NCBI GenBank assembly: GCA_946184295.1
Contig: CAMHEZ010000001.1
Span: 137,977-201,976 of the forward strand
Direction of reading: 5' to 3'
Origin: an uncultured Clostridia bacterium
GTDB taxonomy: Bacteria; Bacillota; Clostridia; Oscillospirales; Acutalibacteraceae
DNA: 64,000 bases
Part shown: positions 1 to 64,000 of the stretch, piece after piece
Numbering within the stretch: position 1 is the stretch's first letter
Layout of the letters: each line of letters starts with the position of its first letter
Position numbers and translations under genes: made by a program
Notes under the pieces: generated by a model
Seen by the model: only the letters and a program-made list of their open reading frames with translations
Told to the model about the DNA's origin: nothing
The model's database searches: none

Positions 1-50
1 TAACAGGGTCAGGCGAACACCGATACAGTAGGAAAACGGAGGAATCTATT

Positions 51-830
51 ATGAGACTCAACGGAACCGTCTTTTCAGAAACCTTGGAAATGGATACAGG
101 CATTTCCATTGTGACCCCCAACCGACTGCGGGAGGACGCACCTTATCGTGTGGTCTATCTGCTGCACGGATTGTGTGGCAGCAGCAGCAGTTGGTTGGAT
201 TATTCCCTGCTGCCGCTCTATGCGATGGGCGGGAATACCATCTACATCATGCCCGACGTGGCGCGGAGCTTCTACACGGATATGAAATACGGCTTCCGCT
301 ACTTCACCTACATTACGGAGGAACTGCCGCACATCTGCCGGAATATCTTCCATATTTCGGCAGACCGCGAAAATACCGCTGTCATGGGCTGCTCGATGGG
401 CGGCTACGGCGCGTTGAAATGCGCCTTGACCCACCCCGAGCAATACGGTATGTGCGGCGCGTTTTCATCGGGCTGTCTTTTCATCAGGGATAACATGACG
501 CTGTTAAAAGAGCAGGGATTCGAGGCAGCGGTGCAGTTATTCGGTCGGCAGCTTGCCAATGACCTTGTGTCGGTGTTCGGGGAAGATTTGGAATGGAAGC
601 CGGAGTATGAGATTTCCGCGTTGGCGGCGCAAGCCAAGGCGGGCGGCGTACTGCCCAGGCTCTACCTGACCTGCGGCACGGAGGATCACTTCTATGACGA
701 TCACCGGCGATTCCGCGAGGTGCTGGACGGTATGGCGATTCCCTATACCTATGAGGAATGGCAGGCGCGGCATGATTTGGCGTATTTCAACGACGCGCTG
801 AAGAAGGCCATTGATTATTTTGCACTGTAG
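51..830 (+). CDS. Esterase-D / tributyrin-esterase-type serine hydrolase
   Basis: 259-aa ORF with GGAGG 8 nt upstream of the ATG. It has an LLHGLCGSS oxyanion region, a GCSMGGYG nucleophile elbow (GxSxG), and C-terminal Asp/His candidates (TEDHFY, ARHDLAYF). Confidence 0.8.
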   Translation: MRLNGTVFSETLEMDTGISIVTPNRLREDAPYRVVYLLHGLCGSSSSWLDYSLLPLYAMGGNTIYIMPDVARSFYTDMKYGFRYFTYITEELPHICRNIFHISADRENTAVMGCSMGGYGALKCALTHPEQYGMCGAFSSGCLFIRDNMTLLKEQGFEAAVQLFGRQLANDLVSVFGEDLEWKPEYEISALAAQAKAGGVLPRLYLTCGTEDHFYDDHRRFREVLDGMAIPYTYEEWQARHDLAYFNDALKKAIDYFAL

Positions 831-911
831 AGCGTTGACAATGGCTCTTTTGTACCCAAAAACAGTTGGGGGCAACAATTCTACCAGCCGAAAGGAGTCT
901 GATTCAAAAAA

Positions 912-1730
912 ATGCGTAAATTTTTCAAAACCTACCTGCCCTTCACACAGGCAGGCATTCACGGCGCGACGGCCTATCGTGCCAACTTTATCGCGTGGTT
1001 CATCGGCGATGTCATGTATTGCTTCGTCATGTATTACGTCTGGCGGGCAGTGTTTGCCTCGTCGGGACAAAGCACCTTCCACGGGTTCAACATGACGGAT
1101 ATGGTGGTATTTCTGTTTGTGACCAATCTGACCGGCTATCTCACCGACAGCGACGGTTCCTTTTCGGTGGGCGAGGAGATACGCGACGGCAATATTGCTA
1201 TGCGGCTCATCAAGCCGGTGGATTTCGATATGACCTTCCTTTTCAGCGAGATGGGGCAGAAGTCGCTCACCTTCACCATGATTTTTGTGCCCATGCTGGT
1301 AGGCGTGGAAATCTATAAATATATCGCCTACGGTCACGTGATGTTCAGCATTGGCACCTTCGCGCTGTATATGCTGAGCGTGGTCATGAGCTATCTGTTT
1401 TCGTTCTACATGAATGTCTGTTTCGGCTTTATGGCTTTTTTCCTCAAAAATCTCTGGGGCTTCAATATCCTGAAATCCAGCATTCTGCGTTTCCTGTCCG
1501 GCTCCGTGATTCCCTTTGCGTTCATGCCGGACGCGCTACGCTCGGTCATGGAGTGGCTGCCCTTTGCGTCTCTGAGCTACACGCCGGTGATGATCTACAT
1601 GGGCAAGTATTCCGGCGCGGAAATCGCCATGCGTCTGGGTCTGCAATTCCTGTGGGTGGTAGCCTTTTACCTGATATCGAAGATGATTTTCTCGGTAGCC
1701 ATCAGGCACGTTACCGTACAAGGAGGATAA
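912..1730 (+). CDS. ABC-2 family transporter permease
   Basis: 272-aa polytopic membrane ORF with AAAGGAG upstream. The layout matches the paired ABC-2 permeases (COG4587/COG3694 type) and it sits in tandem with the next ORF. Confidence 0.7.
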   Translation: MRKFFKTYLPFTQAGIHGATAYRANFIAWFIGDVMYCFVMYYVWRAVFASSGQSTFHGFNMTDMVVFLFVTNLTGYLTDSDGSFSVGEEIRDGNIAMRLIKPVDFDMTFLFSEMGQKSLTFTMIFVPMLVGVEIYKYIAYGHVMFSIGTFALYMLSVVMSYLFSFYMNVCFGFMAFFLKNLWGFNILKSSILRFLSGSVIPFAFMPDALRSVMEWLPFASLSYTPVMIYMGKYSGAEIAMRLGLQFLWVVAFYLISKMIFSVAIRHVTVQGG

Positions 1731-1834
1731 AGCGCTCGCTTTGCTCGCTAAGTGAATCATGAATAGTGAATAATGAATAGTTATCGGAAGCGCTTCGCGC
1801 TCGGAATGTATTTTTACGTTAGGGGGCGTTTTAT

Positions 1835-2644
1835 TTGAATTTATTTCACGAAATACGGCGTGCGTTTCGTCTGTTCCGCATATTTGCGGCACAGCATTTG
1901 AAAAAACTGATGGAGTATAAAATTGACTTTATCACCGGCGCCTGCTCATTTTTGATTGACCAAGTGGTCAACATTGCCTTCCTCGCCATTATCTTTGGCG
2001 GTGTGGAGAGCCTCAAAGGGTGGAGCTACTATGAAATTCTCTTTATTTACGGCTTTTCGCTTCTGCCCAAGGGGCTTGACCACCTGTTCTGTGACAATTT
2101 GTGGAATGTTGGCTATTTTGTCGTCCGCAAGGGCGATTTTGACAAATATCTCACCCGCCCTATCAGTCCGCTGCTGACTGTGACGGTGGAGATATTCCAG
2201 GTGGATTCGCTGGGGGAATTGGTGGTAGGCATTGCGCTGATTGTTCTGTCACTCCGGCATTTGCAGATGCCGTTTGTGTGGTACGACATACCGCTGGCAC
2301 TGGTGGCAGTACTGTTCGGTATGCTCATCTATACCTCCATCAAAATTATCCTTGCGTCCATCGCGTTCTGGACGAAGCAGAGCGGACATCTCATCAATAT
2401 GGTGTACGGTATGAACGATTTTTCCAAATACCCGGTCGAAATTTACAGCCGCCCCGTGCGCGACGGCATCACCTATATCATTCCCTTTGCCTTCACTGCC
2501 TTCTATCCCGCCAGCTATTTGCTGCGCCACACGGCGCCGGTGTTCAGCATTGGCGGCACGGTCGTGGCAGGCTGCATACTGTTTGCCATTGGCCTGCTGG
2601 TCTGGCACAAGGGCCTTGCCGCTTATGAAAGCGCGGGGTCTTGA
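1835..2644 (+). CDS. ABC-2 family transporter permease (second subunit)
   Basis: 269-aa polytopic membrane ORF with a TTG start, partner of 912..1730. Confidence 0.7.
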   Translation: MNLFHEIRRAFRLFRIFAAQHLKKLMEYKIDFITGACSFLIDQVVNIAFLAIIFGGVESLKGWSYYEILFIYGFSLLPKGLDHLFCDNLWNVGYFVVRKGDFDKYLTRPISPLLTVTVEIFQVDSLGELVVGIALIVLSLRHLQMPFVWYDIPLALVAVLFGMLIYTSIKIILASIAFWTKQSGHLINMVYGMNDFSKYPVEIYSRPVRDGITYIIPFAFTAFYPASYLLRHTAPVFSIGGTVVAGCILFAIGLLVWHKGLAAYESAGS

Positions 2645-2704
2645 TGCGGCAGGTGTTAGGAGTGTGGCGGAATTTCGGTTCTGATTATGATGATTCATAA
2701 TGAC

Positions 2705-2758
2705 AAAAAAAAGACTAACCGCCAGCTTTTCCGAAGTCGCGGTTAGTCTTTTGCTTTG
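2705..2758 (+). terminator. Intrinsic terminator (A-run / 12-bp stem / T-rich tail)
   Basis: AAGACTAACCGC (2711-2722) pairs with GCGGTTAGTCTT (2739-2750). A8 precedes it and TTTGCTTTG follows. Confidence 0.7.
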
Positions 2759-2982
2759 ACTAATTTTTGCTCGGAGGCAGCCGTCTACGCAATATTCCCG
2801 GCTTTCGTCCCCACGAAAGCCTATTGCGGACTGTGCTGTCTCTGTTTTTATTATACCCTGTCAGCAGCAGATTGTCAATCCATTTTGCGATACTTGCTCA
2901 TAAAAAATTTACTTGACGTGACGGTATCGGTGGGGGTAGAATAGAGAAAAGAAATCCACATGAGGGCGAGGTTTTGTGAAAT

Positions 2983-3528
2983 ATGAAGCGTTCCAAGGTC
3001 ATCAAACGACTGTCCCAGTGTATCGGGCCGCGCAAAATCTGCCGGGTCGATATGGCATACAGTCCCAATTACCTCTATTACTTCCCGCTCAAGGTCAATG
3101 AAAAATTCTTTCTCGGCGCGGTGGAGGACGATTTTCAGCTGGACGGCTACACGATTCGCCGTGTCAAGCAGGTGCGGAAGGCACAGATTCGGGACGACAA
3201 GTGCTGGGAAATTGACGTGGCCGAAGGGATTGTCAAAGAGATTGTCGAGCCGCAGGTCAGCATCGGCAATTGGCGGCAGATTTTCCGTTCGCTCCAGGCC
3301 ATGAACCGCTATATCATCATCGAGCACGAGAGCCTTGACGATGACGCCTGTGATTTTTATATCGGACGCGTTGTAAGCGTCAGGAAACACAGCGTCGTGT
3401 TCCGCCATTTTGACGCGGACGGCGTGTGGCAGCCGGAGGCGGTTCAGATTCCCTACTCCTACATCACCAGCGTGTCCTTCGGTTCGAGATATGTCGATAT
3501 CTTTTCCAAATATGTACCGAAACTGTAA
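2983..3528 (+). CDS. Hypothetical cytoplasmic protein
   Basis: 181-aa ORF. TTGACG (2913-2918) and TAGAAT (2937-2942) lie upstream. I recognise no family. Confidence 0.5.
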   Translation: MKRSKVIKRLSQCIGPRKICRVDMAYSPNYLYYFPLKVNEKFFLGAVEDDFQLDGYTIRRVKQVRKAQIRDDKCWEIDVAEGIVKEIVEPQVSIGNWRQIFRSLQAMNRYIIIEHESLDDDACDFYIGRVVSVRKHSVVFRHFDADGVWQPEAVQIPYSYITSVSFGSRYVDIFSKYVPKL

Positions 3529-3545
3529 CCTTTTCAAGCAGTAAT

Positions 3546-3600
3546 AAAAACGTGTCCTTTTAAACTGATATCGTCAGTTCGGAAGGAACACGTTTTTCTT
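3546..3600. terminator. Bidirectional hairpin between convergent genes
   Basis: AAAAACGTGTCCTT...AAGGAACACGTTTTT with inner AACTGA/TCAGTT. A-run and T-run flank it. Confidence 0.6.
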
Positions 3601-3606
3601 TTTTTC

Positions 3607-3909
3607 TTATCTGATGAGAAACCCTGCTGCCAATGCCGCCGCGCAGGCCGACAGCGCCACCACTATCAGCGGCATATCGAAATAGGCGAGGATGATGGCC
3701 ACGGCGGTGCCGATGACGGCGGTTGTCAGATTGCCGGTGGAATAGAAGATGGCGGGAACCGTCATGGCGCTCAGCACGGCATAGGGGACATAATACAAAA
3801 AGCTGCGGAAGAACCGGGACTTGATCTGTTTGCGGAAGGCGGTAAACGGTATCATGCGGATTAAGTATGTCACGCCCGCCATAACCGCGATATAAATGAC
3901 AATGCTCAT
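3607..3909 (-). CDS. azlD: Branched-chain amino acid exporter small subunit, AzlD family
   Basis: About 100-aa, 3-4 TM protein starting MSIVIYIAVMAGVTYLIRMIPF. Its ATG overlaps the azlC stop (ATGA). The upstream part of the listed ORF is non-coding extension. Confidence 0.8.
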   Translation of the reverse strand: MSIVIYIAVMAGVTYLIRMIPFTAFRKQIKSRFFRSFLYYVPYAVLSAMTVPAIFYSTGNLTTAVIGTAVAIILAYFDMPLIVVALSACAAALAAGFLIR

Positions 3910-4631
3910 GATGCGGCGTCCTCCTTGTCGTCGTCTGCCACGGGGAATACCAATGCCCCCACCGTCGCGGCCAGTACGGCGCTGATGATAATGGCAAAGC
4001 CGCCGGATACAGCCGTCAGCACATATTTGAAAATCAGGCTGCACAGCGCCGCCGTGACAGCTACCGCCAGCACACTGCGGCTCTTTTTGGCGGGCGGAAT
4101 CACAATCGCCACAAACATGGCGTACAGCATGATGCCCATTGCGTTGCTGAGCGACGTGGGCAGAAGCTGTCCCGCCGCCGCGCCGAGGAAGGTGCCGAGG
4201 CTCCAGCCGAAGGCTGCAATCAGAATCATGCCGTACATATACCGCGCGGTGATTTTGCCCTTTTGCGCGGAAGCAACCGCGAAAATCTCGTCCGTAATGC
4301 CGAAAGAAACCAACAGGCGGCGGGGGGTATTGAAGGTATCGTCCAGCTTTTGGGAGAGCGACAGTCCCATCAGTCCGTAACGTAGGTTAATGACCAGCTG
4401 CGTGAGCGCCATTTCGATGTAAGAGCCGCCTGCCGCGATGATGGCAATGCCTGCGGCCTGTCCCGCCGAGGTCAGGTTGGTGGCGGATATGATGACCGCC
4501 GTGAGCGGCGTCAGTCCCGAACGCACGGTAATGATGCCCAGTCCGAACGAGACAGAAAGATATCCCAGGGCAATGGGAATACCGTCCACAAGGCCCCGGG
4601 CGAAGGGTGATTTTGCTGATATCACTGTCAT
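3906..4631 (-). CDS. azlC: AzlC family branched-chain amino acid permease
   Basis: Start MTVISAKSPFARGLVDGIPIALGYL with GGGGAGG upstream. It is polytopic and coupled to azlD. Confidence 0.8.
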   Translation of the reverse strand: MTVISAKSPFARGLVDGIPIALGYLSVSFGLGIITVRSGLTPLTAVIISATNLTSAGQAAGIAIIAAGGSYIEMALTQLVINLRYGLMGLSLSQKLDDTFNTPRRLLVSFGITDEIFAVASAQKGKITARYMYGMILIAAFGWSLGTFLGAAAGQLLPTSLSNAMGIMLYAMFVAIVIPPAKKSRSVLAVAVTAALCSLIFKYVLTAVSGGFAIIISAVLAATVGALVFPVADDDKEDAAS

Positions 4632-4790
4632 ATTAACCTCCCCTTGTGCCGATAGAGTCAATAGATGAATCCACAAAAATACATTGCATGCTATTATAGC
4701 ATATTTGGGAGAAGATGACAAATAGAAATTGCCATTCATTAACTATGCAAGATGTATATATGCCGACCAACCGTTCTATCAGAACGGTTA

Positions 4791-5246
4791 TCATTGTTTC
4801 CCTAGCGGAATGATCGTTAATCCCTTGTTTCGCGCCTTGGTGACGAAGTGATACGCGCCGCCGCTTGTGCGGGTGATATAGGTGATGACATAGCGGGACT
4901 GCTCAATTATCCAGTCATTCCGGTCATATACGGCGAATTTGGCAGGCGCGTTTTGGGTGGATTGAGGATATACCGCGTTGTCGCCATAGAGACGAGCGGT
5001 TCTTTCGTCCGGAGGATAAGCCAGCGCCACCTGATAGCGAATGTGGGGGTATTCCCTTTGCAATTCTTTGACCGCGCCTAACGCCATTTTGTCGAAGTTG
5101 CCGTGGGTTCCCACATAAAAGCAGTCGGCCAGTCCAGTGACAATCATGATTTTGACAGCCAGTTTGATCTGATCCCTCATCGTGAAGGGCGCGTCCCTGT
5201 GGCCGAAAAAACAGCAGGATTTATCTTTACAATTGATGTCATTCAT
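4791..5246 (-). CDS. SLOG-superfamily DUF1273 (YpsA-like) protein, paralog 1
   Basis: 151 aa with N-terminal CCFFGHRD, then FYVGTHGNFD and C-terminal SGGAYHFVTKARNKGLTIIPLG, the Rossmann-like YpsA/DprA-type pattern. A 9-bp hairpin at 4769-4789 follows the stop. Confidence 0.7.
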   Translation of the reverse strand: MNDINCKDKSCCFFGHRDAPFTMRDQIKLAVKIMIVTGLADCFYVGTHGNFDKMALGAVKELQREYPHIRYQVALAYPPDERTARLYGDNAVYPQSTQNAPAKFAVYDRNDWIIEQSRYVITYITRTSGGAYHFVTKARNKGLTIIPLGKQ

Positions 5247-5332
5247 AGGCTCCTCCTAGTTTTATACGTAGTTTATCACGAAAATTGGATTATCTATAAT
5301 GCTTTTATCATTAGTATATCATATAAAATCAA

Positions 5333-5367
5333 GAAAAAAAAGTCTGTAAGAAAAAACTCACAGACTT
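5333..5367 (-). terminator. Intrinsic terminator after XRE gene 1
   Basis: On the minus strand, GTCTGTGAG-TTTTTT-CTTACAGAC is followed by T8. Confidence 0.75.
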
Positions 5368-5381
5368 ATCATTCATTCACA

Positions 5382-5720
5382 TTATGTTAATCTTTCTAAG
5401 AGTACTTCCAGTAAATCCATTACCAATTGTCTGTTTTCAGGTGACAAAGTATCAAGTCTGTCAGTTAGCCGGGAAATTTTTATCTTATATCCAACGCCTA
5501 TCACATCAGCAAAGATATCATCAGCAGAACATTCCAGCGCATTCATAATGGCTACCAGCTTTTCGGGGCGCGGAAAGCTCTTGCCGCGCTCGATGTCGGA
5601 TAAATAATTGGTGGATAAATCTACCATCTCGGCAAACTTCTCCTGCGTGTAACCTTTTTGCTTTCTTATTTTTTGAATTTGTTTGCCGATTTTCTGCTCA
5701 ATCGTGAGTTCATTTATCAT
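5382..5720 (-). CDS. XRE-family helix-turn-helix regulator 1
   Basis: MINELTIEQKIGKQIQKIRKQKGYTQEKFAEMVDLSTNYLSDIERGK is a canonical Cro/C1 HTH. The locus is visibly AT-rich. Confidence 0.8.
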   Translation of the reverse strand: MINELTIEQKIGKQIQKIRKQKGYTQEKFAEMVDLSTNYLSDIERGKSFPRPEKLVAIMNALECSADDIFADVIGVGYKIKISRLTDRLDTLSPENRQLVMDLLEVLLERLT

Positions 5721-5849
5721 TATATCGTGCCTCTTATACTCATGCAAATATCGTGATAGGTAACGATATACTAAGTATATATCAGACACGAGAAATAATT
5801 CACCAAGCAACTCCGAATGTGTCACGGTGACAGGATTAGTTGAACGGAA

Positions 5850-6335
5850 TTATTTTTCCCCCGCCAATGCGATTTCCTGCCCCGCGATATTTTGCAATCC
5901 TAGGGCGAAATCAAAACCCAGCGCGTTGCCGTCCGGGTATAAATCCCGTAGCGGCACCAGCACGAAGGCGCGGTATAAAATACGGGGGTGAGGCAGGGTC
6001 AATTCCGCCGTTTCCATCGTCACACCCTCATAAAGCAGCAGGTCAATATCCACTGTGCGGGGCGATTTGTACCCCATGCGCACGCGTCCCAATGCCGATT
6101 CAATGCCAAGACACGCGCCGAGCAGGACGCTCGGGGAGAGGGACGTTGCCACTTCCGCCACGCAGTTGAGATAATCGGGCTGGGGCTGGTGTACTTCTAC
6201 CGCCGCGGTGCGGTAGAAGGGGGAAACGCGCAGGAGTCTGGTCTGGCAGAGAGAATTCAGCGCGTCCAGCGCACAGCCGAGATTTTGCCGCGTATCCCCC
6301 AGATTGCCCCCCAATCCTAAAACGGCCTTCTTCAT
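5850..6335 (-). CDS. folK: 2-amino-4-hydroxy-6-hydroxymethyldihydropteridine pyrophosphokinase
   Basis: MKKAVLGLGGNLGD...RTVDIDLLLY...LTLPHPR motifs. The ATGA overlaps the folB stop. Confidence 0.9.
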   Translation of the reverse strand: MKKAVLGLGGNLGDTRQNLGCALDALNSLCQTRLLRVSPFYRTAAVEVHQPQPDYLNCVAEVATSLSPSVLLGACLGIESALGRVRMGYKSPRTVDIDLLLYEGVTMETAELTLPHPRILYRAFVLVPLRDLYPDGNALGFDFALGLQNIAGQEIALAGEK

Positions 6336-6712
6336 AAGCTTTGCACCTGCCCTCTGCTGCGGCGAATCCGCACGGCGGCGTATTCGATCTCACATTTGAC
6401 CGGCGCGTGAGGTTTTTTGAGCGTCAGCTCCACCTCGTTCACCTGCGGAAATTCCCGCAGGATTCCCTCGCAGACCATCTGCGCCGCACGTTCGATCAGG
6501 TCATAGGTCCTCTCGGTCATGATGCGTTCCGCCGTGCTGCACACCGTGTCATAATTAACGGTATGCTCCACATTGTCGGAGATACAGGGCAGCGACAGAT
6601 CGGTGTCCAGCGTCAGATCCAGATAAAAAAGCTGTCCCTGTTTCTTTTCCTCCGGCAGCACGCCGTGATAGGCAAACACCTTCAGCCCTTTGATGATGAT
6701 GCAGTCTGTCAT
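6332..6712 (-). CDS. folB: Dihydroneopterin aldolase
   Basis: IIIKGLKVFAYHGVLPEEKKQGQLFYLDLTL and the C-terminal KPHAP pattern typical of FolB. Confidence 0.9.
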   Translation of the reverse strand: MTDCIIIKGLKVFAYHGVLPEEKKQGQLFYLDLTLDTDLSLPCISDNVEHTVNYDTVCSTAERIMTERTYDLIERAAQMVCEGILREFPQVNEVELTLKKPHAPVKCEIEYAAVRIRRSRGQVQSL

Positions 6713-6810
6713 ATTTTTCCATTCCTCTCATTGACAACTGATTATATTATTTATCATTTGACCGTTTCTGTCAAGACGGAAAGAAGAGAATACGGGGAAA
6801 TGAATTTTGA

Positions 6811-7013
6811 AAAAGCGAAGCGCAATTAAGCGACAGCTATGCTTGCATAGCGGGAGCGCGGGGTGCAGGGGACTGGTTCCCTGCCGGGTCAAGGGCAGCG
6901 CCCTTGCAGGGAGTGGGACAGCGTCCCACAAGCGAAGCCGTAGGCTGAGCGAGCAGAACCAGCTCAAACGACAAACGTGGTCAGGCGAATCCAATCAAAG
7001 CTCCGACCAAAAT
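6811..7013 (+). repeat. GC-rich intergenic repeat element, copy 1
   Basis: Shares an identical 19-mer (6815-6833) and 31-mer (6880-6910) with the reverse complement of 32349-32545. It contains CAAGGGC-AGC-GCCCTTG and GTGGGAC-AGC-GTCCCAC hairpins. Confidence 0.7.
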
Positions 7014-7169
7014 CCGACACCTGTTGCTGATTGCCTTCAAGGAGGTTGTCAGCGAAATAAAGAAATAACCGCCTTGTGCTGCAACACAAGACGGTTGGAT
7101 AAAAACAACTAATTCTGTGAGCGGAACAGCCAAGGCCGTTCCGTTGCGTTTTTTTGTCAATTGAAAATC

Positions 7170-8741
7170 TTATCCTCTGCTTTCCCGCGCCTTCTTGCGC
7201 TCGTAGCGGGAACGTTCCCACTCGTCGTTGGCCTGATCGAGTGCGGTCTGGTTTTCCACCAGCTTTGAGGATGTTTCGCTGTCGCCGTAGAGAAAATCAA
7301 ATAAATAGCGTGCGTTGGCGTTGAGGTCAACCCCGACATAAGAAACGCCGTCTACCGTCAGATCATACCACGCGCCGTCTACGGGAATACGCAGCCCCTG
7401 CATTTCGTAATCCATACTGCCCAGTCCCTCAGCGGTCAGGCTGAAAATCTCGCTCAGCGAAAGATTGGTTGTCACATTGGGGGCGGTAATGCGCAGCAGG
7501 TGTTCCAACTGCAAAAGCGACATCTTGCTGCATTTCTTCATGATTTTGCTCAGCACTTCACGCTGCCGTGCGGTACGCGCCGTATCGCTGCCCACCTTGC
7601 GGATCCGGCAGTAAGAGAGTGTCTGTTTGCCGTTGAAGACGTAGGACCCGGCCTCGTAAATCTTGTTGGACTCTTTTTTGCCCACATACTTATTGAATTG
7701 CTCCAGCTCCATCTCCTCGATATCCACCGGCACACCGCCGATTTCGTCCACCACATTGACAAATGCCTTGTAATCCACACAGACATATTTGTCGATTTGC
7801 AGACCGAAGTTGGCATAGATGGTTTGCAGCAGCAGCTCAGGGCCTCCATAGACGAAGGCCGCGTTTAATTTGCGCTTGCCGTGCCCCGGAATCCTCACGT
7901 ACATATCCCGCATGAGCGAGGTCATTTTGATTTTCTGATGTTCGTGATCCAGCGTGAGAATAATCATGCTGTCGGAGCGGGAAATCCCCTCCTGATCCAC
8001 GTCATAGCCCACCAGCAGGATGTTTTTGGTATCATCGGAATGAGAGACATATTTGGCAATTGCCGATTCGCTCACTACCATTTCGGTATCGCCGAACAGA
8101 CCGCCGCCCTTCACGAAATTGACCGACTGCACGATACCCGCCAGCCGGATGCCTTCTACCACGATCAACCCCAGCACCGCAATTGCGACAGCAATGAGCG
8201 ATGTGCGGATCATTTTAGCCGTTTTTGGGTTCATCTTCGTTTTTTTCTTTTTCACCGAAGGTTCCGCCGAAAGGGCTTTTTCGATGTCAGGCGTTGCCGG
8301 GGTCACAACAGAAACGGCGTCATCAGTTTCTGTTTTTGCGGCTGTGTCGGTTGCGTCAGCGGCAACAGATGGCTCCGCTTCGTCGTGTTTGGCCTGTTTT
8401 TTGGGGGATACCGACGTCTTATGTACGACAGTTTGGTCGGATGATTTCTTGTGGGGTTTATGGTTGGGCTGCACGGCTTTGTTCAGCTCTTTGCGCTCCA
8501 CCAGTAATTCCTTGGTCAGGGTTTCCAGCTCAGGCAGCATTTCCAGCTTAGTTTCCATGGACGCGGCTGAAATACCTTGCTGTTTGACCGCTGTTTTGTC
8601 AGCAGCGTCGACAGCCGGTGCTGTGTTTTCAGGTGTGACCGGTATATCCTTTGGATCCTTGCTAGCGTCATTGCTGTGATTGGTTTCTTTACTCAATACA
8701 AATGCACCACCGTTCAGGCAAATACCATGCGATATGTTCAT
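7170..8741 (-). CDS. LytR-CpsA-Psr (LCP) family cell-wall polymer ligase
   Basis: 523 aa: a long disordered N-terminus, one TM, then LLVGYDVD...SRSDSMIILTLD...KMTSLMRDMYV...KLNAAFVYGG, the LCP core. Confidence 0.85.
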   Translation of the reverse strand: MNISHGICLNGGAFVLSKETNHSNDASKDPKDIPVTPENTAPAVDAADKTAVKQQGISAASMETKLEMLPELETLTKELLVERKELNKAVQPNHKPHKKSSDQTVVHKTSVSPKKQAKHDEAEPSVAADATDTAAKTETDDAVSVVTPATPDIEKALSAEPSVKKKKTKMNPKTAKMIRTSLIAVAIAVLGLIVVEGIRLAGIVQSVNFVKGGGLFGDTEMVVSESAIAKYVSHSDDTKNILLVGYDVDQEGISRSDSMIILTLDHEHQKIKMTSLMRDMYVRIPGHGKRKLNAAFVYGGPELLLQTIYANFGLQIDKYVCVDYKAFVNVVDEIGGVPVDIEEMELEQFNKYVGKKESNKIYEAGSYVFNGKQTLSYCRIRKVGSDTARTARQREVLSKIMKKCSKMSLLQLEHLLRITAPNVTTNLSLSEIFSLTAEGLGSMDYEMQGLRIPVDGAWYDLTVDGVSYVGVDLNANARYLFDFLYGDSETSSKLVENQTALDQANDEWERSRYERKKARESRG

Positions 8742-8945
8742 TGTCTATGCGTTATCTCAACCAGAATATACTCCGCTCATTTTACACCAAAGCGGGCGGA
8801 ATTGTCAATTGACCCATTCAACAATTATCATATCTCACACAGAAACATCATAAATCCTTAAACCAAAGAGGCATATAGAAGAAAAATGTCGTTTTACGTC
8901 AGGGAAGATCGGAATAAATATTTAGAAAAAAATCTAATTAGATTC

Positions 8946-8996
8946 TTGACAAAGCGTATATTATGTGGTAAAATATATTTAGAATTAATTCTAAAT
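8946..8996 (+). promoter_or_regulatory. Sigma-A type promoter with palindromic operator for the sdpR-like operon
   Basis: TTGACA (8946-8951), 17 nt, then TGgTAAAAT (extended -10, 8966-8974). A perfect 20-bp palindrome ATTTAGAATTAATTCTAAAT lies at 8977-8996. A second palindrome AATCTAATTAGATT lies at 8931-8944. Confidence 0.6.
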
Positions 8997-9019
8997 AATC
9001 ATCTCAGGAGGAAATGACC

Positions 9020-9343
9020 ATGGGATTTCCGGAAACCTTCAAGGCGCTGTCCGACCCGGTGCGACGGGAGATCCTGCTCATGCTGCGCAAGGGCCGCATG
9101 GCGGCGGGAGATATCGCATCGCGGTTTGACATGACCGCCGCGACCATTTCATACCACCTCAGCCAGCTCAAAAAGGCGGGGCTGGTGTATGAAACCCGGG
9201 AGAAAAATTTTATCTATTATTCGCTGAATGTCTCCGTGTTTGAAGAGCTGATGCTGTGGTTTAACCAATTTACCGGCGTGTCAGATGGCGAGACGTCGCA
9301 AGAGAGCGAAAGGGAGGAACATGGAAATGAATGCGACCAATAA
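9020..9343 (+). CDS. ArsR/SmtB-family (SdpR-like) autorepressor
   Basis: FKALSDPVRREILLMLRKGRMAAGDIASRFDMTAATISYHLSQLKKAGLV is a winged HTH. AGGAGG lies 8 nt upstream of this ATG. An alternative ATG is at 9014. Confidence 0.8.
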   Translation: MGFPETFKALSDPVRREILLMLRKGRMAAGDIASRFDMTAATISYHLSQLKKAGLVYETREKNFIYYSLNVSVFEELMLWFNQFTGVSDGETSQESEREEHGNECDQ

Positions 9344-9974
9344 CAGGAAGATTCTGACCAAAAGGGATGTGCTTACCGGGCTGATGTGTCTGCTTGGGAT
9401 GGCGCCAGGGCTGGCGTGCTGGCGCAGACTGCCGGACGAAATTCCGATTCACTGGGGTATTGACAACCAGCCCAACGGCTGGGGCAGCAAGGCTTTTGTG
9501 GTTTTCGGTCTGCCGCTGATGATGATTGTACTCCATCTGCTGTGCTGTCTGGCGGACAATCTTACTTATAAAGCGGATACGCAGCCCAAGGCGGTCAAGT
9601 GGCTTGTGCGGCTCATCATTCCCGTCATCACGCTTGTGTTGGAATGCGTGACCATGCTGTTTGTGCTGGATTTGTTTACCGATATCGGGCTGATTTGTTG
9701 TCTGCTGCTCGGCGTGCTGATGATTGTGCTGGGCAATTATATGCCCAAGACCCGCCCGAATCCCACTTTCGGCATCAAGCTGCCGTGGACACTGCATGAT
9801 GAGGATGTCTGGTGCAAGACCCACCGTCTGGCGGGATGGCTTATGGTGGCGGGCGGCATTGTCTTGATTGTGACGGCGTTTCTCCGGGCGTATGCGGTTG
9901 GATTTGTCGCCATGGTCGCGGCGATACTGGTTCCCGCGGTGTATTCCTACGTCATCAGCCGGAAAAAAGCATAA
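9321..9974 (+). CDS. SdpI/YhfL-family membrane protein with DUF1648 N-terminus
   Basis: Start MEMNATNN with AGGGAGG upstream. It has PDEIPIHWGIDNQPNGWGSK (DUF1648) followed by 4-5 TM. It overlaps the regulator's 3' end. Confidence 0.75.
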   Translation: MEMNATNNRKILTKRDVLTGLMCLLGMAPGLACWRRLPDEIPIHWGIDNQPNGWGSKAFVVFGLPLMMIVLHLLCCLADNLTYKADTQPKAVKWLVRLIIPVITLVLECVTMLFVLDLFTDIGLICCLLLGVLMIVLGNYMPKTRPNPTFGIKLPWTLHDEDVWCKTHRLAGWLMVAGGIVLIVTAFLRAYAVGFVAMVAAILVPAVYSYVISRKKA

Positions 9975-10039
9975 AACGAAGCCCTTACCAAACCAAAAAA
10001 CGGACTTGTCGGAAATTTCCGGCAGGTCCGTTTTGCGCG

Positions 10040-10588
10040 TTAAATGTCAATAAAGATGCCCTTGGATTTGAAGCGCTTCTCCTTGCGATTGATTTTCTTG
10101 AGGCGGAGCTTGAGCTTGCCGACCAGAATGTAGAGCAGCACCAGCAGCGCGAAGAGCAGGCAGAGCCACATCAGTCCCATGGTGTGGTTGCCGCCCATCT
10201 GCTCATAGATGTTCTGGCTGAGGAAGGTTTCGCCCGACGTGCGCAGCGACTGCGTGAGCTTGCTCATTTTGTCAAAAATGGCGAGCAGGTTGGCGATCAT
10301 ACCGACGCAAAGCCCCACGAAAAGCACGCTCAACACGCCGCTGACCGCGGCGCCCTGCTCGGAATCATGGATATCATAGGCCACCTTGGTGAGCGGACGC
10401 ATTTCCGATTCGGGGGGACGGAGCATGGCAAATTCGGCACGGCTGTCCATCACCGGCGGGGGATTGGGAAGAGCCTCGCCAGCTCCCGCGGCGGACGCGT
10501 TGGGTGCAGCGGCGGTCAGTTTCGCGCCGCACTGCCCGCAGAAGGCGTCTGTATCGGCGTTCTGAGCGCCGCATTTGGAACAATACAC
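10040..10588 (-). CDS. Zinc-ribbon membrane protein
   Basis: N-terminal MYCSKCGAQN..FCGQCGAKL (CxxC-x12-CxxC), a low-complexity linker and two TM helices. Confidence 0.7.
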   Translation of the reverse strand: MYCSKCGAQNADTDAFCGQCGAKLTAAAPNASAAGAGEALPNPPPVMDSRAEFAMLRPPESEMRPLTKVAYDIHDSEQGAAVSGVLSVLFVGLCVGMIANLLAIFDKMSKLTQSLRTSGETFLSQNIYEQMGGNHTMGLMWLCLLFALLVLLYILVGKLKLRLKKINRKEKRFKSKGIFIDI

Positions 10589-10615
10589 CTCGATTACCTC
10601 TCTTTCGTGATGAGA

Positions 10616-11083
10616 TTATTTTTTGCGGGGGATAAATCTGCGGCCCAGCCGCTTGCAGAGCATAACCAGCCCTACAATGCCGATGACGGTGAAGAGCACC
10701 ATGATGACAAGGAATATGATGTAGCCGGTCGTTTCACCCGTGCCCGAGTTGTTGCCGAAATAATTGTAGCTATCCGAGAGAGAATCCTGCATGTCCTGCG
10801 AGGAAGTGAACCATGCCTTGATGCCCTCGAGACTGTTGGTAAACAGCACATAGAGCCAGCCGGCGGCGGACGCGATGAGCGTCACGATGGGAGTCAGCAG
10901 GCCTTTGGGCTTGTCGGACGATGCGGAGGAAGGCGGCGGTGTCTGGGTGTCTTTGTGTTCCATCGCCAGCATGATGTCGTCCTTGGCCTCCTGCGCGGCG
11001 GCCAGAACCTCTACGGGCTTGCCGCAATTGGTGCAGAAGGCGGAACCGTTGGCTACCTCAGCACCGCAATGTTGACATTTCAT
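10616..11083 (-). CDS. Zinc-ribbon membrane protein
   Basis: Start MKCQHCGAEV..FCTNCGKPV, a linker and two TM helices. Same architecture as 10040..10588. Confidence 0.7.
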   Translation of the reverse strand: MKCQHCGAEVANGSAFCTNCGKPVEVLAAAQEAKDDIMLAMEHKDTQTPPPSSASSDKPKGLLTPIVTLIASAAGWLYVLFTNSLEGIKAWFTSSQDMQDSLSDSYNYFGNNSGTGETTGYIIFLVIMVLFTVIGIVGLVMLCKRLGRRFIPRKK

Positions 11084-11138
11084 AGGAAATATCCCCTTTC
11101 TGTGAATGAAGTGAAAATAGATGAGAATATACCTGCGC

Positions 11139-11939
11139 TTATTTTGTGGTAATGATTTCGTGGTCGGCACAGTATTCCTTGATGTTGTTGAGGTCGGTCA
11201 CGGAATCGGCGCTGCACAGCATATCATACAGCGTATCGGCGTAGCTGCGGTAAGTATTGGCCTTACCGGTGTAGAGACTGTTGAGCAGGCCGCTGTTGGT
11301 CGAGAGCCACTCATAGCGTTTGGCCATGTATTCGGTGTACCATACGAAATAGCAGCAGTCGTGGAAGAGCTTCTCCTCGTCGGTGTATTCGTCGCCCAAT
11401 ATCTCGTCGAATTTGCCGGTGTATTCTTCCAAAAAGCTGTAATTTTCGGCCTTGCCCTTCTGGGTCAGCAGGTCGTCGATCACTTCGTCAAAATTCGGGT
11501 TGCGCACGTCCTCCACCAGTGAGAGCATACGGGCGTATTTTTCATTGTCCACCTGCTCCACCGGCGAGGAGCGGAAGGGATTGCTCATAAACCACGCAGT
11601 TGCCCACACGCCCGACACGATGACAGCCACCAGCAGGATACTGCCGATTGCGGCCTTGACGATGGTCTTGACCATTTTCTTTTTGCTTTTTTCCGGCAGT
11701 GGGGCGATGACGATCGTCGGCGCGAGCGGACGGGTGTCCTCCTGCTCCTGCGGCGGTGCGGAAGTGCCTGCGCCGCCGTAAGTACCGTTTGACGAGCCGC
11801 CCGAAGCGCCCGATGCTGCCTGATCGGTTTCATAACCCGGTGCGGCGGAGTCCGCGTCGGCCGGGACCGGCGCGCCGCAGCCGGTGCAGAATTTGAGGCC
11901 GCCGCGCAGTTCTTTCCCGCATTTTGCACAAAATGCCAT
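11139..11939 (-). CDS. Zinc-ribbon, single-pass membrane protein with extracytoplasmic domain
   Basis: MAFCAKCGKEL..FCTGCGAPV, a Gly/Ser/Pro linker, one TM and a 150-aa C-terminal domain. GGGAGGAATG RBS. Confidence 0.7.
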   Translation of the reverse strand: MAFCAKCGKELRGGLKFCTGCGAPVPADADSAAPGYETDQAASGASGGSSNGTYGGAGTSAPPQEQEDTRPLAPTIVIAPLPEKSKKKMVKTIVKAAIGSILLVAVIVSGVWATAWFMSNPFRSSPVEQVDNEKYARMLSLVEDVRNPNFDEVIDDLLTQKGKAENYSFLEEYTGKFDEILGDEYTDEEKLFHDCCYFVWYTEYMAKRYEWLSTNSGLLNSLYTGKANTYRSYADTLYDMLCSADSVTDLNNIKEYCADHEIITTK

Positions 11940-12109
11940 GGAGACATTCCTCCCAGTGAAACGTTGAGATCACGCGTGATCTCAACACATTTCTGAAATT
12001 TCCTGATTGCGATAAAATATCAATTATATTATGACACAAATGATTAAAAACGTCAACCGGTTCCGGCAAGATTTGTCAATATTGCCGTGGCTTTTTTGCG
12101 AGATATATT

Positions 12110-13756
12110 TTATTCGACAAAACGGCAGTTGGTGAAATCCGCCGCGCCGTCAAATGGTGAAAAGTAAATGCCGGAAACCGTGGGGCGCATAACGAAATAG
12201 GTCACCTCATAATAGACGGGGTAGAAGATGACATAGGTGTTCAGGTATTTTTCCGCCGCCGCCATCGCCGCCAGAATATCCTCAGTATTGCTGCGGGCCG
12301 ATGCCTTGGCGACCAGTGCGTCATAGGCGGGATGTTCCAGAAAGGCGGGGTTGGATGAGGCGGTTGATGTAAAGCGGCTGAGCGTGTTGAGCGGGTCGTC
12401 CTTGGTGGGCGCGATGGGGTAGAAGGCGATCTGATAGTTGCCCAGGCTGATGCGGGATTGAAGGGTTTCCATATCGAGCGGTTCGATGTTGGCGTAAACA
12501 TACAGATATTCCTGCCACAGGTGCATGATGTTATACATCAGGTTCTTGATTTCCTCGTCGTCGGGGCAGATCAGCGTGATATTGGGCATTCGCGTGAGTT
12601 CCACGGAGGACAGGGCCTTGTTCATGGAGGAACGGGCGGTCTCGGGGTCAAAGGTCTCCCGGAAGCCGCCGCCGGCCAATTCGCGGTAAAGCTGACCGTT
12701 GAGATGGGTGGAGGGGGGAATGATGTCATTGGCAGCCTCGAAGCCGTAGGGAATCAGGCTCTTGCCCTTGTCATCGACGCAGGCCTGCTGCACGCACGAC
12801 ATGAAGGCGCGGCGCACGTTGGTCAGCCCGATGGCGGGCTTCTGGGTGTTAAAGAGGAAGCCCCAGGTGGTATCGGTGACAGTGGTGTACTTGTAATCGG
12901 TGTCCTTGAGCTTGGCGATGTCTTCCGTCGCGATGACGGCAGACTCCACGGTTTCATTTTCCAGAAGGGAAAAATAATTGGTGTCGGAACTGCGGATACC
13001 AAAATAGAGAATACGGGGGGACACCTTGTTATAGCCGACATAATTTTCATTGCGTATGGTTCGAACATAGTTATCGTGCGACCATTTGGTGATTTTAAAA
13101 GGGCCGTTGCTCAGAATATATTCACTGTCGGTTCCGTAATCCAGACCGTAATGTCCGTGGGTGCTTTCAAAAAATGCCTGATGACAGGGCATAAAAACCG
13201 CGTTCGGGGTTTGCAGCACAAATTCGGCATAGGAATATTCCATTGAAACCTTCAGGGTGTAGTCATCAATCACGGTGACGCCGAGCGATTCCTTCTCGGC
13301 GGAGCCTTCATTGACGGCGCGGGCATTCTTGATGGGGAAGAGCTGGGAGCAGGTGGGGGATCTGGTGGCGGGGTCGAGTGCGCGCTGCCACGCGAACACG
13401 AAATCCTGCGCCGTCACCGGTGTGCCGGCTTCGTCCGACCACTTTGCGTCGTGCCGCAGCCGGAAGGTGTACTCGGTATATTCGGCATTGCTGCTCCATT
13501 CTTCCGCCACGCCGGGAATGATGCTGCCGTTCTGGTCGTAGCGGGTCAGCCCCTCGAAAATGTTGCGGATTACCAGCAGGGAATTGTTGTCGGAAGCCAT
13601 CTGGGGGTCGAGGTTGCGGGGTTCGCTGGTGAGGGAATAGCTGATGGCCTTGTTGGTGCCGTCGTCGCTGCTGCACGCTGTCAGCGTGGTCAGCATGGAC
13701 GCCAGCAGGCACGCGCTGAGCAGCAGCGCGATGATCTTTTTTGCGTATGTTTTCAT
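12110..13756 (-). CDS. ABC transporter substrate-binding lipoprotein, family 5 (OppA/DppA-like)
   Basis: Signal peptide plus lipobox LTTLTAC, then SLTSEPRNLDPQ...NIFEGLTRYD typical of peptide/nickel SBPs. GAGGAGTGAGG RBS. No permease or ATPase genes are adjacent. Confidence 0.85.
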   Translation of the reverse strand: MKTYAKKIIALLLSACLLASMLTTLTACSSDDGTNKAISYSLTSEPRNLDPQMASDNNSLLVIRNIFEGLTRYDQNGSIIPGVAEEWSSNAEYTEYTFRLRHDAKWSDEAGTPVTAQDFVFAWQRALDPATRSPTCSQLFPIKNARAVNEGSAEKESLGVTVIDDYTLKVSMEYSYAEFVLQTPNAVFMPCHQAFFESTHGHYGLDYGTDSEYILSNGPFKITKWSHDNYVRTIRNENYVGYNKVSPRILYFGIRSSDTNYFSLLENETVESAVIATEDIAKLKDTDYKYTTVTDTTWGFLFNTQKPAIGLTNVRRAFMSCVQQACVDDKGKSLIPYGFEAANDIIPPSTHLNGQLYRELAGGGFRETFDPETARSSMNKALSSVELTRMPNITLICPDDEEIKNLMYNIMHLWQEYLYVYANIEPLDMETLQSRISLGNYQIAFYPIAPTKDDPLNTLSRFTSTASSNPAFLEHPAYDALVAKASARSNTEDILAAMAAAEKYLNTYVIFYPVYYEVTYFVMRPTVSGIYFSPFDGAADFTNCRFVE

Positions 13757-13794
13757 GGGACAATCCTCACTCCTCACGCCTGCCCTCTGCCATG

Positions 13795-14541
13795 TTATGG
13801 CTTCTCAAAGTGCCATTCGCCGTTGTCCGAATCACGGCGCAGTTCCATGCTCACGCCGTGTTCAGCGATGTGATCCTGGAAATCGTTGTTCATGTCGCCC
13901 AAAATCTCCACGCTCACACCGTGAGCGTCGGGGCAGATCCGGAAACCCGTTACCGCAAGCGTGTCGCGAATGGTTTCTATGGAAATCAGCTCTCCGGCTT
14001 CGTTACGGATATCCTCGCTGTCGTAGACTTCCTTGATGTACTCGCAGCAGGCTGTGACAATTTCTTCTTCACGGTCATAGGCGGCGGTCAACGCTTCGCT
14101 GATTTTGGGGAAGACTCGTTCGGGGACGCTGCCGTCTTCCATATCAACAGAGAGGCTGTACGGTTTTTTTCCGCCATAGGACGGCAGGTCACAAGAGACT
14201 GATTCCAGTGCAAGCCGCTTCGTATCATAATCAAACACAAACTTCCCGAATCGTTCATCTTCCCAAGTGACCTGCCGGACATATTTCTTGCGGTAACGGT
14301 CGCGCTGGTAAGCCTCAATCTGATCGGAAATCCACACATACGCAGCTGTGATTAAGAACCACATAACAATCATGATGAGGATAATCCACCAATATTCCTT
14401 CAACTCCGGCGCGATAGTATGCCGGAATAACCTCGGTCGGCAGAGAATATAGAAACAAATCTCCAGAAGCAGCACCGAAACCCACAGCCAGAACACGATT
14501 TTTTTGATGATTTTCCAGATCGCTTTGAGAATCTTCATCAC
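13795..14541 (-). CDS. Hypothetical membrane protein (3 TM plus 150-aa cytoplasmic domain)
   Basis: 248-aa ORF with a GTG start 9 nt after GGAAGGA. I recognise no family. Confidence 0.5.
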   Translation of the reverse strand: MMKILKAIWKIIKKIVFWLWVSVLLLEICFYILCRPRLFRHTIAPELKEYWWIILIMIVMWFLITAAYVWISDQIEAYQRDRYRKKYVRQVTWEDERFGKFVFDYDTKRLALESVSCDLPSYGGKKPYSLSVDMEDGSVPERVFPKISEALTAAYDREEEIVTACCEYIKEVYDSEDIRNEAGELISIETIRDTLAVTGFRICPDAHGVSVEILGDMNNDFQDHIAEHGVSMELRRDSDNGEWHFEKP

Positions 14542-14628
14542 GAAACACAGTCCTTCCGCACGATAGCATATGCTAAAGACATTTTAACGCAAATCCACTG
14601 GCATTGCAAGAGGAATCTTGTAAAAATC

Positions 14629-14700
14629 GCCGGGCGGGGTCTTGTCGCTTTGACAAAGCCCCGTCGGGCGATTCGGTTTATTTCATTTATTGGGCTATCG
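14629..14700 (-). repeat. Terminator-hairpin repeat, copy A (with remnant of an XRE gene 3' end)
   Basis: 52 nt (14635-14686) are identical to 15791-15842. The hairpin is GGGGTCTTGTC-GCTTT-GACAAAGCCCC, and a T-run follows on the minus strand. Confidence 0.75.
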
Positions 14701-14707
14701 TGGTTAG

Positions 14708-15688
14708 TCACGCATGGGAAAGAGCCATGTTCAGATACTGTTGGGCTTCGTCTTGGGTTATCGGGAACTTATGGGTGATTCTCACAAGGATATCGTGATT
14801 ATCCAACCCCAGATCACGACATATTTCAATGGCTCCAAGAATGCCTTTTTCCATGCCTTCTGCCATGCCCTCTGCTTTGGCGTCAAATCTCATTTCTTCA
14901 ATGGCAGCACACATATCGATGGTCTCCTTTCCTTCCTCATATGGCAGGTCTGAGCCGGTTACAATATTCAGCATATCGGCGGTCTTTCTGGAAACGTGCC
15001 GATATGCCTTATCTTCTTGTACCAGCTGCCGCAGCTGATTCTTGTCCAGCGATTTCTTCATAAACTGTAACGCAATGCGCAGTTCGGTGTGGAATTTACC
15101 AAATTCCGTATCCGGTATCTGTGCGGGCGCAATCAGATGGAGATGATAATTATCCACAAAGCGCAGGATATCGGCGTTCCCTGACAGCATTCCGTACAGG
15201 TCGGTGGGCGCCGTCCACGGCTCTGCGCTGAAATACAGCGTCAGCGTAATCACGGGCAGCAATTTGTCCGTGCGGTAAAATCCCGATAGAAATTCCGCGC
15301 CGGTTTCAGGTTTTGCCCCGTCACGACGGTGAGATTTTGCCGCCGATTCTACCTGTGACGCATATTGCATCACGTCATACAGCATATTCCGCACGGGCAT
15401 CGCATAGTGAATCTGCGATTGATTTTCGATACCTAACAGCAGATAAGCGGCTTTGTCATCCTGCATCACTGTCACCATTTTCAGAATATCCCTGTATTTC
15501 TGAATGGGAACGGCCTGACCGTTTTCCCCATAAGGCAGTACAATCGCGGTAGTATCTACCGGTTTGAGCTGTTCGGGTTTGATTCTTTGCTCGCCGTCGT
15601 AAAGCAGAAAATTGAACGCATCCGCAAATAACGCGCTGTCCTGCATATAATTTTTCGTGACGATATCTTTGTCGCCCATCGCTGTCAC
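14708..15688 (-). CDS. Rpn-family recombination-promoting nuclease / putative transposase (PD-(D/E)XK, YhgA-like)
   Basis: 326 aa with DIVTKNYMQD..FADAFNFLLY...LLLGIENQSQIHYAMPVRNMLY, the characteristic Rpn/Transposase_31 core. GTG start at 15688, alternative ATG at 15679. Confidence 0.8.
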   Translation of the reverse strand: MTAMGDKDIVTKNYMQDSALFADAFNFLLYDGEQRIKPEQLKPVDTTAIVLPYGENGQAVPIQKYRDILKMVTVMQDDKAAYLLLGIENQSQIHYAMPVRNMLYDVMQYASQVESAAKSHRRDGAKPETGAEFLSGFYRTDKLLPVITLTLYFSAEPWTAPTDLYGMLSGNADILRFVDNYHLHLIAPAQIPDTEFGKFHTELRIALQFMKKSLDKNQLRQLVQEDKAYRHVSRKTADMLNIVTGSDLPYEEGKETIDMCAAIEEMRFDAKAEGMAEGMEKGILGAIEICRDLGLDNHDILVRITHKFPITQDEAQQYLNMALSHA

Positions 15689-15784
15689 TTTCCTTCCCGC
15701 TGTTCATTATATCGCTTTTTTCACCGACTGTCAAGCGCATGATGTCAAGTGAAACCGGTTGGAAATCATTCCAAAAAACCAAAA

Positions 15785-15856
15785 GCCCGGCGGGGTCTTG
15801 TCGCTTTGACAAAGCCCCGTCGGGCGATTCGGTTTATTTCATCTGTCGGGCAATCC
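15785..15856 (-). repeat. Terminator-hairpin repeat, copy B (terminator of XRE gene 2)
   Basis: See copy A. It includes the real stop and last codons (GIARQMK*) of 15834..16142. Confidence 0.75.
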
Positions 15857-16142
15857 CCATCAGCAGTTCCAGCTGTGTGCGGGTAAGCGGTTTGAGGGTA
15901 TCCAATACTTCATGGAGAGTGTGCGGGTTATCCATATCCTCGGTAAAGAAATCTTTGGGCTGGATTTCCAGAAATTCGCAGATATGCAGAAACATCTGCA
16001 TAGAGGGCAGGGCTTTATGGTTTTCAATATTGTTGATATAACTTTGGCTTTGTCCCAGTGACAAGCTCATATCCCTTGCAGAAATATTCTTTTGTATCCT
16101 GAGCATGGCAATTCGATTGCCAATAAAATCCGAAGAAATCAT
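15834..16142 (-). CDS. XRE-family helix-turn-helix regulator 2
   Basis: IGNRIAMLRIQKNISARDMSLSLGQSQSYINNIENHKALPSMQMF is a Cro/C1 HTH. ATG at 16142 (AGGCGG 9 nt upstream), alternative GTG at 16151. The locus is AT-rich. Confidence 0.8.
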   Translation of the reverse strand: MISSDFIGNRIAMLRIQKNISARDMSLSLGQSQSYINNIENHKALPSMQMFLHICEFLEIQPKDFFTEDMDNPHTLHEVLDTLKPLTRTQLELLMGIARQMK

Positions 16143-16213
16143 ACACGTCACCGCCTATGTATGATTATAAACCATATATTCTTAATTATACCTATTTATT
16201 ATTTCAATATGTA

Positions 16214-16242
16214 TTGACATAACAATTAAAAATAGGTAAAAT
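16214..16242 (+). promoter_or_regulatory. Sigma-A type promoter of SLOG paralog 2
   Basis: TTGACA (16214-16219), 17 nt, TAAAAT (16237-16242). A 9-bp inverted repeat TACCTATTT (16189-16197) / AAATAGGTA (16230-16238) brackets it. Confidence 0.6.
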
Positions 16243-16272
16243 AAGTATATATATCAACTGAAAGTCGATGCA

Positions 16273-16683
16273 ATGGCGGAGGATGACAATGAATATTTAT
16301 ACCGTCAGTTTTTTCGGAAAGAATATGTGCAATTTTTAGTGGGACGGGAAGGGGCATTTGATTTGATGGTTTCATCAGTTATCAAACGAATCATCACAGA
16401 TTATGGTGATGGAAATGCTTCTTTGATTTTGGTGCTGCCATATATGAAAGCAGAATACCGGGATAACAGAAGAAATTTTCACAATTACTATCATGACGTG
16501 GAAATATGTGAAGCATCAGCCAAAGCACATTACAAGTTGGCTATCCAAATACGCAATCGAAATATGGTTGACCGTTCCGATCTCGTGATATGTTGCATAC
16601 AACATCAAAGTGGCGGCGCATACAAAACCGTGCAATACGCGAAAAAGAAAAATTGTCCCATCATTTATCTAGGGAAACGCTGA
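16273..16683 (+). CDS. SLOG-superfamily DUF1273 (YpsA-like) protein, paralog 2; the 5' end appears frame-broken
   Basis: FLVGREGAFD...SGGAYKTVQYAKKKNCPIIYLG parallels paralog 1. The only good RBS (GGAGG 16277-16281) serves an ATG at 16289 in another frame (MNIYTVSFFGKNMCNF*). Confidence 0.6.
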   Translation: MAEDDNEYLYRQFFRKEYVQFLVGREGAFDLMVSSVIKRIITDYGDGNASLILVLPYMKAEYRDNRRNFHNYYHDVEICEASAKAHYKLAIQIRNRNMVDRSDLVICCIQHQSGGAYKTVQYAKKKNCPIIYLGKR

Positions 16684-16788
16684 ATAAGTCGATTCTCGCA
16701 CCGCTCAAAGACGTATCCTCGCGGCGCGGAATCGACGGCGATGCCTTTATTCAGCGTATCGCTAGAACATAGTTGGTAATAAAAAATC

Positions 16789-16829
16789 GCCCGGCGGGGT
16801 CTTGTCGCTCTGACAAAGCCCCGTCGGGC
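16789..16829 (-). repeat. Terminator-hairpin repeat, copy C (terminator of ilvD)
   Basis: GCCCGGCGGGGTCTTGTCGCTCTGACAAAGCCCCGTCGGGC has one loop mismatch to copies A and B. On the minus strand, gcga + T6 follows the hairpin. Confidence 0.7.
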
Positions 16830-16881
16830 ATATGATGTTATATGGCAGATATGGCAGCAGAACCTGCCCGACAGCTCGGAA

Positions 16882-18543
16882 TTATTCGTCCCTGAGGAAC
16901 ACGGCGCCCTGCGAGCCGCTGCTGACGTGCTGATAGTAGCGGGCGAGGTAGCCCTTGAGCTTCTTCTCGGGAGCAACCCACGCCGCACGGCGCTTTTCGA
17001 TTTCCTCATCGGCCACTTCGAGCGTTAGAGTGCGGTTGGTGATATCGACGTTAATCATGTCGCCGTCCTGAATCAGACCGATGAGGCCGCCGGCGGCCGC
17101 TTCGGGAGAAACGTGGCCGATGGCCGCGCCGCGGGTCGCGCCGCTGAAACGGCCGTCCGTGATGAGCGCGACGGATTTATCCAGACCCATGCCGACCAAG
17201 GAAGCGGTGGGGTTGAGCATTTCGCGCATACCGGGGCCGCCCTTCGGGCCTTCATAGCGAATGACCACCACGTCGCCTTCCTGAATCTTGCCGCCGAGAA
17301 TCGCCTCGCTGGCGTCCTCTTCGCAGTCGAAGCACTTGGCGGGGCCGCGGTGCTGCATCATCTCAGGCGCCACAGCGCCCTGCTTGACAACCGCGCCGTC
17401 CACGGCGATGTTGCCGCGCAGCACGGCGATACCGCCGTCCTTGCGGTGAGGATTGTCCAGCGTGCGGATCACCTTGCCGTCGGCCTCAGGCGCGTCAGCG
17501 ATTCTGTCGGCCACGGTGCCGGAGACGGTGAGACAGTCGGTGTTGATGAGACCGGCCTTGCTGAGCTCCTTGAGCACTGCCTCAATGCCGCCCATTTCCT
17601 CGAGGTCTTCGATGAAGGTCTGACCGGCGGGGTTGAGCTTGCAGATCTGGGGCGTGGTCTTGCTGATGTCGTCGATGATCTCCATGTTGATGGGGCAGCC
17701 CGCCTCATAGGCGATAGCCGTCAGATGGAGTACGGTGTTGGTGGAGCAGCCCAGCGCCATTTCAGAGCGAAGGGCGTTTTCCAGTGCCTTGGGGGTGATG
17801 ATATCGAGGGGCTTGATGTCCTCTTTGAGCAGCTCGAGCACGCGCTCGCCGGCCATTTTGGCAAGTCTGCGGCGCTTGGCGGAGACGGCCAGACAGGTCG
17901 CCGTGCCGGGCAGGGACATACCGATTGCTTCGGTCAGACAGTTCATGGAGTTGGCGGTGTACATACCGGAGCAGGAGCCGCAGGTCGGACACGCCTTGGT
18001 TTCGAGCTCGAGCAGCTTCTTGGCGTCGATCTTGCCGGCAGAATAGCTGCCAACCGCTTCAAACATCTCGGAAAGGCCGTATTTGTCGCTGTCGCATTTG
18101 CCGGACATCATCGGGCCGCCGCTGATGAAGATGGCGGGGAGATTCATGCGGCAGGCCGCGAGCAGCATACCGGGGACGATCTTGTCGCAGTTGGGAATGA
18201 AGACGACCGCGTCCATGGGGTGCGCGGTGAGCATGACCTCGATGGAATCCGCGATCAGTTCGCGGGAGGGGAGGGAGTACTTCATGCCGGGGTGGTTCAT
18301 GGCCAGACCGTCGCACACGCCGATGGTCTGGAACTCAAACGGCACGCCGCCCGCGTTGCGGATACCCGCCTTGACAGCCTCGCCGATCTCGCGCAGGTGC
18401 ATATGACCGGGAATGTACTCGCTGTAGGAGTTGACAACGCCGATAAAGGGGCGCTTCATTTCGGAATCGGTGATGGAGAGAGCCTTCAGCAGGGAGCGGT
18501 GGGGCGCTCTGGAAGGGCCTTCCTTCAGCATATCGCTTCTCAT
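16882..18543 (-). CDS. ilvD: Dihydroxy-acid dehydratase
   Basis: [21 protein letters not shown]..., CDK(I/N)VPGM, the [15 protein letters not shown] Fe-S cluster motif and C-terminal GAVF. Confidence 0.95.
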
Positions 18544-18601
18544 GATACAAATTACCTCTTTCAATGATAGAATAACGGCCAAAAGCCGTGTCGTTCTTTA
18601 T

Positions 18602-18630
18602 ATTGTAAATCCAAATGCCCCGATTGTCAA
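18602..18630 (-). promoter_or_regulatory. Candidate sigma-A promoter of ilvD
   Basis: On the minus strand: TTGACA, 17 nt, TACAAT. Confidence 0.5.
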
Positions 18631-18672
18631 TCACGCGCCGGGAAAAAGGTATCAACGAATCGTTGACAAATC

Positions 18673-20310
18673 TCATTTGCCGATGAGCCGGATATTTTTG
18701 GCCTTGGGCTTGTCGCTGACGAATTGCACGTCTTGAATGTGGTCGATGGCGCCGTCAAACGACGGATCACCAAAGTGCAGGTCGTTCAGTTCGGCGGGCG
18801 GCGGACAGTCCTTGGGGGATTCCAGCGGAACAGGCGAGATGAAGCGGGAGCCGTTTTTGCTCCGCTTGGCGTTGCCCTGTTCCAGCGCGAGCGCATATTC
18901 CCACTCCTTGCGCACCTCGTCGGATGCCTTGGAATTTTGCGACCAGAAGAGCAGGAACACGTCCGCCTTCTGAATGGCGGTGAGAATCGCGGGTCGCCAC
19001 TGGTCGCCCGCCGTCATGCTCTGACTGTCCATCCAGAAACGCAGCTTGGGCGCGACACTCTGAATGGCATACAGCTGTTCCACTACCCGCGCCCTGTCCT
19101 TGCTGGAATACGACACGAAGGCGCGGCGGCTGTCCTTGCGCACGAAGCGCACGGGGACGCGCTTGGCGGTATTGACCGGAACGGAGAAGTACAGGCGCGT
19201 GATGTGAATGCCGTCAAAGAGTACCTCACAGGCGAAATTGACCAGCTTCTTCTCATATGTATCCGGCAGGGAGAAGCGAAACTGAAAATCCAGCGCGTCG
19301 CCGTTCCAGATCAGCGTCTCGCTGTCCTCCTCGACGAGCGCGTCACGTGACGACAGCACCACCGTCACGCTGCTGCCCTGCCGCACCGATACGCTGCTGC
19401 CCGTCCGGGCGGCCTCTGTGACCTGTTCCTTGGCGGCCTTGATGGCTCTGTCCACGATTTTGCGCTGGCTCTTGGTATACATAAACACATCTACGAGCGA
19501 ATCGCCGCCCGGCTTGACCTGTTGCGGCGCAATCACGGAGAAATCCACCTTGTTGATTTTCGCCGGCTTGACGACTTGGGCAATGGGAACCGTAACCGGC
19601 GGAACCTGCCGTTGTTTCCCGGGCTTGTTTGGCAAGCTGGGGAGCGAGGGCATGGGAGCGGGCGTGGGGGACGGCATAGGCGCTTCTTCCAGGGAGATTT
19701 CCTCCATGTCGGCGGCGCGCCGTGCTCGTGACAGTCCGCCGTTGGCGGGGAGATACGTCTGAGCGCCGAAAATCTCGTCGGACGACGGCAGACTGTTGTC
19801 TGATTCCGCCGCATCCGGCAGGACGGCCGCGGCGTCCTCTTCCGTGTCGGCAATGCACTGTTTGGGTGCTTCACGCGCCAGCTGTTCCTGCACCCAGCCC
19901 ACCAGCTCATATATTTCAAACCGCGAGAAGGAGCGGTATTGCTGCAAGCCCTCGGGGAGTTGCTCTTTTTCGAGATCGAGCAGGTAGGTCGCAATCCGCC
20001 ATTTCTGCTTCTGCTCGCTGTAGACCGCCTGGATAAAGGCATCATAATCGCCCCGCACTGTCGAAGAAGCAAGGTTGGGCACGCTGCACCCGGCCATAAT
20101 CAATATCACAGCTTCTCTGGCGGCTTGCCGTGCTTCCTCGTCCGCTGTCTGCGCCCTGTGGAAAAACACCGTTATGCCCTTTTCGGCCAGCCGTTTGCAA
20201 AGCTGCCGCGCCAGCAGAAAGTCGCGTGTTCTTTGGCCGTTTTCGTCCTTTTCCAGACAGCTCAGATAGACCTGATACGGCTGCCGGTCCTGCATTTTTT
20301 CGTTTTCCAT
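18673..20310 (-). CDS. TIR-domain protein (TIR-like N-domain, Pro-rich linker, beta-rich middle, C-terminal TIR)
   Basis: C-terminal RRAFVSYSSKDRARVVEQLY...ADVFLLFWSQNSKASDEVRKEWEYAL is a clear bacterial TIR. The N-terminal YQVYLSC..D...LCKRLAEKGITVFF is TIR-like. GAGGTG RBS before the ATG at 20310. Confidence 0.8.
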   Translation of the reverse strand: MENEKMQDRQPYQVYLSCLEKDENGQRTRDFLLARQLCKRLAEKGITVFFHRAQTADEEARQAAREAVILIMAGCSVPNLASSTVRGDYDAFIQAVYSEQKQKWRIATYLLDLEKEQLPEGLQQYRSFSRFEIYELVGWVQEQLAREAPKQCIADTEEDAAAVLPDAAESDNSLPSSDEIFGAQTYLPANGGLSRARRAADMEEISLEEAPMPSPTPAPMPSLPSLPNKPGKQRQVPPVTVPIAQVVKPAKINKVDFSVIAPQQVKPGGDSLVDVFMYTKSQRKIVDRAIKAAKEQVTEAARTGSSVSVRQGSSVTVVLSSRDALVEEDSETLIWNGDALDFQFRFSLPDTYEKKLVNFACEVLFDGIHITRLYFSVPVNTAKRVPVRFVRKDSRRAFVSYSSKDRARVVEQLYAIQSVAPKLRFWMDSQSMTAGDQWRPAILTAIQKADVFLLFWSQNSKASDEVRKEWEYALALEQGNAKRSKNGSRFISPVPLESPKDCPPPAELNDLHFGDPSFDGAIDHIQDVQFVSDKPKAKNIRLIGK

Positions 20311-20489
20311 GCAATAACACCTCACGATGTAGTTTTTTAACTGCCTTTATTATAGCATATCTCCGGTTGATTTCAACAATTTTGTATAAAATAGTGCAAA
20401 ATCGGGTTGGAAGCCTTTTTTTGTGTGTTGTCTTAGGTCTGTCATAAAAAAAGATGTCATAAAAAAATCTGAAAAAATAAAAAAAACAC

Positions 20490-20518
20490 TTGACAAATTG
20501 AAATGAGTGTAGTATAGT
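20490..20518 (+). promoter_or_regulatory. Sigma-A type promoter of the tRNA pair
   Basis: TTGACA (20490-20495), 17 nt, TATAGT (20513-20518), preceded by an A/T-rich UP-like tract. Confidence 0.6.
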
Positions 20519-20566
20519 ATATAAGCACTTGTCGAGGGCGCTGAGGATCGCTTGTCCGACGGATAT

Positions 20567-20642
20567 GCTGGTGTAGCTCAGTTGGTAGAGCAGCTGATTT
20601 GTAATCAGCAGGTCGGGGGTTCAAGTCCGTCCACCAGCTCCA
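20567..20642 (+). tRNA. tRNA-Thr (anticodon TGT)
   Basis: 76 nt. Acceptor GCTGGTG/CACCAGC, D-arm GCTC-AGTTGGTA-GAGC, anticodon arm GCTGA-TTTGTAA-TCAGC, encoded CCA. The T-stem has one G-G mismatch. Confidence 0.85.
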
Positions 20643-20670
20643 CTTTTCTTCAGTTGCTTCAACCGGATAT

Positions 20671-20755
20671 GGGAGAGTTCCCGAGTGGCCAAAGGGAACA
20701 GACTGTAAATCTGTCGCGTCTCGCTTCGGTGGTTCGAATCCACCCTCTCCCACCA
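20671..20755 (+). tRNA. tRNA-Tyr (anticodon GTA)
   Basis: 85 nt. Acceptor GGGAGAG/CTCTCCC, anticodon arm ACAGA-CTGTAAA-TCTGT, a long variable arm, T-arm GGTGG-TTCGAAT-CCACC, encoded CCA. Confidence 0.9.
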
Positions 20756-20779
20756 ACAGCGCTGCTGACGCAGCTAAGA

Positions 20780-20880
20780 GAATAGTGAATGGTGAAGAGT
20801 GAATAGTGAATAGTGTTCATCGGATTGGTCGGAGCGCTGTTGTACTATTCACTCTTCACTATTATTTATTCATTATTCAT
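20780..20880. repeat. GAATAGTGAATA-type repeat forming a long hairpin after the tRNAs
   Basis: GTGAAGAGTGAATAGT (20792-20807) pairs perfectly with ACTATTCACTCTTCAC (20844-20859). Related units lie at 1752-1781. Confidence 0.6.
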
Positions 20881-20912
20881 TAATGCTAAGTATCAGAAAA
20901 GGAGATGCCGCT

Positions 20913-21389
20913 ATGATGAAAAGATGTTACAAAGCTGTCGGATTGGTTGTCGCGCTGGCGATGACTTTGACCGTTTCCTCGTGCAGTGCCGCTGCGCCGG
21001 CCAATAACGCTTCCAACTCCGATATGCCGGTTTCCTCGGTGGAATCGGCGGAGGTGCTGACTGAAACGGCGCTGGAAGCGCAGGTCAAAGAGGATACCTT
21101 TCAGGAGCAGGTGAAAACGCTCTCCGAATCCTACGAGGCACAGGGCATGAAGCTGGATATCACCGCGGAAGGCAATACATTGGTCTACACTTGCACCTAT
21201 ACAGTGGACGGCGTGGACATTGAAGAAGCCCGAACCGCGCTTAAGAATTACTTGGACAGCGACACCATGACCAAATCCATTGAAGAGGTTTTGGAGAGCA
21301 TCAGAAAAAGTGTGCCTGAGACGGAGTCCGTCAAGGTGGTTTATGTGGACAACGACGGTCAGGAAATTGCCTCCAAGGAATACAAATAA
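20913..21389 (+). CDS. Small secreted lipoprotein
   Basis: MMKRCYKAVGLVVALAMTLTVSSC is a signal peptide plus lipobox. AAAGGAG RBS. Confidence 0.7.
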   Translation: MMKRCYKAVGLVVALAMTLTVSSCSAAAPANNASNSDMPVSSVESAEVLTETALEAQVKEDTFQEQVKTLSESYEAQGMKLDITAEGNTLVYTCTYTVDGVDIEEARTALKNYLDSDTMTKSIEEVLESIRKSVPETESVKVVYVDNDGQEIASKEYK

Positions 21390-21411
21390 CGTATTTTGTC
21401 ATTTCATCGTC

Positions 21412-21450
21412 AAAAAAGTGGCTGAGGGCGACCCCTTCAGCCACTTTTTA
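21412..21450. terminator. Bidirectional intrinsic terminator
   Basis: AAAAAAGTGGCTGAGGG-CGA-CCCCTTCAGCCACTTTTTA sits between convergent genes. Confidence 0.7.
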
Positions 21451-21477
21451 TTTCATTTGTGCTAAGCATTCCCTCAA

Positions 21478-22962
21478 TTATGCAAGGTTCTGATACAGCA
21501 CGTCTAACGCCTTGTTGCTTTCGCATTCAAAATCCGGTGTAACCAGTTTGTCAGTCGTTTCACTGTCGATGCGGTAGAACTTTTTGGTGGATACCTGGAA
21601 GTACAGTCCGGAATTGGGGAGCTGGAAAACCGCCACGTCACCGTAGCCGCTGGGCGTGTTGCCGGGTGCCTCGCCGATGAGGAGACCCAGGTCATTGTCC
21701 TTGATATACTCCGCAAACATCATGGCGGAGGAAAAGCTGCCCGCGTCGGTCAGCACAAACACATCGTCCTTAAATGTGAGACCGTAATATTTATGGTTGG
21801 CAACCACGGTGTTGTCAAAGGGAATATTGAAAAATCCCAGCCGCCATTGGCTTTTTTCGGTGCGATACTGCGACGCGTCCAGATAACGGATAAACTCATT
21901 GGCGACCAGTGACGAACCGCCGCCGTTGCCCCGCAGGTCTACCGCCACATTCCGGATATCTTTGGCTTTGACCTCGGTAAACATCTCGCTGAGGCAGTCG
22001 ATGTATTCCTCATTGTAATCGCAGGATCTGAGCGTGAGCAGGGCAAGGCTCTTGCTTTCGTCAATCGTATAGCTGACAAACTGTTCCTCTTCCGTATTCG
22101 CCGGGCGGACGGTGCGGTTGAGCGCCATGTAGTCATCGTAGAGCAGGAAGTTATCCGCTGTGTAGGCTTCGGTGTCTCTGGCGCCGTCACTGTTTTCCCA
22201 GGTGTATTTCACGCCGTTGGGGTCAATGCCCAGAAAATCCAAGCCGCTCAGGGTGTAGAGGTTCTGCCGCAGTCCGTTAATGCCCCAACCGTTCACTTCG
22301 TAGGAGAAGAGCGACTTCTTCTCATTGAAAATTGTCTCCAGGGGCATACCGTTGACAGAAACCAGTTTCCAGCCGCCGCTCTTGCGGGCGTCGATGGTTT
22401 CCAGATAACGCTCATTTTCCCATTTGCCCCATGCCGTGGTGTGAGCGTCGTTGAGCGAACCCAGAAGCTGCTGCGCTTCGCGACGCACGTCGTTGACGGT
22501 GATTTCGTGGGCGTTTCCGAGGCGTTCCAGCGCGTCCTGATATTTAACCTGTAAGTTGTGTCGGTCGCGCTCCAGAAATACCGGGTGGCACTTGCGGAAA
22601 TAGCGCATCATATAATCGAGGTCGTCTTTGGCCTGCTCATAGGTGAGCAGCTCATCATAGGGTTCTGTAGCGCTGCCACCCCGCAGCAGCAGGGAGTTCC
22701 AGTAGGGATTGCAGTAGGAACCGAGCAGCGAAAAGGTGATGACCGGTATCGCCGCGATCACCAAAAGCGCTTTATAGAGCTTTCGGGGGTCGAATTTCTC
22801 GACAAATCCGCCGTTGACGATCACCAGCAGACCGACCGCCAGCAGCATGACCCATTCCGGAAACGGATAATAATACAGGTTCAACGGAACCAGTGCCGCG
22901 ACAGCGAGCATCAGGAGCAAGTCCGCCGCCAGATAAAGTCTTCGCCATAGCTTTTTCTTCAT
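21478..22962 (-). CDS. S41-family (tail-specific/C-terminal processing type) peptidase, membrane anchored
   Basis: N-terminal TM helices. VAVDLRGNGGGSS and VFVLTDAGSFSSAMMFAEYIK match the S41 catalytic region. Confidence 0.8.
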   Translation of the reverse strand: MKKKLWRRLYLAADLLLMLAVAALVPLNLYYYPFPEWVMLLAVGLLVIVNGGFVEKFDPRKLYKALLVIAAIPVITFSLLGSYCNPYWNSLLLRGGSATEPYDELLTYEQAKDDLDYMMRYFRKCHPVFLERDRHNLQVKYQDALERLGNAHEITVNDVRREAQQLLGSLNDAHTTAWGKWENERYLETIDARKSGGWKLVSVNGMPLETIFNEKKSLFSYEVNGWGINGLRQNLYTLSGLDFLGIDPNGVKYTWENSDGARDTEAYTADNFLLYDDYMALNRTVRPANTEEEQFVSYTIDESKSLALLTLRSCDYNEEYIDCLSEMFTEVKAKDIRNVAVDLRGNGGGSSLVANEFIRYLDASQYRTEKSQWRLGFFNIPFDNTVVANHKYYGLTFKDDVFVLTDAGSFSSAMMFAEYIKDNDLGLLIGEAPGNTPSGYGDVAVFQLPNSGLYFQVSTKKFYRIDSETTDKLVTPDFECESNKALDVLYQNLA

Positions 22963-23064
22963 AATAGTAACCCCTCTCTTGTTCTTTCTTTCATCATATC
23001 ATATTCCGTCGTAAAAATCAACTCACACCGCATTGCGGTTTTCCGAAATCGAAACATTTTCACG

Positions 23065-23502
23065 TTATTTGGAAAACACCTTCTTTGGGAAGGGTTTGAA
23101 TTTGTCGTTGGAGCAAAAGATTTCTTTGAGTTCCCCGCTGCATTCGGTGAGACTGCCGTGCTGCTCCTGCGAACCGTCGGCGTAATGCAGCAGCGTATAG
23201 CCCTTGCTGCCCACCAGATAGAGGCTTTGCGCTCCTTCGTCATGATAATATTGGAAAATATCCGGTTCAATCTGCCCGTCGTTTTCAAGGTCGAGCAGGA
23301 AGTACAGATAGATGTATTTTCCCTCGGTCGTGTCGCAGACCGAGCGGCGAATCTGAAATCGTCCCACGCCGAGACGCAGTTCCGTTTCGGGGGTGTTGGG
23401 ATACAGCTCCTCATAATTGATTGGCGGTGGTGGTGGTGGCGGCGGGTTATCGGACGCTACCAGAATAATGGCGACAATAACAAAAATAAAAAATACAAGC
23501 AC
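23065..23502 (-). CDS. Hypothetical membrane-anchored protein with P8 tract
   Basis: 145 aa: an N-terminal TM, PPPPPPPP, then a soluble domain. I recognise no family. Confidence 0.55.
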   Translation of the reverse strand: MLVFFIFVIVAIILVASDNPPPPPPPPINYEELYPNTPETELRLGVGRFQIRRSVCDTTEGKYIYLYFLLDLENDGQIEPDIFQYYHDEGAQSLYLVGSKGYTLLHYADGSQEQHGSLTECSGELKEIFCSNDKFKPFPKKVFSK

Positions 23503-23599
23503 GGTTTCTCACCTCCGAAACCATTATACAACCGTGCTTGTATTTTGTCAAAGCTTGCGACATTATTCTACACAAAAATTTTGATGGAAGATATCCATG

Positions 23600-24244
23600 T
23601 TATGACAGCCAACTGACGGCAGTCCATATCACATCAAGACCGTTGCCAAGCAGATTGGCGATAAAATGGGCTGTCATGACCACATAGACGTTTTTTGTCT
23701 TGATATAGGCAATGCTCATGGGAACAGCCAGCAGCATCGTGGTCAAAATGCCAAACGGCGCGGTGGCGTGCTCCAGCGCATACAGGAACATACTGAGCAG
23801 TGTGGTGATGACCAAGGCAGCCTTGCCGCGGTCGGTGACAATCATGCTGCTGCGGTAGAAGGCTTCCTCCGCCAGCGGCGGCATGATGATGGTAGAAACG
23901 GCAAACAGCAGCAGTGTTCCCCATGTGTTGCGCACCAGTCCGATGGAACCGGTGGGAAGTTCGGGAAACAGACTTTCGGCGGCCACAGCCATGCCAAATG
24001 CCGCCAGAAACCCCAGCAGCGTGAGGCCGACTGCCTTCCAGAAATTGCGGCCGGAATGTAAATTTTCGCCCCATTTTCGGAAGGAAATCTCCCTCCGGGC
24101 GAGAAAATATACCACTATCCCTAAATAAAATACAAAATTGGTATAGATGACATACCTTTTGGCGATAAAAAAGCATGAAGCGACAAACGCCAATTCCCAC
24201 ATAGTGGGAAACATGTTTTTTTGCATATATGTTTTGATTGTCAT
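23600..24244 (-). CDS. CPBP-family intramembrane glutamic endopeptidase (CAAX protease-like)
   Basis: AEEAFYRS and LYALEHA plus the C-terminal HFIANLL motifs. AGGAGG RBS before the ATG at 24244. Confidence 0.8.
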   Translation of the reverse strand: MTIKTYMQKNMFPTMWELAFVASCFFIAKRYVIYTNFVFYLGIVVYFLARREISFRKWGENLHSGRNFWKAVGLTLLGFLAAFGMAVAAESLFPELPTGSIGLVRNTWGTLLLFAVSTIIMPPLAEEAFYRSSMIVTDRGKAALVITTLLSMFLYALEHATAPFGILTTMLLAVPMSIAYIKTKNVYVVMTAHFIANLLGNGLDVIWTAVSWLS

Positions 24245-24333
24245 AGGCCCTCCTGCTGCGTATGGAAATGCGGGGGGCCAGCGTATACACGCGGCTCCCC
24301 GCATAACCTTTATCACGCATTACACGTTATACA

Positions 24334-25341
24334 TTATGAATTGACAATTGACACCTTGCCCATGACGTTATCAATGGTGACGGTGTGCTCGCCCTTCTTG
24401 CTGTTTTTGGCGATGACCACGCCCACCACGTTGTCCTTCTTGACTTTGAAGGTGCAGCCTTCGGGGAGTGTGACGGACACATCACCCATGACATTTTTCA
24501 CGCTGCAATCGTCGGCGAGGTTGATCTCAGACACAATATCCGCTTTGCCCGCGATGTTCTCGATGTTGAAGCTGCCGACACTGCCGTCAATGTTGACCTT
24601 GCCCGCGCCGTCCTTGACGGTCAGGGTGTTGAACTTGCCGTTTTCAAACGTGACCTTGCCCGCTACGTCGGAGATGGTCAGCTCATCAGCGGTGAGATTG
24701 GTGAGCGTCACCTTGCCGGAGACATTTTTTGCCGTGACCTTGACGAGTGTCAGCGGCAGATTGCCATCTACCTTGCCCGCGACGTCTTCCAGCTTGACGG
24801 CGCCGGCGTAATTGGCGGGAATGGCGAGTGTGATCTGGGGCGCTTCCTTGGCGCGGGTGCGCAGGTTGCGGAAGCGGATGGTGGCCTTGTCGGTGCTGTC
24901 GTTGTAGGCAAATTCGATATCCGGGATATTTTTGCCTTCGAGGTTGGCGGCGGATTTCACCACACAGGACTTGTTGATGTCGCCGTCAAAGGTGAGATGA
25001 ATCTGTTCGTCCTCCGCAATCTCGAAGATCAGCTCCACCGGCATATCCTCAATCTCGATGGTGCCGGCGCCGGAGGGCATGTCGATCTGCCCCTCCGCGT
25101 GGCTGCCCACCATCGCGCTGTGGTCGCTGAACGAGAAGAGATTGCTGATGGGCGAATCGTTAATCATCACGATATCGCTCATGGAAACGTATTCCGAGAC
25201 GATATCCCATGAAAAATCCCCCGCGCCGCGGACAATGCAGCCCACGCCGATGGCAAAGGTGACAATAAAGGTGATAAAGAGCGAGACGGCTCCGATAATC
25301 TTTCTAATCAAAATGATCCCTCCGTTATCATTTTCTTGCAT
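24334..25341 (-). CDS. DUF4097-family beta-helical repeat protein, membrane anchored
   Basis: Repeated (A/V)GKV(T/N/D) beta-strand units (VSGKVTLTNL, VAGKVTFENG, GAGKVNIDGS, IAGKADIVSE). An alternative TTG start at 25311 (GGAGGG 6 nt upstream) overlaps the upstream stop. Confidence 0.75.
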   Translation of the reverse strand: MQENDNGGIILIRKIIGAVSLFITFIVTFAIGVGCIVRGAGDFSWDIVSEYVSMSDIVMINDSPISNLFSFSDHSAMVGSHAEGQIDMPSGAGTIEIEDMPVELIFEIAEDEQIHLTFDGDINKSCVVKSAANLEGKNIPDIEFAYNDSTDKATIRFRNLRTRAKEAPQITLAIPANYAGAVKLEDVAGKVDGNLPLTLVKVTAKNVSGKVTLTNLTADELTISDVAGKVTFENGKFNTLTVKDGAGKVNIDGSVGSFNIENIAGKADIVSEINLADDCSVKNVMGDVSVTLPEGCTFKVKKDNVVGVVIAKNSKKGEHTVTIDNVMGKVSIVNS

Positions 25342-26402
25342 TCCTTGATGCAGTACTTGATGAGCTTGACGAACAGCTTGGTGCCTTCAATGGCGCCCAT
25401 GACGAGCAGGCCGGTGAGTGCGAGGAAGGAAATACCGATGAAAATCAGGCCCATGCAGATCCAGAGGCTTTCCGCGCTGAACGCCGTACCGACGGCAATC
25501 AGTGAGCCACCTGCCGCGGCAAACGCGACGATCGCGCCGTAAAGTCCCACCAGCAGGCTGACAATGGTGCTGCCAACCGTGGGAATCAGCACCACGCAAA
25601 GCGCGATGACAACGATGATGCCGGTCGAATTGTACTTGCTCTCGGCCTTGGGGGAATCCTGATATTGCCGTTCCTCGGCCTGTCGGTCATAGTCCACATA
25701 GCCGCTGTTCTGATAGCCTGACTGGGGGTAATTGGGCTGTGGAGCATAAGTCTGCTGCGGATTCTGTGCCTGCGTGTAATTCTGAATGCCGACATCGTAC
25801 ACATTCACATTACGTTCGGGAACATATGTGCCGCCCGGCTGCGCCTCTGTCTGTGCCGTCCGATAGGGGTTGGTCTGCGTTGTCTGTGCGGGGCGCGGCT
25901 GTGCCGCATAGCCCTGCGTGGTGCCGGTTGCAGCGGGACGGGGCTGTGTCGCGTAGCCCTGAGCGGTGCCGGTTGCGGCGGGACGGGGCTGTGTCGCGTA
26001 GCTCTGCGAAGTGCCGGTTGCAGCGGGACGGGGCTGTGTCGCGTAGCTCTGCGAAGTGTCGGTTGCGGCGGGACGGGGCTGTGTCGCGTAGCTCTGTGTG
26101 GTGCCGGTCGCCGCCGGACGGGAAGCGGCAGCCGCTGTCGCCGTTGTCGCCGCCGTGGCTGCGGTTGTTGCGGTCGCGGGGCGGGTGGGATAGGTGGGTA
26201 CCTTGGGCTTTTCACCGTCAAGGAACTGGTTGGCCACGTCATAGGGAGAGCCGAGCGAGGCGGCAATCTGCGATTCGGTCTTGCCGTTTTCGAGTCCGAC
26301 GCGAAAATGCTCCTCGTAATCGCTGAGAATGTCAGCCTTCTCGGACGCGCTCATGGTGACGAGGTACTGATCGAGTGCTTCGAGGTACTCTTTTCTGGTC
26401 AT
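25308..26402 (-). CDS. DUF1700 (HAAS-type) membrane protein with Pro/Thr/Gln-rich repeat linker
   Basis: MTRKEYLEALDQYLVTMSASEKADILSDYEEHFRVGLENGKTESQIAASLGSPYDVANQF is the DUF1700 head. It has C-terminal TM helices, and the ATGA overlaps the padR stop. Confidence 0.75.
   Translation of the reverse strand: MTRKEYLEALDQYLVTMSASEKADILSDYEEHFRVGLENGKTESQIAASLGSPYDVANQFLDGEKPKVPTYPTRPATATTAATAATTATAAAASRPAATGTTQSYATQPRPAATDTSQSYATQPRPAATGTSQSYATQPRPAATGTAQGYATQPRPAATGTTQGYAAQPRPAQTTQTNPYRTAQTEAQPGGTYVPERNVNVYDVGIQNYTQAQNPQQTYAPQPNYPQSGYQNSGYVDYDRQAEERQYQDSPKAESKYNSTGIIVVIALCVVLIPTVGSTIVSLLVGLYGAIVAFAAAGGSLIAVGTAFSAESLWICMGLIFIGISFLALTGLLVMGAIEGTKLFVKLIKYCIKECKKMITEGSF
25896..26120 (-). repeat. 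5 x 45-bp in-frame tandem repeat
   Basis: Five consecutive units encode RPAATGT(T/S/A)Q(S/G)YA(T/A)QP. Confidence 0.8.
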
Positions 26403-26722
26403 GTTGTTTGTCCTCCATTGTCTAATAATTTGTTGATGTTGCCGGTAAGCTGCTTCCATTCGGATTGCAGCGTGTTCATGTAGTCACTGCCTGTTTCGGT
26501 GATGACGTAGTACTTGCGCGGCGGACCGCCGGAGGCCTCTTCGAGATACGAGGTGACATAGCCGTCGTCCTTGAGCCGCCGCAGCACGGGATACACCGAG
26601 CCGTCGGAAATCTCCATGGTCTTGGAAAGCTCGCACGCCACGTCGTAGCCGTAGCGGTCGCCGTCCTGAAGCAGCGACAGCACGCACATTTCCAGCACGC
26701 CTTTTTTGAATTGAATCGTCAA
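26399..26722 (-). CDS. PadR-family transcriptional regulator
   Basis: KKGVLEMCVLSLLQDGDRYGYDVACEL...DGSVYPVLRRLKDDGYV is a PadR winged helix. The likely TTG start at 26722 follows AAAGGGGAAGG. Confidence 0.8.
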   Translation of the reverse strand: MTIQFKKGVLEMCVLSLLQDGDRYGYDVACELSKTMEISDGSVYPVLRRLKDDGYVTSYLEEASGGPPRKYYVITETGSDYMNTLQSEWKQLTGNINKLLDNGGQTT

Positions 26723-26771
26723 ACGACCTTCCCCTTTCCAAATAGAATGTGTCTTTGGAATCGCAGTTGTC

Positions 26772-26789
26772 AATGATTTGTCAATCATT
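26772..26789. promoter_or_regulatory. Candidate PadR operator palindrome
   Basis: AATGATT-TGTC-AATCATT lies between the predicted promoter (minus-strand TTGACA, 17 nt, TGgTATATT) and the padR RBS. Confidence 0.4.
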
Positions 26790-27010
26790 CACTATTATTC
26801 TAAGAACAATACTAATATACCACCAATATACTGCTTTGTCAATAGACTTGCATGATAATGTTGCACAAAAATCAGTCGAAAGATTTGTCAAAGTGTTTTT
26901 CTGCAAACCGTGGTGTTTTTTTGAAATTGTGGCACAGAACCTTGTATCTGTTCTTTTTGTGTGGTATAATAAAAAGCAATACGCACAGGGAAAGGGGCTT
27001 CACAGGCGTT

Positions 27011-27808
27011 ATGGAGCAAATACAGGCAACAGCTCAGACAATGCCACCGCCGACCGATAAAAAGCGCATTGTCCTGATTGACAATCTGCGGGGACTGGCG
27101 CTGGTCTATATGGTGTTCTTCCACTTTATTTACGACATGACCTATCTCGTGCCGACGGAGTGGGGCAGGCACCTGCTCGCCGCCAACGACGGTATCGCCG
27201 TTTTTGACACCGCTGCCTTTATCCTGCTGGCAGGCGTGTCCAGCGCGTTCAGCCGGAGCAATCTCCGGCGGGGCGGCAGGCTGCTGGCCATCGGCATACT
27301 TTTTACACTGGTGACGGCCTTCGTCTTTCCGGGGGAAGCCATCTACTTCGGCATTCTGCAACTGCTGGGCAGCTGCATGGTGCTGTACGGCGCGTTTGAG
27401 GAGCAGCTGAAAAAATGTCCGCCGCCGCTGATACTGGCGCTCTGCGCGGTGCTGTTTGCGCTGACCTTTCCCATCACGCGCGGCTATATCGGCATTGACG
27501 GCCTGTTTCAATGGGAACTGCCGCCGGAGCTGCTCCAAAACAGCTATCTCTATCCCTACGGCATCATCAGGGGCGGTTATTCCTCCGTGGATTACGAACC
27601 GCTGCTGCCGTGGTTTTTCCTCTATTTCGGCGGCACCTGTCTGGGCGGCTATGTAGTGCAGTACCGCGACCGACTGCCGCGGTGGTGCTATGCCGACCCG
27701 CTGCCGCCGCTCAGCTTCATCGGACGGCACTCGCTGTGGGTCTATCTCCTGCACCAGCCAGTTATATTGGGCATCGTTTATCTGATACAATTTATCACTT
27801 ATCTCTGA
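27011..27808 (+). CDS. DUF1624 (heparan-alpha-glucosaminide N-acetyltransferase-like) membrane acyltransferase
   Basis: RIVLIDNLRGLALVYMVFFHFIYD is the family signature, and the protein is polytopic. Promoter: TTGTAT (26942-26947), 17 nt, TGgTATAAT (26965-26970). Confidence 0.75.
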   Translation: MEQIQATAQTMPPPTDKKRIVLIDNLRGLALVYMVFFHFIYDMTYLVPTEWGRHLLAANDGIAVFDTAAFILLAGVSSAFSRSNLRRGGRLLAIGILFTLVTAFVFPGEAIYFGILQLLGSCMVLYGAFEEQLKKCPPPLILALCAVLFALTFPITRGYIGIDGLFQWELPPELLQNSYLYPYGIIRGGYSSVDYEPLLPWFFLYFGGTCLGGYVVQYRDRLPRWCYADPLPPLSFIGRHSLWVYLLHQPVILGIVYLIQFITYL

Positions 27809-27827
27809 AAGGACAGAACAGCAAACC

Positions 27828-29990
27828 ATGAACTTCGCGCAAGCACTCGCCAACGAATTTAACATCAAGCTCACCTATGCCGAGAATATTCTCGCGCTGA
27901 TTGATGACGGCAACACCATTCCCTTTATTGCCCGTTACCGCAAGGAGCAGCATGGCTCGATGGACGACCAGAAGCTCCGTGAAATCTCCGAGCGGTATGA
28001 ATATCTGCAAAATCTGGACAAGCGCCGCACAGAGGTGCGCACCTCGATCGAAAATCTCGGCAAGCTGACCGATGAGCTGGTGACCGCGCTCGACAACGCC
28101 GCTACCCTCACGGAAATTGAAGATATCTACCGCCCCTACAAACCAAAGCGCAAGACCCGCGCCTCGGTCGCCCGTGAAAAGGGGCTGGAGCCGCTGGCGG
28201 CTGCCATCTTCGCGCAGGACACCAAGGACTATCCCATTGATATGGCGGCGGCATTTGTCAACCCCGAAAAGGAAGTCAATACGCCCGAGGAAGCCTTGCA
28301 GGGCGCGCTGGACATTATCGCGGAGGATATCTCTGACAATGCCGAAATCCGCAAGCGCCTGCGCTATGTGGCCTTTGAGAACGGCAGCATTGTGTCCAAA
28401 GCCGCAGACCCCGAGGCGCAGTCGGTCTATGAGAATTATTACGACTATACGGAGCCGATGAAGAAGGCGGCGGGCTACAAGATTCTCGCCATCAACCGCG
28501 GCGAGCATGAGAAATTCCTCAAGGTATCCATTGACTTCGACCACGCCAAAGGCGTGGGCATTCTGACGGGCGCGGTGCTGAAACCCGGTGATTCCCCCTG
28601 TACTGACGCGGTGAGAGCCGCCGCCGAGGACGCGTATGACCGATTGATCTTCCCCTCCATTCAGAATGAGCTGCGGAGCGAGCTGACTGACGCGGCGGTG
28701 GAGAACGCCATCAAGGTGTTTTCCGAGAATTTGCACCAGCTCCTGATGCAGCCGCCGGTGAAGGGCAAAGTTGCCATGGGTCTTGACCCCGGCTACCGCA
28801 TGGGCTGCAAGGTCGCGGTGGTGGACGCGACGGGGCGGCTGCTCAATACAACGGTGATTTACCCTGTGCCGCCCTTTAAGAAGGTCGAGGAAGCCAAGAA
28901 GATCGTCACCAAATTCATCAAGGCCTACGGCGTGGAAATCATCGCCATCGGCAACGGCACGGCGGGTAAGGAAACCGAAATCTTCGCCGCCGACCTGATT
29001 CGTGAACAGAAGCTCAATGTTGCCTACATGGTGGTCAGTGAGGCGGGCGCGTCGGTCTATTCGGCCAGCAAGCTCGCCGCCGAGGAATTTCCGGATTACG
29101 ACGTCAATGTCCGTTCGGCGATTTCCATTGCCCGCCGTTTGCAGGACCCGCTGGCGGAACTCGTCAAGATTGACCCGAAAGCCATCGGCGTGGGGCAGTA
29201 CCAGCACGATATGCCGCAGAAGCGCCTCTCCGAAGCGCTTGACGGCGTGGTGGAGGACTGTGTGAACTCCGTCGGCGTGGATCTGAATACCGCCTCGCCT
29301 GCCCTTCTGAGCAAGGTGGTGGGCATTTCCGCGGCGATTTCCAAAAATATTGTCGCCTACCGCGAGGCCAACGGCGCCTTCCAGAGTCGCAAGGAACTGC
29401 TCAAAGTGTCCAAGCTCGGCCCCAAGGCGTTCGAGCAGTGCGCGGGCTTCATGCGCGTGAGTGAAAGCAAAAATCCCCTCGACGCGACGGCGGTTCACCC
29501 CGAGAGCTACGCGGCGGCGGAGAGCCTGCTGGCCCTCTGCGGCTATGCCCCTGCCGACATCAAAAACGGCGGACTGGGCGATTTGAAACAGAAGGTTGAA
29601 ACAATCGGCTTTGACAAGGCGGCAGAGCAATTGGGCATCGGCGTGCCTACTCTTACCGACATTGTCAGCGAACTCATGAAGCCCGGTCGTGACCCGCGTG
29701 ACGAGCTGCCCCAGCCGCTCCTGCGCACCGACGTGATGGATATCAAGGATTTGAAAGTGGGCATGGAGCTGCAGGGCACCGTCCGCAACGTCATCGACTT
29801 CGGCGCGTTTGTGGATATCGGCGTGCATCAGGACGGTCTGGTCCACATTTCCCAGATTGCCAAGCGCCGTATCAAGCACCCCTCCGAGGTGCTCAAGGTG
29901 GGCGACGTGGTGAAGGTCTGGGTGCTTTCCATCGACGAAGCCAAGGGCCGCATCGGTCTGACCATGAAGGGGGAACCGAAAAAAGCATGA
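27828..29990 (+). CDS. tex: Tex-like transcription accessory protein (YqgF/HhH/S1 domains)
   Basis: 720 aa. N-terminal IPFIARYRKE, a central YqgF-like GLDPGYRMGCKVAVVD, and a C-terminal S1 domain GTVRNVIDFGAFVDIGVHQDGLVHISQ. Confidence 0.95.
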   Translation: MNFAQALANEFNIKLTYAENILALIDDGNTIPFIARYRKEQHGSMDDQKLREISERYEYLQNLDKRRTEVRTSIENLGKLTDELVTALDNAATLTEIEDIYRPYKPKRKTRASVAREKGLEPLAAAIFAQDTKDYPIDMAAAFVNPEKEVNTPEEALQGALDIIAEDISDNAEIRKRLRYVAFENGSIVSKAADPEAQSVYENYYDYTEPMKKAAGYKILAINRGEHEKFLKVSIDFDHAKGVGILTGAVLKPGDSPCTDAVRAAAEDAYDRLIFPSIQNELRSELTDAAVENAIKVFSENLHQLLMQPPVKGKVAMGLDPGYRMGCKVAVVDATGRLLNTTVIYPVPPFKKVEEAKKIVTKFIKAYGVEIIAIGNGTAGKETEIFAADLIREQKLNVAYMVVSEAGASVYSASKLAAEEFPDYDVNVRSAISIARRLQDPLAELVKIDPKAIGVGQYQHDMPQKRLSEALDGVVEDCVNSVGVDLNTASPALLSKVVGISAAISKNIVAYREANGAFQSRKELLKVSKLGPKAFEQCAGFMRVSESKNPLDATAVHPESYAAAESLLALCGYAPADIKNGGLGDLKQKVETIGFDKAAEQLGIGVPTLTDIVSELMKPGRDPRDELPQPLLRTDVMDIKDLKVGMELQGTVRNVIDFGAFVDIGVHQDGLVHISQIAKRRIKHPSEVLKVGDVVKVWVLSIDEAKGRIGLTMKGEPKKA

Positions 29991-30976
29991 TTGTTTCCAT
30001 CTCGCGCCGGATTCTCATGCCGGCTCTGGCGTGTGTGCTGTGTTTTTCCAGTGTGTGCGGTCTGACGGCCTGCCAAAAGGAAATGCCGAAACGGCTGGAC
30101 GGACTGTATGCCTCCGATACGGTTTCCGAGGGCAGCCAAAGCCAAGAGAGTGCCGACAGCGCGGTTTCCGCCGTTGATTCCGACGAAGCGGTTTCTTCCG
30201 CGGCGGAGGTCAAGCAATATCCTGTGCCGAAATTTCAGGCGGGCAACTATGACATGGAGTCCGCCGCCTCGTATGAACATCTGCTGCTGTCGGGCAACGA
30301 GGTGAAGGCCCGCATCGCTATTTCACAGACCTACAATTACCGTATCAAGCTCACCGTCAGCAAGAACGGCGGCATGACCGCCGTCTACACCTTCACCCGC
30401 ATTCGTACCGGCTATGAGGACAGCGAGATCTATACCACCGATACCAACGACAAGAAGGGACGCACCGACGACAATGCCCCGTATTACGACCTGATCGGTC
30501 AGTCCTTCACCGTCAATATCACGAAGGACTGCAAGCTTTCGATCAGCGGCGTGGATAAAATTCACCGCAAGTTCCCCGATACGGCAGATATCATCGGTGA
30601 TGACAACCTTCTGGAAGTCGCAGGCGACCTGTTTTATCCCATTGACGGCGATCTTTCGGTCGGCAGCGCGTGGCAGTTCGACCAAGGCGGCATCGCCAAC
30701 ACCTACACCGTGAGCAAAATCCGGGATAACACCGCCGTCATCAACATCAAAGGCGGCAAGCTGGCGATTCCCGATCCTGTGACCCAGAACGATATCACCT
30801 ACACCTATCGCGAATGCGCCCCCCTGACCGGTTCGGTCGTCATGAATCTGAACAACCGCATGATACAGGAGCAGTCCTCCTATCAGTCCAATTCCGGCGA
30901 CGCGGTTTACAATGGCGCGACCTATGCTTTTGAGGAAATCTCTTCGTCCCTTTGCGAGATTACCAAGGCTAAATAA
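29987..30976 (+). CDS. Putative lipoprotein
   Basis: Signal peptide with lipobox GLTAC. The ATGA overlaps the tex stop. I recognise no family. Confidence 0.65.
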   Translation: MIVSISRRILMPALACVLCFSSVCGLTACQKEMPKRLDGLYASDTVSEGSQSQESADSAVSAVDSDEAVSSAAEVKQYPVPKFQAGNYDMESAASYEHLLLSGNEVKARIAISQTYNYRIKLTVSKNGGMTAVYTFTRIRTGYEDSEIYTTDTNDKKGRTDDNAPYYDLIGQSFTVNITKDCKLSISGVDKIHRKFPDTADIIGDDNLLEVAGDLFYPIDGDLSVGSAWQFDQGGIANTYTVSKIRDNTAVINIKGGKLAIPDPVTQNDITYTYRECAPLTGSVVMNLNNRMIQEQSSYQSNSGDAVYNGATYAFEEISSSLCEITKAK

Positions 30977-31012
30977 TACCATTCAATTCTATTATCGAAA
31001 GGACAGAACAAT

Positions 31013-31402
31013 ATGAATGAAAACATCACTCCCAACAACGACAACATCGAAGAAGTGCTCAGTCAGTTTGACGGCGCCAATGAAGACAGCTACATCTACC
31101 TCACCGACGAGGAGGGCAACGAATATCCCTTTGAATTTCTCGATGTGATTTCCTACGAGGGCGCCGATTACGGCATTTTCTTCCCCGCTCGCGAAGAGGA
31201 CGACGATTCCGACGAGGAGGACGGCGTGGTCATTCTCCTGATTATCCCCAATGCCGACGGCTCAACTGATTTTGTCACGCCCGATGAGGACGACGGCAAG
31301 CTCGACGCGGTGTTTGATCTCTTTATGGAAAATGTCCGCCGTCAGTTTGAGCTGGAGGAAGGCGAAACCGACGAGGATCATACGGGTGCGTCTGAAAAGT
31401 AA
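31013..31402 (+). CDS. DUF1292-family acidic small protein
   Basis: YIYLTDEEGNEYPFEFLDVISYEGADYGIFFP is the core motif, and the protein is very acidic. Confidence 0.75.
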   Translation: MNENITPNNDNIEEVLSQFDGANEDSYIYLTDEEGNEYPFEFLDVISYEGADYGIFFPAREEDDDSDEEDGVVILLIIPNADGSTDFVTPDEDDGKLDAVFDLFMENVRRQFELEEGETDEDHTGASEK

Positions 31403-31429
31403 TTCATCATCTGATTTGACATGAGGCCA

Positions 31430-31470
31430 ATCTCACGCGGTACGGTTATCGTATCGTGTGAGATTTTTTA
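31430..31470 (+). terminator. Intrinsic terminator
   Basis: ATCTCACGCG...CGTGTGAGAT stem followed by T6. Confidence 0.75.
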
Positions 31471-31588
31471 TTTGTCATCAAATTTTTCCCAGTGTTGTCA
31501 CCATGTATAAAATGGACATGACGGCAAACAATAACATCGCACATACAAACATTAAAAGAGTGAATCAGGAAAAGGAGATTTTTGATAT

Positions 31589-32131
31589 ATGAAAGCTACA
31601 GGTATTGTCAGACGCATTGACGACCTTGGCCGCGTGGTCATTCCCAAAGAGATACGCCGCACTATGCGGATTCGTGAGGGAGAATCGCTGGAAATTTACA
31701 CCGACGCGGGCGGCGAGGTGATCTTTAAAAAATACTCGCCCATCGGGGAGCTCGCGCCCTGTTCGGCGCAATACGCGGAGATTCTCGCCAAAAACACCGG
31801 ATTTCCGGTGTTGATCTGCGACCGTGACCATGTGGTGGCGGTTTCGGGTGCGCCCCGGCGGGAGTATATCGACCGGCGCATTACCGTCGAGCTGGAGGCC
31901 TGTATTGACGAACGCGCTCCCTATATCGCCCCGCCGGAGGACGAGCGCCGCGTTTTGCCGGTGGAGGGGGCGGAGCTGGCGGCGACCTGCCTGTTTCCCA
32001 TCATTTCGGCCGGTGATCTCAACGGCGCGGTGGTAATGCTGGAAAAAGAGGGCGGCGAACGTCCCGCAGATATGCAGCGCAAGCTGGCGGAAGTGGCCGC
32101 CGGTTTTCTGGGCAGTCAGATCGAGCAATAG
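31589..32131 (+). CDS. spoVT: Stage V sporulation protein T (AbrB-type N-domain plus GAF-like C-domain)
   Basis: MKATGIVRRIDDLGRVVIPKEIRRTMRIREGESLEIY is near-canonical SpoVT/AbrB. The 180-aa length matches SpoVT. Confidence 0.9.
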   Translation: MKATGIVRRIDDLGRVVIPKEIRRTMRIREGESLEIYTDAGGEVIFKKYSPIGELAPCSAQYAEILAKNTGFPVLICDRDHVVAVSGAPRREYIDRRITVELEACIDERAPYIAPPEDERRVLPVEGAELAATCLFPIISAGDLNGAVVMLEKEGGERPADMQRKLAEVAAGFLGSQIEQ

Positions 32132-32275
32132 TTAAGCGAAGCGCGGGAATCCAAGGGGTGCTGGCACCTCTTGGCCCGTCCAGGGCGGAGCCTTGGCAGG
32201 GAGTAAGCTTTCGCTGGCGAAAGCTAGGACACTCGTCCCACAAGCACGGCCGAAGGCCTGAGGGCAAAACGCGTT
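32131..32275 (+). repeat. GC-rich intergenic repeat element, partial copy 3
   Basis: Head TTAAGCGAAGCGC, then GGGGTGCTGGCACCTC and ...CAGGGAGT..GTCCCACAAGC..GCCGAAGGC parallel copy 1. Confidence 0.55.
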
Positions 32276-32348
32276 TGGATTTTCGATGGGGCTGGGCGAA
32301 TACAGGCGTATTTGCCCGGCCTCATCTGCTGTCTTTGCACGGAAATCA

Positions 32349-32545
32349 ATTTTGGTCGGCGCTTTGTCTGGATTCGCCTGAACTTATCCGACATCTTGGC
32401 GCGTAGCGCTCGGCAAGCTTCGCTTGCGCCTCCCGGGGCGCTGCCCCGGCCCCTGCAAGGGCGCTGCCCTTGACCCGGCAGGAGGTGCCTGCACCCCCTG
32501 CACTCCCACGCTCGCATTCGCTCGCTTAATTGCGCTTCGCTTTTT
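32349..32545 (-). repeat. GC-rich intergenic repeat element, copy 2 (inverted relative to copies 1 and 3)
   Basis: The reverse complement carries the identical 19-mer (32522-32540) and 31-mer (32452-32482) of copy 1. It also has the hairpin CCGGGGC-AGC-GCCCCGG. Confidence 0.7.
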
Positions 32546-32647
32546 TTAAATTGATTTCCCTGCTGTCTTTGATGCGGCTGTTGACAACCCCGGCGGAATA
32601 TGGTATTTTATCTCTGTTAAATGCCGTTTGTGAGAGGGGTTTGGGTC

Positions 32648-35323
32648 ATGGCTTCCAAAAACAGGAGAAAAAAGAAACATTCGCCGACGCACCGTACAAG
32701 CACGTCCGCAAAAGCAGACATGCGCACGGAAAATGCGGTAGATACGTTTTTTGCGGCACATCGGTATGCCGGTGTCTGGCTGTCGGGACTGCTGTCGGTG
32801 GTCGGACTGCTGATCGTGTACGCCTGCATGGGCATCTATCCCTTTGGCGACAAATCGGTGGCAACCATGGATATGATACATCAATATATCCCGTTTTACG
32901 CTTCTCTCAAGCATGCCGTCTTTGGCGGACATGGGCTGGCGTATGCCCAATCGCTCGGCATGGGCGGCAGCTATTGGGGGCTGATCGGCTATTATCTGAC
33001 CAGCCCTTTTGCGGCGCTCTCGCTGTTGGTGCCCAATGACTGCCTCCCGGATTACATGGCTTTGCAGGAATTGGTCAAGGTGGGGCTGGCGGGGTGTTCC
33101 TTCGCGTACTTTGACAGCCGCAAGTTTGGGCGCAACGATCTGACCGTGCCGCTGCTGTCGGTTTGCTACGCGCTGTCCTCCTTTATGCTGGTGCATCTCT
33201 GCACGATTATCTGGAGCGACTGTCTGGTGCTGCTGCCGCTGATTGTGTGGGGGCTGGAGGAGTTGCTGCAAGGCAAAAAGCCCTGGCGGTATGTGCTGTG
33301 TCTGTCGCTCGCCGGTATTTACAATTACTATATGGCCTTGATGATTGGCATCTATCTGGTGCTTTATACAGCGGCGGCGCTGTTGCTACAGAAAGACAGC
33401 CTCACACGCCGCGCACTGATGAGAAAAACGGCGATGTTCGCATCGTGTTCGCTGCTGAGCGTGGGGATTGCGGCGGGGGTCCTGCTGCCATCGGCACTGC
33501 TGCTGCGGGAATCCGGCGCGGCTCCCCATGAGGCAGCGGCAGGCTTCTGGACGATGAACCCCGCCCGATTTGTGCCGCAGCTGCTGTATCACGCGGACAG
33601 TCATTCGCTGGACGAGGCCTCGCTGCCGCTGGTTTACTGCTCAGTGCTGGTGGTGGTGTGTGTGCCGCTGTTTTTTGCGTGCAAGCGCATTGCCGCGCGG
33701 GTCAAGGTCGCTTTTGGCGGACTGGCAGGACTTCTGATGCTTTCGCTGGCGGTCAACCGGCTGAACTTCCTGTGGCATGGCGCACATGTTCCCAATCAGC
33801 TGCCCCATCGCTTTGCGTTTCTGCTGGTGTTCACGCTGCTCACGATGGCGGGATTTGTGATCGACGCGCTTGATTCCTTCTCCACCGTCGCCTTCAACGC
33901 GGTGCTGTGCGGGTTGATGGCGGCGGCTGGCGTTACTTATTTTGTCGGTGGCGGCAGCGACCACATCATGTTGATCGGGACGCTCACGCTGGCGGTGAGC
34001 TATACGGTGATAGGCTTCCTGCGCGCCGAGCGGAAACTTTCCGGCACTGCGGCGCTGCTGCTCATGCAGGCGTTGGTGCTGGCGGAGCTGACTTCCGGCG
34101 GGGTGATGGCGTGGCGCACCGTCGCGGTGGAGTCGTCTTACGCGGTGCGGAAGGATTATGTGTCGCACTGCCGCCGATTGGAACGTGCGATGAAGGGCAT
34201 CGCTGTGAGCGACAGCGACGTGTACCGGGTCGGCACGCTGACCGAGGGCACCTTGAATAATGACGCGCTGGTCGGGCAAAGCGGGCTGTCCTATTTCAGC
34301 TCGACCAATAACGGCGCCCTGCTCCGGCTGCTGCGGCAGGTTGGCTACAACAGCGACCTGCGTGTTTCTTATTATTATAAATGTTTTACGCCGCTGATGG
34401 ATTCGGTGATGAACATCAAATATGTCGTATACAATGAGGATATGGGCGAACTGCCGTATCTGCAAAAGGTGTCGGACAAAGAGGCCGATTGTGTCTACCG
34501 CAATCCGCTGGCGCTGCCGCGGACGTTTGGCGTGGCGGAAGGTTTGCGGCAATGGAACACCGCGCAGGACAATCCCTTTAATGTGCAGAACGATTTTCTG
34601 CGGCGTGCCGTTTCGGACAGCGATCTGACGGTTTATGAACCCGCGGCGCTGTCGGTTGACGCGGCACAGACCTTTGGCGCGGCTGATGAGAACGGGCGTG
34701 TGACGTTCCCGCAAGGCGGCGGAAAGCTCGTCTTATCGGGTACATCGCAAAGCCGCCGGCATTTGTATGTTTATGTGGACGCTGAGGGCGCGTCGGACAT
34801 TCAACTGTCCGTGGGGGAAAAGCAGTACCGTATCAGTGACAAGGACAGCTATGTGCTGGATCTTGGCTGGTGCAGTGAGGGGGAACCGTTTACCGTTGCC
34901 GTGACCGCAACCTGCGCGCTGGACGGCGGGGTTTACGCCGCGTATCTGAATGAAGCCGCGCTGGAAAGCGGTCTGGCACAGCTCGGGCAGCATGGCGCAA
35001 ACATCACCGTATGCAACGATACATGCGTCACCTGTGAGGCAGAAGCGGGGCCGGGGGAACTGTTGTTTACTTCCATTCCTTATGAAAAGGGCTGGCGCGC
35101 CTCGGTCAACGGCAAAGCCGCCGACATTGTGCCGATTGGCGGCGGTCTGGTGGGGGTGCCGCTGACAGAAGGGCATAACACGGTGACGCTGCGTTATACC
35201 GTGCGGGGACTGACTGCGGGGTTGACAATTTCGCTGCTGAGTACGGCGCTGGCGGTGTGGCTGCTGTTCGGCAAAGACATCACCTCTTATCTGCAAAGCA
35301 AAAGAAAATCCACTGTCAAATGA
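32648..35323 (+). CDS. YfhO-family polytopic membrane glycosyltransferase-like protein
   Basis: About 890 aa. The N-terminal half has at least 12 TM helices (YPFGDKS..MDMIHQYIPFY), followed by a large extracytoplasmic C-domain and a terminal TM. Confidence 0.85.
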   Translation: MASKNRRKKKHSPTHRTSTSAKADMRTENAVDTFFAAHRYAGVWLSGLLSVVGLLIVYACMGIYPFGDKSVATMDMIHQYIPFYASLKHAVFGGHGLAYAQSLGMGGSYWGLIGYYLTSPFAALSLLVPNDCLPDYMALQELVKVGLAGCSFAYFDSRKFGRNDLTVPLLSVCYALSSFMLVHLCTIIWSDCLVLLPLIVWGLEELLQGKKPWRYVLCLSLAGIYNYYMALMIGIYLVLYTAAALLLQKDSLTRRALMRKTAMFASCSLLSVGIAAGVLLPSALLLRESGAAPHEAAAGFWTMNPARFVPQLLYHADSHSLDEASLPLVYCSVLVVVCVPLFFACKRIAARVKVAFGGLAGLLMLSLAVNRLNFLWHGAHVPNQLPHRFAFLLVFTLLTMAGFVIDALDSFSTVAFNAVLCGLMAAAGVTYFVGGGSDHIMLIGTLTLAVSYTVIGFLRAERKLSGTAALLLMQALVLAELTSGGVMAWRTVAVESSYAVRKDYVSHCRRLERAMKGIAVSDSDVYRVGTLTEGTLNNDALVGQSGLSYFSSTNNGALLRLLRQVGYNSDLRVSYYYKCFTPLMDSVMNIKYVVYNEDMGELPYLQKVSDKEADCVYRNPLALPRTFGVAEGLRQWNTAQDNPFNVQNDFLRRAVSDSDLTVYEPAALSVDAAQTFGAADENGRVTFPQGGGKLVLSGTSQSRRHLYVYVDAEGASDIQLSVGEKQYRISDKDSYVLDLGWCSEGEPFTVAVTATCALDGGVYAAYLNEAALESGLAQLGQHGANITVCNDTCVTCEAEAGPGELLFTSIPYEKGWRASVNGKAADIVPIGGGLVGVPLTEGHNTVTLRYTVRGLTAGLTISLLSTALAVWLLFGKDITSYLQSKRKSTVK

Positions 35324-35326
35324 CAA

Positions 35327-35382
35327 AAGCGCCTTTCCGCTGCTGAACTAGCAGGGAGAGGCGCTTCTTTTCGCGTTTTTTG
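35327..35382 (+). terminator. Intrinsic terminator after yfhO-like gene
   Basis: AAGCGCCTTTCCGCTGCT...AGCAGGGAGAGGCGCTT followed by CTTTTCGCGTTTTTT. Confidence 0.75.
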
Positions 35383-35498
35383 GCGGGAAAGACCGCAAAA
35401 AATATGATAAAAAGGGGTAGCATTTTTTGATAGGATAGTGTATAATTATTGTGTATGTTTTCTGAGAACGCAAATTCGTAAGGAGGATTGATTGACGT

Positions 35499-38400
35499 AT
35501 GTGGAAAAAGCTAATCAGCGGGCTGCTGGCCACCTTCATGCTGGTCTCCGGCATTCCCGTGAGTGCGCTTTCCATTGAGAGCGACTGGATCGTGGAATTT
35601 CGTTCCGAGGAATTGGCGAAGGATTTTCTTTTGACACATGAGGGACGGCTGCTTGGCGGCGCCATGGTTCTCACCAGAGGTGAGAGCGGCGACTTTGACG
35701 GGCGGGCAGACGTGGTATCGCTGACAAAGGACGGTCGCGTCAAGGGCGCGGCGGTTTCGTTTAACGATCCGCGCAAAAACGATCAGTATTATCTGACCGA
35801 CAACGCGCTCAACGTCACGACCGCGTGGAATACGCTCGACGCGGCGCTCGCCGATAAGGGGCTGACCGAGGCGGACGCTTCGCCCATCCGTGTGGCGGTG
35901 ATCGACACCGGTGTAGACGGTTCCCACGAGGATCTGAAAAACCGCGTGACCGCCGGCTATGACGCGGTCAACGGCGTGGCGCTGCCCGCCGGAACCGACA
36001 GCGACGTTTCCGACGCATCACACGGCACAATGGTGGCGGGTCTGATTGCCGCCGAGGCGAACAATTCGGTCGGTATCGCGGGTGTTTCCTATACGCTGCC
36101 GGTGAGTATCGTGCCGGTGCGCGCGCTCGACGCGAACGCGAACGGCAAGCTCTCGGATATCATTGCCGCGATTTACTGGGCGGTGGACGAGGGTAACGCG
36201 GACATCGTGAATATGTCCTTCGGACTGCGCCGCCAATCCCGTCCCGCCGCGCTCGAAGCGGCGGTGAATCACGCGGTGGACAAAGGCGTGACGCTGATTG
36301 CCGCCGCCGGCAATGAGGGACGGTATGTCTCCTATGAAAACTATCATTATTACCCCGCCGCGCTGGAAGGGGTACTGGCGGTGGGTTCGCTTACCAAGAG
36401 CAGCTATGTTCGCTATTCCGGCTATATTCCGTCTTACTCTTCGTTTACGAATCGTATCAATACTTCGTCCGATGTCGGTAAGACCTTCTTCTATGTGGCA
36501 GGTGAAAATCTGCTCACCACCGCCAGGGGCAATACCTACGACACCTTCACCGGCACGTCCGCTTCGGCTGCGGTCTTTTCGGGCATGATGGCATCTTTGA
36601 TGAGCGTGAGCCGCGCGATTGACGGTGTGGAGCCGCAGGCGGTCATCACCACTACCAACGGCGGCGGCTATTATTCCTACCGCGTGAGCTATCACAGCTT
36701 CTCAGTGGCGGCGAGCAATCTCCGCAGCGGTCGGGTGATGGACGCGTGGTGGATCAACGACGCGCACTTCCCGACGCTGCTGCGGAACAGCGTAGAATTT
36801 TCCGGCACGCTGATGGACCCCTCCTATCAGATGAGCGGCGTGCGCGCCGTGCTGATTGATGGAGACGATCAGGTGACGGAACTGGATGCCGTGCCGCGCA
36901 TCGTGGATTCGGTGGGACAGTCGGTTTCCTTTGCGCTCGACAGTACACAGGTGGCGGACGGTGCCTATCAGCTCAACATCATCGGCACTTACGCTTCCCC
37001 CTCTTCGGCGGAAAACACCGAAATTATGCTGTATGAGCAGTCCGTCACTATCGACAACGCAGGCAAAAATTATCTGCTGTCGGTGTGGGAGGACGGCGAA
37101 CCGCTGATTGGCACGGAACTGACGCTGTATAACGCGGATGGCAACGAGATGCAGACCGGGCATACCGACAGCCTCGGCAATTATCCCGTGAGCGCGACGG
37201 CTGCCGACAAGGGCGGCGTGACGGTCGTGACGCAGGGGGAAGAGTGCCTGCACATTGACGAACTGGAAACCCACCCCCGCGACAACGCTTATCTGTTCAA
37301 CGAATCTCCCGCCACGCTGACGCTGACCGCGTCGGAGGAGACGCTTGCCAGGCTGGGCAATCTTCCCCTGACGCTGCGTCTGCCCGACGGGAGCAGCGCG
37401 GAACTGGTGACGATTACCGGCGGCAGTACGGCGGTGACAATTTGTTCTAACTGCCCGCTGACCTTTACGATCCGGGGCGACGCTCTTTCGTTAAGCAAAG
37501 AATTTTCCTTCGCGGACGGCGACAAGGTCTGGAATCTGGATGAGGAACTTTCGACGGATGTGACGCTGACGCTCGACAGTGCCTTTACGGACGCGAGCGG
37601 TATCCGTCTGTTGATCGGCGACAATGCCTATGAACTGCCCAAGGAGGGCGGCTCGGTTGTGACTGTCCCGGGCAAGTACGATGTTGCCGCGATTGTCTAT
37701 CGGCAGAACAGTGAAGACGGCAGCGACAAGGCGGATTATTTCAAAATTGCTTTCGGTCAACAGAATTTGACCAAAAATACCACACTTGCTATCGGCGCCT
37801 CCGTCAAGGCGGAACTCACGCTGGAAAAAGGCGATGTGAAGCAGAACGAGGATCAGCTTGTCACCCTGCGTTTCAGCGACAGCGAGGGAAGCCTCATCAC
37901 CGATGTGGGGACTATCTACACGCTCGAGGACGGAACGGAAAGCTGCGGCAGTACGCTCAGCAGCTATTCCCTCCGACTCAACCGCGCGGGGGAAGACGGT
38001 ACGTGGGAAGATCTCGACAGTCAGTATGTCGAGTGGAGCAGACAGGATGACGCGTTCGTTACGACGCTCTCCACCTCGATGATGGACAATGCGACTGGTA
38101 CTTACCGCATGCGTCCCCACAGCTATCAGCCGTGGCCGTTTACGTTCGGCGATCGCGACTGGCACACGTTCCAAGTGACTGCCGAGGAAACCAGCCCGTC
38201 CGCGCGGGTGAATTTCCGGTTTAACAATTACAACGGCTCGCAGGAATCAAACGCGGATTTCTGCGTGCTGCTCAAAGATGAAAGCGGCGCGTGGATGTCC
38301 CGTCAGGCGATGGCACCCTCCGATGCGTCCAGCGAGCCGTGTTATACCTTCCTGCCGGTGGGACAGCGTTATCAGGGCGCAATGACGGCACAGTGCTACT

Positions 38401-41400
38401 GTCCCGAGCTGGACGGCACTGCCGCGGTCACGGCGGTTTTTACCATTGACCTCACTGACAAAACAGCAGGCGACACGGTGGACATCACCCTCCAGCCCGA
38501 CAGAAGTTGGCAGATCACCCGTATCACCGCGCCTTCCGCCGCGGACAGTGCGTCCGCCGCAGGGACTTCGCCGGTGGGCGCTTCGGATCTGCCCGCTGAC
38601 GGCAGTGTCAACGGACAAACCGACGGCGTGGACAGTAAGGTATGCGGCGTGACGGTTTATCCCTTTGACCGGCTGCCCGACACGGGCGTGACGGGGTCGC
38701 GCAGCAATTATCTGAGCGGCATCGTATCGCAGAACCTCGGCGAGACGGCGGTTGACCTGACCTTCCGCGCTGTCAGAGGGACTTACACATTCGAAGCGGT
38801 TGTGACGCTCACGCATGATTTCAGCGGCAGCGGCAGTATCGCCGCTTCGCTTCCGCTCCATCCGACACTCTCCTGCGACCAAGCGGAATACCGTTCGGGC
38901 AGCGACGTGACATTGCGTTACAAGCTGCTGGACAGCTGCGGCAACGCGGTTAAGAATGTGATTTGCCGCTCCGATAACAGTGAAACCGCAAGCGACGGCT
39001 CCGCCGGGACGGTGCATCCGACGGCTTGCGTCACCGTGTACCGCGCCAACGGCGCGACAGTGGGACAATACACACTCTCCGACGTCTACGCGGACAGTGT
39101 GAAGCTCACAGGGCTGGCGGACGGCAAATACATTGCCTCCGTCACCGTAGAATGTCCGCTGCTCACCGCTACGGGTGAGACAGTCACCTTCACGGTGGGC
39201 GGTGAATCGCCGGTTGTGCCGGAAAAGGTCGTGGAAACGCCCGCGAATTTCTCCGCCAAAGCCAAAAGCGTTTCCTCCATCGAACTGAGCTGGGACGCGC
39301 CGACGGATGAAATCGCCGGATATGTGATTTACCGCGACGGCAGACCCTTCGGGGAAGTGGCGGGAAGCGCCGATTCCTATCTCGACGAAGGCATCACCGC
39401 CGACCGCTATTACAGTTACACGCTCTACGCCGTGGACAGCGAGGGCGACAGAAGCAAAGGCGCGACGGCGGGTTCCCGTCCGGCGGCGCGACCCGATACC
39501 ACCCCGCCGAGCGTGCCGACCAATCTGCGCGCGACGCTGATGGGTTCGGAAGTACTGTTGAGCTGGGCGCGTTCGACGGACAATGTCGCGGTGACAAATT
39601 ACATTGTGACCTGTGACGGCACGGAAGTGGGACGCACCTATAACCGCAGCTTTACCCACGCGGGACGGCTGCCGGGTCAGACCTGCGTCTACACCGTGTC
39701 CGCGATGGACGGCGCGGGCAACCGTTCGGCGGAATCCCGGTCGGTTTCCGTTGCCGTTCCGAACGTGAGCGGCATTACCGCCTCCACACTCACCTATCCC
39801 AGAAACAAGGTGGGCAATATCACCGGTCAGACCCTCACTGTCAACGCCAGAGCGACCGCGGATATCGCCACCGTCAGACTGACGGTGAATTTCACGCTGC
39901 TCGACGGCACGTCGGACAGCCTCACAACTGCTTTGACCGCTGACGGAAACGGCGCGTGGCTCGGCTCGGCTGACCTGCCCGATGAATTTGCGTCGGTGGA
40001 GCAGGCGACGCTCACCGCCTATCAATCCGGCGAAACCGAAGCCGCCGATACCAAGCAGCTGCTCACTTCGCCTGTTGCGCGCGCAAACGCGTTTACAGTG
40101 GCGCTCACCAATACGCAGAACCTGACCCTGCCCGATTTTGCGCAGACGGTCAATGTCACGCTCAGCGGCAGTGACGACCAATTTTCCGTCACCCGCACGG
40201 TTGAGCATTATGCCGGCAGCTTTGTCTGCTTCCCGCCGAACGCGTCGGATTATTGCGTGACCGTGACCGATGAGGACGGACGGGAACTGTACGTCCGCAC
40301 CGACATCACGATTACGGACGGCGGCAGCTTCACCGCCGACGCGTCCGATCTGGCAAAATCCCTGCGCGTGAAGCTCACCGGGCTGCCCGACGGCGTGGAC
40401 ATGACCGGCATTGCCGTCAGCGCGGAGGGGCGCTGGGCGACATACACCGGCGTGACCGACAGTCAGGGCTATATCATCTGGTCGGAGGGCGGTCAGTGGC
40501 TTTCCGTAGAACCGTCCAAGTGCTATTACGACATTGTCGGCGGCAGTTACTATCTGAGACTGCGCAGCGACGTGCAGACCCTCGCGACGGATGACAAGGT
40601 GTATGAAATCAACGGGATTTCTGAGAAATGCTATGTGACAGACCCAGTCAACGAGATGACGGTCGGGCTGGATACGACGACAGCGCAGGCAAAAACCATT
40701 ACCGCGCATATCCGAGATAAACATGGAACCCCCGCGAAAGGGGTGTCCGTGGAAATCGTCGGCAAGACGCGCAAGACAGTCATCACCGATGAGAACGGCA
40801 CGGCTTCCGCCAAAATCGGTCTGTATACCTACGACTTGGATGGTACCACCTATATTTGCGACGCTTGTGTGAATGTCCCCTGGCAGACCACCCCGGATGG
40901 CAGAATCTGGCAATCCAATGGCAACTCCTACACCCAGGATTCCTGCGATATCACGCTGACTGCTCAGTCCAATCAATTCAAATTTGTTCCCGACGTCAAG
41001 GTGTATCAGGACGGACAGAACCGACCCGTTTCCGACAGCGACGCGGCGGGCGCGGGCTGGTCTGCCCGTGTGATCCGTCCTTACAACGATTATAACCTCA
41101 TCGGCTACAACGGCGAGTGGAGCAACAGCGACCTCACGCTGACGGACGGCGACAAGGTAACGGTATATCTGTCGGCGGCACTTGGCACCCGCTCATGGAG
41201 AGGACAGTGTGAGGTGACGTTTGATTCTGCCAATCCCACCGTTTCACCCGAAATTGTAATCCACGAGGACAGTGCGCACCGCCTGACGCTCAACGCGCTG
41301 AACGGCGATATGCTGCCCGGCGTAGACAGACGTTTCCTTGTCTACAACAAAAATGGAGAACTGCTCAGCGACACCGTTTCTCATGCCGCGTTTGCCGACG

Positions 41401-44400
41401 TGAAGCTTCCCTACGGACAGCCGGTCACGGTTATCGCTACCTTTGACACCGCAAGCGACAAATCACTGCTCCAGTGGAAAAGCTATGGTGCGTGGGCGGA
41501 ATCTGTGAAATATACCAGTGACGGCAGCGGCGATCCCCTGCATTTTTCCGCCGCTTACGGCGTGTACTTCAACGACACCTTCTGGCGGGAAAACGGCTTT
41601 TCCGGCACGCCTACGCAGTACCGTCTGGACAACGGCGACTGGCGGGTCAACTTCCGCTACACCGCATGGGACGCGGACGGCACCAGAAGCAAATCTGACT
41701 ATATCATTCTGCCCGAAGGCGCGTATGACGTTGACTTGGGCAGCTATACCTCCTGCTCGACCTACAGCGAGGAAGACAACACCATCACGATCAATCAGAA
41801 GAAAATCGGCGGCAGACACAAAATTTGCAATTTCAGTTTCAGCATTCCCGCGGAGAAACTGGCTGCCAATCCTAGGATCGTGGCGTGGTTCGAGACGACA
41901 TTCATCAATGGCAAAGACTACACATCCCTCCCCTACGAGCTCAACCTGCGCCTCTCCGGCGTGAATCTGGGCGGTGGGAACAGTGTGTGTTATGATGACC
42001 TCACCGATCAGGGCGGTTATCCATTGACGGTCAGAAGCCAGCTTTACGGTCAGGGAAAGACCATTTCGATCTATGACGGTGATACGCTGCTGGTTTATCA
42101 GGCGATGCCGTCGCCGGAACTGACCTTCGATCTGCCATTGACAAAGGATATCGGAACCCATAAGCTGCGGGTAGTGGTATCGGACGGAACCATCGAGGAC
42201 GAAACTGACAAAGAGGTGGACGTCGTTTATGACGACCAGCCGGTGATTGACTCGGTGTATGTCACCTGTAACGGCATCGGCGGTATGCTGGTAGGCAAAG
42301 GTTCAGAGTATTTCAGCCCCTATTATACGCATAGGCAGGAGGATCATGTATCGGTCAGGGTACAGGCGCAGCATTCCGATCTGATTGAGAAAATGTGGGC
42401 GGTTGTCAGTCTGTCCAAAGGCAGCGTTAAAATCAACCTCACCAAAAAGAACGATAACGGGCTCTATGAGGGCAGTTCGGTTTGCGGATCTGCCAATAAT
42501 CCCGTTACCGGCATTGAGGTGAAATATCTCCAGAAGCCCGATACCCCCGATACGGTGCAGGGTTCCATTGACTTTGACACGCAGAGCAGCTATTATGACA
42601 TCGCCTTCTGGGAAGGTCCGACCGATGAACAGCGCGAGGCGCATCTCGTCAGTGTGGAGGACAATCCCGCGCAGGCGCAGGCGCTCAGCGACTGGGAGAA
42701 GTACGTCGATCTCATTCAGAACGGCGAACACATGGACAGCGACGAATTCTATGAAAAGCTCGACGAAGTCTACGGCGACGACGGCGAATGGACGCTGCCG
42801 ATTGCCAAGGGCGACAACGGCGAGGAATTCAGCATGACCTTCATCAAGGAAAGTGAGCGTGCCAAGGAATTTCTCGCGTCTGAAGACGCCTTCACCGTGC
42901 TGCTGGACGGCGAAAAGGTCAAAATGGGCTACGAAATTGAGTTCTGCGAGAACGGCGAGGACATCATCATTCACTACTACGGCGATCTGAGTCTCTTTTA
43001 TCCCCGCGTTCCCGAATCGGATACCGTTTCGGCGGACTGGTTCTGGGAGAAGGACTACGGCGGACATCAGCCAACCAAGCCCGCCGCGCCGGTCGTGAAG
43101 CCCAAGAAGGGAGGACCTTCCGTCGCGGGTGAACTGTTGCAGAAGGGCGTCGGTCTCGGGAATATGTATAACGGCTACAAGGATAACCCGGATTACAGCC
43201 AGTATTACGCCATTCTCAACGATCCCTGCGCCACGCCCGCCCAGAAAATGGCTGCCCAGCAGAAGCTGTGGATTAAGATGGGACAGCACGCGGGCGATTT
43301 AGCGATTGACACGATTTCGCAGATCGGACCCGACGAAACCGACGCCGGCACATGGGGGCATATGGCACTGGGCGGCGGTCTGGGCGTGATGGGCAAACAT
43401 TGGGATGACATCAATGCCGCGCTCAATGAGGATCCCACCAAAAACACCAGTCCCTGTGACGACGATGACGACGGTGACGATGACGACGACGATGACGACG
43501 ATGACGACGATGATGACGACGACGATGACGGCGGCAACGGCGACGGCAATCACAAAAAGAAAAAGAAGAAGAAAAAGAAGACCGCCGCTTTCGGTCACTT
43601 CCATCCTCTTGTTGACCCGTCGGGCAATATCTTCGAGGCAGTCGCCGATCAACCCGTGCAGGGCGTGACCGCGACCATCTATTACAAGAGCAGCGAGAGC
43701 GGCGAATGGGTCAAATGGGATTCCGAAGCCTACGATCAGCCCTCCAACCCGATGCTGTCGCATGAAGACGGTTACTACGGCTGGGATGTGCTCATGGGCA
43801 AGTGGAAGGTTGTCTTTGAAAAGGACGGCTACTTCCTCGCCGAGAGTGAGGAACTCGACGTTCCGCCGGAGCATACCGACGTGAATATCAGCCTTGTTTC
43901 CTCTGTTGCGCCGACTGTCACGGGCTTTACCGCGAAGGCGGACGGCGGCAGTGTCACGCTGACCTTCGACAAGTATATGCTGACGAAGGATATGCTGAGT
44001 GACGGCGCGATCAATGTCACGTTCGGCGGCGTCACGCCTGGCGGCAAGCTCACGGCGGTCAGTCCCAAGACTACCGCCAAAGGCAACAAGCAGTTTGTTT
44101 CCGCCAGCGATATCGCTGGCGGTGATGAGGTCGCCAAGCAATTCACTTACACCTTCGACGACCCGCTGCCCACCGGCGCGACGGTCAATGTCACCGTGAG
44201 CGACGAGGCGGCAGCCTACAACGGCATGACCCTGACGGAAGTCTATAACGGTTCCGTCGTGGTGCCGGAGAGCGACCCGGTGGTGTATGCCGATACGATG
44301 ACCTTTGAAGACGCTTCTCTGCTCGATAAAGCAGTAGGCGACACCTTCAAGATTGGCGAACTCACCTTCAACGGCACTCAGCCCGGAGCAGTTCAGTACG

Positions 44401-47400
44401 AATCGAGCGACGAGAGTGTTCTCACCGTCGATGAAAACGGCAATGTCACCGCTGTCGGCGCGGGCTACGCGACGGTTTGGGCAACCTGTGACACACTCGA
44501 AGCGGGACGTCCCGTACAGGTGACGCGCCAGCCGGTTGTCCCCGACGAGAGCGACAACGCGGTAGTGTTCTGCCGCAAGGATAACCTCATCTGGAACAAG
44601 GGCTGCTGGATGTGGTCGGACGGCGCGACGTATGGCGACGGCGACCCGGTTGAGGGCGACGGCAAATATCTTGCCCTGTCGTGGCGCATTCTCGAAAACG
44701 GCACGGAAAAGGCGGGTTCGGACGTGGCATCCGGCGCGATTGCGGTGAAGGAATACTACACCCCGACGAAAACCGGTACGCTCACCGGCGAAATCACCTA
44801 TCAGCTCTACACCTATCACGAGGGCAAGTGGACAGCGGTGGAAGGCAAGACCTACACCGCCACCAAGGACATGAACGTCGTGACCGTCACGGGTCTGAGC
44901 GTCAAGACGCCGCCCGCGACAGTGGGTATCGGCGACACGCTCAATCTCAATGAGCTGGTACTCAATGTCCACACCTCCGACGGTCTGACCAGCGAGGTGC
45001 CTTACGCGAAATTCTACCGCTGGAGCCTCACACCGTCCACCAAGCACGGTACGGTTCTCACCAAGTCCGATCGCGTACTCACGATCACCCATCCCGACAG
45101 CGGTCAGACCGTGGATATCGAACTGTGGGCTTCCACCGAGCATGATATTACCATCACGAATGACGGCAACGGTACTGCCAAGGCTTCCGTCGAGAAAGCT
45201 GACCCGGGCGACACCGTCACCCTGACTGCCACCCCGAAGGAGCATTACCGTCTCAAGGAATGGCAGGTGGTGTCCGGCAAGGTGACGATTACGGACAATC
45301 AATTCACCATGCCCGACACAGCGGTGACGATTCAGGCAATCTTCGAGCCTGACCATACGCTCACGCACTTCGCGGCAGTTGCCGCCGCCTGTGAGACGGA
45401 CGGCAGTATCGAATACTGGCACTGCGATGGCTGCGACAGGTATTTTGCCGACGCGGAAGCAAAGGAAGAAATCACGAAGGACGATATTCCGATTCCGGCA
45501 CCCGGTCACGACTGGGACGACGGCGCTGTCACGCAGGAACCCACCTGCGACAAGGACGGCACAAAGGTCTATACCTGCCGGCATGACGCCAGCCATACCA
45601 AGACCGAGACTGTTCCCGCGCTGGGGCATGACTTGCAGCTGGTTCCCGCTGTGGCAGCGACTTGCACCACAGACGGACATTCTGCCTATTATGAATGTCA
45701 GCGCTGCGGAAAGCTCTTTGCGGACGGCACGGCGGCGATTGAAATTACCGACCCCGCCAGCCTGACGATTGAAGCACTCGGCCACGATTGGGGCGAATGG
45801 GTAACTGTTACGCCTGCTTCGGAGAATACGGCGGGACTTGAAAGACGCGTCTGTTCGCGCGATGCGACGCACGAGGAAACCCGCGTGCTTCCCAAGCTGC
45901 CGCACACCCATGTACTGACCAAGACCGAAGAAGTCCCCGCGACCTGTGAGGAAGACGGCCACACCGCCTACTGGACATGTAACGGCTGCGGCAAACTCTT
46001 TGGAGATGCCGAAGGCAACACCGAAATCCAGAAGGAAGATACCGTTATCGCGGCAATCGGTCACGATTGGGACAACGGCGTTGTCACCACTGAACCGACC
46101 TGTACCGAGGACGGCGTGAAGACCTTCACCTGCCGTCGTGACGCAAGCCACACCAAGACAGAGCCTGTTGCCAAGTTGGGGCATGAATTGAAGCTCGTTC
46201 CGGCGGTTCCTGCGACCTGCGAATCCGACGGACATTCGGCCTATTATGACTGCACGCGCTGCGACAGACACTTTGCCGACGCGGCGGGCAGTGAGGAAGT
46301 GACCGACCTTGACGCGTTGGTCATTCCCGCCACGGGTCATGCCTACGGCAGCCCCGTCTGGAAATGGGATGCCGACCACACCGCGACCCTTACCCTGACC
46401 TGTTCGCACGATGCGGTGCATGTGCAGAATATTCCCGCGATTGTCACCCGTAAACTCACCGAACCCGCCTGTGAAACCGACGGCGTGATTCTCTATACGG
46501 CGCTGGTGACGTTTGACGGGGTGACTTACACCGACAACAAGACCGAGAGTGTACCCGCGACGGGTCACAAGCTGACCCTGACGGCGGCGGTGGAACCCAC
46601 TTGCGAGAAGAACGGTAGCACTGCTTACTACGTCTGCGAACACTGCGGCAAGTGGTTCGAGGACGCGACCGCGTCGGTGGAAATCACCGACAAGAGCAGC
46701 GTGGTGATTCCCGCGCTGGGTCATGATTACGGCAATCCGGCGTGGAATTGGAGCGCCGACGATCAGGCGACGGTGTCCTTTACCTGCCGCCACGACGACA
46801 GCCATGTGAAGACCGTCACGGCGACGGTCACAAGCGAGAGAACCGAACCTACCTGTCTGCACGACGGACAGCTTGTCTACACCGCGACGGCGAAATATGA
46901 CGGCAGAACCTACACGAATACCAACACCGTCAGATTTCCCGCACTCGGTCATGAATTGCACCTGATTCCGGCGGTAGCACCGACCTGCGAAAAGGGCGGC
47001 AATATCGAATATTACCTCTGCGAGCGTTGCAACAAGCTGTTTGCGGACGCGGAAGGCAAAACCAAAATCAAGTTGGAGGATACGATTCTCCCCGCCAAGC
47101 AGCACGATTGGAACGGCGGCGTTGTGACCACTGAACCGACCTGCACCGAGGACGGCGTGAAGACCTTTACCTGTCTGAACGACCCGAACCACACCAAGAC
47201 CGAATCGGTGCTCGCGCTTGGTCACAAGCTCAAAGCGATTCCTGAAATGCCTGCGGCTTGTGAATCCGAAGGCCGCATGGCGTATTATGAGTGCAAGACC
47301 TGCGGCAAGTACTTTGCCGACGCGACGGGTCTGGTGGAAATCACTGACCTGAGCGTTCTCACGATTCCGGCGATCGGTCATGCCTACGGCAAACCGAGCT

Positions 47401-49487
47401 GGCACTGGAGCGAAGAAAACGCCGCGACAGCGGTATTCACCTGTGAGCACGATGCGGCGCACACCGAAACCGTGACGGCTACGGTTACGGCTGATAAATC
47501 CGAGGCCGACTGTGAGAAGGCAGGTCGCATCACTTACACGGCGGCGGTCATCTTCGGCGGCAAGACCTACACCGACAGTAAGACGGTCAAGGTACCCGCA
47601 CTTGGACACAAACTCAAACATGTAGAAGCAATTCCCGCGACCTGCGAGACCGACGGTCACACCGAACACTGGATTTGTACGCAGTGCGGCAAATATTTTG
47701 CCGACGAAAGCGGCGCGACCGAAATCAGTGCGGACGATGTAATTCTTGAAAGATTCGGTCACGATTGGGACGACGGGGTTGTCACGCTGGCTCCGACCTG
47801 CGAGACCGACGGCGTGAAGACCTACATCTGCAAGCACGACGCAAGCCACACCTGCACGGAAGTGATTCCGGCGACGGGACACACGCTGACATTCGTTCCG
47901 GCGGTGCCCGCGACCTGCGAGACCGACGGCAGTATCGCGTATTATGTGTGCGATACCTGCGGCAAGCGATACGCAGACGGCACGGCGGCAGTGGAAATTA
48001 CCGGCGATATCACCGTACCGGCACTCGGTCACGATTGGGGAATGTGGTTAGTTACCAAGCCCGCCACTGAATCCGAAGAAGGCTTGGAAGTCCGTATTTG
48101 CCAGCATGACCCGTCACATAGCGAAACCCGCGTCATTCCGGCGCTTGGTCATATGCACAAGCTGACCAAGACCGAAGCGGTTGCGGCAACCTGTGAGGCA
48201 GACGGCCATATCGCCTATTGGACGTGCGACGGCTGCGGCAGGCTGTTTGCCGACGCGGCAGGCGCAAAGGAAATCGAGAAGGAAGATACCATTCTGGTAA
48301 AACTTGGGCACGACTGGGACAACGGTGTGGTTACGCTTGACCCGACCTGTGAGGAGGACGGCGTGAGAACCTACACCTGCCGCAACGACGCAAGCCATAC
48401 CAGAACGGAGGTCATTTCCGCCACAGGGCATGAATTAAGGCTGGTTCCGTCCGTGGCGGCGACGTGTGAAACAGACGGTCACAAAGCATATTATGAATGT
48501 GAGATCTGCGGCAAGCTCTTTGCGGACATTGCCGCGCAGACGGAAATTACCTTCTATGACACCGTGATTCCCGCCATCGGCCACCGTTACGGTGAACCGG
48601 TCTGGACGTGGCACGACGACAACACCGTTGAGGCGGTATTTACCTGTGCCAACGATGCGGCGCACACACCGACTCTTTCGGCGACCGTCATGAGCGAAAC
48701 CGTCCAGGCGACCTGTGAAGCGGACGGTAAAACGGTTTACACCGCGACCGTTGCATTTGAGGGCAAGACCTATACTGACAGCAAAATCGTACTGCTCCCG
48801 GCACTGCATCACGACTGGGACGACGGCGTTGTAGAGCTGTCGGCGGACGGCAGCGATTACGTCGTGCGCTTCACCTGCCGAAATGACGCAAGCCATACCC
48901 GCATTTCTCCGCTGAACTTGATGCCACCGAGCGAGGATTACTACTATTACACCGTTCACACATCGTACCCCCAGAACAGCGACGAAGACGCACGCTTTGT
49001 CGTTAAGCGCCGCGGCGATGACACGGCGACTTACAGCAAATTCCTCGGTATCGCGGTGGATCACCGGAATGTGGCGCCGGATTGCTACGTCACCTTCCCT
49101 GGCAGTGTGGTTATTGACCTCAAAGCCTCCTACCTGCGTACGCTGGCGGTAGGGAAACACACCCTGCGCGTGATATTCACCGACGGCTATGTAGATACCT
49201 CCTTTATGATTACGGCAGCCGCATCCACACCGGCCCAACCGGTTACACCGGTTCAGCCCACACCTGCGGCACCCCATAAACCCGTGCCCACGCCTGTGGA
49301 ACCCACACCTGCGGTGCCCGATAAACCCGTGCCCGCACCTGTGGAACCCACACCTGCGGCGCCTGATACCGGCAAGTCCGATTCACCGCGAACGGGCGAG
49401 GGCAGCTTTGCGGCGGTATGGCTGATGATGAGCGCCTCTCTGTGCGCTATGTTCACAGCAATCAGAAAAAGACGCGAGGAAGCATAA
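35499..49487 (+). CDS. Giant (4,662 aa) cell-wall-anchored surface protein: signal peptide, S8 subtilase head, Ig/FN3/Big_2-like domains, Cys/His module array, SPRTG sorting signal
   Basis: One uninterrupted ORF with AAGGAGG RBS. S8 triad context: VAVIDTGVD, HGTMVAG, GTSASAA. Two FN3-like units lie at about 39240-39750. The C-terminus is SPRTGE plus a hydrophobic helix plus RKRREEA. Confidence 0.9.
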   Translation: MWKKLISGLLATFMLVSGIPVSALSIESDWIVEFRSEELAKDFLLTHEGRLLGGAMVLTRGESGDFDGRADVVSLTKDGRVKGAAVSFNDPRKNDQYYLTDNALNVTTAWNTLDAALADKGLTEADASPIRVAVIDTGVDGSHEDLKNRVTAGYDAVNGVALPAGTDSDVSDASHGTMVAGLIAAEANNSVGIAGVSYTLPVSIVPVRALDANANGKLSDIIAAIYWAVDEGNADIVNMSFGLRRQSRPAALEAAVNHAVDKGVTLIAAAGNEGRYVSYENYHYYPAALEGVLAVGSLTKSSYVRYSGYIPSYSSFTNRINTSSDVGKTFFYVAGENLLTTARGNTYDTFTGTSASAAVFSGMMASLMSVSRAIDGVEPQAVITTTNGGGYYSYRVSYHSFSVAASNLRSGRVMDAWWINDAHFPTLLRNSVEFSGTLMDPSYQMSGVRAVLIDGDDQVTELDAVPRIVDSVGQSVSFALDSTQVADGAYQLNIIGTYASPSSAENTEIMLYEQSVTIDNAGKNYLLSVWEDGEPLIGTELTLYNADGNEMQTGHTDSLGNYPVSATAADKGGVTVVTQGEECLHIDELETHPRDNAYLFNESPATLTLTASEETLARLGNLPLTLRLPDGSSAELVTITGGSTAVTICSNCPLTFTIRGDALSLSKEFSFADGDKVWNLDEELSTDVTLTLDSAFTDASGIRLLIGDNAYELPKEGGSVVTVPGKYDVAAIVYRQNSEDGSDKADYFKIAFGQQNLTKNTTLAIGASVKAELTLEKGDVKQNEDQLVTLRFSDSEGSLITDVGTIYTLEDGTESCGSTLSSYSLRLNRAGEDGTWEDLDSQYVEWSRQDDAFVTTLSTSMMDNATGTYRMRPHSYQPWPFTFGDRDWHTFQVTAEETSPSARVNFRFNNYNGSQESNADFCVLLKDESGAWMSRQAMAPSDASSEPCYTFLPVGQRYQGAMTAQCYCPELDGTAAVTAVFTIDLTDKTAGDTVDITLQPDRSWQITRITAPSAADSASAAGTSPVGASDLPADGSVNGQTDGVDSKVCGVTVYPFDRLPDTGVTGSRSNYLSGIVSQNLGETAVDLTFRAVRGTYTFEAVVTLTHDFSGSGSIAASLPLHPTLSCDQAEYRSGSDVTLRYKLLDSCGNAVKNVICRSDNSETASDGSAGTVHPTACVTVYRANGATVGQYTLSDVYADSVKLTGLADGKYIASVTVECPLLTATGETVTFTVGGESPVVPEKVVETPANFSAKAKSVSSIELSWDAPTDEIAGYVIYRDGRPFGEVAGSADSYLDEGITADRYYSYTLYAVDSEGDRSKGATAGSRPAARPDTTPPSVPTNLRATLMGSEVLLSWARSTDNVAVTNYIVTCDGTEVGRTYNRSFTHAGRLPGQTCVYTVSAMDGAGNRSAESRSVSVAVPNVSGITASTLTYPRNKVGNITGQTLTVNARATADIATVRLTVNFTLLDGTSDSLTTALTADGNGAWLGSADLPDEFASVEQATLTAYQSGETEAADTKQLLTSPVARANAFTVALTNTQNLTLPDFAQTVNVTLSGSDDQFSVTRTVEHYAGSFVCFPPNASDYCVTVTDEDGRELYVRTDITITDGGSFTADASDLAKSLRVKLTGLPDGVDMTGIAVSAEGRWATYTGVTDSQGYIIWSEGGQWLSVEPSKCYYDIVGGSYYLRLRSDVQTLATDDKVYEINGISEKCYVTDPVNEMTVGLDTTTAQAKTITAHIRDKHGTPAKGVSVEIVGKTRKTVITDENGTASAKIGLYTYDLDGTTYICDACVNVPWQTTPDGRIWQSNGNSYTQDSCDITLTAQSNQFKFVPDVKVYQDGQNRPVSDSDAAGAGWSARVIRPYNDYNLIGYNGEWSNSDLTLTDGDKVTVYLSAALGTRSWRGQCEVTFDSANPTVSPEIVIHEDSAHRLTLNALNGDMLPGVDRRFLVYNKNGELLSDTVSHAAFADVKLPYGQPVTVIATFDTASDKSLLQWKSYGAWAESVKYTSDGSGDPLHFSAAYGVYFNDTFWRENGFSGTPTQYRLDNGDWRVNFRYTAWDADGTRSKSDYIILPEGAYDVDLGSYTSCSTYSEEDNTITINQKKIGGRHKICNFSFSIPAEKLAANPRIVAWFETTFINGKDYTSLPYELNLRLSGVNLGGGNSVCYDDLTDQGGYPLTVRSQLYGQGKTISIYDGDTLLVYQAMPSPELTFDLPLTKDIGTHKLRVVVSDGTIEDETDKEVDVVYDDQPVIDSVYVTCNGIGGMLVGKGSEYFSPYYTHRQEDHVSVRVQAQHSDLIEKMWAVVSLSKGSVKINLTKKNDNGLYEGSSVCGSANNPVTGIEVKYLQKPDTPDTVQGSIDFDTQSSYYDIAFWEGPTDEQREAHLVSVEDNPAQAQALSDWEKYVDLIQNGEHMDSDEFYEKLDEVYGDDGEWTLPIAKGDNGEEFSMTFIKESERAKEFLASEDAFTVLLDGEKVKMGYEIEFCENGEDIIIHYYGDLSLFYPRVPESDTVSADWFWEKDYGGHQPTKPAAPVVKPKKGGPSVAGELLQKGVGLGNMYNGYKDNPDYSQYYAILNDPCATPAQKMAAQQKLWIKMGQHAGDLAIDTISQIGPDETDAGTWGHMALGGGLGVMGKHWDDINAALNEDPTKNTSPCDDDDDGDDDDDDDDDDDDDDDDDDGGNGDGNHKKKKKKKKKTAAFGHFHPLVDPSGNIFEAVADQPVQGVTATIYYKSSESGEWVKWDSEAYDQPSNPMLSHEDGYYGWDVLMGKWKVVFEKDGYFLAESEELDVPPEHTDVNISLVSSVAPTVTGFTAKADGGSVTLTFDKYMLTKDMLSDGAINVTFGGVTPGGKLTAVSPKTTAKGNKQFVSASDIAGGDEVAKQFTYTFDDPLPTGATVNVTVSDEAAAYNGMTLTEVYNGSVVVPESDPVVYADTMTFEDASLLDKAVGDTFKIGELTFNGTQPGAVQYESSDESVLTVDENGNVTAVGAGYATVWATCDTLEAGRPVQVTRQPVVPDESDNAVVFCRKDNLIWNKGCWMWSDGATYGDGDPVEGDGKYLALSWRILENGTEKAGSDVASGAIAVKEYYTPTKTGTLTGEITYQLYTYHEGKWTAVEGKTYTATKDMNVVTVTGLSVKTPPATVGIGDTLNLNELVLNVHTSDGLTSEVPYAKFYRWSLTPSTKHGTVLTKSDRVLTITHPDSGQTVDIELWASTEHDITITNDGNGTAKASVEKADPGDTVTLTATPKEHYRLKEWQVVSGKVTITDNQFTMPDTAVTIQAIFEPDHTLTHFAAVAAACETDGSIEYWHCDGCDRYFADAEAKEEITKDDIPIPAPGHDWDDGAVTQEPTCDKDGTKVYTCRHDASHTKTETVPALGHDLQLVPAVAATCTTDGHSAYYECQRCGKLFADGTAAIEITDPASLTIEALGHDWGEWVTVTPASENTAGLERRVCSRDATHEETRVLPKLPHTHVLTKTEEVPATCEEDGHTAYWTCNGCGKLFGDAEGNTEIQKEDTVIAAIGHDWDNGVVTTEPTCTEDGVKTFTCRRDASHTKTEPVAKLGHELKLVPAVPATCESDGHSAYYDCTRCDRHFADAAGSEEVTDLDALVIPATGHAYGSPVWKWDADHTATLTLTCSHDAVHVQNIPAIVTRKLTEPACETDGVILYTALVTFDGVTYTDNKTESVPATGHKLTLTAAVEPTCEKNGSTAYYVCEHCGKWFEDATASVEITDKSSVVIPALGHDYGNPAWNWSADDQATVSFTCRHDDSHVKTVTATVTSERTEPTCLHDGQLVYTATAKYDGRTYTNTNTVRFPALGHELHLIPAVAPTCEKGGNIEYYLCERCNKLFADAEGKTKIKLEDTILPAKQHDWNGGVVTTEPTCTEDGVKTFTCLNDPNHTKTESVLALGHKLKAIPEMPAACESEGRMAYYECKTCGKYFADATGLVEITDLSVLTIPAIGHAYGKPSWHWSEENAATAVFTCEHDAAHTETVTATVTADKSEADCEKAGRITYTAAVIFGGKTYTDSKTVKVPALGHKLKHVEAIPATCETDGHTEHWICTQCGKYFADESGATEISADDVILERFGHDWDDGVVTLAPTCETDGVKTYICKHDASHTCTEVIPATGHTLTFVPAVPATCETDGSIAYYVCDTCGKRYADGTAAVEITGDITVPALGHDWGMWLVTKPATESEEGLEVRICQHDPSHSETRVIPALGHMHKLTKTEAVAATCEADGHIAYWTCDGCGRLFADAAGAKEIEKEDTILVKLGHDWDNGVVTLDPTCEEDGVRTYTCRNDASHTRTEVISATGHELRLVPSVAATCETDGHKAYYECEICGKLFADIAAQTEITFYDTVIPAIGHRYGEPVWTWHDDNTVEAVFTCANDAAHTPTLSATVMSETVQATCEADGKTVYTATVAFEGKTYTDSKIVLLPALHHDWDDGVVELSADGSDYVVRFTCRNDASHTRISPLNLMPPSEDYYYYTVHTSYPQNSDEDARFVVKRRGDDTATYSKFLGIAVDHRNVAPDCYVTFPGSVVIDLKASYLRTLAVGKHTLRVIFTDGYVDTSFMITAAASTPAQPVTPVQPTPAAPHKPVPTPVEPTPAVPDKPVPAPVEPTPAAPDTGKSDSPRTGEGSFAAVWLMMSASLCAMFTAIRKRREEA
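45354..48915 (+). repeat. Array of about 23 GH-delimited Cys/His mini-modules (coding repeat)
   Basis: Recurrent (P/A)xxGH boundaries with four module classes. An identical peptide, GVVTTEPTCTEDGVKTFTC, occurs twice. Confidence 0.8.
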
Positions 49488-49607
49488 CGATGCGATTGCC
49501 CCGGATGATGGACGGGGAGAGAGATGGGAAATCCGTCTCACTCCCCGCGTCAATGGGAACTATGGGAATGGATGCAGGGCGTTTGCGATGAAAGGAGAAT
49601 GGTAGCC

Positions 49608-49976
49608 ATGCAGAAATGGCTCGAAGCACTAAAAGAAAAACTCACCGGGAACAAAAAGGCGGCATTGCTGCTTGGCGTCGTCGCGCTGCTACTGGTGTTG
49701 TCAGCGGTTGTTCTGAAGATGGGGAACGGTAATCCATTATACGGAAACTGGATTTTAGATGAAGTAACCGGCTATGAGTTTGACCGCAACGGCAAAGGTG
49801 TCATGTCGGTGCAATCTTCGGAATATCCCTTTACGTATCAAATTGACGGCGATCAACTATTCATTGATTTTGAATTGGAAAGCGCTGCCGACAGGACATA
49901 TACTTATACGATCGACGATGATGTGCTGAAATTGTCGGCCGGCGGCCAGCACTATGAGATGAAAAAACGAAAGTGA
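49608..49976 (+). CDS. Small membrane-anchored protein (lipocalin-like beta domain?)
   Basis: MQKWLEALKEK..., one TM, then GNWILDEVTGYEFDRNGKG...YTYTIDDDVLKL. AGGAG lies 10 nt upstream. Confidence 0.6.
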   Translation: MQKWLEALKEKLTGNKKAALLLGVVALLLVLSAVVLKMGNGNPLYGNWILDEVTGYEFDRNGKGVMSVQSSEYPFTYQIDGDQLFIDFELESAADRTYTYTIDDDVLKLSAGGQHYEMKKRK

Positions 49977-50018
49977 TTTCAGAAGCGTCCATATTCAAAT
50001 GGCAAAGGAGAGATTGCA

Positions 50019-53000
50019 TTGAGTTGCAAAATCATCAAATCGTGTATCAGTAGTTGTCTGCTGATACTGCTGGTACTGTCCTCACAGCTGCCAACGGTTT
50101 GGGCGGCATCAACGGGAGATTCGTCGAATCATACGTTGGCTGTTGATCCTACGGGCAAGAACAATGGCTATTCGGCCGTGCTCTATGACAATACCAACGG
50201 TCTGCCCACTTCGGAAGCCAACGCGCTTGCCACTACGTCTGACGGATTTCTTTGGATTGGCAGCTACAGCGGCCTGATTCGGTACGACGGCAACACCTTT
50301 GAGCGCATTGACTCCACCACCGGTGTGGCCAGTGTGGTGAGCCTCTTTGTGGACAGCAAGGACCGGCTCTGGATCGGTACGAATGACAGCGGCGTTGCCG
50401 TGATGGAAAAGGACAACTTCAAGTTCTATACCAAATCGGACGGTCTGCGTTCCTCCTCCATTCGTTCGATTGTGGAAGCTCCCGACGGCAGTATTTACAT
50501 TGCCTCCACGCAAGGCGTTTCCATCATCGACACGGATATGCAGTTGACCCCGGTCAATGACATACAGATCAATGATGAATATATCCGTTCGCTCCAGATG
50601 GGCAGTGACGATGTGATTTATGGCGTGACCAACAGCGGCGCGGTATTTACTATGCAGGACGGAAAGCTCACGGCGTTCTACAATGCGGAAGACATGGGCA
50701 TTATGGGCATTCGCGCCATTCTGCCGGATAGCAGCAATCCGGGCTGTATTTACGTCGGCACGGGGGGCAGCGAGGTTTACTACGGCCGGCTGCAAAACGG
50801 CCTGCAAACAAGCAAGACCTACGACATCTCGCCGCTGGACTATGTCAATAGCCTTGCACAGGTGGGCGGTCAGGTGTGGGTGAACGCCGACAACGGTATG
50901 TCCGTTCTCAAAAACGATGTTGCGTCTATGCTGGAAAACCTGCCGGTCAACAGCTCGATTGAAGGCGTCATGACAGATTACCAAGGCAATCTCTGGGTGG
51001 CCTCTTCCAAGCAGGGCGTCATGAAGATTGTGCCCAACCAGTTCACCGACATTTTCCAGCGCTACGCCCTGACGTCGGACGTCATCAAAGCGACCTGTAT
51101 GTATAACGATATGCTGCTGATCGGCAGCAAGAACAACGGCTTGACGGTCGTTGACAATAGCGGCGTCGTGGAAAGCTTTCCCGTTGAGCAGGCGATTACC
51201 GCGTCGGGTGAGCCGCTGGAGGCTGACGATTTGATTGCCATGCTGGCAGGCTGCCGTATTCGTTCCATCGTCTGCGACAGCAAAAACCGCGTCTGGATTG
51301 CGACCTATGGCGAAAATGCCCTGCTCCGCTATGACAACGGTATTGTCACCCGTTTCAGCGAAGCGGACGGTCTGCCTTCCGAACGCGTGAGAACAGTCTT
51401 TGAGCGGCAGGACGGCAGCTTCATGGTGGCCTGTTCGGGAGGACTTGCTATCATCGAAGACGATGTGGTCACGCAGGTTTACAATGAAGCGTCGGGCATT
51501 AACAATACCGAAGTACTCACAGCCATCGAAACCAAGAACAAGAATATGATTATCGGTACAGACGGCGACGGCATTTATTTCCTCAAGGACGGCAAGGCTT
51601 CCCATGTCGGCATCGACGCGGGACTTTCCTCCGAGGTTGTCATGCGTCTGAAGGAGGACGTTTCCAGAGATGTTGTCTGGGTCGTTACCAGCAATTCACT
51701 GGCCTACATGAACGAGATCGGGCAAGTGACTACGGTGAAAAATTTCCCTTATTCTAACAATTTCGACCTTTACGAAAACAGCGATGGCGATATGTGGATT
51801 CTCAGCAGCAACGGTATCTATGTGGTTTCCGCCGATGAGCTGATTGCCAACGGCGATATCAACCCTATCTATTACGGCAGAGACAACGGTCTCTCCTGTA
51901 TCGCGACCGCCAACTCCTACAGCGGCTTGACAAAAAGCGGCAATTTATATATTGCCGGTACCACCGGTGTGGCCAAGGTCAATATTGAGACTTCCTTTGA
52001 GAATGTCACCGATGTGAAAATGACGGTACCCTATATCGAGGTTGACGGCGTCAGGGTTTACCCCGACGCCAAGGGAACCATCACGATTCCCTCTGACGCC
52101 AAGAAGGTTACCATTTACAGCTACATCTTCAATTATTCCCTCATGAATCCCCAAGTGACATATCAGCTGCAAGGTTTTGATGACCATGGTACCACCGTCA
52201 AACGCAGCGAACTGGTGCCTATTGACTACACGAACCTCAGAGGCGGCAAATACCGGTTTGTCATGCAGCTAGCTGATACAGATGGCAGCAGCGGCAAGGA
52301 TCTGACCGTTGACATTGTCAAGGAAAAGGCGCTGCATGAATGGCTGTGGTTCCAGCTCGTATGCGGCGCACTGGGTCTTCTGCTTGTCGCGGGCGTTGTT
52401 TTGATCTACATTCACCGTAAAACCCAGGCATTCCTCAAAAAAGAGAAACAGCAGAAGCAGCTCATTCGTGAAATCGTTGAGGCGTTTGCCAAAGTCATTG
52501 ATATGAAGGATTCCTATACCAACGGTCACTCTACCCGCGTGGCACAGTACACCGTCATGCTGGCGAAGGAGTTGGGGTATGACGAGGAGACTGTCGAGCA
52601 ATACTACAACATCGCGCTGCTGCACGACATCGGCAAGGTCGGTATTCCGCCGGAAGTGCTCAATAAGCCCGGCAAGCTCACTGACGAGGAGTTCCGCACC
52701 ATTAAATCTCATACCACGCTGGGTTACAATACGCTCAAGGGCATCAGCATCATGCCGGAACTGGCCATCGGCGCGGGCGCACATCACGAGCGTCCCGACG
52801 GCAAGGGCTATCCCAACGGTCTGAAGGGTGACCAAATTCCGCGTGTGGCACAGATTATCGCCATTGCCGACACGTTTGACGCGATGTACTCCAACCGTCC
52901 CTACCGCAAGCGCATGAATTTTGAAAAGGCGGTTTCCATCATCAAGGGGGCACGCGGTACCCAGCTTACCGCCGATGTAGTAGACGCCTTCCTGCGCCTC

Positions 53001-53294
53001 GTAGACAAGGGAGAGTTCCGCGCCCCGGACGATGTCGGCGGCGGCACCACGGAGGATATCGACAATATCCACAAGAAGTTTGATGCGCAGGCCAAGAATG
53101 ACAATACTGCTCCGCAGCAACCCACCAAGGCCGAGCCTGTCAAAACAGAACCCGCCAAGACTGAGCCGGTAAGGACAGAGTCCGTTTCCCGTGACAATGC
53201 GAGAATGGACTACACATTTAGAAATACGTCTCAGGGAAGCGGCAGACACAGTTCGCAGGGCGTGAGTTTTCCGCGCTACAGGGACGATAAGTAA
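50019..53294 (+). CDS. Sensor HD-GYP c-di-GMP phosphodiesterase with extracytoplasmic two-component-regulator beta-propeller and Y_Y_Y domains
   Basis: Signal/TM segment, many (G)L(P/S)S..V.(S/A)I..D..G.(L/I)W(I/V)(G/A)T propeller repeats, a Y_Y_Y-like region (YQLQGFDD..), a TM, and an HD-GYP core (LLHDIGK...HHERPDGKGYP). TTG start 8 nt after AGGAG. Confidence 0.85.
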   Translation: MSCKIIKSCISSCLLILLVLSSQLPTVWAASTGDSSNHTLAVDPTGKNNGYSAVLYDNTNGLPTSEANALATTSDGFLWIGSYSGLIRYDGNTFERIDSTTGVASVVSLFVDSKDRLWIGTNDSGVAVMEKDNFKFYTKSDGLRSSSIRSIVEAPDGSIYIASTQGVSIIDTDMQLTPVNDIQINDEYIRSLQMGSDDVIYGVTNSGAVFTMQDGKLTAFYNAEDMGIMGIRAILPDSSNPGCIYVGTGGSEVYYGRLQNGLQTSKTYDISPLDYVNSLAQVGGQVWVNADNGMSVLKNDVASMLENLPVNSSIEGVMTDYQGNLWVASSKQGVMKIVPNQFTDIFQRYALTSDVIKATCMYNDMLLIGSKNNGLTVVDNSGVVESFPVEQAITASGEPLEADDLIAMLAGCRIRSIVCDSKNRVWIATYGENALLRYDNGIVTRFSEADGLPSERVRTVFERQDGSFMVACSGGLAIIEDDVVTQVYNEASGINNTEVLTAIETKNKNMIIGTDGDGIYFLKDGKASHVGIDAGLSSEVVMRLKEDVSRDVVWVVTSNSLAYMNEIGQVTTVKNFPYSNNFDLYENSDGDMWILSSNGIYVVSADELIANGDINPIYYGRDNGLSCIATANSYSGLTKSGNLYIAGTTGVAKVNIETSFENVTDVKMTVPYIEVDGVRVYPDAKGTITIPSDAKKVTIYSYIFNYSLMNPQVTYQLQGFDDHGTTVKRSELVPIDYTNLRGGKYRFVMQLADTDGSSGKDLTVDIVKEKALHEWLWFQLVCGALGLLLVAGVVLIYIHRKTQAFLKKEKQQKQLIREIVEAFAKVIDMKDSYTNGHSTRVAQYTVMLAKELGYDEETVEQYYNIALLHDIGKVGIPPEVLNKPGKLTDEEFRTIKSHTTLGYNTLKGISIMPELAIGAGAHHERPDGKGYPNGLKGDQIPRVAQIIAIADTFDAMYSNRPYRKRMNFEKAVSIIKGARGTQLTADVVDAFLRLVDKGEFRAPDDVGGGTTEDIDNIHKKFDAQAKNDNTAPQQPTKAEPVKTEPAKTEPVRTESVSRDNARMDYTFRNTSQGSGRHSSQGVSFPRYRDDK

Positions 53295-53327
53295 TCCTTG
53301 ACCCCGTTTCACAATATTTGAATAGAA

Positions 53328-53365
53328 AGCGCCATTTTTTCTGCAAAAAGTGGCGCTTTTTTTGT
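53328..53365 (+). terminator. Intrinsic terminator after the HD-GYP gene
   Basis: AGCGCCATTTTTT-CTGC-AAAAAGTGGCGCT followed by T7. Confidence 0.8.
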
Positions 53366-53489
53366 TTTGTCTGTTCGTTGCAGGCGTGTGTCAACGGTCC
53401 TGTACTATGACAAAAGTGATAAAAGCAATCCCCTTTTTGTCTGCATTATTATTCATTCAAATGTTTTTGTTATTAATCCCACAAATTCA

Positions 53490-53518
53490 TTGACTTAAAT
53501 TGTGAATGATGATATAAT
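53490..53518 (+). promoter_or_regulatory. Near-consensus sigma-A promoter of the pilus operon
   Basis: TTGACT (53490-53495), 17 nt, TATAAT (53513-53518). Confidence 0.7.
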
Positions 53519-53647
53519 GATTAAGGAGATGCAATGGGCGTATGGGGGTTATGGAAGAGTATCAAGGTTATCTGGCACTTTTTTGATAAAACGGCAATGC
53601 AGTATTCTTGTTCAACTTGTTCTGTCCGCCATTACAAACCGATACAT

Positions 53648-53695
53648 ACGTGTCTGTGGGTCGATTGTGTCCTGTAGGCGCGTTTTTTGTTTTGA
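53648..53695 (+). terminator. Leader (attenuator) terminator upstream of the first pilin gene
   Basis: In the RNA, ACGUGUCUGUGGG (53648-53660) pairs with CCUGUAGGCGCGU (53671-53683): 13 bp, of which 5 are G-U, so it folds only in the + transcript. UUUUUUGUUUUG follows. Confidence 0.55.
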
Positions 53696-53732
53696 TGATT
53701 TTCTCATTTGGCAAATAAGGAGGCTGCACATC

Positions 53733-54368
53733 ATGAAATGCCAAAGTTTTCGCCAGAGCGTAGCTGCCGTGCTGGCTGTCATGTGCTTGTTCCTGTTGGC
53801 GGCGCCGGTGCGTGCCGAGGGAGACAGTACGTCCGCGGATGTCATGATTCCGGTCACAGTGAAGGATACCAGCGGTATGCTGACGGACAGCACATCGTTC
53901 CGTGTCACACTGGTGGGGAAGGATGCCGCCGCACCGCTGCCAGCCGTAACGGAGTACATACTTACCGCCGCCCCCGAGGCAACCTGTGAGTTTGGCCCTC
54001 TGGCCTTTGATGAGCCGGGCAACTATCGGTATCTGATCCGGCAGGAACAGCTTACCGGTGACGATACCGTTATCACTGACCATACGGTATATGCTGTAAC
54101 AGTTGTTGTTATCACCGATGACGATGTGCTTTCTGCTACTGTAGAGGTCAGGAAGCAGAACGAAAATCAAAAACGGGCAGCGCTTGTTTTTGAAAACAGC
54201 GATAAGCGCGCGCAGAAAGACCAACCGAACACCGAAAACGATGACCAATCCTCGGAGGACGATGACGACGAGAACGCCCACGATGATATTCGCTCTCTGA
54301 CCGGATTGAAAAATTTTTCTCGCCCCGTACGGGCGAACCGCTTTCCTTTGCGCCGCTGGGATTGCTGA
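53733..54368 (+). CDS. Small pilin with Spy0128/FctA-type isopeptide-domain features; its body is out of frame with its own sorting signal
   Basis: AAGGAGG RBS and signal peptide MKCQSF...APVRAEG. It has F.V.L pilin-like beta strands and NYRYLIRQE (YxYxIxE). The reading frame ends at 54368 without an anchor. Confidence 0.7.
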   Translation: MKCQSFRQSVAAVLAVMCLFLLAAPVRAEGDSTSADVMIPVTVKDTSGMLTDSTSFRVTLVGKDAAAPLPAVTEYILTAAPEATCEFGPLAFDEPGNYRYLIRQEQLTGDDTVITDHTVYAVTVVVITDDDVLSATVEVRKQNENQKRAALVFENSDKRAQKDQPNTENDDQSSEDDDDENAHDDIRSLTGLKNFSRPVRANRFPLRRWDC

Positions 54369-54466
54369 TTGCTGGGGGCCTGTTCGCGGTCTGGGCTGTT
54401 CGCCGCGGAAAACAGGCTGACGTCCCTGCCGCTGCTTCCGAAAAGGAAGGGGAAGAGGCGCAGTGA
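54317..54466 (+). other. Orphan cell-wall sorting signal in the -1 frame of the small pilin
   Basis: Frame 2 reads FSPRTGEPLSFAPLGLLIAGGLFAVWAVRRGKQ...*. The SPRTGE hexapeptide is identical to that of the giant protein. Confidence 0.75.
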
Positions 54467-54586
54467 CAGTCGCTCCACAGGCGGTATTCCGCTGAGCGAT
54501 TGTCAGGGAAGAGTGATATTTTTGATGCGGAGACGCGGCATTTAAGCGTGTCCTGTCCCGGCATGACCCGAGGAGGCATTGGATTG

Positions 54587-55660
54587 ATGAACGGTAAAAA
54601 ATGGATCAGTGCTCTTACAGTGTGTGTACTGGTGTTGTTTCTGACCGCCGCGCCAACGGCGTTGGCCGACGGCGTGACCGGCGGTACGGTGAATCTCAAA
54701 ATCGCGCTGCTCATGGATCAGCAGGCTGCGGTACCGGACGTGACCTTCAGCTATACGCTTGCGCCGGGAGAACCCGTGCCGTCGTCCGGCGGAGAACTGC
54801 CGATTCAGAGCGGCCCGGCAGGCGCGACTTTGCAAGGCAGCGGCAATGTGACCTTTTCGTCCGGTGACACCACCGTTGAAGCGGGGGCAAAAAAAGGTGT
54901 CGAAAAGACCCTGACCGCCGATTTCAGCGGCGTAACTTTCCCCGACACCGGCGTTTACCGCTATGTGGTGACGGCTGCGCCCAGTACCGTCGCCGGTGTG
55001 GAAATAGATGCGGACGACAAGCGTTACATTGATATCGCGATAGAGAACAACGGCAGCGGGGCGCTGCAAATCGCTTCGACCGTCGTGCGTCGTGCGTCTG
55101 ACAGCGCCAAATCGGAGGGCTTTACCAACTATTGCAGTACCAACGTGCTCACGGTTGCCAAACAGGTGATCGGCAATCAGGCTTCCAAGAAGAAATACTT
55201 TCAATTTACCGTCACGGTGTTGCCGCCCCGTACCGGCGTAACGGAGATTTCCGACGAAACGCGGTTTCCGGTGACCGGCAGCTTTGATCGCTCGGTCAAC
55301 AAAACCTCCGCAACCGTCTACGAGGCCGATGTGATGAATGCTGCCAACGCGGTGACTGTGGACGGAGAAAACGGCTATGTTACCTATGCCCAACTGAAAG
55401 CCGGTAAGGTGTTTTACCTGCGCCACGGGCAGACGGTCGTTATCAGTGACATTCCCGCAGATTATGGCTACTCGGTTACAGAAGCACCGGAGGACTATAC
55501 GCTGACTGCCGTTCAGGTGTCAGGCGATCAGACGGGATATTCCCGCAGCGCCCCGGTTCCTACCGGTGTGACGATTGCCATCGTGGTGCCCGCACTGCTG
55601 GTGTTGGGCGGCGTGATTGGCGTTGGCACCATCGTAGTGCGGAGAAACAAACGGTCATGA
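54587..55660 (+). CDS. Backbone-type pilin (Spy0128/FctA-like) with PVPTG sorting signal
   Basis: Signal peptide ending ALADG, DVTFSYTL.., GVYRYVVT, YGYSVTEA (E-box-like). The C-terminus is PVPTG (55556-55567) plus TM plus RRNKRS. Confidence 0.75.
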   Translation: MNGKKWISALTVCVLVLFLTAAPTALADGVTGGTVNLKIALLMDQQAAVPDVTFSYTLAPGEPVPSSGGELPIQSGPAGATLQGSGNVTFSSGDTTVEAGAKKGVEKTLTADFSGVTFPDTGVYRYVVTAAPSTVAGVEIDADDKRYIDIAIENNGSGALQIASTVVRRASDSAKSEGFTNYCSTNVLTVAKQVIGNQASKKKYFQFTVTVLPPRTGVTEISDETRFPVTGSFDRSVNKTSATVYEADVMNAANAVTVDGENGYVTYAQLKAGKVFYLRHGQTVVISDIPADYGYSVTEAPEDYTLTAVQVSGDQTGYSRSAPVPTGVTIAIVVPALLVLGGVIGVGTIVVRRNKRS

Positions 55661-56436
55661 TGGGGACAAAACAAAAACATCCCATAGGCGGCGCGTGGCA
55701 TCCGATCTGGAAAAAGCTCAATGATCTGTATGATCTGGTTGCCGTGACGGCATTGCTTCTGGTGATTTTTACAGCGGGCTATTGCCTGTACGACAGCCTT
55801 TACATTTACACGCACACTGCCGACGCGGCGCAGCTGGCACTGTATAAGCCGTCACCCCAGACCGGCATGACGCAGGATTCCCCGATTACCGACCAGATGG
55901 TCGGCTGGCTTACCATGGATGGAACGGATATTGATTATCCTGTAATGCAGGGCGAAGATAACGCGGAATTTCTCAACAAGGATCCTTACGGCAAATTCTC
56001 GCTTTCCGGCAGCATCTTTCTTGACAGTCGCAACACGCCCTCCTTTGATGACGGCTATGCCATCATCTACGGACATCATATGGAATACGGCAAAATGTTC
56101 GGCGCGCTTGACCGCTATCTGGACGAGGACTATGCCCGCCGCCACGCTCACGGCACACTGCTTATCGGCAGAGACGGTCAGGAAACCCGTGAACTGGAGG
56201 TGTTTGCCGTGGCGGAGGCGCGCGCCGCGGAAAAGGTGCTGTTTCACATGAGCACCGCCGATCAGGTCAGACGGTACATGACCGATCACGCCTCTTTTCG
56301 TTTTTTCGAGCCGGATGGCAATATCCTGGCGCTGACCACCTGCGTGGATACCGCCGCCGACGCCAGAATTGTGGTGATGTGTGAGATCAGGGAACAGACC
56401 GCCTCACCGTCATCACCGGCTACAGCAATTTCATAA
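55657..56436 (+). CDS. Class B sortase
   Basis: GWLTMDGTDIDYPVMQGEDNAEFLNKD, GSIFLDSRN, IIYGHHMEYGKMFGAL, LALTTC (catalytic Cys) and a downstream Arg. The ATGA overlaps the pilin stop. Confidence 0.85.
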   Translation: MMGTKQKHPIGGAWHPIWKKLNDLYDLVAVTALLLVIFTAGYCLYDSLYIYTHTADAAQLALYKPSPQTGMTQDSPITDQMVGWLTMDGTDIDYPVMQGEDNAEFLNKDPYGKFSLSGSIFLDSRNTPSFDDGYAIIYGHHMEYGKMFGALDRYLDEDYARRHAHGTLLIGRDGQETRELEVFAVAEARAAEKVLFHMSTADQVRRYMTDHASFRFFEPDGNILALTTCVDTAADARIVVMCEIREQTASPSSPATAIS

Positions 56437-59400
56437 AGGAAGTGGACACAGTGCTGAAATACAAACCAAAAAAATTATAAGCAGCGTGTCAATCGTCGTG
56501 GTGCTGGTGGCATTTTTGTGCCAGGCGGCGGCTATGATCCCCGATTATTATGTAAAGGTCGCTGCCGAGGCAGCTGTTTCCGGCGCGGATATTCCCGCCG
56601 ATGATCAGGCTGTTACTCACGCGGAAGCGCCGGATGAGTCAGACACGGCGGACGATACAGACGCGGCGGACGCGGCCGATCAGACGGTACTCCGGCAGAC
56701 GCTCCCCCTGAACGCGCCCCTCCGGCAGTGGGCGGATAATGTTTATTCATATGAAACGACTTACCAACAAACCCTGACGTTTGAAAGCCTGTTTACGGCA
56801 TTGGGCGTCAATCAGTCTCCTGGCAATGTCACCGCCGTGACGCCCCGCTCCGATACGGCAGCTAATAATCTGGCGATTGATATCGAGAATAAGACCATTT
56901 CTCCCAAGAAAAAATATGACGAGCTGGAATTGGTTGATTTTACATTTAAGGACGGTACTTCCATTGCCGTGCAGTTTACGGATACCTACTATACGCCGGA
57001 TATTGCCAAACTCTGCACCGGTATCAAGCTGCTTGTCAACGGCAAATATTACACCGCTGACGACGCCGGTACCACACTGGCGGTCAGCGACAAAACGTAT
57101 TATGATCTGATGATCGACTTTGCCGAAACGTCCCAGTGTCAGTTTGCCGATTATCAGCCGCTGTTTTACAAGCTGCCTCAAAGCTTTTATCTGCCGGATG
57201 ATTTCAATGATACGAATCACACGGTCGATATTGACATGGGCAGATACGGTTCAATGAAAGGAAACCGCGTCACTTACGACGCGGCCACCAATACGATCAA
57301 ACTGCATTGGAATCAGAATGACAGCACATTCGAGCAGTTCCGTCAGGCTGGTACAGCGCAGTTTACGCTGGTGCTGTCGGGTTTGCTCGACCTCTCCGGC
57401 AACGCGCTGATTTTTGAGCAGGACAAAACCATCACGCTGACCAAGGAAAACCTGCACAATGCCAGCATCACGAAAACGCCTTCTTATGCGCAGTCCAACG
57501 GTACGATCACTTATGATATTGTCGTCACGTCTGACGGCACGACGGAAGATCTGATGCTCACCGACGTCATGGGCTATGCGCTCAAGCATACGGACGATGT
57601 GACGCTACATTATGTTCATGCTTCGGACTCTTACGATCCCGCCGCGTTTCAGGAACCGTCCGTCGTCTCCAACGCAGACGGCCGGCTGGTTATCAGCATT
57701 CCCGCCATGAGTGACGGAGATAAACTGCACATCAGCTATACCTGTGCCATTGATCTCGATAAAATCGCTCGTACCCGCCACGCTACCGAGGAAGAAACCG
57801 GCAACACCGCCACGATCGTGGGTGATAACGACCCGAGTGACAACGTCGCCAAGGCGCATGTCAGCGACATTGACTTTTCCAGTATGGCCAAGACTTCGCT
57901 GGGCAAGACCCCGCTCAAGATGGAAGGCAGCTATTACAGCGTGATTACGTGGCAGGCAGTCACCAATGAAGGCGCCAAGGTCGGGCTGGCGGGTTCCGAC
58001 CTGACCGATACCATGGTGGAGAGTGCGCAAATTTCCGCTTACCACGGAGAGGGCGTCACGGTGAAGTGCTATGACGCGGACAACAATCTGAAGGAGACCC
58101 GTCTGCTGACATGGGCCGATCTGCAGATCGACCCCAATTCTGCCAAGTCATGGACCTATCATATTCCCGATGATGACCCCCGGTACAAGTATGTGGCGGA
58201 GTATCAGACCCGCGTGTTCCGCGACGGATTGGAAGAGCAGACCGTCGTGACCAACAGGGTTACCGGCAAATGCGGCGAGGCGGAAGCGCTGGAATTGGTG
58301 GACCCCTTGTCGGGACAGGGGGGCGGTATCTCCGTTTCGAAGTATGCCACCAACATTCTTTCCGACCACGTCACATGGGACATCACCATGACGGTGGAAG
58401 GCGAAGATTATCTCAACAAGGAACTCGCGCTGAAAGAAGGCACACAGAACAAAACAACCCAGGAACTGCCCAATGTGACAATTCCCGCATATACCGACGA
58501 GCGCGGCGTGTATCACGCGGGCGGCATCATCTGTGAAGAATTGGAACAGCTGGAAATATACGGCTTGCAGCCTCAGGAGGCATTCCGTATCTATTATGCC
58601 GTTGACGGTGTGTCCACGATCTACGATTCGGATAACACCGATTACTGTACGCGGTACGACGACGGCACAGCGGTGGTGACCGGGTTCGCGAAGCCTGCCG
58701 TGGATTATGTTACTAACAAAGCCACCTTCCAGATGTATTTCTATAAGTCCGGTGAGAAGGATGCAGTTAGTGGCAAATTCGTTCAGGCCAACAGAGGCTT
58801 GAATCTGCCGACCGATATGCCCGACCCCGTTCCGGAGGGCTATCAGCCCAAGCGAACGGTCAATCTCAAGATGACCAACTACTTCCCGAATGAATGGGGC
58901 AACAGTGCCCGTGATTACGCAAAGGCCACCGGCAGCTACACGCCCGGTATGTATACCCATTACACGCCCAATCCCAACTCATCCAACACGCTGAAACGGT
59001 TGGACTTCCTGATTAACGTCAATCCCGGCAAGCTCCGCCTCAATGACGGCAAATACATGGAGGTCAGAGACGTTTATTCCGATACCCTTTCGGCGGACTA
59101 CCGTTCTATCCGGTTTACGGTCGATCCGCCGGAAAACGCCTCACTCATTCATTACGATTACCACGACAACACGGGCAGTTTTGTCATACCCGACGAAACG
59201 AATGTCAGAATCACGTATACGGCGACGGTGCTGACCAAGTCCAATGAGCTGAACACGGTCGAGAATGTCTCGTTTTCCAACAAGGTGAGCGTCCTTGGCT
59301 ACAGCACAGAAGTGGTGGATCATACCGACGTGACCGTCGGCTCCACCGGTTCCGCCATCGACCCGGAACTGTATCTTTACAAATTCCGCTCCAATCATAT

Positions 59401-61753
59401 GGAAACCGGTCTGAACGGTGCCATCTTCGAACTGATGGAGGATAAGATGGACGCACAGGGAAACGTGGTGTATCAATCCGACGGCAAAACCACCGTGAAG
59501 GTACCGGTTTATTCCAAAAAAAATAATAAGCCAATCGTGCTGCCCACCGAAAACGACCCGACTCTTGCCACACCCGGATATATTCATGTCAAACTGTCCC
59601 AGACGGAATACGATATGGTGCTGGAATACAACAAGGATTATTATCTCCATGAGAAAAAGGCGCCTACCGGGTACACCTCCAGCGATATTTATTACCAGTT
59701 CAAAATCAAAAAAGACGGCACGGTGAACTATTCCAACCGTGAATACCTCAACGGCGACGTGCTGACCGTCCGCAATGTGCCGGAGTATATTGACGTGGAC
59801 GTGTCCAAGCAGATTCTGGGCAATGTCATGCTGACCGACGCGGACAAAGAAGCCATTCACTTCAAGCTGGAAAAGCGGAACGCCGACAGCGGCGCGTGGG
59901 AAGTTTACAACGGTTACAGCGATGTGAAATACACGGATTTCGTCGCGGCGCCGGGCAGTACCGACGGCACGGTCGTCAAGACGCTGGAGCATCTCACCGA
60001 AGGTCAGTACAGGCTGACAGAGACAGGTAATGCCACGGTCAAAGGCAATCACCCCGGCTCTAAAACCTCCACAAGCTATTTGTGGGAGGACAATGTCGGC
60101 GGCAGACAGGCCGACGGCGACCTTTCCGTTACCTTTGAAATCACGCAGGTGCACCTGCAGAACGCGGACGACCGCGAGCTGACCCTCACCAACACCTTTT
60201 CGATCGACACCGTGGACAAGAAGGTCTTCAAACGCTGGTACAATCCCGACGGCACGCAGATCAACTGGCCCGAAGGTCTGGCGGTCAGGCTGGATATGTA
60301 TCGCTATGATAAGAATACGACGCAGATCATCGGTTCCCCTGTCGCCAGCGTTACACTTGACGGTGTGGCGGATCAGAACGGCGAGTACACCGCGGGTATC
60401 GCGACCTTCTATGATCTGCCGCGTTATCAGGCGGACGGCGAGACGGAACAAATCTACGCCGTCAAGGAAGCCACCGTTTTCAACGGCTACCAGACGCCGG
60501 ACGTTACGGTATTTTATGACAATGCCGCGAACCAGTCCCTCAGCGAAGTGACGGTGAAAAACACCAAGAAGGCCACATCGGTCACCGTTACCAAAGTATG
60601 GAGCCCCTCAGTTCCGGATAATGCCTATGCTACCTTCCGTCTGTTCGCTTATCCCGACGGGCAGGATCCCGCCAAGGCGACGATGGTGCGTGACCTGAAG
60701 GTGGACGGTACCGGCGACAACGGCTGGATGGCTGTCTTTGCCGATTTGCCGACCGCCAACGATCTGGACATACCGCTGCATTACATCGTCAAGGAAATCA
60801 GTCACACAACGGGCTACGAGCCGGAGTACAGCCAGCAGAGAAGCTACGCGCTCGATGGCGAAACCGTCACCAACCGACCGGCCAAGACCGATTTCAGCGT
60901 CACCGTGAAGTGGGAAAACACCATGAACAACCGGTGGCCCGCCGGTCAGAGCGTCACTCTGAAGCTCAGGCGAAGGAACAAGGATACTCAGACACCTGAC
61001 GATGACTTCGCGATGGATTTTTCCATTGCGGGCGTGAGCTACAGCGGTATCAATCATTACAGTCCCTTTGAAGTGGAGAACAATAACGATAATCTCATCC
61101 TGACCGTCAAGTCCCTGCAAAAGTACGCCGCGGACGGCAGTCAGTGGGAGTATTTCATCAGTCAGGACGAATACTTCACCACTACCTACGCCAATAAAAA
61201 CCGCGCTGACGTTACTGACAGCGGGCAAACTACCAACCAGGGTCTGATTGTCAACCGGCTTCCCACGCATGACCTCACCTTCAGCAAAACGGTGACAGGC
61301 GCCTTTGGCAGCACCATACGGCAGTTTAACTTCACCGTAAAACTGTCCAACGGGTCGGTGGCGTTGGCGGGGCCCCTGACGTGTGTCAAACAGGAGCGCG
61401 ACGGCACGCAGGACAATCTTACCGTGACTTTCGACGCAAACGGCGAGGCGGTGATTTCGCTCCGTCACGGGGAGTCGTTCACGGTGAAAGGCATTCAGTC
61501 CGGCGCGACCTATTCCGTGACAGAAGAAAGTCTCACCGAAGAAGGCTATACAGTGGCAGTCGAAGGCGCTTCCGAAGGCAAACTGGATGCAGACACACAG
61601 GTTTCCTTTACCAATTCCCGCGGGGGGGCAGTGCCTACGGGTCTGTCGCTGGGCATTACTTCCTCTGTGGCCATTGTTGTCGCAGCCTCTGCCGCCATTT
61701 TGCTGATACTGCGCAAGCGGCGCAAGGCACGTGCACAGCAGGTATGTCTTTGA
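56381..61753 (+). CDS. Large pilus tip adhesin with CnaB/SpaA-type isopeptide domains and AVPTG sorting signal (start uncertain)
   Basis: CnaB-like units (VTVTKVW..., FSVTVKWEN..., KKVFKRWYNPDG...) and SpaA-like L.GAIFEL...EKKAPTGY. The C-terminus is AVPTG (61631-61642) plus TM plus RKRRK. A signal-peptide-like N-terminus starts at GTG 56451 in another frame. Confidence 0.85.
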   Translation: MRSGNRPPHRHHRLQQFHKGSGHSAEIQTKKIISSVSIVVVLVAFLCQAAAMIPDYYVKVAAEAAVSGADIPADDQAVTHAEAPDESDTADDTDAADAADQTVLRQTLPLNAPLRQWADNVYSYETTYQQTLTFESLFTALGVNQSPGNVTAVTPRSDTAANNLAIDIENKTISPKKKYDELELVDFTFKDGTSIAVQFTDTYYTPDIAKLCTGIKLLVNGKYYTADDAGTTLAVSDKTYYDLMIDFAETSQCQFADYQPLFYKLPQSFYLPDDFNDTNHTVDIDMGRYGSMKGNRVTYDAATNTIKLHWNQNDSTFEQFRQAGTAQFTLVLSGLLDLSGNALIFEQDKTITLTKENLHNASITKTPSYAQSNGTITYDIVVTSDGTTEDLMLTDVMGYALKHTDDVTLHYVHASDSYDPAAFQEPSVVSNADGRLVISIPAMSDGDKLHISYTCAIDLDKIARTRHATEEETGNTATIVGDNDPSDNVAKAHVSDIDFSSMAKTSLGKTPLKMEGSYYSVITWQAVTNEGAKVGLAGSDLTDTMVESAQISAYHGEGVTVKCYDADNNLKETRLLTWADLQIDPNSAKSWTYHIPDDDPRYKYVAEYQTRVFRDGLEEQTVVTNRVTGKCGEAEALELVDPLSGQGGGISVSKYATNILSDHVTWDITMTVEGEDYLNKELALKEGTQNKTTQELPNVTIPAYTDERGVYHAGGIICEELEQLEIYGLQPQEAFRIYYAVDGVSTIYDSDNTDYCTRYDDGTAVVTGFAKPAVDYVTNKATFQMYFYKSGEKDAVSGKFVQANRGLNLPTDMPDPVPEGYQPKRTVNLKMTNYFPNEWGNSARDYAKATGSYTPGMYTHYTPNPNSSNTLKRLDFLINVNPGKLRLNDGKYMEVRDVYSDTLSADYRSIRFTVDPPENASLIHYDYHDNTGSFVIPDETNVRITYTATVLTKSNELNTVENVSFSNKVSVLGYSTEVVDHTDVTVGSTGSAIDPELYLYKFRSNHMETGLNGAIFELMEDKMDAQGNVVYQSDGKTTVKVPVYSKKNNKPIVLPTENDPTLATPGYIHVKLSQTEYDMVLEYNKDYYLHEKKAPTGYTSSDIYYQFKIKKDGTVNYSNREYLNGDVLTVRNVPEYIDVDVSKQILGNVMLTDADKEAIHFKLEKRNADSGAWEVYNGYSDVKYTDFVAAPGSTDGTVVKTLEHLTEGQYRLTETGNATVKGNHPGSKTSTSYLWEDNVGGRQADGDLSVTFEITQVHLQNADDRELTLTNTFSIDTVDKKVFKRWYNPDGTQINWPEGLAVRLDMYRYDKNTTQIIGSPVASVTLDGVADQNGEYTAGIATFYDLPRYQADGETEQIYAVKEATVFNGYQTPDVTVFYDNAANQSLSEVTVKNTKKATSVTVTKVWSPSVPDNAYATFRLFAYPDGQDPAKATMVRDLKVDGTGDNGWMAVFADLPTANDLDIPLHYIVKEISHTTGYEPEYSQQRSYALDGETVTNRPAKTDFSVTVKWENTMNNRWPAGQSVTLKLRRRNKDTQTPDDDFAMDFSIAGVSYSGINHYSPFEVENNNDNLILTVKSLQKYAADGSQWEYFISQDEYFTTTYANKNRADVTDSGQTTNQGLIVNRLPTHDLTFSKTVTGAFGSTIRQFNFTVKLSNGSVALAGPLTCVKQERDGTQDNLTVTFDANGEAVISLRHGESFTVKGIQSGATYSVTEESLTEEGYTVAVEGASEGKLDADTQVSFTNSRGGAVPTGLSLGITSSVAIVVAASAAILLILRKRRKARAQQVCL

Positions 61754-61809
61754 GGGTGTCACTCGGTGAGAGAATCAATTAAACCGTAACCGGAAGGGAA
61801 GTCGTTCAT

Positions 61810-63213
61810 ATGTCAAAAAAACGGGTCGATTCAGTCAATTTCAGCCGTTCCACTGCGGCGGTCAGTGTGTTCGTACTGGCAACGGTGCTGGTGGTGAGCC
61901 TTGTTGCCGTAATTGGCATGAACTGGGATACTGTAAGTAGTAAAATGGCTCATTTTGTGTCGGATTCCTCCGCGACGTCACCGTCGGACACGTCGCATGA
62001 GGAGAAAGTTCCGCCGCTGACGCTTGCTTCACAGGCCACCATCTCGGTGACAGGTGACGTCATCGGACATATGCCGATGGTCACGGCGGCGTACAATACC
62101 AAGACCAGAAGCTACAATTTCGACAATATCTTTACCTACATACAGAAATATGCCTCGGATTCCGACTACGCCATCGCCAACCTTGAAACCACTCTGCGCG
62201 GCACCGAGGGAGGCGACAAGTACCGCGGCTATCCTCTCTTTAACACGCCGGACGCCATTGCCGACGCGCTCAAAAAGGCGCAGTTCGACATGCTGCTCAC
62301 CGCCAACAACCATTCCTATGACTCCGGTCTCAAGGGCATCACACGTACAGTGGAAGTACTGGACAAAAGGGGTTTTGACCATATTGGCACCGTGAAGCAG
62401 GAGAACGACAGGAGATATCTTGTCAAGGAGGTCAACGGTATCAAAATCGGCATGATGTGCTATACCTACGAAACCAGCGGTAAAAACAGCAAGACCAAAT
62501 ATCTCAATGGCATTTATATGAAACCGGAAGCTACCGGGCTGATTGATTCCTTCAATTATCATCACCTCGATAAATTCTACGACGAGCTCAGTCAGCGGCT
62601 TGCCGCCATGAAGGCCGAAGGCGCGGAAGTCACGGTACTCTTTATTCACTGGGGCGACGAATACAAGATCAAAAACAACAGCACGCAAAAGAAGATGGCG
62701 CAGAGCATCTGCGATCTGGGCATTGACGTGATTGTGGGCGGCCATCCGCACGTCATTCAGCCCGTGGAGCTGCTCACTTCCAAGGACAACACGCATAAAA
62801 CCGTCTGTCTGTACTCCATGGGCAACGCCGTCTCCAATCAGCGCAAAGACCGCGCCGCCATTAAGACCGGTCACACGGAGGACGGCTGTCTGTTCAGCGT
62901 CACCTTCAACAAATACAGCGATGGCCGCGTGATTGTAGCGGACACCGAGCTGCTGCCGACATGGGTCAACCTCTTCACTGATTCCAAAACCGGCAAAAAG
63001 GTCTATCAGATCGTTCCGCTGGACAAGTCGGTCGCCAATTGGAAGACCACCTTCCACATGAGCGACGCGGCTGCCAAGAGCGCGGAACAATCCTACAACC
63101 GCACGGTCGAAATCACCGGTAAGGGCATGGCGGAAGCGCAGTCCTACTGCCGCGGTCAGGCCAAGGCCATTCTCAGCGACAGTGATCTGCCCGCCGTCAA
63201 AAAAGCCGCGTAG
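61810..63213 (+). CDS. CapA-family (poly-gamma-glutamate/capsule synthesis, metallophosphatase fold) membrane-anchored protein
   Basis: N-terminal TM, GDVIGHMP, ANLETTL, LTANNHSYDSG, GGHPHVIQP and YSMGN motifs. Confidence 0.85.
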   Translation: MSKKRVDSVNFSRSTAAVSVFVLATVLVVSLVAVIGMNWDTVSSKMAHFVSDSSATSPSDTSHEEKVPPLTLASQATISVTGDVIGHMPMVTAAYNTKTRSYNFDNIFTYIQKYASDSDYAIANLETTLRGTEGGDKYRGYPLFNTPDAIADALKKAQFDMLLTANNHSYDSGLKGITRTVEVLDKRGFDHIGTVKQENDRRYLVKEVNGIKIGMMCYTYETSGKNSKTKYLNGIYMKPEATGLIDSFNYHHLDKFYDELSQRLAAMKAEGAEVTVLFIHWGDEYKIKNNSTQKKMAQSICDLGIDVIVGGHPHVIQPVELLTSKDNTHKTVCLYSMGNAVSNQRKDRAAIKTGHTEDGCLFSVTFNKYSDGRVIVADTELLPTWVNLFTDSKTGKKVYQIVPLDKSVANWKTTFHMSDAAAKSAEQSYNRTVEITGKGMAEAQSYCRGQAKAILSDSDLPAVKKAA

Positions 63214-63224
63214 TTCCGGCACAA

Positions 63225-63284
63225 CCAAAAAAGCCGTCTCCGAAATCCCTTTCCGCAGAAAGGAATCGGAGACGGCATTTTTAT
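63225..63284 (+). terminator. Intrinsic terminator after capA-like gene
   Basis: GCCGTCTCCGA (63233-63243) pairs with TCGGAGACGGC (63266-63276), followed by ATTTTTA. Confidence 0.75.
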
Positions 63285-63408
63285 GTTACGTCATCGGAAG
63301 AGAAACCTTAGGAACTGTCATGAAATAACTTGAACAGAAATCCTCGACAAACATCGTATAATCGGGATTGTTTTTCGAGAAATGTTCAACTTATTTTTCA
63401 ACAGAGCC

Positions 63409-64000
63409 TTATTTAATCTTCATGATGGCGGCGTTAGACTTGACGGAATTGCCGAATTTATCGGTCACGATGCAGCGGACGTAGCGGCCGTTGTTGGCGT
63501 CTGTCACAGCAGCGGCATAATTGGCAGTCTTGGCGGAGCTGTTGCGCCAGGTCTTGCCCTGATCGTCGCTGAGCTGCCACTGATAGGTCAGACCGCTGCC
63601 GGTCGCCTCTACCTTGAAAGAGGCGGTGCTGCCCTTGGCCACCTTGGCATTGACGGGCTGCGCGGTGATTTTCAGCGTGGTGAGTTTCATGATGGCGGCG
63701 TTGGACTTGACGGAATTGCCGAATTTATCCGTGACAACGCAGCGCACATAACGGCCGTTGTTGGTATCCGTGACTGCGGCACTGTAGTTTGCAGTCTTGG
63801 TCGAGCTGTTGCGCCATGTCTTACCCTGATCGTCGCTGAGCTGCCACTGATAGGTCAGACCGCTGCCGTTGGCCATCACCTTGAAAGACGCTGTTGCGCC
63901 GTTTTTGACGGTCTGGTTGACCGGCTGCGATGTGATGGCCAGATTGGTGAATTTCATGATGGCTGCATTGGATTTGACGGAATTGCCGAACTGATCAGTG
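63409..64000 (-). CDS. Ig-like tandem-repeat surface protein, 3' end only (continues beyond the window)
   Basis: The open frame runs to the window edge. It has 267-bp (89-aa) tandem units: ITAQPVN..V.KG.TASFKV.A.GSGLTYQWQLSDDQGKTWRNSS.KTANY.AAVTD.NNGRYVRC.VTDKFGNSVKSNAAIMK. Confidence 0.7.
   Translation of the reverse strand, partial: TDQFGNSVKSNAAIMKFTNLAITSQPVNQTVKNGATASFKVMANGSGLTYQWQLSDDQGKTWRNSSTKTANYSAAVTDTNNGRYVRCVVTDKFGNSVKSNAAIMKLTTLKITAQPVNAKVAKGSTASFKVEATGSGLTYQWQLSDDQGKTWRNSSAKTANYAAAVTDANNGRYVRCIVTDKFGNSVKSNAAIMKIK

What the first reader, a model, noticed from the sequence alone, without database searches (positions are those of the whole stretch)
45354..48915. About 23 tandem GH-delimited Cys/His mini-modules in an extracellular protein: candidate undescribed repeat family
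Translating this 3.5-kb stretch gives 23 consecutive 30-70-aa modules. Each opens with (P/A/K)xxGH, with variants PHTH, KQH and LHH. Four classes recur:
- Class 1 (11 copies, 3 Cys): GHxLxxVPAxxATCExDGxxxYYxCxxCGKxFAD..EIT
- Class 2 (6 copies, 2 Cys plus 2 His): GHDWDxGVVTxEPTCxEDGVKT(F/Y)TCxxDxSHTxTE
- Class 3 (2 copies): GHDWGxW..PAxExxxGLExRxCxxDxxHxETR
- Class 4 (4 copies): GHxYGxPxWxW....FTCxHDxxH.....PxCxxDGxxxYTAxxxFxGKTYTD

The classes alternate quasi-periodically (1-2-1-3, 1-2-1-4-1-4...). The CxxC knuckle plus invariant His spacing resembles zinc-ribbon/treble-clef metal sites, yet the host protein is secreted and sortase-anchored. I cannot assign this to a named domain from memory.
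Basis: partly seen in the sequence, partly recalled or inferred. Interest (0 to 1): 0.75.

Follow-up and report, generated by a model that had tools for sequence, protein, structure and literature searches.

The report
Zinc-clasp stalk repeats in surface protease
The 3.5-kb stretch really encodes 23 small Cys/His modules near the wall-anchored end of a giant bacterial surface protease; they most likely form a stiff stalk held together by zinc, belong to a very large family with no database model, and were first noticed in 2025 in one gut IgA protease but never solved or tested for metal.

Summary
ORF 35499-49487 (+) encodes a 4,662-aa protein with a signal peptide, an S8 protease and an SPRTG wall anchor. 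Residues 3284-4470 form 23 His-started Cys/His modules in the stated classes and order.

"Undescribed" is only partly right.
- Pfam and NCBIfam have no model of the module, and Foldseek finds no solved fold.
- The modules are homologous (E 1e-19) to the ZBD1/ZBD2 (= CTD2/CTD4) domains of the Thomasclavelia ramosa IgA protease. Two 2025 papers called these putative zinc-binding, rod-like "periscope" domains, from AlphaFold models and SAXS only.

New findings here:
- The family is very large: about 59,700 clusters at 50% identity, mostly from gut and rumen Clostridia.
- The ligand positions are 99-100% conserved. Cys and His interchange at the last ligand position.
- Covariation and predicted strand topology both point to zinc sites that bridge modules. 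Each site takes one hairpin-tip Cys from module n and a His...C...C/H triad from module n+1.
- Where the tip Cys is lost, the next module usually starts HxH.

Best reading (0.7): a zinc-stapled stalk of up to about 100 nm that projects the protease from the cell wall. Metal binding is untested. I file it as a new member of a barely characterised kind, of moderate interest.

The parts
35499..49487 (+). Gene for the 4,662-aa surface protein that carries the array
   Evidence: Single ORF. Pfam finds Peptidase_S8, fn3, Big_2 and Flg_new_2.
35499..35573 (+). N-terminal signal peptide (MWKKLISGLLATFMLVSGIPVSALS)
   Evidence: Read from the translation. Inferred from the sequence pattern; no predictor was run.
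35886..36659 (+). Subtilisin-like S8 protease domain (aa 130-387), triad D136/H175/S354 intact
   Evidence: Pfam PF00082, E 3e-39. Triad motifs DTG, HGT and GTSAS found.
45144..45353 (+). Flg_new_2 (divergent InlB B-repeat) domain directly before module 1 (aa 3216-3285)
   Evidence: Pfam PF18998, E 1e-14. The IgA protease has the same order, with a B-repeat-like CTD1 before CTD2.
45348..45503 (+). Module 1, class 1 (H3286, tip C3298, C3309, C3312). First in the array, so it has no preceding tip Cys; it starts PDHTLTH.
45504..45623 (+). Module 2, class 2 (H3337, tip C3350, C3360, H3366)
45624..45779 (+). Module 3, class 1 (H3377, tip C3389, C3400, C3403)
45780..45899 (+). Module 4, class 3 (H3429, tip is E3442 instead of Cys, C3452, H3458)
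45900..46058 (+). Module 5, class 1, starting HxH (H3469 + H3471, tip C3483, C3494, C3497)
   Evidence: AF2 model, pLDDT 95.
46059..46178 (+). Module 6, class 2 (H3522, tip C3535, C3545, H3551)
   Evidence: AF2 gives three strands with the tip Cys in the b1-b2 turn.
46179..46334 (+). Module 7, class 1 (H3562, tip C3574, C3585, C3588)
46335..46562 (+). Module 8, class 4. It is a double sheet: 4a (H3614, C3635, H3641) and 4b (tip C3658), with no ligands at the 4a/4b junction.
   Evidence: AF2 pLDDT 94.7, with a long strand running through both sheets.
46563..46718 (+). Module 9, class 1 (H3690, tip C3702, C3713, C3716)
46719..46946 (+). Module 10, class 4 (H3742, C3763, H3769; tip C3786)
46947..47096 (+). 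Module 11, class 1 (H3818, tip C3830, C3841, C3844)
47097..47219 (+). Module 12, class 2, starting KQH (H3869, tip C3882, C3892, H3898)
47220..47375 (+). Module 13, class 1 (H3909, tip C3921, C3932, C3935)
47376..47603 (+). Module 14, class 4 (H3961, C3982, H3988; tip C4005)
47604..47756 (+). Module 15, class 1 (H4037, tip C4049, C4060, C4063)
47757..47876 (+). Module 16, class 2 (H4088, tip C4101, C4111, H4117). It also holds C4120, the only Cys in the region not assigned as a ligand.
47877..48026 (+). Module 17, class 1 (H4128, tip C4140, C4151, C4154)
48027..48146 (+). Module 18, class 3 (H4178, tip is E4191 instead of Cys, C4201, H4207)
48147..48305 (+). Module 19, class 1, starting HxH (H4218 + H4220, tip C4232, C4243, C4246)
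48306..48425 (+). Module 20, class 2 (H4271, tip C4284, C4294, H4300)
48426..48578 (+). Module 21, class 1 (H4311, tip C4323, C4334, C4337)
48579..48803 (+). Module 22, class 4 (H4362, C4383, H4389; tip C4406)
48804..48908 (+). Module 23, terminal degenerate class 2/3 (LHH start, H4438, C4460, H4466). It has no tip Cys, as expected for the end of an array.
48909..49214 (+). C-terminal beta-rich domain of about 100 aa between the array and the linker (aa 4471-4572). It has no family match.
   Evidence: Translation. Also present in homologues P0125 and P0002.
49215..49379 (+). Pro-rich linker containing a 45-bp x 2.5 tandem repeat
   Evidence: TRF hit at 49257-49368; translation
49383..49484 (+). 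Cell-wall sorting signal: SPRTG, a hydrophobic helix, then RKRREEA
   Evidence: Same SPxTG type as SPQTG in the T. ramosa IgA protease and SPKTG in homologues P0125 and P0002.

Best explanation
The 23 modules are small three-stranded beta-sheet units that most likely bind one structural Zn(II) at each module junction. Together they form a long, stiff, rod-like stalk just outside the cell-wall anchor. The stalk holds the N-terminal S8 protease and the intervening domains away from the cell surface.

Proposed site at each junction (inferred):
- Three ligands come from the base of module n+1. These are the start His (the 'GH' His), the Cys that ends strand 2, and a Cys three residues later (class 1) or a His six residues later (classes 2-4).
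- The fourth ligand is the Cys at the beta1-beta2 hairpin tip (TCxxDG) of module n.
- The metal therefore staples consecutive modules end to end.

Where the tip Cys is missing (class 3, Cys replaced by Glu), the next module supplies a second His (HxH). Inside class 4 the 4a/4b junction has lost all four ligands together, and one long strand bridges it instead.

What is shown: the sequence pattern, its conservation, the homology, the confident predicted fold, and the covariation.
What is inferred: zinc as the metal, the exact ligand sets, the rigidity, and the stalk function.
For: 1. Ligand positions are nearly invariant in 2,939 unique modules from 258 proteins. The start His is conserved in 99.8% and the strand-2 Cys in 99.9%. 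A following C/H ligand is present in 99.3%: CxxC 64%, Cx5H 25%, Cx4C 5.5%. Cys and His alternate at the same ligand position within homologous modules. Class 1 has 3 Cys and class 3 has 1. Both facts fit metal binding and not disulfides.

2. In the window, 54 of 55 Cys fall into 23 four-ligand sites. Module 1 has three clear ligands.

3. AF2 models are confident: 1-2-1 unit pLDDT 95.4, pTM 0.68; 1-4-1 unit pLDDT 94.7, pTM 0.65. In module 6 the strands are 61-64, 72-78 and 85-90. That puts H55, C78 and H84 at one end of the sheet. Tip C68 sits at the other end, next to H95 of the following module.

4. Covariation across junctions. In 1,564 unique adjacent pairs, a non-Cys tip is followed by HxH in 83 of 111 cases, against 18 of 1,453 when the tip is Cys (Fisher p 1e-94). 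The effect survives collapsing to 50% identity clusters: 20 vs 19 clusters without a tip Cys, against 5 vs at least 122 with one.

5. Modules at array ends. A tip Cys is followed by another H..C..C/H triad in 239 of 270 cases, against 21 of 89 when the tip is not Cys (p 2e-30). True array ends lack the tip Cys, as in the window's module 23. Some homologues end in a mini-cap, 'GH..C..CG', carrying the base ligands only.

6. The modules are homologous to T. ramosa IgA protease ZBD1/ZBD2, E 1.2e-19. Published AF3 models place Cys/His sites at subdomain interfaces. SAXS of isolated CTD2 fits an extended rod. The published ligand counts fit the shared-site scheme. ZBD1's first subdomain starts EEHTH and each ZBD1 site is 2His+2Cys. 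ZBD2's last site is 3Cys+His, although that subdomain holds only two Cys.

7. Position of the array. It lies directly upstream of the wall anchor in the window. It ends a median of 124 aa from the C-terminus in homologues whose N-terminal 'business' domains vary widely.
Against: - No metal analysis or experimental structure exists for any member. The IgA protease cryo-EM model stops at N876, before ZBD1.
- I could not read model coordinates, so ligand geometry comes from strand order, not from measured distances.
- The covariation may be inflated by shared ancestry of a 'class 3 + HxH class 1' di-module. About half of the tip-less clusters do not show HxH.
- Glu at the tip of class 3 could itself be a ligand.
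- PMC12237041 describes flexible linkers between the C-terminal domains of the IgA protease from SEC-SAXS, so rigidity over 23 modules is an extrapolation.
- A role beyond spacing, such as binding, is not excluded.
Confidence: 0.7

Rival explanations
1. The modules are primarily binding units, forming a multivalent adhesin for host, dietary or bacterial ligands. Any metal only stabilises them. The array is the functional part, not a spacer.
For: Partner domains in homologues are typical of adhesins and fibrillar surface proteins: LRR_5, Flg_new, cohesin, Big_2, Cadherin-like. The order of all 23 modules is conserved in the 4,615-aa orthologue P0125, which suggests selection on more than length. 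In many homologues the modules are scattered between other domains rather than forming one stalk.
Against: The conserved positions are almost only ligands, Gly, Pro and aromatic core residues; the rest varies, with same-class identity of 37-78%. The ZBD domains are dispensable for IgA cleavage in the IgA protease. No known binding family matches.
Confidence: 0.12
2. The Cys residues form disulfides, as in EGF-like extracellular modules, and no metal is bound.
For: The protein is extracellular, where disulfides are the usual use of Cys. IgAse1-7 needed reducing agent to remain monodisperse.
Against: Class 1 has 3 Cys and class 3 has 1. The start His is invariant (99.8%) and His replaces Cys at ligand positions, which a disulfide model does not explain. 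The IgA protease authors saw no disulfides in structures or models. They attributed the DTT effect to a different Cys, C251 in the NTD. The hosts are gut and rumen Clostridia MAGs, presumably strict anaerobes living in a reducing habitat; this last point rests on general knowledge.
Confidence: 0.04
3. The sites bind metal, but the role is metal handling or sensing rather than mechanics. The array could be a zinc or other transition-metal reservoir or buffer at the cell surface. Alternatively it could be a switch that folds and extends only when zinc is available.
For: There would be 23 sites in one protein, and up to 53 matched stretches in homologues. PMC12415215 itself speculates that CTD2/CTD4 function may be regulated by environmental zinc.
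Against: Fully coordinated Cys/His tetrahedral sites are typical of tight structural zinc, not exchangeable stores; this rests on general knowledge and on the argument. No transporter or metal regulator lies next to the gene.
Confidence: 0.08

Closest known systems
ZBD1/ZBD2 (= CTD2/CTD4) of the Thomasclavelia ramosa IgA protease (IgAse/ThomasA, UniProt Q9AES2; PMC12237041, PMC12415215)
   Same: Direct sequence homology, E 1.2e-19, and the only significant PDB-sequence hit. The class 1 pattern matches closely (EEHTHNLTLVAAKAATCTTAGNSAYYTCDGCDKWFADATGSVEITDKTSVKIPAPGH), as do the class 3-like modules. Both are three-stranded sheet subdomains with Cys/His sites at subdomain interfaces. Both proteins follow the order B-repeat-like domain, then modules, then SPxTG wall anchor, and both carry an N-terminal protease.
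   Different: The IgA protease has only 3 + 2 subdomains, split by an Ig-like barrel. The window has 23 modules (27 sheets) in one uninterrupted array. The Cx2Dx2H closure (class 2) and the double-sheet class 4 are not described there. The protease is S8 here and M64 there. Neither case has experimental metal or structure data.
Periscope Proteins / fibrillar-adhesin stalks (SasG/Aap G5-E, Rib, SHIRT; PMC9704523)
   Same: Wall-anchored, with a rod-like array of small beta modules between the anchor and a distal functional domain. Like G5-E, the modules are single-layer sheets with little hydrophobic core.
   Different: The repeats here are diverged (DNA identity at most 76%, no TRF hit), and the copy number and order are identical in the orthologue. 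The defining near-identical, length-variable repeats are therefore absent. Stabilisation would come from intramolecular Cys/His zinc. Aap instead uses intermolecular, acidic-ligand zinc.
Zinc ribbons (e.g. TFIIS C-terminal domain) and classical C2H2 zinc-finger knuckles
   Same: A three-stranded sheet with a Cys knuckle at a hairpin. The class 1 motif Y-x-C-x-x-C-G-K-x-F mimics the C2H2 knuckle and produces weak hits to C2H2 fingers. PMC12237041 notes a distant resemblance of subdomain I to the TFIIS zinc domain.
   Different: There is no significant sequence or fold match: Foldseek best E is 0.08-0.39 with TM at most 0.21. Each module has only one CxxC. The ligand set is split between neighbouring modules. 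The setting is extracellular and tandem, not nucleic-acid binding.
Pfam PF23674 RYYR-CCHC domain
   Same: It is the only Pfam model that repeatedly touches the modules, at the tip-Cys...YY-C-x-x-C segment.
   Different: Matches cover only about 25 of 79 profile positions. In the six homologues scanned no stretch passes on its own. The summed score on the window's repeat region (46.5 bits) comes from partial hits. It is not a model of this module.

Membership tests
IgA-protease-type ZBD / CTD2-CTD4 module (T. ramosa) | Significant sequence similarity to ZBD1/ZBD2 | tested here: met
   phmmer E 1.7e-15. Profile E 1.2e-19, with three matched stretches at chain 850-906, 935-986 and 1102-1140. With a +29 offset these are ZBD1 subdomains I and III, and ZBD2.
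IgA-protease-type ZBD / CTD2-CTD4 module (T. ramosa) | Conserved His/Cys ligand pattern giving 2His+2Cys or 3Cys+His sites | tested here: met
   All 23 window modules carry H...C...C/H. 20 of them also have a tip Cys. The pattern is 99-100% conserved across 2,939 modules.
IgA-protease-type ZBD / CTD2-CTD4 module (T. ramosa) | Three-stranded up-and-down beta-sheet subdomains arranged end to end | tested here: met
   AF2 secondary structure with pLDDT 95. The end-to-end arrangement is inferred from topology and pTM 0.65-0.68; coordinates were not viewable.
IgA-protease-type ZBD / CTD2-CTD4 module (T. ramosa) | Zinc actually bound | not testable with these tools
   Not shown experimentally for any member.
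Periscope Proteins (sensu PMC9704523) | Cell-wall attachment with a distal functional domain | tested here: met
   SPRTG sorting signal and an N-terminal S8 protease.
Periscope Proteins (sensu PMC9704523) | [quoted passage not shown] | tested here: not met
   Same-class DNA identity averages 59-71% and peaks at 76%. TRF finds nothing in 45348-48908.
Periscope Proteins (sensu PMC9704523) | Repeat-number variation between close strains | tested here: inconclusive
   The one full-length orthologue (P0125, 4,615 aa) has the identical 23-module order. No strain-level set was available.
Pfam PF23674 RYYR-CCHC | Full-length domain match above the gathering score | tested here: not met
   Per-unit scores are 13-15 bits against a cutoff of 27. 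Coverage is about 25 of 79 profile positions in the window and in six homologues, where no stretch passes alone.
Classical zinc ribbon | Two Cys knuckles of one domain forming one site; fold similarity to solved ribbons | tested here: not met
   There is one CxxC per module at most. Foldseek against PDB gives 0 hits at E <= 1e-3 for both models.
C2H2 zinc finger | beta-beta-alpha fold with two His on a helix | tested here: not met
   Only the Y.C..CGK.F knuckle matches (E 2e-5 or weaker, short stretches). AF2 shows no helix bearing His.

The most novel reading that the evidence does not exclude
These modules define a very large, still unnamed family of extracellular 'zinc-clasp' stalk repeats in anaerobic Gram-positive gut bacteria. 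In this reading each junction is stapled by a metal site shared 1+3 between neighbouring modules, taking the role that disulfides or isopeptide bonds play elsewhere. Stalk stiffness or extension, and with it the reach of the surface enzyme or adhesin, would then depend on zinc availability in the gut. Host zinc sequestration could collapse these surface structures.
Probability: 0.2. Interest if true: 0.75.

Novelty: new member of a known kind. Interest (0 to 1): 0.5.

Why it matters
Tens of thousands of large surface proteins of gut and rumen Clostridia carry this module: 59,667 clusters at 50% identity, with up to 53 matched stretches per protein. No domain database names it, so these regions are annotated as 'hypothetical' or mislabelled as zinc fingers or RNA-polymerase subunits.

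Recognising the module as a zinc-stapled stalk would have three uses:
- It would improve annotation of microbiome surface proteomes.
- It would give a structural rationale for how anaerobes build long rigid extracellular rods without disulfides.
- It suggests a testable link between zinc availability and the display of surface enzymes and adhesins.

The junction-sharing ligand scheme and its compensatory HxH switch are concrete predictions for the groups already working on the T. ramosa IgA protease.

Tried and rejected
- Pfam and NCBIfam scans of the whole protein, the region and single units gave no family for the module. PF23674, DUF7128, zf-C2H2, rubredoxin and similar hits are partial knuckle matches, and the same is true in homologues.
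- Literature searches for 'RYYR-CCHC' / 'RYYR' and for other descriptions of such repeats found nothing beyond the T. ramosa papers.
- Foldseek of both AF2 models against PDB gave no hit at E <= 1e-3.
- The search for related loci with alignment A1 failed because it had no conserved 7-10 column stretch. It was repeated with a single sequence.
- Exact look-ups of the giant protein and of the Tex protein found no public record, so the source organism stays unidentified. The best relative is an uncultured Clostridia MAG at 80%.
- TRF found no DNA-level tandem repeat in the array.
- I considered the 'self-contained module' model, with the start His, tip Cys and closing pair all from one module, and rejected it. 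In the AF2 topology the start His and the tip Cys lie at opposite ends of the hairpin. The cross-junction covariation also argues against it, as do the ligand counts published for the IgA protease.
The tools return no coordinates.
Full report
**Observation.** The finding lies inside one ORF, 35499..49487 (+), of 4,662 aa. The protein has these features:
- a signal-peptide-like N-terminus;
- an S8 subtilase domain (aa 130-387, E 3e-39) with an intact D136/H175/S354 triad;
- fn3, Big_2 and Flg_new_2 domains;
- a C-terminal Pro-rich linker, then SPRTG, a hydrophobic helix and RKRREEA, which is a sortase-type sorting signal.

The motifs occur nowhere else in the six frames of the window. Cys and His are enriched about fourfold over the rest of the protein.

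Refinements to the observation:
- Class 3 is class 2 with the hairpin-tip Cys replaced by Glu.
- Module 23 also lacks the tip Cys.
- Class 4 aligns as a class-2/3-like half (4a) plus a class-1-like half (4b) that has lost its start His and its CxxC. The array therefore holds 27 small sheets.
- Modules 1-8 and 15-22 are a diverged eight-module higher-order repeat, with 57% aa and 65% DNA identity.
- Same-class modules share only 37-78% aa and at most 76% DNA identity. TRF sees no DNA tandem repeat there.

**Database status.** Pfam and NCBIfam have no model of the module.
- Only partial zinc-knuckle matches appear. PF23674 RYYR-CCHC matches at profile positions ~31-55 of 79, scoring 13-15 bits per unit. 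zf-C2H2, zf_UBZ and DUF7128 also give weak matches.
- The same partial pattern holds in six homologues, where no stretch passes on its own.
- A sequence search of all PDB chains gives one real hit: 9qa6_A, the Thomasclavelia ramosa IgA protease (E 1.7e-15 with the region, 1.2e-19 with a profile).
- The matched segments are chain 850-906, 935-986 and 1102-1140. With a +29 offset these are ZBD1 and ZBD2 of that enzyme.
- The remaining hits are C2H2 fingers that share only the Y.C..CGK.F knuckle.

**Literature.** Two 2025 papers describe those domains.
- PMC12237041 calls them ZBD1/ZBD2. It describes elongated chains of three-stranded up-and-down sheets, with putative Zn sites of 2His+2Cys or 3Cys+His at subdomain interfaces. 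[quoted passage not shown] The cryo-EM model ends at N876, so the ZBDs were never seen experimentally.
[quoted passage not shown] SAXS of isolated CTD2 fits a fully extended rod.
- The family is therefore not strictly undescribed. It is known from one protein and from predictions only.

**Structure prediction.**
- AF2 on modules 5-7 (1-2-1, 16-sequence alignment) gave mean pLDDT 95.4 and pTM 0.68.
- AF2 on modules 7-9 (1-4-1, 13 sequences) gave pLDDT 94.7 and pTM 0.65.
- Class 2 is three strands (61-64, 72-78, 85-90 in the query). The tip Cys (C68) sits in the beta1-beta2 turn. C78 ends strand 2 and H84 immediately precedes strand 3.
- Class 4 is two sheets joined by one long strand.
- Foldseek of both models against PDB (to April 2026) found nothing at E <= 1e-3. 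The best hits were E 0.39 and 0.08 with TM at most 0.21.

**Family size and distribution.**
- A word-indexed search saturated at 7,623 protein clusters.
- An exhaustive profile search of 1.84 billion representatives found 59,667 proteins at E <= 1e-3, 33,790 at <= 1e-10 and 9,283 at <= 1e-30. Proteins reach 7,583 aa, with up to 53 matched stretches each.
- In species-representative genomes the carriers are mostly gut and rumen MAGs: Oscillospiraceae, Lachnospiraceae, Ruminococcus, Faecalibacterium, Christensenella, Erysipelotrichaceae, Peptococcaceae and Eggerthellaceae.
- The closest relative of the window's array is an uncultured Clostridia MAG at 80% identity.
- Partner domains vary: Flg_new, LRR_5, Cadherin-like, PQQ_2, SLH, CW_binding_2, cohesin and Big_2. 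Source annotations are 'hypothetical' or misleading.
- Arrays end a median of 124 aa from the C-terminus.
- The 4,615-aa orthologue P0125 has the same 23-module order.

**How the sites are built.** I parsed 3,775 modules (2,939 unique) from 258 proteins with three HMMs made from the window's modules.
- The start His is conserved in 99.8% of modules and the strand-2 Cys in 99.9%.
- A closing ligand follows in 99.3%: CxxC 64%, Cx5H 25%, Cx4C 5.5%.
- The tip residue is Cys in about 90%, and Glu is the main alternative.

Four lines of evidence say the tip Cys of module n belongs to the site of module n+1, not to its own module.

1. Topology. In the AF2 model the start His, the strand-2 Cys and the closing ligand lie at one end of the sheet. 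The tip Cys lies at the opposite end, next to the start His of the following module.

2. Covariation across junctions. Among 1,564 unique adjacent pairs, a non-Cys tip is followed by an HxH start in 83 of 111 cases. With a Cys tip it is 18 of 1,453 (p 1e-94; 30 proteins). After collapsing to 50% clusters the contrast remains: 20:19 against 5:122 or more. The window shows this twice. E3442 is followed by PHTH, and E4191 by GHMH.

3. Array ends. A module with a tip Cys is followed by another H..C..C/H triad in 239 of 270 cases, against 21 of 89 without a tip Cys (p 2e-30). True ends, including module 23 here, lack the tip Cys. Some homologues end in a base-only cap, 'GH..C..CG'.

4. Published ligand counts for the IgA protease fit only this scheme. 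ZBD1's first subdomain starts EEHTH, and every ZBD1 site is 2His+2Cys. ZBD2's last site is 3Cys+His, although that subdomain contains two Cys.

In the window the scheme assigns 54 of 55 Cys to 23 sites. Only module 1 has three clear ligands, with H3290 or D3285 as candidate fourths. The 4a/4b junction has lost all four ligands together and is bridged by a continuous strand instead.

**Mechanism.** My best-supported reading (confidence 0.7) is a chain of 27 small sheets stapled end to end by 23 structural zinc ions. It would form a stiff stalk immediately outside the wall anchor and project the S8 protease and the other distal domains.
- Length estimate. Extrapolating about 37 A per sheet gives up to about 100 nm if the array is fully extended. 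The per-sheet figure comes from the roughly 110 A reported for the three-subdomain ZBD1. This is an extrapolation, not a measurement.
- Shown: the sequence pattern, conservation, homology, confident fold prediction and covariation.
- Inferred: the metal identity, the exact ligand sets, rigidity and function.

Rival readings:
- Adhesive repeats (0.12).
- Metal buffering or a zinc-dependent switch (0.08).
- Disulfide-bonded modules (0.04). This one is contradicted by the odd Cys counts, the invariant His and the Cys/His exchange.

**Comparison and membership.**
- By sequence and pattern the modules belong to the IgA-protease ZBD/CTD2-CTD4 kind. The features tested were met; zinc binding could not be tested.
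- They work like periscope or fibrillar-adhesin stalks but fail the defining criterion of near-identical, length-variable repeats.
- They are not classical zinc ribbons, not C2H2 fingers, and not members of PF23674.

**Novelty and verdict.** The array is a new, much larger member of a kind first noticed in 2025. The family-level picture here appears to be new: about 60,000 clusters, four module types, 1+3 shared sites and the compensatory HxH switch. It rests on computation only. Interest is moderate (0.5). The finding matters for annotating microbiome surface proteins and offers clear experiments, but it is not a categorically new system.

Noticed in passing
window 43455-43580 (aa 2653-2694 of the giant ORF): An extreme charge-block: C-D5-G-D18-GGNGDGNH followed directly by K9. 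A long poly-Asp run abuts a poly-Lys run in the middle of the surface protein.
   Followed up: no
window 43299-48032, minus strand: A 1,577-aa antisense ORF without stops lies wholly inside the plus-strand gene and covers most of the repeat array. It is probably a by-product of the codon composition of the repeats.
   Followed up: no
window 49257-49368: A 45-bp x 2.5 tandem DNA repeat (89% matches) encodes the Pro-rich linker (PVPxPVEPTPAxPDK) just before the SPRTG anchor. It is the only DNA-level tandem repeat in the gene's 3' part.
   Followed up: partly
window 53502-61753: A downstream pilus-like locus. It encodes an FctA-like isopeptide-domain protein, a DUF7601 protein, a sortase (55657-56433) and a 1,790-aa SpaA/Cna_B/DUF7601 protein.
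   Followed up: no
window 50019-53291 and 49524-49973: Immediately downstream of the giant gene lie a DUF5640/lipocalin-like 150-aa protein and a 1,091-aa Reg_prop/Y_Y_Y + HD_5 (HD-domain) protein.
   Followed up: no
window 32621-35320: A YfhO-family membrane protein (E 6e-146) lies directly upstream of the giant surface-protein gene.
   Followed up: no
homologues P0121, P0122: Some family members carry arrays of 32-37 modules made of class 1 only. Others (P0128, P0211) scatter single modules between other domains. The mixed 1-2-1-3/4 pattern of the window is one architecture among several.
   Followed up: partly
homologues P0003, P0012, P0182: Arrays that end with a tip-Cys module are closed by a mini-cap, 'GH(D/N)Y..G.C..CG', just before the membrane anchor. 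The cap has base ligands only and no sheet, as if to complete the last metal site.
   Followed up: partly
window 48909-49214 (aa 4471-4572): A beta-rich domain of about 100 aa sits between the last module and the Pro-rich linker. It has no family match but is conserved in homologues P0125 and P0002.
   Followed up: no
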